Origin: an uncultured Atopobiaceae bacterium
GTDB lineage: Bacteria; Actinomycetota; Coriobacteriia; Coriobacteriales; Atopobiaceae
NCBI GenBank assembly: GCA_963539685.1
Contig: CAUTMX010000003.1
Location: 15,313-39,312 of the forward strand
Length of the DNA: 24,000 bases
Direction of reading: 5' to 3'
How positions within the stretch are numbered: the stretch's first letter is position 1; each line of letters begins with the position of its first letter. The position numbers and the translations under genes are program-made. Of the stretch, positions 1 through 24,000 are shown piece by piece. The notes beneath the pieces were generated by a model, which made no database searches, was not told the origin of the DNA, and saw only the letters and a list, made by a program, of their open reading frames with translations.

Positions 1-201
1 ATTACTGTCGAGGAGCACAGTGTTTTGGGTGGGTTTGGCAGTGCAGTTGTCGAGCAGCTCAGTGCATCAGGTGCATGCCCGCAGGCACTGCGTTTGGGCA
101 TGCCCGATAGGTACCTGGAGGCGGACGTTCACCACAACATTCTTGCGCGTGCTGGGCTATCGGTTGAGGGTCTACAAGAGGTTTTTCTCGCCAACTGCTA
201 A
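1..201 (+). CDS. dxs: 3' end (C-terminal 66 aa; the 5' part lies outside the window) of a transketolase-superfamily enzyme, most likely 1-deoxy-D-xylulose-5-phosphate synthase
   Basis: It is absent from the ORF track because it has no start in the window. Frame 1 reads ITVEEHSVLGGFGSAVVEQLSASGACPQALRLGMPDRYLEADVHHNILARAGLSVEGLQEVFLANC, then TAA at 199-201. The EE-x3-GGFGSAV ... LG-x-PD ... GL pattern is that of the DXS / transketolase C-terminal domain. Codon usage is GC-rich like the right-hand backbone. Confidence 0.6.
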   Translation: MTVEEHSVLGGFGSAVVEQLSASGACPQALRLGMPDRYLEADVHHNILARAGLSVEGLQEVFLANC

Positions 202-206
202 ATCAA

Positions 207-1871
207 CTAATCGAATCCTGGAAGTCTTTCTGTATACTCGCTTGATGATTTAACATTCCAAGAACGGCCGAATAACTTTTGAGAGCTCGACAATTTCAAT
301 ACAACCGATTCATCAATAATGGACTTTGTGTCATTTTGATAATGTTGCACATTATCAAAAGATATAAAGACTTGTTTTGTTTGCTCAGAATATAGTCTGA
401 TGATTTTAGAGATAGTAGAGTCTTCAATATCGTTGAACATAAATGAGTCATGTGCTATGGCTGGTAAAACAGTAAGATTTAAAAGTGCAACGTCAAAAAG
501 AATTACACTTCGTTGATTTGCTCCCGTTCCACTGTCATGTGGAGTTTCGTATTTATATGATGTGCTGCTATTTATAAATAAGCGTGGTGAGAAATGGTCT
601 AATCCAATAATTTTATTGTTTAACTGAGAGAGTTCGTTATTGAGAGAATCTTGAATGTCTTGAATTATAGACGTATAAAGCGTCTCTTTAGTTTTATTAA
701 GCTCAATCTTAAGATTCTTAGAAGAATGCCATTCTTTCCAAAGGTCAATTTTTCTTTGAAGGCTGTCAATCTCTTTTTCAATTTTTATAATTTCGTCTAT
801 GAAATCAGTTGCGTAAATGGTTTTTATTGGTAAGTTATCCAACTGCTGATATAGAGTCGATAACTCTTCAGTAAGATTTATCGACTCTTTCTGCACTAAG
901 GTCTTTTCATATTGGAAGTCTTCTTCAAGAAGCGTAAACAATTTTTGATGAAAAGATTCAATTTGAATCAATAATTTTAGATTCACGCCAGGGAAAAAAT
1001 TAGCAAACTCCTCAAGTTCATCTGAACTAATAAACGACTCAAGATGATCTGATGAATCAAGAATTCTTTTTCTTTCATTAATGATTTTAAGCTGTAATTT
1101 TGTATTGTTAATTTTATCTTCTAAGAGCTTTTTCTCTTGATAAATTTTGCGATCCGTCGCGTCAGGAATTTTTGATTGATTTGATTCAAGTTGAAAACGC
1201 TTGGACTGTAATTGAATAATTCTTTGTTCATACTGCGCTATCTTCGCACTAGATTGTGGAATCTTTTTAATTTCTTTATGTAAATATTCAAAATAGTTTA
1301 GCTTCTTTTTATTTGTCGCCAATGTATTGTTAACTTCTTCAAGTTTTTTATATCTATCAAATAGCTGAATTAGACTTATTAAATTTTTCTCTTTACTAGA
1401 TGGAAAAGGAGGCTCTAATGGATCTTTAGTTTTTAAGTTGGACTTTTCAGCTATCCTAAAATGTGAGCTAATAGCTGTTCTAAAAACAGCTTCATTCTCA
1501 ATAAACTGATACTTAAGGGCAAGAAAATGAACATACTCAGGATGATCTAGAATCGTTTCGACAGATTGATAAGTATCGCTGTATTTCTTTATCTCATTTG
1601 GTTTGTCCGTAGAACGAGAAAAACGAAATACTTCTTCATTAAATTTAAAAGCAAAAAATATCTCATGATTATCAAGATGCTTTACAGCGTCCGATTTGGC
1701 ATATGAATTTCCGCCATAAACAAAGTCCAATATCAATAATGATGTAGACTTTCCGATAGAATTAGAAGCTCCTTTTTCTCCTAGAATCACGTTAAGTCCT
1801 GAGCGAAATTGAATATGTTTTTCGGCCGTGTTAGCCTGTGGAATAGCGGGAGACCATAATTCTAACAGCAT
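207..1871 (-). CDS. Coiled-coil ABC/SMC-type ATPase, LmuB-like / DUF2326-like (ATPase component of a Lamassu / ABC-three-component-type system)
   Basis: 554-aa ORF. The N-terminus has a Walker A-like GEKGASNSIGKST followed by LLILDFVYGG. About 300 aa of K/E/Q/L/N-rich sequence in the middle is typical of a coiled coil. The C-terminus has an ABC-signature-like DSGTGANQRS and a Walker B-like LPAIAHDSFMF. Its ATG overlaps the stop of the upstream 86-aa gene by 10 nt (ATGCTGTTAG), with GAGG 8 nt upstream. Confidence 0.7.
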   Translation of the reverse strand: MLLELWSPAIPQANTAEKHIQFRSGLNVILGEKGASNSIGKSTSLLILDFVYGGNSYAKSDAVKHLDNHEIFFAFKFNEEVFRFSRSTDKPNEIKKYSDTYQSVETILDHPEYVHFLALKYQFIENEAVFRTAISSHFRIAEKSNLKTKDPLEPPFPSSKEKNLISLIQLFDRYKKLEEVNNTLATNKKKLNYFEYLHKEIKKIPQSSAKIAQYEQRIIQLQSKRFQLESNQSKIPDATDRKIYQEKKLLEDKINNTKLQLKIINERKRILDSSDHLESFISSDELEEFANFFPGVNLKLLIQIESFHQKLFTLLEEDFQYEKTLVQKESINLTEELSTLYQQLDNLPIKTIYATDFIDEIIKIEKEIDSLQRKIDLWKEWHSSKNLKIELNKTKETLYTSIIQDIQDSLNNELSQLNNKIIGLDHFSPRLFINSSTSYKYETPHDSGTGANQRSVILFDVALLNLTVLPAIAHDSFMFNDIEDSTISKIIRLYSEQTKQVFISFDNVQHYQNDTKSIIDESVVLKLSSSQKLFGRSWNVKSSSEYTERLPGFD

Positions 1872-2122
1872 AGTTCAACCTCATTATCCTCGTTTAATCT
1901 GATTTCTCCTAGTGCATACAGTTCGTCCAATGCTTGTAAAAAAGATGCAAGTTCAATTCCTTTTTCTTGATGCAATAAGTGGAAAAGAGTTTTTGGTGAA
2001 CATGAATTTGATCTTAGGGATTGTTTAATCTGATAAATCCACATCATATCACTCTCACTAAACGAATAGATTTTATTGGGGAGTTTCACTTTAATCACCT
2101 TTTGGTATTTCAAATACATCAC
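1862..2122 (-). CDS. Small middle-component protein (LmuC-like / ABC-3C middle component), 75-86 aa
   Basis: This small ORF is wedged between the effector-like gene and the ATPase and overlaps both. The track start is GTG 2122. An alternative GTG at 2089 lies 1 nt after the upstream TAA (2091-2093) and 6 nt after an AAGGTGA Shine-Dalgarno, so it may be the real start. The helical C-terminus FLQALDELYALGEIRL fits what I recall of middle components. The assignment rests mainly on size and position. Confidence 0.5.
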   Translation of the reverse strand: MMYLKYQKVIKVKLPNKIYSFSESDMMWIYQIKQSLRSNSCSPKTLFHLLHQEKGIELASFLQALDELYALGEIRLNEDNEVELCC

Positions 2123-3248
2123 AGTTTTGGATAAAAAAAGAAACTACTATTCGACAAACAGAGTCACTTTGATTACTTATGTTTTTAAAATAATCAACTA
2201 GCTGAATAAAAATTTCTTCTTGGGAGTTACTTTTATCTCTTAGCTGTAAATACTTCAGCCTAACACTGGCTTGAAGTAGCTCATATTTAATATCACCCTT
2301 TTCATCTAATTGTTTAATAATATTGCGTACAAATAAGTACGTCCTTTTTACTAAAGCCTCAATCTGAATTTTGTTTCCGTAATCGAGCGAAGAATCAAAT
2401 TTTTCTGAGGGTTTGACCGGACTTTTAATTTCGTTATTTTCGATATGTAGGCCTATATTGGATATTTGAGTCAACAACTCACTAATTGATTGATCAATGC
2501 TTGTCTCCAAGAGGAGATTTTGCATTTCATTTTGTGAGATATGGCTTTGTTTTAATTTTGTGAAATATTCTGTTTGCTCTGATGAAAGATGCCCTTGTAG
2601 TCTTTCAAAACAGAGCGGACAGACCGCAATTAAGTTTTCATACCGCCCTGCTTTGGTTTTTGTTTTCATTTTTAAATCAATTACTTGGAAATTATTAATA
2701 GTTCTATTTTTATCTATATAAGCTAATAGAGTATTGCAGCCTTTGTTCATACATATGTTATTTGCATCTCTAAGGAGATAAGCTCCAAATTTATCTATGT
2801 AATCATTTGACAATTCTAATAAAGGCAATTGATTGTTTCTGATGTTCCTTTGATTATTCGTAGGAATACCTAACAGAAGGAAAAGCAAGCGAATAATTTT
2901 CTCTGCAAAATTATTCGCTGAAACATCAGTTAAGCCAAGTTGAACTGTGCAATCTTTAAAAAATACCGCTTTTGCAGTCCTATTCATCTGTTCAAAGTGT
3001 CTTTGCATTGAGTTTTTAAGTTCAATATAAGAAATCCTGGAAGATATTTCGCTCACTATACGCTTCGGGAGGCTCCTGTTAATCCAATTTTTTAGAGTGT
3101 AGTCAGGATAGTTGACTATTAAGTCAGTTTCATTGTTGGAACAAGTAGTTATCTGAGTAATAAGTGTACGTAGATAAGCAACCCTTGATCTATCGTCACT
3201 AAAATATTTATACATGAATTCAAAGAAGCTTTTCCACGACTGATTCAT
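2091..3248 (-). CDS. Effector-like first gene of the three-gene operon (LmuA position). It has a central 4-Cys HNH-like/zinc-ribbon motif and no catalytic domain I can recognise.
   Basis: 385-aa ORF with AAGGAG 9 nt upstream of ATG 3248. The central motif is C-MNKG-C, then about 38 aa, then ENLIAVCPLCFERLQGH. The rest is predicted helical, and the C-terminus ends CRIVVSFFIQNCDVFEIPKGD. The stop overlaps the next gene. Confidence 0.55.
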   Translation of the reverse strand: MNQSWKSFFEFMYKYFSDDRSRVAYLRTLITQITTCSNNETDLIVNYPDYTLKNWINRSLPKRIVSEISSRISYIELKNSMQRHFEQMNRTAKAVFFKDCTVQLGLTDVSANNFAEKIIRLLFLLLGIPTNNQRNIRNNQLPLLELSNDYIDKFGAYLLRDANNICMNKGCNTLLAYIDKNRTINNFQVIDLKMKTKTKAGRYENLIAVCPLCFERLQGHLSSEQTEYFTKLKQSHISQNEMQNLLLETSIDQSISELLTQISNIGLHIENNEIKSPVKPSEKFDSSLDYGNKIQIEALVKRTYLFVRNIIKQLDEKGDIKYELLQASVRLKYLQLRDKSNSQEEIFIQLVDYFKNISNQSDSVCRIVVSFFIQNCDVFEIPKGD

Positions 3249-3487
3249 TTTCTCTAACTCTCCTTAAAAAGTGAACCAAATGAATCTACTTGAATCTTTC
3301 TATTTGAATGAGTCTTTTATTCTATAAGCGCTTTCAAAACAGATTCTTAAACATGTTCATCAGCTTTCTTAAAAGGAGGCCATATGTAATAGGATAATAA
3401 AAAATGATAAAAGATTTAAGTATCTTTTATCTGATTTCGGTAAATGGTGCATTTCTAGAGTGCTTCATTCGTAGTCAAAATCTCGTT

Positions 3488-3578
3488 AGGAAGACCATCT
3501 GATTTAGCGCGGAGTTAATAACTCCGCGCTATGAGTAGTCTTCCTTATAGCTCAGTGGTCTTCCTCCTTTTGGAGGAA
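3488..3578 (+). promoter_or_regulatory. Structured 5' leader of the regulator gene: nested long hairpin plus a Shine-Dalgarno-sequestering hairpin
   Basis: AGGAAGAC (3488-3495) pairs with GTCTTCCT (3538-3545). These arms enclose a perfect GC-rich 11-bp stem, AGCGCGGAGTT / AACTCCGCGCT (3506-3516 / 3520-3530). A second GTCTTCCT copy lies at 3558-3565. TTCCTCC (3561-3567) pairs with the SD GGAGGAA (3572-3578) across a TTTT loop, 2 nt before ATG 3581. Confidence 0.5.
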
Positions 3579-3580
3579 AA

Positions 3581-4156
3581 ATGAAAAGGGATTACTCAGT
3601 ACTAATTTCAAGTGAAGACAATAATGCTAGTAGCTTTCCAAAGCAGAAAAAGTTAACCATCAGTAAGAAGGAAATGCAGCAATATGCCAATCGACATAAT
3701 TGCGGCAAAAGCAAACGTGAACTAACTTTGTGTCTATCTATTTTACAGAATGCGCTAAATAGTATTTCAAAAGACGAGCTAAATCAATCCAAGTCCTATT
3801 TTCGTCAGGACAGGAAATACTCTTCTATTTGCTCAATTTCAGAAGAGAGTCCTAACCAAAATGAGGCGTTATTTTACAAAGTTATTATACCTTCTGCCGA
3901 AGATGAGGTGATTCAACAAGAAAATGAAAAGCAGATAAAAACTTTAGCTCAGAAAATCACAACATCAGCACAAGAATTTCTGACTAAAAAAGAGATAGAA
4001 GTGTTTAGACTGCACTTCATCGAACATATCTCTGCAAGTTCGATTGCTGATAAAACCAACAGATCTAGGCCGGCTATTACAAAATTAATAAAATCCATCC
4101 AAAGGAAAATGAAAAAAAGATTTGAAGATGCCTGGGAAAAGATCATCGTGGAATAA
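3581..4156 (+). CDS. Small DNA-binding regulator with a sigma-70 region-4-like helix-turn-helix at the C-terminus
   Basis: 191-aa ORF with a strong GGAGG SD. The C-terminal LTKKEIEVFRLHFIEHISASSIADKTNRSRPAITKLIKSIQRKMKKRF follows the sigma70_r4 / LuxR-type HTH pattern (L-x4-r-x-vf-x-L ... s-x-x-eIA ... v-x-x-x-l-x-r-x-x-x-k). I see no obvious region 2 in the N-terminal half. Confidence 0.6.
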   Translation: MKRDYSVLISSEDNNASSFPKQKKLTISKKEMQQYANRHNCGKSKRELTLCLSILQNALNSISKDELNQSKSYFRQDRKYSSICSISEESPNQNEALFYKVIIPSAEDEVIQQENEKQIKTLAQKITTSAQEFLTKKEIEVFRLHFIEHISASSIADKTNRSRPAITKLIKSIQRKMKKRFEDAWEKIIVE

Positions 4157-4203
4157 AAGATACATCTTAATTAGCCCTCATAAAGATAGTTAGTTAGTTG
4201 GAA

Positions 4204-4839
4204 CTATCCCTTGCCCATTGAGATGATGAACAAGGGATAGTCCCCATGTTCTTGATTGATTATTTTTTCAACTTCTTGATTTGTAGTAATGCGCCCGATT
4301 CCATTATTCCAGGTGACATGCCAGTCACAGTAAAGGACTGATTTTTCAGGTTCTTGCGGAGGTGTATATATCCCACCAATCATTTCTCCCTCGCAAATGG
4401 GTGATGGCATTGAATAGAACCACACATTATCTGAATATTCATCAGTAAAAGTTACACATGCAATTTGAGTCTCAGGATTAGGGGTGTCACATTGGACCCA
4501 TTTAATACTTCGGGGGTTCAAGCTCCCAGTAAAAAGAATATATATAATCAATGCAGACATAGGTATTATCGCAATGGTTTGTAAAACGGTGTGCACAAGT
4601 TTTCTACTATAGTTTAAAGACTCAAAAAAGCTGCGAGATGACACGATTAAAAAAATGACTATAGCCGCTAAAATAAAGCATACCATCCAGTGTCTAAAAA
4701 ACAATACTCCTAAAAAACACACTGGAGTAGGATATGTTATGAACGGAATGAATTCATTTGCATAGAACACGAGAAAGAGAGCTGCTAAATAAATGGCCGC
4801 TCTTAGTAAATGAACAAGGCGATTAGTCTTTGAAAGCAT
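4204..4839 (-). CDS. Integral membrane protein (about 4 TM helices plus a ~100-aa C-terminal soluble domain), paralogue A
   Basis: 211-aa ORF with four long hydrophobic stretches in residues 10-110, then a W/C/P-rich soluble tail. It shares length, topology and the motif Y-x-TPV-x-FLG-x-L (ITYPTPVCFLGVLF) with the 212-aa ORF at 7893-8531. Confidence 0.7.
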   Translation of the reverse strand: MLSKTNRLVHLLRAAIYLAALFLVFYANEFIPFITYPTPVCFLGVLFFRHWMVCFILAAIVIFLIVSSRSFFESLNYSRKLVHTVLQTIAIIPMSALIIYILFTGSLNPRSIKWVQCDTPNPETQIACVTFTDEYSDNVWFYSMPSPICEGEMIGGIYTPPQEPEKSVLYCDWHVTWNNGIGRITTNQEVEKIINQEHGDYPLFIISMGKG

Positions 4840-5134
4840 CTCATTACCTCATTCTGCAAGTTTGAGAAATAACATCAATGCTATCTCTACACATCATTAT
4901 AAATAGTTAATTGAAAATAGTCCATCAGTCATCGCTTAGCATAAATCGATAAGTTTATATAAGTTTTTAGGTTAATTCCCTTCCTTTTTCTGTCCTTAGT
5001 TTAGAGACGGATTTGAATTATCAGATTTGACTCAATAAATATGTGATTTGTGTAAGGAGGCAAAAGATGAATCATTAGAGGCTGTGGGATATCGTTCTGG
5101 ATTTTGTAATGAGACGCATAAACAAGGAGTAGAT

Positions 5135-5506
5135 ATGATTGAAAGTGTGAGTAGCAACATTAATCCATTTAGCGTGAATTTTATTAGTACGGAGACACTG
5201 TCTGAATTTAGTACTTCTTATTTTCGAGTAGAGCTCAGATTGGGCATTTACGGAGGTAACAGGTGGTGTTGGGTTAGAGTAACTGTTCGTCGGGGTAGTA
5301 ACATGGAGCCTGGAAGCACTGCTTCAGTATGGACGCCTAAGCGATCTGCGTATGGAGCAAATCATTTGTCTGGAGGAGGCAATTGGTCTCCTGGATCAGT
5401 TTATTGTACAGATGCAATCTCTCTAGGTCCAACGGGAAGAGTTGGTGTTACATATTCAGGTGGCGAGCCTGGAAATGTTCAAAAGAAATCCATTACGGTT
5501 TATTAA
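5135..5506 (+). CDS. Small G/S/W-rich protein of unknown function (123 aa), co-transcribed with the large PG-binding protein
   Basis: ATG 5135 is preceded by AAGGAG (5125-5130). The track's TTG 5048 start has no SD of its own, so it is less likely. The sequence is MIESVSSNINPF...GIYGGNRWCWVRVTVRRGSN...SGGGNWSPGSVYCTD...ITVY. I recognise no signal peptide and no family. Confidence 0.6.
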   Translation: MIESVSSNINPFSVNFISTETLSEFSTSYFRVELRLGIYGGNRWCWVRVTVRRGSNMEPGSTASVWTPKRSAYGANHLSGGGNWSPGSVYCTDAISLGPTGRVGVTYSGGEPGNVQKKSITVY

Positions 5507-5518
5507 TTCTTTAGTAGT

Positions 5519-5544
5519 GACCTCCCCATCAATATGGGGAGGTC
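5519..5544 (+). promoter_or_regulatory. Intercistronic 10-bp GC-rich hairpin between the 123-aa gene and the large gene
   Basis: GACCTCCCCA (5519-5528) pairs perfectly with TGGGGAGGTC (5535-5544) across the loop TCAATA. No T-tract follows, so it is not a canonical terminator. It buries the track ATG at 5534. Confidence 0.5.
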
Positions 5545-5560
5545 GATTGGAGTATCTTCA

Positions 5561-7906
5561 ATGGATGAAATGGTTTTAGCAACTCAAAAGTGGTTGAATA
5601 GAACTTACGTTAACGATAATCGATTTAACCAGGTAGAGGAATCTGGTCATACTGGATGGAACACCATCTTTGGTTTGATTAGGGCACTTCAAATTGAGCT
5701 TGGAATTCAGTTTACTGCTGATAATTTTGGAGAAGGCACAAAAGCAAAGTTTTCTGAGATGTTTCCCAACGGAATAAGTCGTCAAACTTTGGGGAAAAAG
5801 CCAACATCAAATATTTATGCAATTATACAAGGAGCTCTTTGGTGTAAAGGATATGCGGCACATTATGGATCAATTACAAATGTAATTGATGGTGGGACCG
5901 TAGAGTCAATTCTAAAGTTAAAGAATGATATGGGTCTTATTGATTATCAAAACAATTTTGTGGTGGATATCGAGATGATGGGCGCACTCCTTTCAATGAA
6001 GCAATTTAGACTTCTTGCAATGTATGGAGGAAAAACGTCAATACGTGAAATTCAGCAAGAAATTAATCGTCGTTATCGTGAATATACTGGAATTATTCCT
6101 ACTGATGGTATTTATGGTCGCGAAATGAATGAGGCTATGATTCAAGTTTTGCAAGCAATAGAAGGATTTACGCCAGAAGAGGCTACAGGATATTTTGGAA
6201 ATGGAACACGTGCCAGATTAAAAACAATTGATTCAGGCTCTTCAGATTGGGTTTGGCTGGCTAGTTCTGCTCTAGTGTGTAATGGAATTAGAAAAAATAT
6301 CACGCGTTCTTGGTCGTTTGAGTTGAGTGAAGATGTACGAAAATTCCAAGAGAGCTATGCCCTTCCAGTTACTTCTGTTATTGATAAAACAACATGGATG
6401 AGCTTACTTACCTCAAAGGGAGATCCTGATAGAAAATGTGTTGCATGTGATACACGATTTGAAATTACAGATGATTTGGCTTCTTGTTTAAAGGAAGATG
6501 GCTATCGGATTGTAGGAAGATATCTTTGTGAGCCAGATCAAGAAATGACGGCAGAGAATGATTTATTTAAAGCACTTCGAACTGGAGAGCTTGATCGAAT
6601 TGTTAGCTATGGCTTAGAGTACTTTCCTATTTTTCAAATGTATTCAACTAAATTGAATCATTTTTCTTACAGCGAAGGAAAAAACCATGCACTTGAAGCA
6701 GTTAAACATGCAAAACGCTTAGGAGTGCCCAAAACAGTAATATATTTCACAGTAGATTATGATGCAACTGATCCTGAGATAGACAGTAATATCATTCCAT
6801 ATTTCAAGGCATTAAAGGAGAATATACGAGACGGATATTTAGTGGGAATTTACGCTTCTAGAAATATTTGTTCTAGGATTATCCATCATGGACTTGCAGA
6901 AGCAGCGTTTGTATCTGATATGAGTACAGGATATTCAGGAAACCTAGGTTTCTCAATTCCAGACCGATGGGTATTCGATCAATTCACAGAAATTACTGGA
7001 TATAGAGGAAGATGGGATCTTGATAGAGTTGCCTATTCAGGAAAATTTCCAGCTTGTTCGCTAGTAGTTCATAATAGACAAAGTAAGTTTCAGCATGAAG
7101 ATATTATTAATGCTATATCTCAAATTGAGATGATAGCTATAAGAAAGTTAAAGGATTCAATTACAAATCAGCAGCGGTCTAAATTTATCCTTGAGTACTT
7201 GAGAAAACCAAAATATTGGGAAGATGAGAATACTGCTTTGATGTGGCAAGTATATACACCAGAGTCATACGATTCATCTGAAGCAATCTTGAAAGAAGAA
7301 GTGAATAAAATATGCAAATCAATTATTCCGAATCCCGAACAGTTTAAAACTACATATGACTTAGAGCATTTTGCTGCTACAGCTTTAGGGAATATCTGCC
7401 ATTTCGATTCAACATCTTATAATTATTTTATGTTTGCGGATTTAGGTGGTTGGATTTTAGACTTACTTCAGATTTGGGGAGATAGTCAAAGAGAGGGAAT
7501 TCAAAAACAATATTTACCAAATTGGTTATCTGTTTGTCTTGGAAGTAGAGTTATAAAGTCAGGGTTTGGCTATAAAGACTTAATGAGTGACGTAGATGGG
7601 TATCTAGCTGCAGTGATGCTTCATGATGAAGACACTCTTCTTTCAGAGGTTCTTCGATATATATTCTCATTAACACCACTTAACCGCAGATCTCTTTTTT
7701 GCTTAAAGCGATTTAAAGGTGAACGCAAGTGTGTTGAGAGTGTGTTTGATAGTTTGGTTAATGGGCTACCAAGAAAAGAGATCCCATTTTTTGATGCGGT
7801 ACTCTTACGCGCCTCAGCTTCCGATCGACTTCCTGATGAATCTGAATCTAAATATCTCAGTAATGTATTATTTCATGCATTAACTCATGATTTCATAGAC
7901 GGATAA
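5561..7906 (+). CDS. Large leaderless cell-wall-targeting protein: N-terminal peptidoglycan-binding-like repeats, a DUF1906 (Rv2525c-like glycoside-hydrolase-like TIM barrel) domain and a ~280-aa unknown C-terminal domain
   Basis: It is 781 aa from ATG 5561 (GGAG 8 nt upstream) or 790 aa from ATG 5534 inside the hairpin. Repeats such as VLATQKWLNRTY...GHTGWNTIFGLIRALQIELGI..DNFGEGTKAKF and IREIQQEINRRY...TDGIYGREMNEAMIQVLQAIEG resemble PG_binding_1 modules. The central GYRIVGRYL...LRTGELDRIVSYGLEYFPIFQ...GKNHALEAVKHAKRLGVPKTVIYFTVDYD...GYLVGIYASR matches the DUF1906 pattern as I remember it. There is no N-terminal signal peptide. Confidence 0.7.
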   Translation: MDEMVLATQKWLNRTYVNDNRFNQVEESGHTGWNTIFGLIRALQIELGIQFTADNFGEGTKAKFSEMFPNGISRQTLGKKPTSNIYAIIQGALWCKGYAAHYGSITNVIDGGTVESILKLKNDMGLIDYQNNFVVDIEMMGALLSMKQFRLLAMYGGKTSIREIQQEINRRYREYTGIIPTDGIYGREMNEAMIQVLQAIEGFTPEEATGYFGNGTRARLKTIDSGSSDWVWLASSALVCNGIRKNITRSWSFELSEDVRKFQESYALPVTSVIDKTTWMSLLTSKGDPDRKCVACDTRFEITDDLASCLKEDGYRIVGRYLCEPDQEMTAENDLFKALRTGELDRIVSYGLEYFPIFQMYSTKLNHFSYSEGKNHALEAVKHAKRLGVPKTVIYFTVDYDATDPEIDSNIIPYFKALKENIRDGYLVGIYASRNICSRIIHHGLAEAAFVSDMSTGYSGNLGFSIPDRWVFDQFTEITGYRGRWDLDRVAYSGKFPACSLVVHNRQSKFQHEDIINAISQIEMIAIRKLKDSITNQQRSKFILEYLRKPKYWEDENTALMWQVYTPESYDSSEAILKEEVNKICKSIIPNPEQFKTTYDLEHFAATALGNICHFDSTSYNYFMFADLGGWILDLLQIWGDSQREGIQKQYLPNWLSVCLGSRVIKSGFGYKDLMSDVDGYLAAVMLHDEDTLLSEVLRYIFSLTPLNRRSLFCLKRFKGERKCVESVFDSLVNGLPRKEIPFFDAVLLRASASDRLPDESESKYLSNVLFHALTHDFIDG

Positions 7907-8531
7907 GATTTGTATGTATGGGGAAAGAATTAAATTCCGTTAGAGTTTCAATGGCATCTGAGTTTGTAGTTGTAATGTCATATTGGTTATTCTCATGAAC
8001 TAGTAGCCACTCAATATCTTTAGTTGGTACTGAGTGGCTATATAACCTAATAGTTGCTATATTTTCTCCCAAACCGAATGGAAAACGTAAAACATAAAAA
8101 TGGAGAGTTTCTTCTGCTCCAAAATCAAAATCCTCAAGTAAAACAACTCTGGATAATGAAATTTCTCCAGTATTTACTACAGATTTATAATCACGTTGAC
8201 AGGAGTAAATGCAAGGAATGAATAAAAATAATGCTGCACAAAAAGCAACAGAAATATTATAAATAGCAAAAAGGTAAGTTGCTTTTTTAAAAAAAACAAC
8301 CATAGATTTTATTTTAGAAAACAGCATTAGTGAAGTTATCAGAATGAAAATAGACATAAGAAATAATGCCTGTGGTATTGTCAACAAAGTGCCAAGAAAG
8401 CTCACTGGAGTATTATAATCAAGTGAGAAGAAAGAGAAATTTGAGAAGAAGAAATAAACCACTGCCAGGACGCAAATAACAAAATATACGAAGCAAATTA
8501 CCGTGATAAAAACCCCTTTTGACCTGTCCAT
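7893..8531 (-). CDS. Integral membrane protein (about 4 TM helices plus a C-terminal soluble domain), paralogue B
   Basis: 212-aa ORF with the same architecture as 4204-4839 and the shared motif LDYNTPVSFLGTLL. Its 3' end overlaps the 3' end of the convergent large gene by 14 nt (7893-7906). Confidence 0.7.
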   Translation of the reverse strand: MDRSKGVFITVICFVYFVICVLAVVYFFFSNFSFFSLDYNTPVSFLGTLLTIPQALFLMSIFILITSLMLFSKIKSMVVFFKKATYLFAIYNISVAFCAALFLFIPCIYSCQRDYKSVVNTGEISLSRVVLLEDFDFGAEETLHFYVLRFPFGLGENIATIRLYSHSVPTKDIEWLLVHENNQYDITTTNSDAIETLTEFNSFPIHTNLIRL

Positions 8532-8732
8532 CGCGATATCCTATTCTGTAGGTAGATAAAGACATTTCAGTAGAATTTTGCAAACTATTGTATATAAGTA
8601 AATCAAAAGAGTCTATAGCTAAATACAGGGTCTTCTTCATCAAATTCACTGCCAAAGGTTAATTCTCTAAACATTTCTGTCTTTATTTTAAAGGTTACAG
8701 TAATGAGTAAATTAACATAGAAAGGAGGTGCA

Positions 8733-9127
8733 ATGATTGGAAGATGCATTGTATTTTTAATTGCGGATAAATTTAACCAAGGATTGACTATTTTTATTGC
8801 AAACTACGCTTTATTAACATGCGGTTTGATTTATGTATTAGCTCTAATAGCCTAGTTACCATATATAGCTATACAAATCGTAAGAAATTAACTTTGAAAT
8901 TTATTGAAACGGTGATAACAAAAAAACTCCTTATTGTGGGAGTCGTTATACTTTCGGCGCTTTTTGACCTTCTCGCAAAAATCGGCCCTATTTCTATGGT
9001 TCAAATTACAATGACATTCTATATTGTTGAAGAAAGTATGTCTGCAATAAAAGCTTTAAAGAAGCTTGGCATAAAAACACCTGCTAGATTAGTTAAACTA
9101 ATAAAAGAAAAGCTTAATGACAAATAG
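8733..9127 (+). pseudogene. TcdE / phage_holin_4_1-family holin, apparently split by a frameshift near 8845-8860
   Basis: AAAGGAGG then ATG 8733 opens a 40-codon ORF (MIGRCIVFLIADKFNQGLTIFIANYALLTCGLIYVLALIA*, one TM helix) ending at TAG 8853-8855. A different frame (track ORF 8819-9127) continues with ...YSYTNRKKLTLKFIETVITKKLLIVGVVILSALFDLL...FYIVEESMSAIKALKKLGIKTPARLVKLIKEKL. This matches the family core as I recall it from TcdE (..SRKFNSSFG..G.RK.. TM ..D.. ..ILYESVSILKN....GLPVPKRLKEKI). Together the two pieces give the expected ~130 aa and 3 TM helices. Confidence 0.55.
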
Positions 9128-9131
9128 CGTA

Positions 9132-9206
9132 TGGTGCCCCCAACGGGAATCGAACCCGTATTGCCGCCTTGAAAGGGCGATGTCCTAACCGTTAGACGAT
9201 GGGGAC
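9132..9206 (-). tRNA. tRNA-Glu (anticodon UUC), 75 nt, CCA encoded
   Basis: The reverse complement reads GTCCCCATCGTCTAACGGTTAGGACATCGCCCTTTCAAGGCGGCAATACGGGTTCGATTCCCGTTGGGGGCACCA. The acceptor stem is GTCCCCA/TGGGGGC. The anticodon stem TCGCC/GGCGG carries the loop CTTTCAA, giving anticodon TTC. The T arm is ACGGG-TTCGATT-CCCGT. Confidence 0.9.
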
Positions 9207-9274
9207 GCGAAGAAAAAGTATAGCAAAGATGCTGCAGATTTCTAGGGCTAAACGGCGCGATTTTGGGCTTTCAT

Positions 9275-10303
9275 CTATTCTTCGTTTTCCCACCAGTCCA
9301 GTCCGGCTTTAAATGCGTAGTCGCGAGCGCTTTGAATCACGCCAGGCATCGACTCTGCCCACGAAATAAATTCCGGCACGTCGGCGATAATCGCCTCGGC
9401 CTCGTGAACTGCGATAACGTTTTCGGCAAACGTGTCAGGTGTGAAATTGATTCTGCACGGAATGTAGAGATCAACAAAAGATGGCCTGAGCAGCGCATAT
9501 GCCGCTCCCTCGCCGAGGTTGACAAAGCCTTTCAGCGCGCGCTTTGCCGCGGGCATGCGATTCAACTTGAAGAACAGCAGCGTAAACGCCAGACGCATCC
9601 AGGCATTCGACTGATACCCGCAACTCTCGTCAAGCTTGTGGAGCCCTTCTTCATCTTCCAGGCGAGCAAGAACATATGCCAAGGTAAAACGCGCACCCAG
9701 AAAATCTGTTGACGAGAAAAACAAGAGGTCTTCACAGGCTTTTTTGGAGAGCTTGAAGCAGGCGCAATCTGTTGCTACCTGGGCAATCTGCGCATAGAGG
9801 CGCAAAAGTGGTCGAGCTTCAGCGCAGGTCCAAGCGTCGCCGTGAGTTTGCTTTGCTTGCTCTAGTTTTGGTCTAAAGATAGAGTCAAATTCTTTTTGCA
9901 GGTCAAGTAGGTCGTTGAGGATTGCTGCAGGATGATTGTTGGAGATCTGTGCAAGAATTCGCTGTGCTTCAAGATTAATGCTTGTGTTAGCAAGAGCTGG
10001 GTTTTCAATGATATTTGTCATTTGATTATGCAAGAAGTTAAGCAGATCCATCCGACTTGCAAAGAAGTCAGCATCGGAATCAATTTCTTTAGTAATTCCA
10101 TCCTGATACTTGCCAATGACATTGACGTATTGAGCAAAAGCCTTTTCTTCTTCATCGGCAATGAAGTTTTCAGGCGAAGCTTCTACCGCAAGCTTCAACT
10201 CATAGAGAGCTGCCTCAGATACGATGCTCTTCTCTTGTGCACACTTAGCTACCAGGCGGTCTGCCTGCTCACTGACCATATCGTTAGCGGAATGCTTAAT
10301 CAC
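9275..10303 (-). CDS. Helical-repeat (TPR-like) protein of unknown function, downstream paralogue
   Basis: 342-aa ORF. Its GTG start overlaps the upstream stop in a GTGA motif (10300-10303); an alternative ATG lies at 10279. It shares blocks with the upstream protein, e.g. ARFTLAYVLARLEDEEGL versus ARFTLALAYAKLEDEDAL. Confidence 0.65.
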   Translation of the reverse strand: MIKHSANDMVSEQADRLVAKCAQEKSIVSEAALYELKLAVEASPENFIADEEEKAFAQYVNVIGKYQDGITKEIDSDADFFASRMDLLNFLHNQMTNIIENPALANTSINLEAQRILAQISNNHPAAILNDLLDLQKEFDSIFRPKLEQAKQTHGDAWTCAEARPLLRLYAQIAQVATDCACFKLSKKACEDLLFFSSTDFLGARFTLAYVLARLEDEEGLHKLDESCGYQSNAWMRLAFTLLFFKLNRMPAAKRALKGFVNLGEGAAYALLRPSFVDLYIPCRINFTPDTFAENVIAVHEAEAIIADVPEFISWAESMPGVIQSARDYAFKAGLDWWENEE

Positions 10304-11493
10304 TCTGCATCACCACCCGAGTATGGATTATTTGGCCCGTCGATATGCGGTCCGCTTGGTCGCGGGCCAGCGGGACCTCCGGGGAAGTCGGGGCCAACTG
10401 GGCCGTCGGGCACGCTGCCGCCGGATTCACCAGGGAACGAATCGGCAGAAGCGAACAAGGCATTTGCCTGCATTTGAAGTTCTTTTTCTGCCAGCTCAAC
10501 GGTCTTTGGGTCTCTCGCCCTAACCTGATCTGCAAGCCAACGACCAAGAACACCGCGTCCTATCAGGTCATTTCCTTCTTGCAGCAGCACGGTGGCCTCT
10601 GCGATGGCAATGATGAGCTCGTCCTCAGAATAGGGGAGCACGTTAAGGCGCGAGAACTCTCCTTCGGGCAAGTCCTTCTGCACAAAACAGCAAAGCGTTG
10701 CCTCGGGATAGCGCTCAATCAGCAGGTCAAGGTAGTGTTCCGCCTCAACCAACTCACGCTTCTTGAAATGAATAGCCAAGCGAGCCAGCAAAATCCACGG
10801 GTCATCCGCTCCGCGAGGCGGATCAAGCTTGCGGTACTGGTCCATGAGGTTGTCGAGAGCGTCCTCGTCCTCGAGTTTTGCGTATGCGAGTGCAAGCGTA
10901 AAACGAGCATCAGCCGCATCTGCAGCGTCAAGCTCCAGGAGTTTCTCGCCATATGCGATGGCATCTTTGTTTCGGCCGCAGATAAGCGCGCGAGAAGAAA
11001 GCGTTGCCAACCAGCGCTTATAGGGGTTGATTGCCAGCCTCTGGGCAAGCTCTGCCTGCTCGGCAGGAAGCCCTTGCGAGGACTCTTGCGCTTTCTGGTA
11101 GCACGCTGCCTCGACCTGGGGAAGTTTCTCCACAAGGAACTGGTAGTAGGCGTCAAAAAGCCTGCTATTTGAGGCGTGGAGCATGCGCTGGGCATCAAAA
11201 CAATTGGGGTCCAGCTGAATGGCCTGATTGAGGAGGCGTTTTCCCTGGTCGATAAGGGTCTGCGCCTGAGATTCTTCGACAAAAGGCAGGCGATAATCAA
11301 CAATCTCGGCCGCTTGCGCAACTAGATTGAACGCGCGGTCTTCGTCGGTTTGAGGGAGGGAATTGCGGTCGTTGGAGAATCGCCAGTTGAAGTCCTTCAT
11401 CAGCGTAGCAATGCTGTCCTCGTCGCTGACTTGCGTGCGAGCAAAGCGGAGGATAAGCCGCTGGTAGTCTTCTTTTACTGGGTCAAACGCCAC
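10300..11493 (-). CDS. Helical-repeat (TPR-like) protein of unknown function with a Pro/Gly-rich C-terminal tail, upstream paralogue
   Basis: 397-aa ORF with GTG start 11493 behind GAGAAAGGA. The body is alpha-helical and repeat-like. The C-terminus is SFPGESGGSVPDGPVGPDFPGGPAGPRPSGPHIDGPNNPYSGGDAE. Confidence 0.7.
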   Translation of the reverse strand: MAFDPVKEDYQRLILRFARTQVSDEDSIATLMKDFNWRFSNDRNSLPQTDEDRAFNLVAQAAEIVDYRLPFVEESQAQTLIDQGKRLLNQAIQLDPNCFDAQRMLHASNSRLFDAYYQFLVEKLPQVEAACYQKAQESSQGLPAEQAELAQRLAINPYKRWLATLSSRALICGRNKDAIAYGEKLLELDAADAADARFTLALAYAKLEDEDALDNLMDQYRKLDPPRGADDPWILLARLAIHFKKRELVEAEHYLDLLIERYPEATLCCFVQKDLPEGEFSRLNVLPYSEDELIIAIAEATVLLQEGNDLIGRGVLGRWLADQVRARDPKTVELAEKELQMQANALFASADSFPGESGGSVPDGPVGPDFPGGPAGPRPSGPHIDGPNNPYSGGDAE

Positions 11494-11690
11494 GTGATTC
11501 CTTTCTCTCTTACGTAATGATATCGCAGGTTATTTGGGTGTGCGGGGTAAGTCCGCGAGCGTCGTAAGAAGATTGTGAACGGCAGACGGAAACGTTTGGA
11601 GTGAACGGGTTTCTCGCCAGACGTGCGTCAGGTTCCTGTCAGGGGAGTGCATAAATTCTGAACGATATTGCATAAAATGGCACATTCATT

Positions 11691-11720
11691 TTGGTACAGC
11701 TGTCCAAAATGAGCTAATAT
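11691..11720 (+). promoter_or_regulatory. Candidate sigma-70-type promoter for the alcohol dehydrogenase gene
   Basis: TTGGTA (11691-11696), an 18-nt spacer, then TAATAT (11715-11720), about 80 nt upstream of ATG 11802. Two small hairpins lie in the leader (GCGAAG..CTTCGC and GCCGC..GCGGC). Confidence 0.35.
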
Positions 11721-11801
11721 AGAAATGTTGAGAAGAAGTAATTGCGAAGAATGGCTTCGCTAGCCGCTAAGGGAAGCGGCACATAGTTAAGGAGAGGTTT
11801 T

Positions 11802-13016
11802 ATGGGACGTTTTACAAATCCACGCGATCTGTATTTTGGCGAGGGCGCTCGTCACGAGGTTAAGAACCTCAAGGGAAAGAGAGCAGTTATCGTTTCTGGC
11901 GGCAGCTCCATGCGTCGCGGTGGCTTCCTTGATGACATCGAGAATGACCTCAAGTCCGCAGGTTTTGAGGTTGCTCACATTGAGGGCGTCGAGTCCGATC
12001 CTTCCGTTGAGACTGTTATGAGCGGCGCTGCTAAGATGAGCGAGTTCCAGCCAGACTGGATCATTGCTATCGGCGGCGGCTCCCCAATCGACGCAGCTAA
12101 GGCTATGTGGATCAAGTACGAGTATCCAGAGACCACTTTTGAGGACATGTGCAAGGTCTTTGGTCTTCCTGAGCTCCGCACCAAGGCTCACTTCTGCGCA
12201 ATTTCTTCTACTTCCGGTACCGCAACTGAGGTAACCGCATTCTCCATCATTACCGATTACCAGAAGGGTGTTAAGTACCCAATTGCTGACTTCCAGATTA
12301 CTCCTGACGTCGCAATTGTTGACCCTGAGCTCACTTACGGCATGCCTGTTAAGCTTGTTGCTCACACTGGTATGGACGCACTGACCCACGCTATCGAGGC
12401 ATACGTTTCTACTGTTGCTTCTATGTACACCGACGGCGACGCTCTGCACGCAATCCGCGAGATTGTCGAGTGGCTGCCAAAGTCCTACGCAGGCGACAAA
12501 GAGGGACGTCAGCACATGCATGACGCACAGTGCCTCGCTGGTATTGCATTCTCCTCTGGCCTTCTGGGCATCGTTCACTCCATGGCTCACAAGACCGGCG
12601 CTGCATTCTCCGGTGGACACATCATCCACGGTTGCGCAAACGCTATGTACCTGGGCAAAGTCATCCAGTTCAACGCTCGCGACGAGCGCGCAAAGACTCG
12701 CTATGCATTCATTGCTAAGGAGATTCTGCACCTCGAGGGCAACACTGAGGATGAGCTGGTAGAGGCACTTGTTCAGAAGATTCGCGACATCAACGACGCT
12801 CTTAACATCCCACAGGGCATCAAGAACTACGGTGAGGGTGGAACCAAGTCCGAGACCTCCATCATCGACGAGAAGGAGTTCTTCGAGAAGGCTCCAGAGG
12901 TTGCTCGCCTTGCTATCGAGGACGCTTGCACCCTTTCCAACCCACGCAAGCCTACCCAGGAGGAGATGGAGCAGCTGCTTAAGTGCGTCTACTTCGACCT
13001 TCCTGTCGAGTTCTAA
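11802..13016 (+). CDS. Iron-containing (group III) alcohol dehydrogenase
   Basis: 404-aa ORF with an AAGGAGAGG SD. It has the hallmark motifs GGGSPIDAAKA, SSTSGTATEVT, VDPELT, HTGMDALTHAIEAY and GIVHSMAHK (metal-binding His residues). Confidence 0.9.
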   Translation: MGRFTNPRDLYFGEGARHEVKNLKGKRAVIVSGGSSMRRGGFLDDIENDLKSAGFEVAHIEGVESDPSVETVMSGAAKMSEFQPDWIIAIGGGSPIDAAKAMWIKYEYPETTFEDMCKVFGLPELRTKAHFCAISSTSGTATEVTAFSIITDYQKGVKYPIADFQITPDVAIVDPELTYGMPVKLVAHTGMDALTHAIEAYVSTVASMYTDGDALHAIREIVEWLPKSYAGDKEGRQHMHDAQCLAGIAFSSGLLGIVHSMAHKTGAAFSGGHIIHGCANAMYLGKVIQFNARDERAKTRYAFIAKEILHLEGNTEDELVEALVQKIRDINDALNIPQGIKNYGEGGTKSETSIIDEKEFFEKAPEVARLAIEDACTLSNPRKPTQEEMEQLLKCVYFDLPVEF

Positions 13017-13043
13017 GATCTAGTTTAGAGACTTAGCTTCGCT

Positions 13044-13080
13044 AAAAGCCTGGCAGCGTTGCGCTACCAGGCTTTTTTTG
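13044..13080 (+). terminator. Rho-independent terminator of the alcohol dehydrogenase gene
   Basis: AAAAGCCTGG (13044-13053) pairs with CCAGGCTTTT (13067-13076) around a 13-nt loop, followed by a run of 7 T. Confidence 0.8.
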
Positions 13081-13133
13081 TGTGCGCCGGCGTTGGCGGA
13101 CGGCAGGCTTGCAGGTGGGCAAGTGCGGGCGGG

Positions 13134-13203
13134 CACGACGACGTGCTGGTAACGTGCGTGGATACGTGTGCGGGCAGTCACGGCGACGTGCAGGTAACGT
13201 GCG
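13134..13203. repeat. Two copies of a 25-nt GC-rich direct repeat, period 45 nt
   Basis: CACGACGACGTGCTGGTAACGTGCG (13134-13158) and CACGGCGACGTGCAGGTAACGTGCG (13179-13203). Confidence 0.8.
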
Positions 13204-13249
13204 CAAAAAGTGCATCGGGATCAAAGAACACCACAATTCACATCAAAGT

Positions 13250-13397
13250 GGTAAAAAATCCGTTTAGTTGGGGTTTTCATTTTTCTGCATACAGTGTTTG
13301 CCCAGATAAAAGTTTTTGGCGCGGTAAAAAATCGTCTTAGTTGGGGTTAAATCGGCCAATTTTAAATTTTCATCCCCAACTAAACGGGTTTTTTACC
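13250..13397. repeat. Three copies of a 24-nt motif, GGTAAAAAAYCSKYTTAGTTGGGG (two direct, one inverted), forming a ~148-bp MITE-like or operator-like unit
   Basis: A1 13250-13273 is GGTAAAAAATCCGTTTAGTTGGGG. A2 13323-13346 is GGTAAAAAATCGTCTTAGTTGGGG. A3 13374-13397 is CCCCAACTAAACGGGTTTTTTACC, the reverse complement of A1 with one mismatch. Confidence 0.75.
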
Positions 13398-13625
13398 TTT
13401 TTCGGCACATAATTTTGAGGGCAAAAATTACGTATTCATAGAAATGAATTTAATAGTGTAATTATGCAGAATTTTGAAAGTCGACCAGTGAAATTGCACG
13501 GCAAGCCTCCGGGAGGATGCTAGAACAACAAATCTTGCACAGATTTTCTGTGTGATTTCAAATCGGTCAGATTACTTGCGCCATTTCCGGGTATGGAATT
13601 CATACTTTTTTCGCGAAGGAGTGCT

Positions 13626-14654
13626 ATGGATTACTGTCTTTCGTACTTTTCAGCGTTTAATTTATTGATGAGTTCCTCTAGGCCATTTGATTCGCTGCCG
13701 GCATCAAATGCTATGGTCAGAGCGCCACTTGTTCCTGAATCAGCTCCGGGAGTATCGACTGAACGAGAGCTTGCCGCCTACTATGGACACCTTCCAGAAA
13801 TACAAGGCATGCGTCTTCACCAGGAGCCTAAAGGCAAGGTTGACCTGCTTATTAATGATGTGAATTCCACATTTGCAAAACAGCACGCTACGCTTCACAT
13901 CTGTAATTCAAAGGTTTCGCCATCGTCGCTCCTGCCCATAGGTGCTGACTTAAAAGGATTTATTACTTCTCCAGAATTCACTTATTTGCAGATTGCTTCA
14001 AAGCTTGATTTTATTGGAACAATCCTTGCAGGTAGTGCCTTGTGTTCCGATTATTTTTTGAATCAGGATGGCCATGGTGGAGTTTCGCAACGCCAAAATG
14101 GCCCTCTGACAAATCGTGCTGCAATCGCAAAGTTTCTTTCCACGCAAGGAAGAAAGCGTGGCATCATCCCAGCTAAACGAGCGCTTCAGCACATCGTAGA
14201 GAAAGCTCGGTCGCCCCGAGAAGCTTCGCTTGCCCTTCTCTTATGCCTCCCGTATAACCTTGGTGGCTTTAACCTCGGAACTGTCGAACTCAATAGGCCA
14301 ATCGAGCTTGAAAATCGATATGGCGAGAAAATCACTCGAATTCCTGACTTAACCATTCAGCTCAAGGATAAAAGAAGGAAGCAGGCCACGGTGCTGCTAG
14401 ATTATGATCCAGCGGTAACGCACGCTGGCGGACAAAGAGTCATGCGCGATCTGGACAGAGAAAACGAGCTGGTAACGGGCGTGCAATGTCCACATTTTTC
14501 AGTTTCTGGAGAGATGCTTAAAAGCTTCTCAAGCGTTCAAGGTCTGGTCCGTCAGATTCGAGAGTCTACAGGAATAGCCGCGCGTGACACAACTATTTCT
14601 GATCTTGAAGATCGTCAACAAGCACTGTGGATGCGACTATTCAAAGCCAGGTAG
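13626..14654 (+). CDS. DUF559 / Vsr-like (PD-(D/E)xK-fold) endonuclease-domain protein of unknown function
   Basis: ATG 13626 lies behind GAAGGAG (13615-13621); the track start ATG 13593 has no SD. The C-terminal half, ARSPREASLALLL...IPDLTIQL...ATVLLDYDPAVTHAG..RVMRDLDRENELV, follows the ARSP-x-ES ... DL ... EYDG-x-x-H ... D-x-x-R-x-x-x-L pattern of actinobacterial DUF559 proteins. Confidence 0.55.
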   Translation: MDYCLSYFSAFNLLMSSSRPFDSLPASNAMVRAPLVPESAPGVSTERELAAYYGHLPEIQGMRLHQEPKGKVDLLINDVNSTFAKQHATLHICNSKVSPSSLLPIGADLKGFITSPEFTYLQIASKLDFIGTILAGSALCSDYFLNQDGHGGVSQRQNGPLTNRAAIAKFLSTQGRKRGIIPAKRALQHIVEKARSPREASLALLLCLPYNLGGFNLGTVELNRPIELENRYGEKITRIPDLTIQLKDKRRKQATVLLDYDPAVTHAGGQRVMRDLDRENELVTGVQCPHFSVSGEMLKSFSSVQGLVRQIRESTGIAARDTTISDLEDRQQALWMRLFKAR

Positions 14655-14721
14655 TTAAGCCAGGTAGTTATGTCAGACAGCTAAGCCAGACAGTTATGCT
14701 GGACAGCAAAACTAGGTAGCC
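14644..14721. repeat. 13-nt tandem repeat, 6 degenerate units, starting inside the last codons of the DUF559-like gene
   Basis: The units are AAGCCAGGTAGTT, AAGCCAGGTAGTT, ATGTCAGACAGCT, AAGCCAGACAGTT, ATGCTGGACAGCA and AAACTAGGTAGCC. The gene's TAG stop (14652-14654) lies in unit 1. Confidence 0.85.
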
Positions 14722-14796
14722 GCGTCCTTTACGTTGTGCTTGCCGTACAATAGAGGGCACAAACCACTCATAACGTACAGTCAGAAGGAGAAAATC

Positions 14797-15438
14797 GTGG
14801 AAGTCAACGGCCTTATCGACCATACAAACTTGAAGCAAAACGCGACTGCTGAAGACATCAAGAAACTTTGCGCCGAGGCAAAGCAGTACAAGTTTGCAAC
14901 TGTCGCCATCAATTCTTGCTGGGTTTCCCTGGCTCACGCCGAGCTCGAGGGCTCTGGAGTTGGCATTACTTCCTGCATCGGTTTCCCTCTGGGCGCCGCT
15001 TCAACTGCAACTAAGGTCGCTGAGGCCAAGCAGAGCGTTGCCGACGGCACCACCGAGATTGACATGGTCATCAACGGTGGCCACCTGGTCGCTGGCGATG
15101 ACGACTACGTTATCGCTGACATCAAGGCTGTCGTTGAGGCCGCGGGTACCGTGCCCGTTAAGGTAATCCTGGAGTGTTGCCTGCTTGATGACGAGCAGAT
15201 CGTTCGTGCTTGCAAGGATTGCATGGCTGCTGGGGCTGCGTTCGTCAAGACAAGCACTGGCTTCAGCACCGGTGGCGCAACTGTTCACGACGTTGCCCTG
15301 ATGAAGCAGACTGTCGGTGACACTTGCAAGGTTAAGGCTGCTGGCGGCATCCACAATAAGGCTGACGCTGAGGCAATGGTTGCGGCTGGCGCAGATCGCT
15401 TGGGCTGCTCCAGCGGAATCGCTATCGTCACCGAGTAG
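14797..15438 (+). CDS. deoC: Deoxyribose-phosphate aldolase
   Basis: GTG 14797 lies 6 nt after AAGGAG; the track TTG 14734 start is less likely. The sequence IDHTNLKQNAT..., CIGFPLGA, EIDMVIN, PVKVILE (the K of the active site), FVKTSTGF (the Schiff-base Lys) and KVKAAGGI is the short Gram-positive-type DeoC. Confidence 0.9.
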   Translation: MEVNGLIDHTNLKQNATAEDIKKLCAEAKQYKFATVAINSCWVSLAHAELEGSGVGITSCIGFPLGAASTATKVAEAKQSVADGTTEIDMVINGGHLVAGDDDYVIADIKAVVEAAGTVPVKVILECCLLDDEQIVRACKDCMAAGAAFVKTSTGFSTGGATVHDVALMKQTVGDTCKVKAAGGIHNKADAEAMVAAGADRLGCSSGIAIVTE

Positions 15439-15447
15439 CTCGCTGAG

Positions 15448-15537
15448 CTGGAGTTTGCCGGACCGATAGTCCACTGAACTGGGGTTTTCAGGCCGGTAGT
15501 CCACTGAACTGGAGTTTGCCAGCCGGCACCTTACTGA
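15448..15537. repeat. ~30-nt tandem repeat, 3 units, immediately downstream of deoC
   Basis: CTGGAGTTTGCCGGACCGATAGTCCACTGAA (15448-15478), CTGGGGTTTTCAGGCCGGTAGTCCACTGAA (15479-15508) and CTGGAGTTTGCCAGCCGGCACCTTACTGA (15509-15537). Confidence 0.85.
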
Positions 15538-15549
15538 TAGATAAATGAA

Positions 15550-15588
15550 AACGACCTCGTGGCATGTGCTGCGAGGTCGTTATTTGTT
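15550..15588. terminator. Bidirectional rho-independent terminator between convergent deoC and the GRE-activase gene
   Basis: AACGACCTCG (15550-15559) pairs with CGAGGTCGTT (15572-15581) around a 12-nt loop. It is flanked by A-rich ATAAATGAAA on the left and T-rich TATTTGTT on the right. Confidence 0.75.
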
Positions 15589-15674
15589 GCAATGTAAAGC
15601 GCGGAAACTGGCGAGAAAAACTGTTGGTACTGGCGAGAAACCCGTGTGAGTCGTGGTCCGCGCCGCCGTGGCAA

Positions 15675-16619
15675 CTAGCTGACGACAACCTCGCCAAAGC
15701 CCAGGTTGCGGGCCTGCGACTCAATTGCTTGCATGCGCTCGTCGCTTGGAGAAGGGGAGTTCTCCATCGGTCCGCGCACGCCAAAGCGCCTGAACTTCAT
15801 GAGGCGAATGCGCGTCTGACCAACCTTCTCGCCAAGTGTTAAGGCAATGCCGTCAACTGCGGCTTCGGCGTCGTTCCAGCCTTCGGTCACGATAACGCGA
15901 ACCTCTTCCAGCTTGTTTTGCTCGGCCAAAAACGCAAGATTTTTGCGGACCGTGACGCCATTCTCGCCGGTCAGATGCTCAAACCACTGATCGTCCCAGG
16001 CTTTAACGTCAAGCATGACGCCGCTCGAGAGGGCCAGCAGATCGCGGTACTCGGTGAAGTCGATGGTGCCATTTGAGTCGATGAGGCAGCTCAGACCGGC
16101 CGCGTTGCAGTAGGTGAAGAGCTCGTAGAGGAAGTCGGGGCGGAGCATGCATTCGCCGCCTGACGTGGTGATTCCGCGGATGAACGGCATGTTGGAAATG
16201 CAGCGGTCGGCCACCTCACGGGCGCTGAGCAGTTCAATCTTTGGCGTGGACTTATGTTGGCAAACCTTGATGCAGTTGTCGCAGTTGATGCAAATGGAGT
16301 TGTTCCACACAACCTTGCCGTCAGATACGGACAGGGCGTGAGCTGGGCATGGTTTGACGCACGCCTGGCAGGAGATGCACTCTACCTGGGTCTCGGGGTT
16401 GTGGCAGTAGGCACAGCGAATGTTGCAGCCTTGGAGGAAGACGGCGGTTCGGCTTCCTGGGCCATCTACCAGCGAGAAGGGAATGATCTTATTGACAGGA
16501 GCAACACACCCGGTAGGATGTGCTGCTCCTGAATTGGTTGCCGCGTCGCTTGCGGTCGCGGGACGCGATGCTTCGGCGCGTGTTACTCCCAAAGTTGTTT
16601 CTGTTGCAGTGAAGGTCAC
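15675..16619 (-). CDS. yjjW: Glycyl-radical-enzyme activating protein (radical SAM), YjjW-type
   Basis: 314-aa ORF with GTG start 16619, 19 nt after the upstream stop. It has the radical-SAM cluster motif CNIRCAYCHNPE plus two ferredoxin-type motifs, CISCQACVKPCP and CINCDNCIKVCQ. It lies immediately downstream of the glycyl-radical enzyme. Confidence 0.85.
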   Translation of the reverse strand: MTFTATETTLGVTRAEASRPATASDAATNSGAAHPTGCVAPVNKIIPFSLVDGPGSRTAVFLQGCNIRCAYCHNPETQVECISCQACVKPCPAHALSVSDGKVVWNNSICINCDNCIKVCQHKSTPKIELLSAREVADRCISNMPFIRGITTSGGECMLRPDFLYELFTYCNAAGLSCLIDSNGTIDFTEYRDLLALSSGVMLDVKAWDDQWFEHLTGENGVTVRKNLAFLAEQNKLEEVRVIVTEGWNDAEAAVDGIALTLGEKVGQTRIRLMKFRRFGVRGPMENSPSPSDERMQAIESQARNLGFGEVVVS

Positions 16620-16638
16620 GATTGCGCAGCTCTTCTCG

Positions 16639-18141
16639 CTAGTCGCTCATGCGAACCTTGCGGTCGGCAAGGTGGTTAGCGGTGAAGTTGCCCAGGCCGT
16701 CGTGAGCGGTGTCCTGAAGAACAACGTCGCCAGACTGGAACTTCTTCATCTCGGAACGCTTAGCCAAAAAGCCGGTAATGCGGACCAGGTCACCCTCGGA
16801 GCTATAGAACGAGAGGTACTTGTCGTCGATGGAGAATGCGGCCTTGACCACGTCAACGACAGCGTCTGGGTTGCGCTCAGCGGTTGGCTCAGCTGGGAAA
16901 ATGTCGGAGACGCCGCTGTTGAAGAAGCGGTGCATGCGTGCGCTGTGGCGAATGTGGTCGTAGAGGTTTGCAGGCTCGTCGCCAACTTTGATGCGGACAC
17001 CAGGGGTAACGCCCTGCTGGTCGGAGAAGCCAGCCTGTGCGTGCAGGGTGAAGCGGCCGCCAAAGACCTCGGAGTAGACGGCGTCAAAGCTGTTGACCTG
17101 GTCGGCAATCTTGACCATGATCTGATCGGCCAGCTCGTTTGCCTCATCATCCTTGCCGTAGGTGCGGCTGCTATCAAGGTGCAGCAGCTCAGCCACGCAC
17201 TCGCTCATGCCGGCAACGCCAAACATGCCGCAGAAGCGCTCGCGAGAAATGAGGCCTTCCTTAGCCAGGAAGCTGGTCTCAAAGAAGTTGGAATCCTCAA
17301 CAATAAAGCGGACGCGCTCGTTCATGAAGTTCAGGACCTCGCCGGTTGCGGTTGGCAGCAGGTTGTTCATGAAGTCGTCAACGTTGGTTGCAAGTTTTGC
17401 AAGGCCAGAGAGAAGTACGCGGCTCAAAGTGTAAGCGCCGCCGCCCATAGGAAGAACGTTGTAGCAGCTTACGACGGTGTACTCGCCAGGGTAGGTCTCT
17501 TTGTGGATGCGGTGGTTAGCAAAAGCAGGGTTGGAGCAGACCATGGTGGTCTTGACTGCCAGGCGCATGAACTCGTCGGATGTAATCTCTGGATCGTACT
17601 TGAGAGTGAAGTTTGGAACGGCGTTCATGAGCTCGCGATCAACCTCAAGCAGCAGTCTACCTGCGCGAGTGTCCTCTGGTCCAATGTTTGCGTGGCAGTA
17701 ACCACTTGCAACGGTGCGGTCGATGTGGTTCAGGAAGCGGCGCAGACGAGGCTTAATCTCTGCGTCGGTCATGCCCTCCAGGAATGGGTCAATAATCTTG
17801 TCCAGCTGACCAACATAGACAGGGCGGCTGGTGACAGAAGGAACGTTGTCGTAGAGAGCGGCAAGGCCCCAGAGTAGGTCATCGAGGGTCTCTGGCTTGT
17901 CAAAGCGCAAAAACTCGGAACCGTTCTGAGCAAATACCTGGTAGTCAGGGCAGATGTAGCGAGGACGGTAAGGAGCGTTGCCCTCACACATGTCGTCAAG
18001 CGCGTGAGCTGCAAAAAGGCGGTCAAACTCAGCGGTGGTCTTGATAGGGTGCTCGGAGTTCTCGGCAGCCTGAGCCAGGTGCAGAACCTTCTGCTTGTAC
18101 GAGAGGTTGTCGGAAGTAATGATGTCCATGAACTCGCTCAT
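16639..18141 (-). CDS. yjjI: YjjI-family (DUF3029) putative glycine-radical enzyme
   Basis: 500-aa ORF with AAGGAG 5 nt upstream of ATG 18141. It is much shorter than PFL-type GREs. The C-terminal SSEGDLVRITGFLAKR matches the glycyl-radical fingerprint R-[VI]-x-G-[FYW]. Its size and its pairing with a YjjW-like activase fit the YjjI family as I recall it. Confidence 0.75.
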   Translation of the reverse strand: MSEFMDIITSDNLSYKQKVLHLAQAAENSEHPIKTTAEFDRLFAAHALDDMCEGNAPYRPRYICPDYQVFAQNGSEFLRFDKPETLDDLLWGLAALYDNVPSVTSRPVYVGQLDKIIDPFLEGMTDAEIKPRLRRFLNHIDRTVASGYCHANIGPEDTRAGRLLLEVDRELMNAVPNFTLKYDPEITSDEFMRLAVKTTMVCSNPAFANHRIHKETYPGEYTVVSCYNVLPMGGGAYTLSRVLLSGLAKLATNVDDFMNNLLPTATGEVLNFMNERVRFIVEDSNFFETSFLAKEGLISRERFCGMFGVAGMSECVAELLHLDSSRTYGKDDEANELADQIMVKIADQVNSFDAVYSEVFGGRFTLHAQAGFSDQQGVTPGVRIKVGDEPANLYDHIRHSARMHRFFNSGVSDIFPAEPTAERNPDAVVDVVKAAFSIDDKYLSFYSSEGDLVRITGFLAKRSEMKKFQSGDVVLQDTAHDGLGNFTANHLADRKVRMSD

Positions 18142-18289
18142 TAGTGCTCCTTACGTTTATCCTGCAAAAACAGGGTTGTGATTACGACGGGTACGTCGGT
18201 CGTTCCAAGTTATGGTGCACCGCATTGCGCGGCGCGCTGCCTGGGGCGAGAAGAACGGTCTTGCCCAAGCGTTGTGCCAGGTACAGAGG

Positions 18290-19057
18290 TTAGTCCAGAA
18301 GGTGGGATTCTCCCTCGTGTTTCATTGCGTCGTCGAGGCGCTGGAACTGCCTCTCGGTAATGACAATCTTGCCGTGCTGAACAGAAACCATGCCCCTCTC
18401 CTTAAGTTCGTCGATGCCGCGGGCAACAGTTTTTGTGCTGGTACCAATCTTGTCTGCCAGCTCTTGCCTGGTCAGACGCACCGTAAACGGCCACTCAACA
18501 ACGCCGCGGTGAATCTGATCGCGCGTCAGCTCGCTAAGCATGTACATCAGGCGCTTGGTTCCGCTCCAGGTCAGCAGGCTGCGCTCGTAACCAGACTGAC
18601 GCGTCAGATTCTTGATAATCCAGCGCGAGCGGGTGAGAAGTGCCTCAGGGTCCGAACGAATCCACTGCAGGTAGTCCTCGCGTGGAACCGAAATAAACTC
18701 GCAGCCGGAAGTTGCGGTGAGCGATCCCAGGTAAAACGGGCTCTCGCTAATAACTTCCATCTCGCCAAAAGCAACGGGCGCACGATACTCGTCAATAACA
18801 TACGTGCTACCTGCGGAATTATGCGACGTAGTGCGCACAGTGCCGCGGCACAGAATGTACACGTTATCAACGCGGTCCAGCATGTGGACAAGGGTCTGTC
18901 CGGAGTTAAGACGAATCTGCCTACAGTGAGAAAGACGATTAGCGGGAACGCGAGAAGCCCATTTGATGATCTTCTTCCGAACGTCGGAATCAAGACTGTC
19001 AAGGTAGGTTAGAACGTTCACACGAGACCTCGCTGTTCTTGCTTCGTAAGTCCTCAT
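18290..19057 (-). CDS. Crp/Fnr-family transcriptional regulator
   Basis: 255-aa ORF with an N-terminal cNMP-binding-like beta-roll (YILCRGTVRT...FGEMEVI) and a C-terminal HTH (LTRQELADKIGTSTKTVARGIDELKERGMV). The start is uncertain: ATG 19057 has no SD, while GTG 19021 is preceded by GCGAGG. Confidence 0.85.
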   Translation of the reverse strand: MRTYEARTARSRVNVLTYLDSLDSDVRKKIIKWASRVPANRLSHCRQIRLNSGQTLVHMLDRVDNVYILCRGTVRTTSHNSAGSTYVIDEYRAPVAFGEMEVISESPFYLGSLTATSGCEFISVPREDYLQWIRSDPEALLTRSRWIIKNLTRQSGYERSLLTWSGTKRLMYMLSELTRDQIHRGVVEWPFTVRLTRQELADKIGTSTKTVARGIDELKERGMVSVQHGKIVITERQFQRLDDAMKHEGESHLLD

Positions 19058-19159
19058 TACAGGACAGTTTTGGCTTAAGTTTGAGTAATTGTACCTGCTC
19101 CCTAAAATAAAAATAAGGACTTTTGTCCACTTTTTGAGACAATTTTCTTAAACGGTATC

Positions 19160-19225
19160 GGGCTGCGATTGGGCTGCGATTAGGTTGCGGCCAACTAGCG
19201 ATCAACCTGCGGTCAAGCTGCTGCA
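19160..19225. repeat. 11-nt tandem repeat, 6 degenerate units, upstream of the Crp/Fnr gene
   Basis: The units are GGGCTGCGATT, GGGCTGCGATT, AGGTTGCGGCC, AACTAGCGATC, AACCTGCGGTC and AAGCTGCTGCA. Confidence 0.8.
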
Positions 19226-19630
19226 AGACATAAAAAGCCCCCACATCAAATGAACTGCCTCCCATTTCTTGGACACGAGAAATAGGAGGCAGTTCAAAAC
19301 ACACCTAAGTCAGATAATCTGTCAAAAAGACGTATACATTACGCTGAAAATACCTCAAACATGCAGATTATCGTCATTAGGTGTGTAAAATGCCCGCATC
19401 TGAGCAGATTATCCGACTTAGGTGTGTTCCGTAGATACGAAATTTACCTATAGTTAAATCTTTTATATGACGCTATTCATTTTCAAGCATATTAGATGAA
19501 GTTTATGCATAAAGATGCATATCAGGTAGTGCGACCGCCTAGCTGCCTGGCTATCTTGATTAGGAACATGTCAATTCTTTAGCAAAACCTACCAAAGCTG
19601 CTGCAAGACAGAAAAAGCCCCCACGTCAAA
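19215..19630. repeat. 36-bp direct repeats (34/36 identical) bounding a 344-bp AT-richer non-coding segment
   Basis: AAGCTGCTGCAAGACATAAAAAGCCCCCACATCAAA (19215-19250) and AAGCTGCTGCAAGACAGAAAAAGCCCCCACGTCAAA (19595-19630). The second copy contains the 5' arm of the psuG terminator. Confidence 0.85.
19300..19426. repeat. Three copies of a 22-nt motif (one forward, two inverted) able to form mutually exclusive long hairpins
   Basis: M1 is CACACCTAAGTCAGATAATCTG (19300-19321). M2 is CAGATTATCGTCATTAGGTGTG (19364-19385). M3 is CAGATTATCCGACTTAGGTGTG (19405-19426). M3 is the reverse complement of M1 at 21/22 positions, and M2 at 18/22. Confidence 0.8.
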
Positions 19631-19642
19631 CGACGTAGGGGC
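19611..19642 (-). terminator. Rho-independent terminator of the psuK-psuG operon
   Basis: The minus strand reads GCCCCTACGTC-GTTT-GACGTGGGGGC followed by TTTTTC (one mismatch in an 11-bp stem), 77 nt downstream of the psuG stop. Confidence 0.75.
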
Positions 19643-19718
19643 CAAAAGAAATGCGGTGCTTACGCGGTGCTTGCACGTGTACTTATGTACGCTTGTACGT
19701 TTGAGCGCGTGCGAGCAC

Positions 19719-20645
19719 TTACTTGCGGTTGCAAACCTCTGCAGCAACCTTTGCGCCAAGAGCAACGTTGTTGAAGACCAACTGAATGTTGGACTCAAGG
19801 GAGTTGTTGCCGGTAATCTCAGCAACCTTTGCCAGCAAGAATGGTGTGGACTCCTTGCCGTGGATACCGTTAGCCTCTGCCTCTGCAAGGGCCTTCTCGA
19901 TAGCTGCGTCAATAGTGTCCTTATCCATTGCATACTGCTCAGGAATTGGGTTGGTAACCAGAAGACCGCTGTTCATGCCAATCTGCTGCTGGGTAGTAAA
20001 GATCTCTGCCAGCTCAGCAGGGGAGTCAACGCGGTAGTCAACGCTAAAGCCGCTCTTGCGGGTGTAGAACGCAGGAAGCTCCTCGGTCTGGTAACCAAGT
20101 ACTGGAACACCCTTGGTCTCCAGGTACTCAAGGGTAAGGCCAAGGTCAAGAATGGACTTTGCACCAGCGCAAATGACCATAACAGGAGTCTGTGCAAGCT
20201 CCTCGAGGTCAGCGGAGATGTCCATGGTGGTCTCAGCGCCACGGTGAACGCCACCAATGCCGCCGGTTGCAAAGACGTCGATGCCTGCCATGTGAGCAAT
20301 CATCATGGTAGTGGTGACGGTAGTTGCACCGTCCTTCTTCTCAGCGATGATAACAGGGAGGTCACGGCGGCTAACCTTGGCAACCTCGCGGCCCTTCTTG
20401 CCCAGGTAGTCAATCTCGTCAGCAGAAAGACCGGCACGCATCTGGCCGTTAATAATTGCGATAGTTGCAGGAATTGCACCGTTGTCGCGGATAATCTGCT
20501 CAACCTTCAGAGCGGTCTCGACGTTCTGTGGGTAAGGCATACCGTGAGAAATGATGGTGGACTCCAGAGCTACAACAGGCTTGTTCTGCTCAAGAGCCTC
20601 TTTGACCTCGTCAGATACAACGAGAAAATCCTTCAGGTTTGACAT
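19719..20645 (-). CDS. psuG: Pseudouridine-5'-phosphate glycosidase
   Basis: 308-aa ORF with GGAG 5 nt upstream. VALESTIISHGMPYPQN, ATGGIGGVHRG, DISADLEEL and VICAGAKSILD are the PsuG/YeiN (IndA family) hallmarks. Confidence 0.92.
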   Translation of the reverse strand: MSNLKDFLVVSDEVKEALEQNKPVVALESTIISHGMPYPQNVETALKVEQIIRDNGAIPATIAIINGQMRAGLSADEIDYLGKKGREVAKVSRRDLPVIIAEKKDGATTVTTTMMIAHMAGIDVFATGGIGGVHRGAETTMDISADLEELAQTPVMVICAGAKSILDLGLTLEYLETKGVPVLGYQTEELPAFYTRKSGFSVDYRVDSPAELAEIFTTQQQIGMNSGLLVTNPIPEQYAMDKDTIDAAIEKALAEAEANGIHGKESTPFLLAKVAEITGNNSLESNIQLVFNNVALGAKVAAEVCNRK

Positions 20646-20684
20646 ATATACTCCAATCGTAAACGACTAATGGAACCGAAAGTA

Positions 20685-20738
20685 GTGCCGTGCAGACACG
20701 CTGTGCCGTGCGAACGCTTTGTGCCGTGCAGTCGCGCT
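20685..20738. repeat. 18-nt tandem repeat, 3 units, filling the psuK-psuG spacer and overlapping the psuK stop
   Basis: GTGCCGTGCAGACACGCT (20685-20702), GTGCCGTGCGAACGCTTT (20703-20720) and GTGCCGTGCAGTCGCGCT (20721-20738). Confidence 0.85.
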
Positions 20739-21819
20739 AAATACCTGCGCGCTTAATAACCTCGTCAACGTTGAGCTCGCCGTTGATGGTGTCCTCACCC
20801 TCAATGGCTATGCTGGAAGCAGCCATGCCTACCAGGCCGGTTTGCTCAAGCGTCATACCCTGAGTGTACGCCCAGGTAACTCCCGCCATCATGGCATCTC
20901 CTGCGCCTGTCATGTTGACCAGCTTTGCAGGAAGCAGCGGCAAGCGAACGGTCTTCTCGTGATCAGCGCAAAGAAGGCCTTTCTCGCCAAGGGAGATAAA
21001 CACACGCTTGAGGCCTGTTGCAAGCAGCTCGTGAGCTGCGGCTTCAAGGGAGGTATCGTCGGTGATCTTGATACCCGAGAGCATCTCGGCCTCAAGGCGA
21101 TTTGGTTTGAGTGTGTGAATCTTTCCCAGGACCTTCTTGAGCTTCTGCGCCTTGATGGAAGAAACGGGATCGCAGAAGATGGGGCAGGTCACGTTCTTGG
21201 CAATGAACTCGATGGTCTGCTGAGGCAGGTTGGTATCAATTACGCAAGCTGCGGCGTGCTGGATAACATCCAGGCGCTCCTCGATACGCTCAGGGGTGAC
21301 ATACTCGTAAATCTGCATGTCATTGATGGCTTCCTGCATCTCACCGTGCTCGTCCATAATGAAGAGGTAGGTGGAAGTGGAAGCGCCCGGCACGGTAATA
21401 GAAGCGTCAATGTCAATACCGCAATCCAGGCAGCCCTCTTTGAGCTCTCTAGCACGATAGTCCTCGCCAAAAGCGGTGAGCAGACGAACGTCACTGTCGA
21501 GAATGGCCAGGTTGTGGGCAACATTTCTTCCAACGCCACCAAAGGACATGGTGACCTTGCCAGGGTTTGAATCTCCAGCCACAAGGGAAGTGTCCGGGCG
21601 TCCAGCAATATCCATGTTGGCAGCGCCAATCACAATAAAGTAGGGACGCTCGCTCAAAATGTAGCGGCGGCCCAAAATTGCGCCCTTTGCGGTAAGGTTG
21701 GAGATGTGAACCGAAACAGAAGAACGCGAAATACCTGCACGCTCTGCGATTTCCTTCTGAGTAATGGAAGGCTGCTCTTTAATCCAGTTGAAAATCATCT
21801 GTTCTCGATTGGTGAGCAT
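20737..21819 (-). CDS. psuK: Pseudouridine kinase (PfkB family) with an N-terminal winged-helix DNA-binding domain
   Basis: ATG 21819 lies 4 nt after AGGAGG; the track TTG 21837 is less likely. The N-terminal MLTNREQMIFNWIKEQPSITQKEIAERAGISRSSVSVHISNLTAKGAI is HTH-like. The PfkB motifs are FGGVGRNVA and NMTGAGDAMMAG. It is co-oriented and adjacent to psuG. Confidence 0.85.
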   Translation of the reverse strand: MLTNREQMIFNWIKEQPSITQKEIAERAGISRSSVSVHISNLTAKGAILGRRYILSERPYFIVIGAANMDIAGRPDTSLVAGDSNPGKVTMSFGGVGRNVAHNLAILDSDVRLLTAFGEDYRARELKEGCLDCGIDIDASITVPGASTSTYLFIMDEHGEMQEAINDMQIYEYVTPERIEERLDVIQHAAACVIDTNLPQQTIEFIAKNVTCPIFCDPVSSIKAQKLKKVLGKIHTLKPNRLEAEMLSGIKITDDTSLEAAAHELLATGLKRVFISLGEKGLLCADHEKTVRLPLLPAKLVNMTGAGDAMMAGVTWAYTQGMTLEQTGLVGMAASSIAIEGEDTINGELNVDEVIKRAGI

Positions 21820-21850
21820 CAGGCCTCCTAGCAGCAAAAATAGAATCCGA

Positions 21851-21914
21851 CTAAACAGGTGCTTATATAAAACTTCTAAACAGGTGCTTATCTTATTTAA
21901 GCTAGTGCTTAAAT
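21851..21914. promoter_or_regulatory. Direct repeats in the psuK / deoB divergent control region (candidate operator for the PsuK HTH domain)
   Basis: CTAAACAGGTGCTTAT occurs at 21851-21866 and identically at 21876-21891 (period 25). A degenerate third copy, AAGCTAGTGCTTAAAT, lies at 21899-21914. All are 30-95 nt upstream of the psuK start. Confidence 0.4.
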
Positions 21915-22048
21915 CTTGCTTTGGACAACGATAAGACAGCAGCTAGAGTCTGTAAAGAATGAATTCATTAAATTTTTCCCTGGTGAGCTCAACGATTTTC
22001 TCGTTACATTGGTTTTACCTGCTTGATTTTTCTAAGCGTTTGCTGCGT

Positions 22049-22081
22049 ACCGTTTACAGAATTTTAGTATCTGCAAACGGT
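22049..22081. promoter_or_regulatory. Inverted repeat upstream of deoB (candidate repressor operator)
   Basis: ACCGTTTACAG (22049-22059) and CTGCAAACGGT (22071-22081) form 11-bp arms with one mismatch and an 11-nt AT-rich spacer, about 150 nt upstream of the deoB ATG. Confidence 0.35.
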
Positions 22082-22226
22082 TGTATCGTGAAAATCTCTC
22101 TAAATTGGGCGTCGGTGTTATGCAACTGTAATAATATATTTAATGAATAGTAATGACTCGTCCACATAAGTTAGCTTGCGTATGTATCGTGCGCAAATGC
22201 TTGTTTCGGGCGTTTTAGGAGGTAGT

Positions 22227-23417
22227 ATGCCTAAACGTGTTTTTGTAGTTGTTCTTGATAGTTTTGGCATCGGCGAAGAGCCTGATGCAGCGGCATACGG
22301 AGACGAGGGTAGCAATACCCTTTGTGCATGCGCAACAAGTGGCGTTCTTAACATCCCAAATATGACAAAGCTGGGCCTTCTTAATATTGATGGAGCACTT
22401 GATACTGTGTATGACGTTGATCTGAAGCCAATTGAGTCTCCCGAGGGCGCATATGCTCGCATGCAGGAGAAATCCGCTGGTAAAGACACTACGGTTGGTC
22501 ACTGGGAGATGGCAGGCGTCATTTCTCCAAAGAAGTTCCCAACCTATCCTGATGGTTTCCCACAGGAGGTCATTGAGGAGTTTGAGCAGAAGACGGGCCG
22601 TAAGGTTCTCTGCAATAAGCCTTACTCCGGAACTGATGTTATTAGAGACTTTGGTAAAGAGCACGTAGAGACTGGTGCTCTGATTGTCTATACCTCAGCA
22701 GATTCTGTTTTCCAGATTGCTGCTCATGAGGACGTGGTAAGTCCCGAGAAACTCTATGAGTATTGCCGCATTGCGCGTGAGATTCTTCAGGGTGAGCACG
22801 GCGTTGCTCGTGTTATTGCTCGTCCTTTTGAGGGGGAGTGGCCATACCAGCGCACTTCTCGCCGTCATGACTTCTCGCTTGAGCCAACAGGTCCAACTAT
22901 GCTTGATCGCCTTAAAGAGAACGGCTTTGACGTTCTTTCTATTGGCAAGATTTATGACATCTTTGCTCACCGCGGCATGACTGAGTTTGAGTTTACTACC
23001 TGCAACGCAGACGGAATTCAGAAGACTATTGAGGCTACTAGCAAAGACTTCAACGGTCTGTGCTTCACCAACCTTGTTGATACCGACATGATTTACGGTC
23101 ACCGCAATGACCCTGTGGGATATTCCAACGCTCTTTCTTACTTTGACGAGCGTATTCCTCAGATTATTGAGGGCCTTCGTGAGGATGACCTATTCATTAT
23201 TACCGCAGATCATGGCTGTGATCCGGTAACACCATCTACTGATCACTCTCGTGAGTACGTGCCACTGCTTATTACGGGTCCAAAGGTCAAGCCAAACACC
23301 AACCTTGGTACAACCACTACGTTTGCCGACATGGCCGAGACAATTCTTGATTATTTTGGCGTTGAGCAACTTGGTGTTGGAACTTCTCACCTGTCAGAGA
23401 TTCTTAAGGAGAACTAA
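22227..23417 (+). CDS. deoB: Phosphopentomutase
   Basis: ATG 22227 lies 4 nt after AGGAGG; the track TTG 22176 is less likely. [31 protein letters not shown] and [10 protein letters not shown] are DeoB hallmarks. Confidence 0.92.
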
Positions 23418-24000
23418 TGGCTACTACCCCAACTCCCCATAACGCTGCTGTTGAGGGCCAGATTGCTAAAACTGTCCTCATGCCAGGCGATCCTCTGCGC
23501 GCTAAGCTTCTTGCAGACACGTATCTGGAGAACGTTGAGCAGTTCAACACCGTTCGCAACATGTTTGGCTACACCGGCACCTACAAGGGACAGCCAGTCT
23601 CCGTTATGGGTTCTGGTATGGGTATGCCTTCCATTGGTATTTATTCTTACGAGCTCTTTAATTTCTATGGAGTCGAGAATATCTTGCGTATTGGTAGCGC
23701 AGGTGGTCTTGCTCCTGACGTAAAGCTCAGAGACATTGTTATTGGTATGTCTTCCAGCACTGATTCTAATTATCCATCACAGTACGGAATGCCTGGAACT
23801 ATTGCACCTACCGCAGACTTTGGCCTGCTAAGCAAGGCTGTTGCTGGTGCAGAAAAGCTGGGTTATCCCGTTCGCGTTGGTAATATCCTGGCAAGCGACG
23901 TGTTCTATACCGTAGACAACTCGCTTACCAAATGGGCAAGCATGGATGTTCTTGCCGTTGAGATGGAGTCGGCAGCCCTGTATCTCAACGCCATGCACGC
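23417..24000 (+). CDS. deoD: Purine nucleoside phosphorylase, DeoD type (5' part; runs off the window end)
   Basis: It is absent from the ORF track because there is no stop in the window. Its ATG overlaps the deoB stop (TAATG). The translation [80 protein letters not shown]... is colinear with E. coli DeoD (..[21 protein letters not shown]...[27 protein letters not shown]..). Confidence 0.92.

Follow-up and report, generated by a model that had tools for sequence, protein, structure and literature searches.

Few SMC-based immune systems are as widespread as Lamassu, whose mechanism has so far been worked out for nuclease effectors only. What else can a Lamassu sensor switch on? The question is raised by a large, conserved, prophage-borne subfamily from human-associated Bacillota and Actinomycetota, in which the sensor has been kept and the effector, apparently dead as a nuclease, carries an added domain. 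One such operon lies in the window studied here (the whole stretch of DNA that was analysed, 24,000 nucleotides from an uncultured Atopobiaceae bacterium). It is a CTD11–MC7–DUF2326 subtype of the short-Lamassu/ABC-3C systems; the system type is already known, and the effector is a widespread new variant within it.

Operon layout and family assignment

The first-pass annotation had described three minus-strand open reading frames (ORFs), and all three are present: 385 aa (2091–3248), 86 aa (1862–2122), and 554 aa (207–1871). The overlap ATGCTGTTAG at 1862–1871 is borne out, and so is the junction between the effector and middle genes, where TAA (2091–2093) is followed after a single base by GTG (2089), itself preceded by AAGGTGA. 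Sequence comparison resolves the start of the middle gene in favour of this GTG, giving 75 aa rather than the 86-aa form, because the alignment to the Pfam MC7 profile begins, at profile position 1, with residue 14 in the 86-aa ORF, phrog_6259 spans residues 1–74 of the 75-aa protein from one end to the other (2e-14), and about 70 orthologues begin M[QK][LF]P[NS]K, with which V(M)KLPNK of the window protein agrees. The operon thus reads as follows.

2091–3248, minus strand: effector gene (ORF), 385 aa, LmuA-like
1862–2089, minus strand: middle component gene, 75 aa from a GTG start, LmuC-like MC7
207–1871, minus strand: ATPase gene, 554 aa, LmuB-like DUF2326 ABC/SMC-like ATPase

In the profile comparison proposed by that annotation, the effector matched Pfam CTD11 (PF20277; 75.3 bits against a cut-off of 27.7, 9e-21), the middle protein MC7 (PF20292; 49.5 bits against 27, 4.6e-13), and the ATPase DUF2326 (PF10088; 62.2 bits against 28.7, 5e-17). 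Because all three products exceed the Pfam gathering scores, the three-gene assignment is far beyond chance, and the reading of the locus as a Lamassu/ABC-3C-type operon, with its families in the order given above, is upheld. PHROG families also match all three proteins over their full lengths (phrog_6948 for the effector, 5e-40; phrog_6259 for the middle protein; phrog_5467 for the ATPase, 6e-104).

As ABC-3C systems are defined by their encoding in Pfam and in papers citing Krishnan et al. 2020, the operon has an ATPase of the clade, a small middle gene with coupled ends, an effector with an ABC-3C C-terminal domain (CTD), and co-localisation of the three genes; a further element of the same definitions, a toxic enzyme domain at the N-terminus of the effector, could not be recognised in the window protein. 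The same three families occur in the same order in the canonical ABC-3C HNH_2-CTD11/MC7/DUF2326 system (PF13391+PF20277, PF20292, PF10088; PADLOC candidate PDC-M68). The operon further resembles short (type II) Lamassu, represented by Vibrio cholerae DdmABC (PDB 9NY5, 9NYG), in its general plan: the effector has a CTD preceded by a putative output domain, the middle protein is small, and the SMC-like ATPase, of ~550–600 aa, has a Walker B of the form hhhhD[QSTE] and lacks a zinc hook. 'HNH' is one of the listed short-Lamassu effector types (PMC12663957). The Pfam families differ, however, since VcLmuA is composed of Cap4 and CTD7 and VcLmuC is MC3 (in the same Pfam MC series as MC7), and the window effector is without an intact nuclease.

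Comparison with PADLOC gave a mixed outcome: the window effector matches the LmuA model PDLC03857 (1.3e-3), but the window ATPase matches neither LmuB nor any other model at E ≤ 0.01. Its relatives do, and PADLOC LmuA models likewise match relatives of the window effector. Among 45 ATPase relatives (25–34 per cent identical to the window ATPase), 41 match LmuB PDLC03859 (best 1.7e-19) and 36 match PDC-M68B. Solved LmuB chains have no significant sequence match to the window ATPase or to its family profile. The link of the window ATPase to Lamassu is therefore transitive, running through its relatives. None of the PADLOC LmuC models matched any of 10 MC7 proteins. The operon had been presented as a divergent family member; the membership stands, whereas the divergence is smaller than implied because all parts are represented in Pfam and PHROGs and partly in PADLOC.

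Co-localisation of the three genes elsewhere, on which the operon claim had been staked beforehand, holds. The order effector–middle component–ATPase recurs in 72 of the 78 related loci from Bacillota and Actinomycetota (loci found via the ATPase). Phage records from Streptococcus, prophages among them, and from Ruminococcus show it as well. It is kept in a distant locus with 25 per cent effector identity, adjoining an Eco29kI restriction–modification (RM) system, and in a canonical Bacillus cereus locus with overlapping gene ends, adjoining Abi_2. A natural fusion of the effector with MC7 also occurs. Profile matches and gene order together establish which family each of the three genes belongs to and that their synteny is conserved.

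Conserved motifs of the ATPase

The ATPase motifs quoted in the first-pass annotation are genuine and fall on family-invariant columns (G40/K41; D446/G448/G450; H474/D475). The conserved features are listed below.

1743–1781, minus strand: Walker A GEKGASNSIGKST, residues 31–43; G40 and K41 invariant in 45 relatives
948–998, minus strand: coiled-coil apex motif FFPGVN...E..H, residues 292–308, conserved in the family
444–548, minus strand: signature-like ETPHDSGTGAN (442–452) and deviant Walker B VLPAIAHDS (468–476)

Within Walker A, ASNSIGKST fits the pattern [AG]x4GK[ST]. The same 45 relatives all share D446, G448, G450, and D475, and nearly all have H474. The Walker B pattern of short Lamassu is hhhhD[Q/S/T/E] (PMC12663957), into which AIAHDS (hhhhDS) fits; the protein is 554 aa long, against ~600 aa for LmuB. 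The ATPase contains no Cys at all and therefore has no zinc hook. Residues F293, P294, E305, and H308 of the apex motif are invariant across the 45 relatives, and the motif lies at a break between long predicted helices in a low-confidence model (pLDDT 41.8, from a shallow alignment); we infer that it may serve as a docking site. Sequence and profile searches of the ATPase against solved structures returned only coiled-coil noise and sub-threshold matches to the N-terminal head of Rad50.

A long-form effector with an HNH-derived zinc module

The effector, copies of which are 94 per cent identical in Atopobium metagenomes, belongs to a long form of CTD11 proteins (~377–385 aa) that combines a helical N-terminal domain of ~150 aa with an HNH-fold zinc module and CTD11. 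Its AF2 model has a mean pLDDT of 80.5. Three regions can be delimited.

2799–3248, minus strand: N-terminal alpha-helical domain, residues ~1–150, seven predicted helices
2583–2786, minus strand: HNH-derived Cys4 zinc module without the catalytic His, residues ~155–222
2112–2519, minus strand: CTD11 domain, residues 244–379, matching positions 3–138 of 138 in the PF20277 profile

The effector had been called unassignable and devoid of any recognisable killing domain. Its family can be assigned (the CTD11 long form, phrog_6948), and residues ~155–222, noted earlier merely as a 'Cys motif', form an HNH-fold Cys4 zinc module; on the biochemical activity of the effector the earlier reading stands. 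The effector family profile matches the HNH domain of McrA (6ghc) at 1.9e-7, and Foldseek searches with the model retrieved McrA, ScoMcrA, and Cap5 HNH domains at probabilities of 0.9–0.99. The module thus shares its fold and Cys4 zinc site with McrA-type HNH (beta-beta-alpha-Me) nucleases (6GHC, 5ZMM), and C166, C171, C210, C213, and N205 are invariant in the effector family. Of the catalytic residues of an HNH nuclease, in contrast, neither the general-base His at the end of the first strand nor the metal-ligand His of the helix is found in the window effector; where McrA has HH, the alignment shows hydrophobic residues.

The canonical CTD11 effector is an HNH_2 nuclease of 252 aa that has no N-terminal extension and in which AHIYPLNP and CxxCHxxFD are invariant. 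The window effector, whose CTD11 is 30 per cent identical to that of the canonical Paraclostridium HNH effector, is 135–150 residues longer at its N-terminus and has neither of the two histidines: it contains no AHIYPLNP segment, CxxCH has become CxxCF (F214), and FD has become LQ. The general-base His is present in 10/10 canonical forms and 0/78 long forms (D191 in the window), and the second His, a metal ligand in the helix, in 105/105 canonical forms and 29/78 long forms (F214 in the window), whereas the Asn is kept in 78/78 long forms. As judged from these alignments, the loss of HNH catalytic residues spans the whole long-form family. The comparisons support the derivation of the window effector from the subfamily's canonical effector, an HNH nuclease, through loss of the catalytic histidines and gain of an N-terminal domain.

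Could the module nevertheless still cut DNA? A non-canonical site, built for instance around D191 in this clade or from residues supplied in trans after oligomerisation, would leave the N-terminal domain with a purely regulatory or DNA-binding role. The retained fold, Cys4 site, and invariant Asn are compatible with such a site, D191 occupies the general-base position in a pairwise alignment, the second His persists in part of the long forms, and nuclease pockets in Lamassu form between subunits. We nonetheless consider continued nuclease activity unlikely. The general-base position holds no conserved residue across the 78 long forms (L in 59, V in 5, D in only 4), the window effector has lost the Asp of FD in addition to both histidines, no Pfam HNH model recognised the long forms tested at E ≤ 0.001, and the His is also missing from independent long-form lineages (e.g. 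TQIFP).

The N-terminal domain

[quoted passage not shown] Of 19 family members, 15 match positions 1–144 of the PADLOC LmuA model PDLC03857 (327 positions), with a best E-value of 7e-17 and one of 1.3e-3 for the window effector, and the N-terminal domains of some CTD11 long-form relatives match the N-termini of PADLOC HamA models. No match to the domain was found in Pfam, the PDB, or BFVD by profile search and by fold search of the model. We also considered a single origin of the N-terminal extensions of long forms and set it aside, as hhalign found no relation between the window-type domain and the others.

A comparable evolutionary pattern, in which an ancestral nuclease is dead and an N-terminal domain has been added, is known from Hachiman: among HamA proteins, a catalytically dead DUF1837 coincides precisely with the gain of an extra N-terminal domain, in types I-B/C/D (PMC11914072). 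Hachiman differs in having the helicase HamB as a partner and neither an ABC ATPase nor a middle component, and the added domain in the studied case is a Cap4 nuclease. A dead ancestral nuclease joined to a new N-terminal domain is possibly a general route of effector turnover.

We tentatively raise the possibility that the N-terminal domain is a new effector module, killing or blocking, that replaces the catalysis of ancestral nucleases in at least this CTD11 family and a PADLOC LmuA family, with similar modules in HamA. Only R27 and N113 are near-invariant polar residues of the domain; two such residues are weak for an enzyme, and a role as an adaptor or in DNA binding would suit the domain equally well. 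If it is a new effector module, these Lamassu-type systems, which abound in prophages and in bacteria of the gut and mouth, would use a biochemical output not yet seen in Lamassu; if its role is purely regulatory, the locus would be one more ordinary representative of a family already on record.

Proposed mechanism

The LmuACB complex has been shown to sequester its effector, sense DNA ends, and release the effector, which then tetramerises. A search of the accessible literature found no published experiment on a DUF2326/CTD11 system. On balance, we favour a reading of the window operon as a DNA sensor of the short-Lamassu kind whose effector, once released, becomes active by oligomerising, the output being something other than canonical HNH cleavage and probably dependent on the N-terminal domain. 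The architecture of the complex, its trigger, activation by release and oligomerisation, and the N-terminal domain as output module are all inferred, as is, from the CTDs of LmuA, the role of CTD11 as a docking and oligomerisation domain.

In outline, and by analogy with the solved Lamassu complexes, a dimer of the coiled-coil ATPase together with MC7 would hold one effector monomer, through CTD11, near the conserved apex. Aberrant invader DNA (ends or replication intermediates) would be bound by the complex, and this binding, combined with a slow turnover of ATP at the deviant Walker B (hhhhDS), would set the effector free. The released effector would then oligomerise through CTD11 and become active. 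The HNH remnant would be a Cys4 zinc scaffold without the general-base His, acting as a structural or DNA-binding module; with the nuclease persisting only as a scaffold, the output would therefore most likely depend on the added ~150-aa N-terminal helical domain.

A different outcome would follow if the effector were not catalytic at all: it would then only bind DNA, obstructing or silencing the invader's replication or transcription, or else recruit an unlinked host nuclease, so that the system itself would not kill. The 385-aa protein shows no convincing catalytic constellation anywhere, and it has the zinc module and a possible helix-turn-helix-like stretch in the model. There is also a published precedent in short-Lamassu 'clade O', a conserved system in which LmuB and LmuC are intact and the effector domain of LmuA is 'seemingly lost' (PMC12663957); like the window operon, it has no recognisable active effector domain, but the window effector is not truncated and is longer than the canonical one. 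Against a non-catalytic effector, all characterised Lamassu effectors are enzymes, and LmuA, HamA, and CTD11 proteins have repeatedly exchanged an active nuclease for a fused N-terminal domain, which is more typical of an effector swap. We judge it to be about as improbable as a surviving nuclease.

Conservation and genomic context

The operon is carried on a prophage-remnant island in an oral Atopobium/Lancefieldella genome. No integrase was found on the island, and no att-type direct repeats at its ends. Some related loci, by contrast with the window, adjoin replication genes of mobile elements (PolA, VapE, DUF2800) and a sigma-like regulator, and all the PHROG families involved are annotated as 'unknown function'. 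These observations would fit an SMC-like DNA-handling complex that serves a mobile element in replication, partition, or packaging control rather than in defence. Such a role is, in our view, very unlikely: the window has kept the operon without those replication genes, RM and Abi_2 systems are among the neighbours of related loci, and the canonical sister form, in which the toxin-type HNH nuclease is intact, is a PADLOC defence candidate with relatives matching the LmuB and LmuA models.

The ratio dN/dS is 0.36–0.38 for the effector gene and 0.21 for the ATPase gene, so with values below 0.4 the two large genes are maintained. It is hardly credible that the operon is what remains of an HNH-type system, in decay and without function. 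The island is an integrase-free prophage remnant, the ATPase is split in one metagenomic copy, and dN/dS of the middle gene is ~1 in some pairs; yet the window has three intact ORFs with coupled ends, and the same architecture, His loss included, persists at 20–26 per cent identity across phyla, in hundreds of clusters.

An upstream sigma-like gene was considered as a fourth component and rejected; it was found by BLAST in only 16 of 60 loci, with examples that are barely alignable, and is assigned to the mobile-element context. The gene fragment that flanks the island belongs to a transketolase C-terminal subunit gene and not to dxs. The region upstream of the effector gene has the following features.

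3249–3580, no strand assigned: putative divergent promoter/leader region, with a 25-nt perfect palindrome at 3506–3530

A search of the intergenic hairpins against Rfam gave no family match; the region is strongly structured as RNA (z = -6.4).

Gene layout and family membership

The operon (32 per cent G+C) consists of three open reading frames (ORFs), whose positions, strand, and lengths agree with those claimed in the first-pass annotation:

2091–3248, minus strand, effector ORF, 385 aa
1862–2122, minus strand, middle ORF in its longest version, 86 aa
207–1871, minus strand, ATPase ORF, 554 aa

The claimed 10-nt overlap of the middle and ATPase genes (ATGCTGTTAG) is seen at 1862–1871, as is the claimed effector–middle junction, in which the TAA stop codon (2093–2091) and GTG 2089 are separated by a single base and AAGGTGA lies ahead of the GTG. 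Two starts had been offered for the middle gene. GTG 2089 stands as the predicted start (75-aa product) and the 86-aa version with a 32-nt overlap does not, because three comparisons agree: the Pfam MC7 profile starts only at residue 14 of the 86-aa ORF, phrog_6259 covers the 75-aa protein end to end, and approximately 70 orthologs start with M[QK][LF]P[NS]K, the window equivalent being V(M)KLPNK.

The proposed profile check bore out all three families, with Pfam curated thresholds as the cut-off for assignment: the effector matches CTD11 (PF20277, 75.3 bits, residues 244–379), the middle protein MC7 (PF20292, 49.5 bits), and the 554-aa protein DUF2326 (PF10088, 62.2 bits). In Pfam, CTD11 and MC7 are effector C-terminal-domain (CTD) and middle-component families of ABC-three-component (ABC-3C) systems; DUF2326 we take to be their ATPase family. 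Each protein also matches, over its full length, a PHROG annotated as unknown function (effector, phrog_6948, 5e-40; middle protein, phrog_6259, 2e-14; ATPase, phrog_5467, 6e-104), and therefore the whole cassette is already catalogued in phage genomes.

ATPase and middle component

In a full-length alignment of the window ATPase with 44 relatives (25–33 per cent identity), the invariant residues are G40 and K41 of Walker A (ASNSIGKST, fitting [AG]x4GK[ST]), signature-like D446, G448, and G450, D475 of Walker B (AIAHDS, with H474 nearly invariant), K499, Q500, and D506, and F293, P294, E305, and H308 of a mid-protein motif, FFPxVN...E..H. The window ATPase contains no cysteine and hence no zinc hook. 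Its hhhhDS Walker B and length of approximately 550 aa fit the LmuB ATPase of short Lamassu (PMC12663957). The window protein itself matches no PADLOC model; 41 of 45 ATPase relatives match the LmuB model PDLC03859 (best 1.7e-19), 36 of 45 match PDC-M68B, and fewer match other LmuB, AriA, or JetC models. Sub-threshold matches link the window ATPase to TrlF and Rad50 in NCBIfam, and the family profile to Rad50 heads in the PDB. MC7 proteins match none of the PADLOC models of the middle protein LmuC. In one metagenomic protein (P0213, 446 aa), a long-form CTD11 effector is naturally fused with MC7 in a single polypeptide, which supports a direct physical partnership of the two.

The proposed assignment to the Lamassu/ABC-3C family is thus upheld for ABC-3C, of which the operon has every testable Pfam-level feature save a nameable active effector domain. 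For Lamassu, it holds at the level of motifs, whereas profile membership is transitive, via relatives, and we therefore call the operon Lamassu-type rather than proven Lamassu. The system type is already known, and 'HNH' is a published effector type of short Lamassu (PMC12663957).

A putative HNH-derived zinc module in the effector

Among distant homologs, the effector is closest to a 256-aa protein of Paraclostridium, an 'HNH endonuclease' that combines HNH_2 and CTD11 domains. More than 100 such proteins of approximately 252 aa (the canonical form) came up in a profile search; they conserve AHIYPLNP and CxxCHxxFD and have the helix histidine in 105 of 105 cases. The window effector can be aligned to them from residue ~155 on; in that alignment it is missing the 15-residue AHIYPLNP segment and has CPLCF where they have CxxCH and LQ where they have FD. 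An exhaustive search with residues 1–235 as query revealed a separate family of ~375–398-aa proteins with the whole window architecture (23–32 per cent identity), and a subsequent profile search found about 75 full-length members of this long form in metagenomes. The long-form profile matches the HNH domain of Escherichia coli McrA (6GHC, 1.9e-7), with the McrA HH pair aligned to hydrophobic residues.

An AlphaFold2 model (pLDDT 80.5, from an 88-row alignment) predicts three parts: an N-terminal one built of seven helices and a long connector helix, a small module of beta structure (176–209) followed by a helix (211–217), and a helical C-terminal domain. Foldseek searches of the PDB with this model retrieved HNH domains only, over ~83 columns (McrA, with probabilities of 0.98–0.99, ScoMcrA, and Cap5), and a BFVD search gave the same picture. 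The four cysteines of the module are invariant in a separate 19-member alignment.

Catalytic residues in the 88-row alignment (78 long forms and 10 canonical forms)
General-base His: long forms 0/78 (L 59, V 5, D 4, others 10); canonical forms 10/10
HNH Asn: long forms 78/78; canonical forms 10/10
Helix His: long forms 29/78 (F214 in the window); canonical forms 10/10

Judged from these comparisons, the central domain is a zinc module of HNH descent, which should be unable to carry out canonical beta-beta-alpha-Me cleavage, because residues with an established catalytic role are missing; lacking these defining residues, the effector falls outside the HNH nucleases. The first-pass view that it has no recognizable killing domain needs amending, since an HNH-derived domain was found, and it survives insofar as no domain in it is recognizable as an active effector. 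A rival reading is a non-canonical nuclease, for which the asparagine kept in all long forms speaks and against which the residue losses speak.

The N-terminal domain and its parallels

The N-terminal domain (residues ~1–150) has no Pfam match, no PDB match by sequence, and, by fold, no match to PDB or BFVD entries. R27 and N113 are its only near-invariant residues, and D42, D49, T51, and R58 are frequent. The domain matches positions 1–144 of the 327-position PADLOC model PDLC03857 of the Lamassu effector LmuA (1.3e-3 for the window effector; 15 of 19 long-form family members, best 7e-17), and three of the members additionally hit a PADLOC HamA model at its N-terminus. The PDLC03857 match always ends with the N-domain and the rest of the model is never aligned, so that the model represents a different protein with only this module in common.

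Other CTD11 long forms (L054 and L070, 417–423 aa; L056 and L073, 472–483 aa), located beside related ATPases, are also without the catalytic histidines (e.g. TQIFPEG, CDRCS). Their N-extension is a different one, which matches the N-terminus of the PADLOC HamA model PDLC00164 (up to 5e-26), and hhalign found no relation between it and the window-type N-domain. These loci look like independent lineages with the same pattern of a dead HNH plus a new N-domain. A similar gain and loss is known in Hachiman, where HamA variants with an extra N-terminal domain have a DUF1837 nuclease without catalytic residues (PMC11914072). No combination of a nuclease-dead HNH with an added N-domain is described in the searchable literature, outside which lie the primary classification paper and the supplements.

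Proposed mechanism

In Lamassu, an LmuB dimer and LmuC hold one LmuA monomer via the LmuA CTD, near the head-distal coiled coils. DNA ends are sensed and ATP turnover is slow because the LmuB Walker B is deviant; freed LmuA tetramerizes through its CTD, which activates its N-terminal domain. By analogy, the window operon may follow the same sequester–sense–release logic in complex formation, trigger, and activation, with CTD11 and MC7 docking at the conserved FFPxVN apex of the ATPase. The effector would act by a means other than HNH cleavage, most likely one that depends on the N-domain, and the HNH remnant would be a zinc scaffold or a DNA-binding module. A rival explanation is that the effector is a non-catalytic DNA binder or recruiter.

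Conservation and distribution

Co-localization of the three genes, set beforehand as a test of the first-pass reading, was examined in a census of one genome per species scanned with the ATPase (80 loci, 78 with a scorable ATPase). A CTD11 effector lies upstream of the ATPase with an MC-sized gene in between in 72 of the 78, in a census biased toward the window's own ATPase clade because its search patterns derive from that clade. These 72 effectors comprise 35 window-like long forms, 27 other forms lacking the His motif, 2 canonical forms, and 8 fragments. Among the hosts are Lachnospiraceae, Oscillospiraceae, Erysipelotrichaceae, Anaerococcus, Gardnerella, Bifidobacterium, and Coriobacteriaceae. 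The window itself belongs to an oral Atopobium/Lancefieldella, judged by its Fe-ADH, which is matched exactly by Atopobium MAG proteins, and by loci L008–L012.

Four phage records (three of Streptococcus phages, phiStag1, Javan422, and PhiSdyV1524, and one of a Ruminococcus phage) also carry the cassette, as does a mobile element (L001) in which it adjoins an Eco29kI restriction–modification system; the canonical form in Bacillus adjoins Abi_2. An element-maintenance function of the complex is a rival to the Lamassu-type reading. That the operon is a decaying relic is a further rival, to be set against the intact ORFs and the dN/dS among Atopobium variants (0.36–0.38 for the effector, 0.21 for the ATPase).

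In one Atopobium metagenome contig (L007, 10374–12037), the ATPase ortholog is broken into two ORFs (210 and 259 aa), a disrupted copy of the system. A 94 per cent identical ATPase gene on a 3.2-kb contig of a Candidatus Saccharibacteria MAG bin (L011) is probably mis-binned Atopobium DNA, gene transfer being possible. An XRE/HTH_26 gene of 70–75 aa overlaps the ATPase 3' end in three distant loci (L001, 8975–9202; L088, phage phiStag1, 7982–8191; L089, Javan422, 6985–7197); no such gene is present in the window, whose ATPase gene borders directly on the convergent transketolase gene.

Genomic island

The operon lies inside a low-GC island (34 per cent G+C versus 52 per cent for the genome), which is also found in several Atopobium metagenome contigs:

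202–9131, island, between the end of the transketolase C-subunit gene and tRNA-Glu (9132–9206, minus strand)
3581–4156, plus strand, sigma-70 region-4/YlxM-like HTH protein, 191 aa, divergent from the effector gene
4204–4839 and 7893–8531, minus strand, membrane proteins of 211 and 212 aa, no family match
5534–7906, 790-aa PG-binding/Rv2525c-glycosidase-like protein, phage lysis-type (phrog_15213, 1e-279)
8819–9127, holin, phage lysis-type

No integrase or flanking att repeat was found in the island, which looks like a prophage remnant. A sigma-like gene is found at this position in distant loci, too (L001, L088, and L089), and in 16 of 60 loci scanned by BLAST; its role may be that of a regulator, or it may simply mark a cargo hotspot of one mobile-element family. 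Between this gene and the effector gene, the intergenic DNA (3249–3580) has unusually strong RNA folding (z = -6.4) and no Rfam family match. A longer hairpin in it includes a perfect 11-3-11 GC-rich palindrome (AGCGCGGAGTT-ATT-AACTCCGCGCT, 3506–3530), and a second hairpin (TTCCTCC-N4-GGAGGAA, 3561–3578) overlaps the ribosome-binding site of the sigma-like gene. The two membrane proteins show weak mutual similarity (20 per cent identity, E = 0.007), and their genes have similar upstream DNA (repeat pairs 4700–4734/8383–8417 and 4969–5006/8656–8693). Within the host DNA of the window, the minus strand at 15675–18141 has two adjoining genes, one for a YjjI-like glycyl radical enzyme of 500 aa (Pfam 3.5e-213) and one for a radical-SAM/4Fe-4S activase-like protein of 314 aa.

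Follow-up and report, generated by a model that had tools for sequence, protein, structure and literature searches.

Why would a gene for a leaderless, wall-binding protein sit between two opposite-strand membrane genes, with a phage-type holin close behind? The locus that raises this question lies within the 24,000-nucleotide stretch of DNA that we analysed (the window), and the original prediction offered two readings of it: a domesticated or decaying phage lysis cassette, or a released wall toxin with membrane proteins for immunity. We favor the second and not the first, and consider it somewhat better than an even bet that a foreign, low-GC island here carries a bacteriocin-like cassette of toxin and immunity genes. 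All of the predicted open reading frames were found at their coordinates, but the holin gene carries a one-base frameshift in the window.

A foreign island next to a tRNA gene

The island spans positions 207-9130, between the end of dxs and a tRNA-Glu(UUC) gene (9132-9206, minus strand) that marks its right boundary according to ARAGORN, Rfam and the step in GC content. At 33-37% GC, against 50-57% in the host DNA, its base composition is foreign. Between positions 207 and 9130 we noted no genes for phage structural proteins. An ABC-3C system directly adjoins the module within the island, and the same ABC-3C genes neighbor homologues in A. minutum, Alloscardovia and Gardnerella.

Homologues of the large protein are widespread in Actinomycetota, yet patchily distributed and mobile: prophage DNA flanking them is 88-100% identical across seven other genera. 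Oral and vaginal bacteria commonly carry the cassette, with near-identical copies in several genera. Named carriers among human-associated Actinomycetota are Gardnerella, Mobiluncus, Atopobium, Actinomyces relatives and Bifidobacterium.

A leaderless protein with wall-binding repeats and a glycosidase-like barrel

The central gene (5534-7906, plus strand) encodes a three-part, roughly 90-kDa protein, the probable toxin, of 790 residues when counted from the first ATG. M10 (position 5561), where the alignment of the family begins, is probably the family start and yields the predicted length of 781 residues. One PHROG family, phrog_15213, matches the protein over its full length (1e-279). The prediction that it has no signal peptide is borne out, in that neither the N-terminus of the window copy (MGRSIGVSSMDEMVLATQKWLN) nor the family consensus contains a hydrophobic leader. 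Profile searches likewise found no signal peptide and no LXG, PAAR, Rhs or similar trafficking domain.

Peptidoglycan-binding repeats occupy residues ~10-295 (5561-6418) and are the best-conserved part of the family. The last of them (residues 255-290) matches PG_binding_1 (PF01471) at 2.3e-10 with 40.9 bits, the Pfam cut-off being 23 bits, while the earlier repeats appear as faint precomputed matches only. The region is annotated as PGBD+PGBD in the relevant passages of PMC12419801. Residues 318-486 (6485-6991) form an Rv2525c-like (DUF1906, GH25-like) TIM barrel that matches the Pfam family PF08924 (Rv2525c_GlyHyd-like) at 2.7e-43 with 148.8 bits (cut-off 27.2 bits), the structure 1SFS in the PDB at 1.9e-6 and the PHROG endolysin family phrog_13480 at 3.5e-17. 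Both domains had been predicted, and both lie above the Pfam gathering thresholds. We know of no citable demonstration of hydrolase activity for Rv2525c-like domains.

The C-terminal domain weakly resembles the lipid II phosphatase TelC

The last ~280-286 residues (7046-7903) had been described as a domain of unknown kind. A precomputed Pfam assignment places them in PF27189 ('YkzU'), and the domain appears to be TelC-like, of the Lipocone type. AlphaFold2 models it as a separately folding, all-alpha domain (pLDDT 87.3). The top Foldseek match of this model in the PDB is TelC (5UKH), a weak match by E-value (0.21) and TM-score (0.36) with a Foldseek probability of 0.84, against 0.09 for the next match; weak as it is, this is the sole credible structural match. 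HMMER searches of the complete set of PDB sequences, with a limit of E = 10, did not recover TelC from either a profile of 32 C-terminal domains or the single sequence; the published unification used more sensitive profile-profile and structure methods.

Across those 32 divergent domains, which share 14-33% identity with that of the window, H612, G670, D682, D686 and R718 (full-length numbering) are invariant, and D609 and D688 are nearly so (>=90%). The prok-TelC signature, as given in passages of PMC12419801, comprises a histidine in helix H2 with an xD just upstream and an aspartate in H4 that is followed, six residues on, by another; an arginine on a helical extension at the C-terminal side completes it. 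In our domain D609-x-x-H612 lies on model helix 106-119, and D682, D688 and R718 supply the H4 and arginine elements on model helices 176-194 and 211-223; D686 is an invariant residue additional to the signature in those passages. The invariant residues thus fit the prok-TelC signature. A putative active site would consist of D609, H612, D682, D686, D688 and R718, and we predict that the domain is a phosphoesterase acting on the head groups of lipid II or polyprenyl phosphates. Besides the GH-like barrel, it is the likely killing domain.

TelC itself is a lipid II phosphatase and an LXG toxin of the Streptococcus intermedius type VII secretion system (T7SS), toxic when exported and harmless in the cytoplasm (PMC5555719). 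Such harmlessness would explain how a leaderless version can be tolerated. Calcium-dependent cleavage of lipid II or undecaprenyl pyrophosphate, with toxicity only outside the cytoplasm, is known for TelC only (PMC5555719).

A convergent, hypervariable membrane gene completes a two-gene core

Two membrane genes on the minus strand flank the toxin gene: TM2 (7893-8531, 212 aa), which is convergent with it and overlaps its 3' end by 14 bases, and TM1 (4204-4839, 211 aa, polytopic). The two proteins are collinear and 20% identical (E = 0.007), and the DNA upstream of their genes is duplicated, positions 4969-5006 matching 8656-8693 at 76%; the repeats D1 and D2 take in the coding 5' end of TM1 as well as its upstream DNA. 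On this evidence they are true paralogues, as predicted, although a crude hydropathy count gives the four helices assigned to both for TM1 only, and three for TM2. TM2 has a C-terminal domain of ~105 aa that is predicted to face outward. A promoter-like site for TM1 lies at 4924-4896 on the minus strand. Neither protein matches a family in Pfam, NCBIfam, PHROG or PADLOC, and PADLOC returned no match for any module gene.

We surveyed 80 genome loci and counted neighbors over 78 of them, together with 392 control genes, scoring small convergent proteins with two or more membrane helices immediately beside the toxin gene. A convergent gene for a small multi-pass membrane protein directly follows the toxin gene at 56 of the 78 loci but only 18 of the 392 controls (4.6%; Fisher p = 2e-38). 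The conserved core is therefore two genes, the toxin gene and one convergent membrane gene. The linkage of the large protein to membrane proteins thus holds; the ~120-aa partner is very rare, its relatives numbering 10 among 5.8 billion proteins.

The 58 distinct membrane partners fall into 29 unrelated sequence clusters, and none of the 58 has a Pfam family or matches a holin family. Since there is no detectable homology among them, it is their position alone that points to a common function. Paralogues accumulate around the toxin gene: tandem arrays occur at L011, L036, L057 and L059 (five copies), dispersed copies lie on both sides of the toxin gene at L033, and L025 and L034 encode fused double membrane proteins. 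The toxins vary along their length, with 50-79% identity between loci over residues 1-505 and mostly 10-30% in the C-terminal domain. In one pair, L047 and L053, the toxins are near-identical up to residue ~776; beyond it the remaining ~53 residues have been replaced, and so has the membrane gene that follows. A further locus, L048, shares only the cassette (9691-13318) with L053, at 98% identity.

A conserved N-terminus, a divergent C-terminus, a co-varying neighbor and extra paralogues make up the pattern of polymorphic toxins, and together with the joint swap of tip and membrane gene this is how a toxin gene and a matching immunity gene should behave. TM2 is therefore a candidate cognate immunity protein and TM1 a candidate second ('orphan') one.

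Regulator, small partner and holin are accessories

Upstream lies a gene for a 191-aa regulator (3581-4156, plus strand) with a C-terminal helix-turn-helix of the sigma-70 region-4 or YlxM type. It matches the Pfam family UPF0122/YlxM above the cut-off (1.5e-6), Sigma70_r4 below it (0.033), NCBIfam sigma70-ECF with 22.2 bits (cut-off 42.9 bits) and PHROG sigma factors at ~1e-5; searches of Pfam and NCBIfam found this C-terminal element and no sigma region 2. The predicted label of sigma region-4-like is fair, whereas membership in the TcdR/UviA sigma family is unsupported, since only region 4 is detectable, and that below threshold. Sigma70_r4_2 matches occur in 7/119 ORFs at three upstream positions of 44 loci, and analogous region-4-type regulators precede homologues in Timonella, Collinsella and Gardnerella/Helcococcus prophages. 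A sigma-like regulator is thus a frequent accessory of the toxin gene, outside the two-gene core, and the 191-aa protein is the probable activator of the module.

The small leaderless partner (5135-5506, plus strand) has an open reading frame of 5048-5506 from a TTG, but its homologues begin at the ATG at 5135, in agreement with the predicted 123 aa. AlphaFold2 models 10 strands (pLDDT 80.7), a predicted all-beta, Ig-like sandwich that in the PDB comes closest to the Ig-like domains of the adaptin-ear/GAE type (E = 1.7e-3, TM-score 0.4-0.56). The partner is a rare accessory, with copies ahead of the toxin gene in Timonella, Atopobiaceae and A. minutum.

Beyond TM2 is the Phage_holin_4_1 (TcdE-type) holin gene (8733-9127, plus strand). 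Its 102-aa open reading frame in the window (8819-9127) matches PF05105 at 8.9e-10 with 39.1 bits (cut-off 22.2) over positions 35-112 of 116, a partial match to the family named in the original prediction, and the frame is broken. Seven sister loci (L001-L007) encode intact holins of 131-133 aa that start at the equivalent of window position 8733, and a comparison at the DNA level with L001, L003, L005 and L007 shows that one A of an AAA run is absent at ~8846. The window therefore holds either a frameshifted gene or a sequencing error. TIGR01593 scores are 31.7-34.8 bits (31.7 for the intact L001 form; cut-off 40.2), and the Timonella counterpart passes with 76.3 bits. Linkage to a holin is limited to Atopobium loci and Timonella, which makes it a rare accessory. 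In Timonella the order of toxin gene, opposite-strand membrane gene and holin gene recurs, along with a sigma-like gene, a small partner and an Amidase_2 gene after the holin. The holin probably releases the toxin.

Phage context and alternative explanations

Several of these features would also suit an ordinary or decaying phage lysis cassette, in which the large protein is an endolysin working with the holin and the membrane proteins are holin/antiholin-type regulators. A leaderless, wall-binding and probably wall-cutting protein lies beside a Phage_holin_4_1 gene, its GH domain matches PHROG endolysin families, the Timonella holin is followed by Amidase_2, and homologues occur on 57 IMG/VR viral contigs and in ~25 prophage contexts. 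Yet in prophages the toxin/membrane pair follows an ArpU/DUF1492-type late activator or an HNH gene and precedes the small terminase gene, rather than lying after tail genes, and free-standing chromosomal pairs exist between housekeeping genes, for example in Lachnobacterium bovis. Both observations contradict the expectation that homologues occur only in prophages beside tail or capsid genes. The 50,697 sequenced phage genomes contained 2 weak partial matches only, phages of these hosts being poorly sampled. Holin and endolysin genes of a lysis cassette are adjacent and co-oriented and close a block of late or structural genes, whereas here a convergent membrane gene separates the two. In addition, the membrane partners, none of them holin-like, are convergent, hypervariable and often duplicated, and a TelC-type domain whose tip is exchanged along with its neighbor has no role in a plain endolysin. 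We therefore regard a lysis cassette as unlikely.

We give still less credence to an anti-phage or abortive infection system, in which a cytoplasmic hydrolase of wall and lipid II would be turned on its producer once infection disturbs the membrane, with the membrane protein as a sensor or gate. Such a system would be at home on a low-GC island directly beside ABC-3C genes, which also accompany the homologues noted above, and the prophage position is typical of accessory ('moron') genes; but the lack of PADLOC matches speaks against it, the wall-binding repeats and an enzyme active only outside suggest action on other cells, and tip/partner swaps and paralogue arrays are typical of toxin-immunity rather than sensor-effector pairs. 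Least likely of all is self-directed wall remodelling by an autolysin or recycler of lipid-linked precursors with the membrane protein as anchor or regulator, for although some housekeeping enzymes of the wall contain PG_binding_1 and Rv2525c-like domains and the large protein is widespread in Actinomycetota, the patchy and mobile distribution, foreign base composition, fast-evolving C-terminal domain and partner, and missing export signal all argue otherwise.

A proposed mechanism

Returning to the toxin and immunity reading, the module is probably a lysis-released bacteriocin, for which we infer release route, target, enzymatic activities and immunity function as follows. The leaderless 790-aa protein would accumulate in the cytoplasm, a compartment in which TelC-type enzymes are harmless, and would be released when membrane and wall are breached, here through the TcdE-type holin under the sigma-like activator and, for prophage-borne copies, through phage lysis. 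Outside the cell, the peptidoglycan-binding repeats would dock on the walls of neighboring Gram-positive cells, the Rv2525c-like barrel would open or grip the glycan, and the TelC-like domain would cut lipid II (or undecaprenyl pyrophosphate) at its phosphate linkage on the outer face of the membrane, bringing wall synthesis to a stop. TM2, with a separate opposite-strand promoter that, we propose, keeps it expressed while the toxin operon is off, would protect the producer's kin; TM1 would be a duplicated second immunity gene, and the choice of a fitting immunity protein probably lies in the final ~50 toxin residues. The 123-aa Ig-like protein may be an optional accessory.

To our knowledge, TelC-type lipid II phosphatases are known only as contact-delivered cargo of type VII secretion. 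More tentatively, at slightly under even odds, we suggest that the module represents a widespread class of contact-independent Gram-positive bacteriocins with a self-delivered TelC-type domain, secretion-free release through a holin or phage lysis of part of the population, and hypervariable membrane immunity set by the toxin's tip, its cassette hopping between prophages and islands of human-associated Actinomycetota. If so, a toxin that brings along the modules for binding and cutting the wall, and that cell lysis alone suffices to release, would amount to a self-sufficient, diffusible weapon; how large toxins cross a thick wall is a question raised in the original TelC paper (PMC5555719). 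Given such hopping, lysogens would gain a weapon against non-lysogens, and a cassette so common in oral and vaginal bacteria, and near-identical across genera, could shape strain competition there. The architecture might also serve as a model for engineering lysins against peptidoglycan and its precursor at once, and the convergent immunity-like genes offer a directly testable handle.

Comparison with known systems

The view that this gene combination is undescribed is outdated for the large protein, since passages of Burroughs, Nicastro and Aravind (eLife 2025, PMC12419801) list a PGBD + Rv2525c TIM barrel + prok-TelC fusion at 189 loci and read it, in a computational description only, as a predicted conflict system directed at the wall and membrane of rivals. 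According to those passages, the published fusions share with ours the three-domain architecture, an occurrence in Bacillota and Actinomycetota and fast-evolving neighbor genes. As partners they describe two secreted proteins, one with a double Ig domain and the other a VanY peptidase, and a '3TM-CCDN' protein (24 loci). The module here lacks a VanY gene, and its Ig-like partner is leaderless and consists of one such domain. In the same passages of PMC12419801, the 3TM-CCDN protein has three membrane helices, and its outward-facing loops contain two Cys, one Asp and one Asn; compared with it by description only, TM2, with ~3 helices, shows a C..C..D..N string (PCIYSCQRDYKSVVN) that directly follows the third of them. 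The passages contain neither the near-universal convergent, hypervariable membrane gene, the paralogue arrays and the swap of tip and membrane gene, nor the prophage position, the holin and the sigma-like genes.

TelC (5UKH) is the best, if weak, structural match of the module's toxin domain and has a conserved His/Asp/Arg pattern in common with it; TelC acts only from outside the membrane and its immunity protein TipC is encoded alongside (PMC5555719), as we propose for the module. Unlike TelC, the module comes without an LXG domain, WXG partner or T7SS, its toxin domain is joined to further modules for binding and hydrolysing the wall, and the similarity escapes HMMER; the candidate immunity protein is an opposite-strand polytopic membrane protein unrelated to TipC.

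Holin-dependent toxin release is known from TcdE/TcdR of the C. difficile PaLoc, from UviA/UviB and from holin/peptidoglycan-hydrolase 'type 10' secretion. Here too the gene for a leaderless cargo has a holin gene of the Phage_holin_4_1 family and one for a small sigma-like regulator as neighbors, but the regulator's region 4 is sub-threshold, and the holin is linked in two lineages and broken in the window. Finally, pore-forming colicin operons consist of a colicin gene, an opposite-strand immunity gene and a lysis gene. Our module differs in having no homology to them, a Gram-positive host, another killing chemistry and a phage-type holin in place of the lysis lipoprotein; yet it has the same order and orientation of toxin gene, convergent polytopic membrane immunity gene (here a candidate) and lysis or release gene, and, as we propose, the same release by lysis of a subpopulation.

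Gene content and boundaries of the island

The module lies in an island that is sharply set off by base composition, with a GC content of 33–37% from 207 to 9130 and of 50–57% in the remainder of the window. This island exactly fills the gap between the stop codon of dxs at 201 (the dxs 3' end is ORF 25–201) and the 3' end, at 9132, of a tRNA-Glu(UUC) gene (9132–9206). No integrase was noted among the island ORFs, no direct repeat of the tRNA end was found flanking the island, and it contains no phage structural genes. An Rfam scan of the window returned tRNA only, and three prophage loci gave zero matches. Preceding the module is a complete ABC-3C system on the minus strand (207–3248), made up of a DUF2326 ATPase, an MC7 middle component and a CTD11 protein. 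The same three ABC-3C gene clusters adjoin large-protein homologues in Atopobium minutum, Alloscardovia theropitheci and a Gardnerella strain (loci L009, L018 and L065), and therefore ABC-3C and toxin cassettes tend to travel together.

Every ORF listed in the original prediction was found in the window. The small partner protein has the expected 123 aa when started at the ATG at 5135. The gene of the large protein, a probable toxin (5534–7906, plus strand), was put at ~781 aa, which is the length from M10, where the family alignment starts, but the full ORF encodes 790 aa. Its PG_binding_1 repeats (2.3e-10) and DUF1906 barrel (Rv2525c_GlyHyd-like, 2.7e-43) were recovered by profile search, and its N-terminus shows no hydrophobic leader, in keeping with the predicted lack of a signal peptide. 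The two membrane proteins that bracket the partner and toxin genes on the minus strand, TM1 (4204–4839) and TM2 (7893–8531), are indeed paralogous: they are collinear with 20% identity (E = 0.007), and their 5' coding ends and upstream DNA are duplicated, the two copies lying 3.68 kb apart.

In oral Atopobium metagenome-assembled genomes the gene order is the same and the DNA is 95–100% identical to the toxin gene. When the window is compared with a sister contig, L001, the toxin and TM2 genes (5500–8750) are 100% identical while the regulator/TM1 region (3500–4750) and the host gene past the tRNA differ by 2–6%, which suggests that segment 5500–8750 alone was recently transferred or swept.

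A probable TelC-like domain at the C-terminus of the large protein

About 1,850 homologues of the large protein are present in the protein database, mainly from Actinomycetota (Arcanobacterium, Rothia, Bifidobacterium, Gardnerella, Schaalia, Mobiluncus, Atopobium, Collinsella) and Clostridia. Among the 120 matches listed of these ~1,850, the Rv2525c-like domain is found in all 120 and PG_binding_1 in nearly all, and most carry the precomputed Pfam family PF27189 'YkzU' at the C-terminus. A literature search found no functional study of YkuG, YbfG, YkzU or DUF1906. Residues 1–505 show good conservation, in contrast to the C-terminal ~286.

AlphaFold2 models this C-terminal domain confidently (pLDDT 87.3, pTM 0.87) and as wholly helical. 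When the model was searched against the PDB with Foldseek, the sole match with meaningful probability was TelC, a lipid II phosphatase toxin of Streptococcus intermedius (5UKH), and its scores are weak (probability 0.84, E = 0.21, TM-score 0.36; next match probability 0.09). TelC has an aspartate-rich active site and is harmless in the cytoplasm and toxic once exported (PMC5555719). Across an alignment of 32 C-terminal domains with 14–33% identity to that of the window, no substitution is seen at H612, G670, D682, D686 or R718, and almost none at D609 or D688 (full-length numbering); the conserved residues map to model helices 106–119, 176–194 and 211–223 (fragment numbering). As set out by Burroughs, Nicastro and Aravind (2025; PMC12419801), the TelC signature of the Lipocone superfamily consists of an H2 histidine preceded by xD, an H4 aspartate, and an aspartate six positions downstream of the latter that pairs with an arginine from a C-terminal helical extension; the conserved residues observed here fit that signature. 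HMMER failed to recover TelC from the PDB sequences, whether started from the C-terminal profile or from one sequence, and we therefore regard the TelC-like assignment as having good support but falling short of proof.

The domain itself is restricted to this context. A search of a 1.84-billion-protein representative library returned only 70 proteins, most of them either carrying it at the C-terminus of ~760–830-aa proteins or being short fragments. Ten matches of atypical length were scanned: most either had the Rv2525c-like domain (six) or were fragments, one was a LysM fusion, and no linkage to LXG or other secretion domains was found among them. In the LysM fusion (P0122, 557 aa) LysM stands in front of the TelC-like domain in place of the PG_binding_1 and Rv2525c modules; one of the six Rv2525c-bearing proteins (P0136, 1096 aa) has extra C-terminal bacterial Ig domains. 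The homologue in Atopobium minutum DSM 20586 (L009, 9980–12300) is a truncated or remodelled version that stops after the Rv2525c-like domain at 516–521 aa and lacks the TelC-like domain; a separate 209-aa ORF comes next.

A convergent membrane gene follows the toxin gene

We surveyed 80 genome loci with 10-kb flanks, calling and clustering ORFs and counting membrane helices. In 56 of 78 loci the gene immediately downstream of the toxin gene is convergent and encodes a protein of ~125–300 aa with at least two predicted membrane helices, beginning −20 to about +120 bases from the toxin stop. The exceptions are mostly fragmented toxin genes or narrow misses of the helix threshold. By comparison, of the 392 remaining genes in these loci that encode 300 aa or more, only 18 (4.6%) have such a neighbour (Fisher p = 2e-38, with loci not fully independent). 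Of the two kinds of neighbour that the original prediction proposed to survey around homologues of the large protein, the membrane protein recurs. The 123-aa partner is rare: a profile search of 5.8 billion proteins found just 10 relatives, where a k-mer-seeded search had recovered only the partner itself.

The membrane partners are highly diverse. Grouping by BLAST gives 29 clusters for the 58 distinct sequences, no Pfam family is matched by any of them, and homologues of TM1 and TM2 were not detectable outside Atopobium loci even at E < 10. The convergent membrane gene has its own promoter-like site, and TM2 contains a ~105-aa domain predicted from charge distribution to face outward. Tandem copies occur, two each in L011, L036 and L057, and in L033 partner copies flank the toxin gene on both sides, as in the window. 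Five tandem paralogous small membrane genes lie downstream of the toxin gene in L059 (7106–9800), and in L025 and L034 the downstream gene joins two partner units in a single 270-aa protein with 7–8 predicted helices. We considered whether these small convergent proteins are themselves holins and rejected this because of their orientation, their paralogue arrays and the lack of any holin-family match.

Joint exchange of toxin tip and membrane gene

The toxins of Schaalia turicensis (L047) and Mobiluncus curtisii (L053) are nearly identical up to residue ~776, after which the last ~53 residues (~777–829) and the entire downstream membrane gene have been swapped for unrelated versions. The recombination breakpoint in the extreme toxin C-terminus is clean, and the membrane gene is of a 157-aa type in one and of a 149-aa type in the other. 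Replacing the tip of a toxin jointly with the gene beside it is classic behaviour of toxin/immunity pairs. The cassette also moves as a unit: beginning ~300 bases ahead of the toxin gene and including the membrane gene, it is 98% identical between Actinotignum schaalii and M. curtisii, and the flanks are unrelated.

Prophage-borne and free-standing pairs

Between about one quarter and one third of the loci are prophages, as are 57 IMG/VR contigs; a tblastn search of 50,697 phage genomes gave two partial matches only. One prophage segment is 88–100% identical in DNA over ~11–22 kb among Mobiluncus, Actinobaculum, Gleimia, Varibaculum, Trueperella, Arcanobacterium and Bowdeniella (L053, L067, L050, L055, L077, L051, L040 and L046), an unusually broad spread across genera. 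Under the original prediction, homologues confined to prophages beside tail or capsid genes would have marked an ordinary endolysin cassette; the loci do not show this. Instead, the prophage-borne pair is found between an HNH or late-activator gene and a DUF1706 or small terminase gene, with methylases and TerL further on. This position, where the late region begins, is one that accessory genes typically occupy, and it is not the lysis module. Lachnobacterium bovis carries the pair by itself, flanked by genes for a tRNA methyltransferase and Tpt1, and the window island is without phage structural genes. We consider a plain phage lysis cassette improbable.

In prophage-type loci a conserved non-coding leader of ~400 nt lies between the HNH gene and the toxin gene (L067, 9585–9994, with equivalents in L077, L031, L062, L025, L047 and L040). 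It appears as spurious conserved 'ORFs' (cluster c36), and in A. schaalii (L048) the leader moves with the cassette. It has no Rfam match, and evidence for structure is weak, with no convincing covariation (RNAalifold covariation term −0.16).

Regulator, holin and small partner

The 191-aa protein described as sigma-70 region-4-like does carry a C-terminal helix-turn-helix (UPF0122, 1.5e-6), but sigma region-4 and ECF models scored under their cut-offs. Over the three genes preceding the toxin gene, no family is commoner than sigma region-4-type regulators: among 119 upstream ORFs of 44 loci there were seven matches to Sigma70_r4_2, six to Sigma70_r4 and three to DUF1492/ArpU-type phage late activators.

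A Phage_holin_4_1 ORF does follow the pair where a TcdE-type holin had been proposed, but it covers only model positions 35–112. An intact holin of 131–133 aa is encoded on a contig with 98.6% identity and in six more Atopobium loci, and since DNA of four sister loci has an extra A in alignment at window position ~8846, the window copy is frameshifted or mis-sequenced. We speculate that a broken holin might leave the window strain with immunity and poor release. Holins are rare in this setting, the window copy being the only Phage_holin_4_1 match among 117 downstream neighbours. Timonella sp. A28, however, has the complete set beside an integrase remnant, in the order sigma-like gene, small partner, toxin, convergent membrane gene, holin (TIGR01593, 76 bits) and Amidase_2.

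The 123-aa partner is modelled as an all-beta sandwich (pLDDT 80.7) whose best structural matches are Ig-like adaptin-ear domains (E ~2e-3, TM-score 0.4–0.56). According to PMC12419801, a secreted double-Ig protein lies upstream of some family members; the partner here differs in being a single domain with no leader.

A proposed mechanism and comparison with known systems

We somewhat favour a reading in which a leaderless toxin is released from its producer, kills through its TelC-like domain and is countered by membrane immunity. The toxin would be made without a leader and remain harmless inside the cell, for which the behaviour of TelC in the cytoplasm may serve as precedent. It would leave upon lysis or permeabilisation of the producer, for which either phage lysis or the adjacent holin, controlled by the sigma-like activator, could be responsible. 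The peptidoglycan-binding repeats and GH25-like barrel would then bind and open the wall of neighbouring cells, and the TelC-like domain would cleave lipid II or undecaprenyl pyrophosphate on the membrane's outer side. Kin or lysogens would be shielded by the convergent membrane protein even with the toxin operon silent, and TM1 would be an extra immunity gene. PADLOC returned zero matches for every module gene, and we judge an abortive-infection device, acting within the infected cell, to be quite unlikely. Least probable, by a little, is a housekeeping wall enzyme.

Pore-forming colicin operons consist of a toxin gene, a membrane immunity gene on the opposite strand and a lysis gene. The gene layout proposed for the module is the same.

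The original prediction did not recognise the gene combination as a described system. The core is not new, since the three-domain protein has already been catalogued computationally (PMC12419801); that work counts 189 loci of the fusion of peptidoglycan-binding domains, Rv2525c-like barrel and TelC-type domain and reads them as potential conflict systems. Relative to the passages of that work consulted here, five features of the loci go further: the near-universal convergent, hypervariable membrane partner; the arrays of its paralogues; the joint replacement of toxin tip and partner gene; the accessory-gene position in prophages; and the island form equipped with sigma-like regulator and holin.

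Follow-up and report, generated by a model that had tools for sequence, protein, structure and literature searches.

A YjjI-family glycyl radical enzyme and its activase among nucleoside catabolism genes in an uncultured Atopobiaceae bacterium

Introduction

E. coli K-12 encodes a YjjI (b4380) and a YjjW (b4379) of the same family as the two proteins described here. As an earlier note on the present DNA had stated, yjjW and yjjI, both on the minus strand, are followed in K-12 by deoC on the plus strand and then deoA, deoB, and deoD; we confirmed this layout. E. coli yjjI is directly activated by FNR (PMC3688515) and the yjjI/deoC intergenic region contains a CRP ChIP peak (PMC4287617). Expression of yjjI in E. 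coli and Salmonella co-clusters with narG, and the genes have FNR-like motifs (PMC3228777). In Yersinia intermedia, yjjI is induced 4.3-fold anaerobically (PMC3792023). YjjI and YjjW are absent from a 2026 review of the glycyl radical superfamily (PMC13450708). We found no assigned reaction for YjjI/YjjW in the literature searched.

Three other kinds of system are relevant to this locus. The class III ribonucleotide reductases (NrdD) of T4 and E. coli conserve two Cys in the active site and bind zinc at a Cys4 site near the C-terminus; in this class the second active-site Cys is essential for reduction. Oxygen sensors of the FNR type, such as E. coli FNR, hold an Fe-S cluster by four Cys, three of them N-terminal and one central. 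BMP-family ABC transporters of Firmicute-type nucleoside operons include B. subtilis NupNOPQ, S. mutans RnsBACD, and T. pallidum PnrA; we know of no radical enzyme in the described operons of this type.

Results

We analyzed 24,000 nucleotides of DNA from an uncultured Atopobiaceae bacterium, called the window here. The earlier note had read in it a 500-residue glycyl radical protein followed 19 nt later by a radical-SAM activase, with deoC convergent to the pair, a Crp/Fnr gene upstream, and genes for an iron-containing alcohol dehydrogenase (Fe-ADH), psuG-psuK, and deoB-deoD close by. All of these are in place, the last three sets all inside 6 kb. The features are:

11802..13016 (+), iron-containing alcohol dehydrogenase with Fe-ADH and ADH_Fe_C domains, resembling the C-terminal half of AdhE
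14797..15438 (+), deoC, deoxyribose-phosphate aldolase (TIGR00126, 252.8 bits), GTG start with a GGAG ribosome-binding site
15550..15581 (+), hairpin terminator between deoC and yjjW, 14-bp stem with 8 GC pairs, then a T-rich tail
15675..16619 (-), yjjW, radical-SAM activase with CX3CX2C and two CX2CX2CX3C ferredoxin-like motifs
16639..18141 (-), yjjI, YjjI-family glycyl radical enzyme of 500 residues, radical site G457 (RITGF), presumed thiyl site C226 (SCYN)
18290..19057 (-), Crp/Fnr-family regulator with a cNMP-binding domain and HTH_Crp_2
19116..19129 (no strand assigned), predicted operator of the Crp-like regulator, AGGACTTTTGTCCA, with two mismatches to the consensus AGGACAnnTGTCCT
19719..20645 (-), psuG, pseudouridine-5'-phosphate glycosidase (PF04227, 462 bits)
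20737..21837 (-), psuK-like PfkB kinase (PfkB, 171 bits) with N-terminal HTH domains
~22227..23417 (+), deoB, phosphopentomutase (NF003766, 520.9 bits, cut-off 256), ATG start with a GGAGG site
23417..24000 (+), deoD-type nucleoside phosphorylase (PNP_UDP_1, 109.7 bits), continuing past the window end

Two terminator-like hairpins (19643-19616 and 19296-19251) lie between psuG and the regulator gene. The psuK-like kinase scored 243 bits with the pseudouridine kinase model NF007355, below the cut-off of 540. YjjI of the window is ~39-40% identical to E. coli YjjI, and the two have in common the Gly loop, the SCYN Cys loop, an adjacent activase, and a nearby deoC. However, the E. coli deoC is divergent from yjjI, and that of the window is convergent on yjjW. 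The window locus also has psuGK and a dedicated Crp-like regulator, both of which are missing from the E. coli site, where yjjI uses FNR instead (PMC3688515).

The assignment of YjjI was clear from TIGR04040 (607.7 bits, cut-off 498.3, residues 3-497) and PF11230 (708.8 bits, profile positions 1-485 of 485). The open reading frame includes DLVRITGFLAKR. The C-terminal glycyl-radical loop, R-[IV]-[TS]-G-[FY], is present as DLVRITGFLAK and the Cys loop is S225-C226-Y227-N228. Among 22 family representatives, down to ~30% identity, G457, R454, and N228 are invariant and C226 is the sole universally conserved Cys. Distant members have T, A, S, L, or I in place of C202, and no Cys column beyond position 357 reaches 40% occupancy. 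An AF2 model (pLDDT 90.6, pTM 0.91) places G457 between strands 452-455 and 458-461, and C226 in the turn between strands 221-224 and 228-231. The loop and catalytic Cys, the absence of which would have counted against the earlier reading, are thus both present, at hairpin tips in a confident model and with a single invariant Cys. Also invariant in the family are R61, R241, R383, E53, D141, E295, H150, and H367; the three arginines, together with the acidic and His residues, would fit a small, anionic, polar substrate. YjjI is a glycyl radical enzyme, presumably oxygen-sensitive, and is served by a dedicated activase.

The open reading frame of that activase, yjjW, begins 19 nt 3' of yjjI. It scored 385.9 bits with the YjjW model TIGR04041 (cut-off 250.2) and its translation contains CNIRCAYC, CISCQACVKPC, and CINCDNCIKVC. 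The best activase models other than YjjW were HypD activase and TIGR02494, and NrdG models gave 39.9 and 65.2 bits, below their cut-offs of 126 and 131. From its motifs and scores, YjjW is classed as a pyruvate formate-lyase (PFL) activase type with an insert of two ferredoxin motifs and without likeness to NrdG. YjjW adjoins YjjI in nearly all groups sampled (43/45 groups in the near and Enterobacterales sample, 30/32 in the distant sample; both are described below).

The regulator gene sits 148 nt upstream of yjjI. Its product exceeded the cut-offs of PF00027 (cNMP_binding, 44.4 bits) and PF13545 (HTH_Crp_2, 44.3 bits). It does not have the four-Cys pattern of FNR, having just three Cys (C45, C70, C119) and no N-terminal CX2CX5C, and it scored 22.8 bits with the FNR model NF008365 (cut-off 228). 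An orthologous regulator is directly upstream of yjjI in 19/45 groups. The palindrome AGGACAnnTGTCCT is conserved upstream of the regulator's own gene, and its core, GGACA-NN-TGTCC, is exact in this position in 11/17 groups; across loci there were 64 sites compared with 16 in shuffles. The window's AGGACTTTTGTCCA, ~59 nt upstream of the regulator ATG, was the top-scoring site in the window. No predicted operator was found upstream of deoC, psuK, deoB, or the ADH gene in the window, the only one being that of the regulator gene, which counts against the catabolic reading discussed below. The adjacency and the conserved predicted operator support the earlier suggestion that the Crp/Fnr protein is the local regulator. 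We read crp-like/yjjI/yjjW as a self-contained module that is probably autoregulated.

To compare the context of YjjI across genomes, we used two samples. The first covers YjjI loci from window-related genomes and Enterobacterales plus two added metagenomic loci, in 45 groups after dereplication at 85% identity, and the second contains 32 groups of distant YjjI lineages from metagenomes. In the first sample, nucleoside or pyrimidine genes were within 10 kb of yjjI in 35/45 groups (P ~1e-20 against a generous 15% null, with groups that are not phylogenetically independent). The commonest partners were nucleoside transporters (27 groups) and phosphorylases (22), followed by DeoB (12), PsuG/K (11), DeoC (8), and Cdd (8). 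The earlier note had taken the recurring deo adjacency to argue for a functional link; this is supported by nucleoside genes in general, which accompany YjjI in five phyla, and deoC is not the main partner. The linked loci show at least ten gene orders and both orientations. In an unbiased clustering of neighbours, YjjW was followed by the BMP-type ABC transporter, the Crp-like regulator, a uridine phosphorylase (TIGR01718, 301 bits, cut-off 280), DeoB, PsuK/G, Cdd, and DeoC. The transporter family at one position varies between BMP-type ABC, NupC (Edwardsiella), and NupG-like MFS (Neobacillus), and at one locus an ECF transporter with no assigned substrate adjoins Udp. These gene sets match Firmicute nucleoside operons in their BMP-family binding protein, double ATPase, two permeases, and Cdd, and also in Udp or DeoD, DeoB, and DeoC. 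Fe-ADH is near YjjI in 5/45 groups, all Atopobiaceae-like genomes. A PF00756 esterase neighbours YjjI in ~9 groups, a frequency like that of DeoC, which hints at other chemistry. In Neobacillus, nrdD-nrdG is found 3 kb from crp-yjjI-yjjW.

By contrast, in the distant sample nucleoside or pentose neighbours were found in 8/32 groups, or 5/15 among groups with full flanks, and yjjI-yjjW is mostly an isolated pair in unrelated contexts. Proteus and Providencia YjjI loci also show no nucleoside link. The expected enrichment of nucleoside genes near YjjI was borne out in the first sample, the link is much scarcer in the distant one, and it is thus clade-dependent. This pattern, the narG co-clustering and FNR-like motifs in E. 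coli and Salmonella (PMC3228777), and the non-independence of the groups would suit a reading in which the nucleoside context arose by chance or by inheritance of synteny, and the anaerobic process that YjjI serves is a different one, such as the role tied to nitrogen or nitrate that was proposed in 2011. However, a single inherited ancestral arrangement does not explain a link seen in 35/45 groups with such varied gene orders, orientations, transporter families, and phyla. Moreover, clustering of the neighbours in the two samples, 77 groups together, gave no recurring nitrate, nitrite, or NO genes, and FNR control by itself accounts for co-expression with nar. We regard this alternative as rather unlikely, and a functional tie of YjjI to nucleoside or pentose catabolism in the clade of the window as quite probable.

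Discussion

The predicted structure of YjjI has the ten-stranded barrel fold common to NrdD and PFL, placing it in the glycyl radical enzyme superfamily. Foldseek gave 100 PDB matches at E <= 0.001, and those listed include NrdD, PflD, YbiW, propanediol dehydratase, and hydroxyproline-type enzymes. The top 22 were class III ribonucleotide reductase chains throughout (TM 0.65-0.75, E down to 3e-16), making NrdD (PDB 8p23, 4coj, 1h7a) the closest structural match. YjjI and NrdD both carry the thiyl Cys on a finger-loop hairpin, the Gly loop RITGYL is common to YjjI and P. copri NrdD, and a weak hhalign alignment sets C226 opposite C384 of E. coli NrdD. These likenesses raise the idea of YjjI as a pared-down ribonucleotide or ribonucleoside reductase with a biosynthetic role, making deoxyribonucleotide precursors from salvaged nucleosides. 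Despite the agreement with NrdD in fold and Gly-loop sequence, sequence identity to the NrdD matches is only 10-14%, a PDB profile search reached NrdD only at E = 0.14, and no NCBIfam NrdD model was listed for YjjI. The PF13597 (NrdD) match is weak, with 19.3 bits against a gathering score of 26.2. YjjI is ~100-200 residues shorter than the matched NrdD chains, and the 22 family representatives do not conserve a second active-site Cys or a C-terminal Cys4 zinc site as in NrdD. YjjW is also a PFL-activase type with a ferredoxin insert, unlike NrdG. The nucleoside importers that adjoin yjjI and the nrdD-nrdG genes near the Neobacillus locus speak for a reductase, but these genomes already encode NrdD, and DeoC, Udp, and Cdd are catabolic neighbours. 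We consider a biosynthetic reductase improbable. We rejected YjjI as a canonical class III ribonucleotide reductase on account of its one invariant Cys, lack of zinc-binding Cys, and PFL-type activase.

The PFL-like eliminases and isomerases (propanediol dehydratase, HypD, YbiW, PflD), of which YbiW and PflD act on sugar phosphates (PMC13450708), have the same barrel as YjjI at a lower fold rank, and their activases, like YjjW, have two ferredoxin-like cluster motifs. However, the matched PFL-like chains are ~770-810 residues long compared with ~500 for YjjI, and the Cys loop is S-C-Y-N in YjjI rather than C-x-E with glutamate (PMC13450708). Neither PF02901 nor PF01228 was found in YjjI at E <= 1e-3. 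With SCYN in place of C-x-E and neither domain present, we did not place YjjI in this class.

On balance, we lean toward crp-like/yjjI/yjjW being a side branch of the anaerobic breakdown of nucleosides, with a radical step on the released pentose. For enterobacteria, an anaerobic role agrees with the FNR activation of E. coli yjjI (PMC3688515), the CRP peak (PMC4287617), and the anaerobic induction in Yersinia intermedia (PMC3792023). We infer the substrate and reaction of YjjI as follows. YjjW would generate a radical on G457, which would move to C226, and C226 would take hydrogen from the substrate. Nucleosides would be imported and then cleaved by DeoD, Udp, or PsuK/PsuG, the pentose phosphate would go through DeoB, and YjjI would act on the pentose (or ribosyl) unit. 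The sugar is favoured over the base because the linked cleavage enzymes prefer different bases (DeoD purines, Udp and Cdd pyrimidines, PsuG pseudouridine) and have the pentose phosphate in common. Sugar-acting neighbours of YjjI are DeoB, DeoC, and ribokinase-like genes.

The alternative is anaerobic radical chemistry on the base, with uracil or another, modified pyrimidine from Udp, Cdd, or PsuG as the substrate. Uridine phosphorylase and cytidine deaminase are the commonest enzymatic partners in Bacillota, and PsuK/PsuG takes this place in the window and other Coriobacteriia; all such enzymes yield uracil. By contrast, the linked phosphorylase in Coriobacteriia and Enterobacterales is the purine-type DeoD, DeoB, DeoC, and the ribokinase-like neighbours work on sugar phosphates, and the three invariant arginines would favour an anionic substrate over a neutral base. 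In one metagenome-assembled genome, yjjI-yjjW is directly 5' of genes for a TudS-related desulfidase, PreA (409 bits, cut-off 335), a cyclic amidohydrolase, and a carbamoylase, a set that corresponds to the reductive pyrimidine pathway, and a PreA-like gene is downstream at another YjjI locus. However, reductive pyrimidine catabolism is not known to require a radical enzyme. Action on the base thus seems to us an unlikely function for YjjI.

For a step on the pentose, the likeliest reaction would be that YjjI abstracts a hydrogen beside a hydroxyl and the adjacent hydroxyl is then lost to give a deoxy-pentose, with chemistry as in ribonucleotide reductase and diol dehydratase. In this genome, DeoC would cut the product to glyceraldehyde-3-phosphate and acetaldehyde, and Fe-ADH would reduce the acetaldehyde. 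With C226 as the one invariant Cys, reduction strictly of the RNR kind is doubtful, and redox-neutral dehydration or another reductant would be needed. Pentose deoxygenation specifically is put forward tentatively, as a possibility that we would not bet on. A more far-reaching proposal, to which we give somewhat less credence still, is that YjjI is the first catabolic RNR-like glycyl radical enzyme, a deoxygenase or dehydratase acting on free pentose phosphate or ribonucleoside and not on nucleotide, with ribose units of imported ribonucleosides converted to a 2-deoxy product that is split to C2 and C3 by DeoC or, in other clades, by an esterase-dependent route. If true, this would be an anaerobic "deoxyribose shunt" around the pentose phosphate pathway and phosphoketolase.

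Three leads come from this analysis: nucleoside partners in several phyla, an RNR-like fold with a single conserved Cys, and a dedicated regulator with a defined predicted operator. They narrow an open annotation to a few candidate substrates for anaerobic testing. Should pentose deoxygenation prove true, it would be a new reaction class for the superfamily and a new route of nucleoside fermentation in gut and oral anaerobes.

Genes of the yjjI locus

We checked the elements of the window with a six-frame ORF list and family scans. The genes listed in the earlier note (yjjI, yjjW, deoC, a Crp/Fnr gene, psuG-psuK, deoB-deoD and an Fe-ADH gene) were all present where it had placed them, with psuG, a psuK-like kinase gene, deoB, a deoD-type phosphorylase gene and the Fe-ADH gene lying within 6 kb of yjjI/yjjW. 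The core of the locus is as follows.

14797-15438, plus strand, deoC, GTG start with GGAG in front
15550-15581, strong hairpin between the convergent deoC and yjjW
15675-16619, minus strand, yjjW, starting 19 nt downstream of yjjI (TIGR04041, 385.9 bits; cut-off 250.2)
16639-18141, minus strand, yjjI, 500 aa (TIGR04040 equivalog, full length, 607.7 bits; cut-off 498.3; PF11230, 708.8 bits)
18290-19057, minus strand, Crp/Fnr-family gene, 148 nt upstream of yjjI

The window comes from an Atopobium species (Atopobiaceae, Coriobacteriia). Its yjjI adds a new member to a family already catalogued in Pfam and NCBIfam, and YjjI proteins with 99-100% identity to it are encoded on several MAG contigs. 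The translated YjjW contains CNIRCAYC and two CX2CX2CX3C motifs. The earlier note had likened the locus to E. coli K-12, where yjjW-yjjI is indeed next to the deo genes, as is plain in any genome browser. However, the orientation differs, with deoC divergent from yjjI in E. coli K-12 and convergent on yjjW in the window. GC content across yjjW-yjjI-crp (15001-19000) is 0.55-0.58, the maximum of the window, compared with 0.45-0.54 in the flanking deo/psu genes, and separate acquisition of the module may lie behind this raised GC.

Fold and conserved residues of YjjI

An AlphaFold model of the window YjjI, built on a 42-sequence alignment, was confident (pLDDT 90.6, pTM 0.91). In this model G457, the glycyl radical site, is at the tip of a hairpin (452-455/458-461) and C226, the presumed thiyl site, is at the tip of another (221-224/228-231). 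This is the layout expected for a Gly loop and a Cys loop and bears out the glycyl-radical-type loop that the earlier note had seen. The best 22 Foldseek PDB matches of the model were all chains of NrdD, the class III ribonucleotide reductase (RNR), with E down to 3e-16 and TM of 0.65-0.75, followed by PflD, YbiW, propanediol dehydratase and hydroxyproline-type enzymes. No solved structure of YjjI emerged from a profile search against PDB sequences, which aligned the YjjI Gly loop 'lvRITGYLV' to 'LQRITGYLV' of NrdD. In a weak hhalign alignment (probability only 1.3%) C226 was opposite C384 of E. coli NrdD, to which it may tentatively correspond; because of this low probability, residue-level mapping beyond this pair was dropped.

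The family is compact. An exhaustive HMMER search gave 435 matches (E <= 0.001). Many of these are fragments, and clustering at 50% identity leaves only about 20 representatives of full length. The motifs R-[IV]-[TS]-G-[FY] and S-C-[YF]-N are kept in all full-length representatives. Only one cysteine, C226, is invariant among 22 representatives that reach down to about 30% identity, and no conserved C-terminal cysteine cluster was found. C202, considered as a second catalytic cysteine, was rejected since it is conserved in close alignments and variable across these 22. The other invariant residues are E53, R61, Y62, D141, H150, N177, T187, S225, N228, R241, E295, H367, Q369 and R383. Together, conservation and modelling show YjjI as a predicted glycyl radical enzyme with a dedicated activase, an RNR-like barrel and one catalytic cysteine.

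Although the modelled fold is RNR-like, membership tests placed YjjI outside NrdD; the sole family match of the window protein besides its own was a weak one to NrdD (19.3 bits), below the threshold of 26.2. The C-x-E motif of PFL-like eliminases and isomerases (PMC13450708) is missing from YjjI. YjjW belongs to the PFL-activase type, carries a ferredoxin insert and is not NrdG-like. In Neobacillus (locus L086, 5051-13723) crp-yjjI-yjjW lies between nrdD-nrdG, 3 kb upstream, and a downstream MFS gene of the nucleoside:H+ symporter-like/NupG-like kind; thus, a true class III reductase and YjjI coexist there side by side.

Genes near yjjI

The first sample consisted of 80 YjjI loci, each with flanks of up to 10 kb, taken from species-representative genomes. 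All neighbouring ORFs were clustered with no labels given beforehand, and dereplication at 85% YjjI identity reduced the loci to 40 groups. YjjW was the top neighbour (38 of 40 groups). Next came ABC transport genes, namely those for a double-ATPase subunit (26), permeases (25) and a BMP-family binding protein (22). In 19 groups a Crp-like regulator was encoded directly upstream of yjjI. DeoB (11), PsuK (10), PsuG (9), Cdd (7) and DeoC (7) occurred at lower frequency. A recurrent neighbouring phosphorylase scored 301 bits on the uridine phosphorylase equivalog model TIGR01718, above its cut-off of 280. Further homologues that we looked up gave a mixed picture. In Edwardsiella, deoCABD is divergent from yjjIW and a NupC transporter gene follows yjjW, and a Christensenellaceae MAG locus has an ECF transporter, Udp and YjjI together. 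No nucleoside link was found at the Proteus and Providencia YjjI loci.

Addition of loci from these look-ups gave 45 groups, in 35 of which one or more nucleoside or pyrimidine genes lay within 10 kb of YjjI (binomial P about 1e-20 even under a 15% null, with groups that are not phylogenetically independent). Transporters (27 groups) and phosphorylases (22) led the counts over DeoB (12), PsuG/K (11), DeoC (8) and Cdd (8). Thus, the nucleoside link proposed in the earlier note holds in this sample, but the main partners are transporters and phosphorylases rather than deoC, and the ADH that it had also linked is present in the window but local to the window lineage. The linked loci are from Actinomycetota, Bacillota, Pseudomonadota, Spirochaetota and Elusimicrobiota, with widely varied gene order, orientation and transporter family.

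A second sample was obtained by scanning metagenome contigs with the most divergent YjjI representative as lead, which gave 80 loci and 32 new groups. Nucleoside or pentose genes were nearby in only 8 of these 32 distant groups (5 of 15 among those with full flanks), and the genes concerned included NupC, DeoD, ribokinase-like and BMP-type ABC genes, the last with Udp or with Cdd and DeoB. Unlabelled clustering found no recurrent neighbour besides YjjW in the 32 groups. We therefore dropped a family-wide nucleoside link. The association is real and clade-dependent: the window's own clade of Coriobacteriia and Bacillota shows it strongly, E. coli and Edwardsiella also have it, and elsewhere it is weak or absent.

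A 2011 study had guessed 'nitrogen metabolism' for YjjI from co-expression (PMC3228777). This role was set aside because nitrogen-oxide genes were not recurrent beside YjjI in the neighbour clustering.

A gene for a PF00756 esterase with distant resemblance to S-formylglutathione hydrolase recurs beside yjjW in Oscillospirales-like genomes and in some others (loci L045, at 11587, L079, L066, L059, L056, L040, L073, L054, L087, L135 and L164). At L087 (8712-20543, one MAG) it is the first of seven same-strand genes after yjjI-yjjW and is followed by genes for a LarA-like nickel-pincer racemase, a TudS-related desulfidase, PreA (409 bits, cut-off 335), a cyclic amidohydrolase, a PrpD-like protein and a carbamoylase-family amidase. 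By family assignment, PreA, the amidohydrolase and the amidase are a predicted reductive pyrimidine catabolism set.

Regulator and predicted operator

The predicted operator of the Crp-like regulator (AGGACAnnTGTCCT) is a palindrome with the consensus AGGACA-NN-TGTCCT and the core GGACA-NN-TGTCC. Of 17 groups, 11 have the exact core in front of the Crp-like gene and most others have a near-match, and there were 64 palindrome sites across the loci versus 16 in shuffled sequence. In several genomes the predicted site falls in an intergenic region common to divergent psuK, cdd or deoB. At L045 a second, perfect predicted site, AGGACATTTGTCCT, is 93 nt upstream of the PF00756 esterase gene, which suggests that the esterase is in the same regulon.

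In the window the best match, AGGACTTTTGTCCA (19116-19129), is about 59 nt upstream of the regulator ATG. No convincing further copies of AGGACAnnTGTCCT were found upstream of deoC, psuK, deoB or the ADH gene, and the 12 matches with 3 mismatches are within chance (8.1 expected). Because only the site at the regulator gene stands out, co-regulation of the flanking deo/psu genes is unsupported in the window. Two terminator-like hairpins cut psuG off from the regulator promoter, so crp-yjjI-yjjW looks like its own autoregulated unit. The translated regulator had no FNR-type cysteine pattern, so that it probably responds to a small ligand and not to oxygen itself.

Two kinds of repeat are also present in the 660 nt that separate psuG from the regulator gene: a 39-nt direct repeat whose copies (19215-19253 and 19595-19633) are 92% identical and each abut or overlap a terminator-like hairpin (19251-19296; 19616-19643), and three copies of a 23-24 nt motif, CAGATTATC..CTTAGGTGTGT (inverted at 19298-19321; direct at 19363-19386 and 19404-19427). 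These repeats might serve as binding sites, encode a small RNA or belong to a miniature mobile element.

Enterobacterial yjjI loci have no Crp-like regulator. In E. coli, yjjI is directly activated by FNR (PMC3688515) and CRP binds the yjjI/deoC intergenic region (PMC4287617). Anaerobic induction of yjjI was 4.3-fold in Yersinia intermedia (PMC3792023).

Other regions of the window

Positions 1-9206 form an AT-rich block (GC 0.32-0.39 against 0.45-0.58 rightward) that ends at a tRNA gene (9135-9206, minus strand), the only tRNA in the window, and has the appearance of an island or a prophage remnant that integrated at this tRNA gene. It also encodes a YlxM-like HTH protein and contains the following.

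207-1871, ABC-3C-type defence gene, DUF2326
2091-3248, ABC-3C-type defence gene, CTD11
4204-4839 and 7893-8531, two paralogous membrane proteins
5534-7906, Rv2525c-like glycoside hydrolase with a peptidoglycan-binding domain, 790 aa
8819-9127, holin

Three sizeable ORFs in 9275-11493 and 13593-14654 had no informative family match. The 342-aa (9275-10303) and 397-aa (10300-11493) ORFs had no Pfam match, the product of the latter having a Gly/Pro-rich C-terminal tail, and the 353-aa ORF (13593-14654) matched neither Pfam nor NCBIfam. An Rfam search across the window found no riboswitch.

Discussion

These data show a nucleoside-catabolic setting for YjjI in the window clade and support a functional link between YjjI and nucleosides as a guilt-by-association hypothesis. 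The linked cleavage enzymes (DeoD, Udp/Cdd, PsuG) vary in base preference but all yield a pentose phosphate, and DeoB, DeoC and the ribokinase-like gene products act on the sugar. From this we infer that the pentose, not the base, is what they share. The invariant arginines and acid/base residues would suit a small phosphorylated, polar substrate. Based on the fold, YjjI could abstract a hydrogen beside a hydroxyl, after which the neighbouring hydroxyl would be lost. If an external reductant such as formate took part, the product would be 2-deoxyribose-5-P, a substrate for DeoC, and the acetaldehyde from DeoC could pass to the Fe-ADH in the window genome. Because a second conserved cysteine is missing, a redox-neutral dehydration would be at least as plausible. 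In other clades a PF00756 esterase is often encoded nearby, a hint that the intermediate there may be an ester, a lactone or a dicarbonyl.

We found no functional study of YjjI/YjjW, DUF3029, or a glycyl radical with nucleosides and deoC in the searched literature, and YjjI is not mentioned in a 2026 superfamily review (PMC13450708). Three results appear to be new relative to this literature: a link to nucleoside uptake and cleavage that is quantified and limited to certain clades, a conserved regulator with its predicted operator, and the single-cysteine, RNR-like but non-RNR anatomy. What this orphan radical enzyme of E. coli does thereby becomes directly testable.
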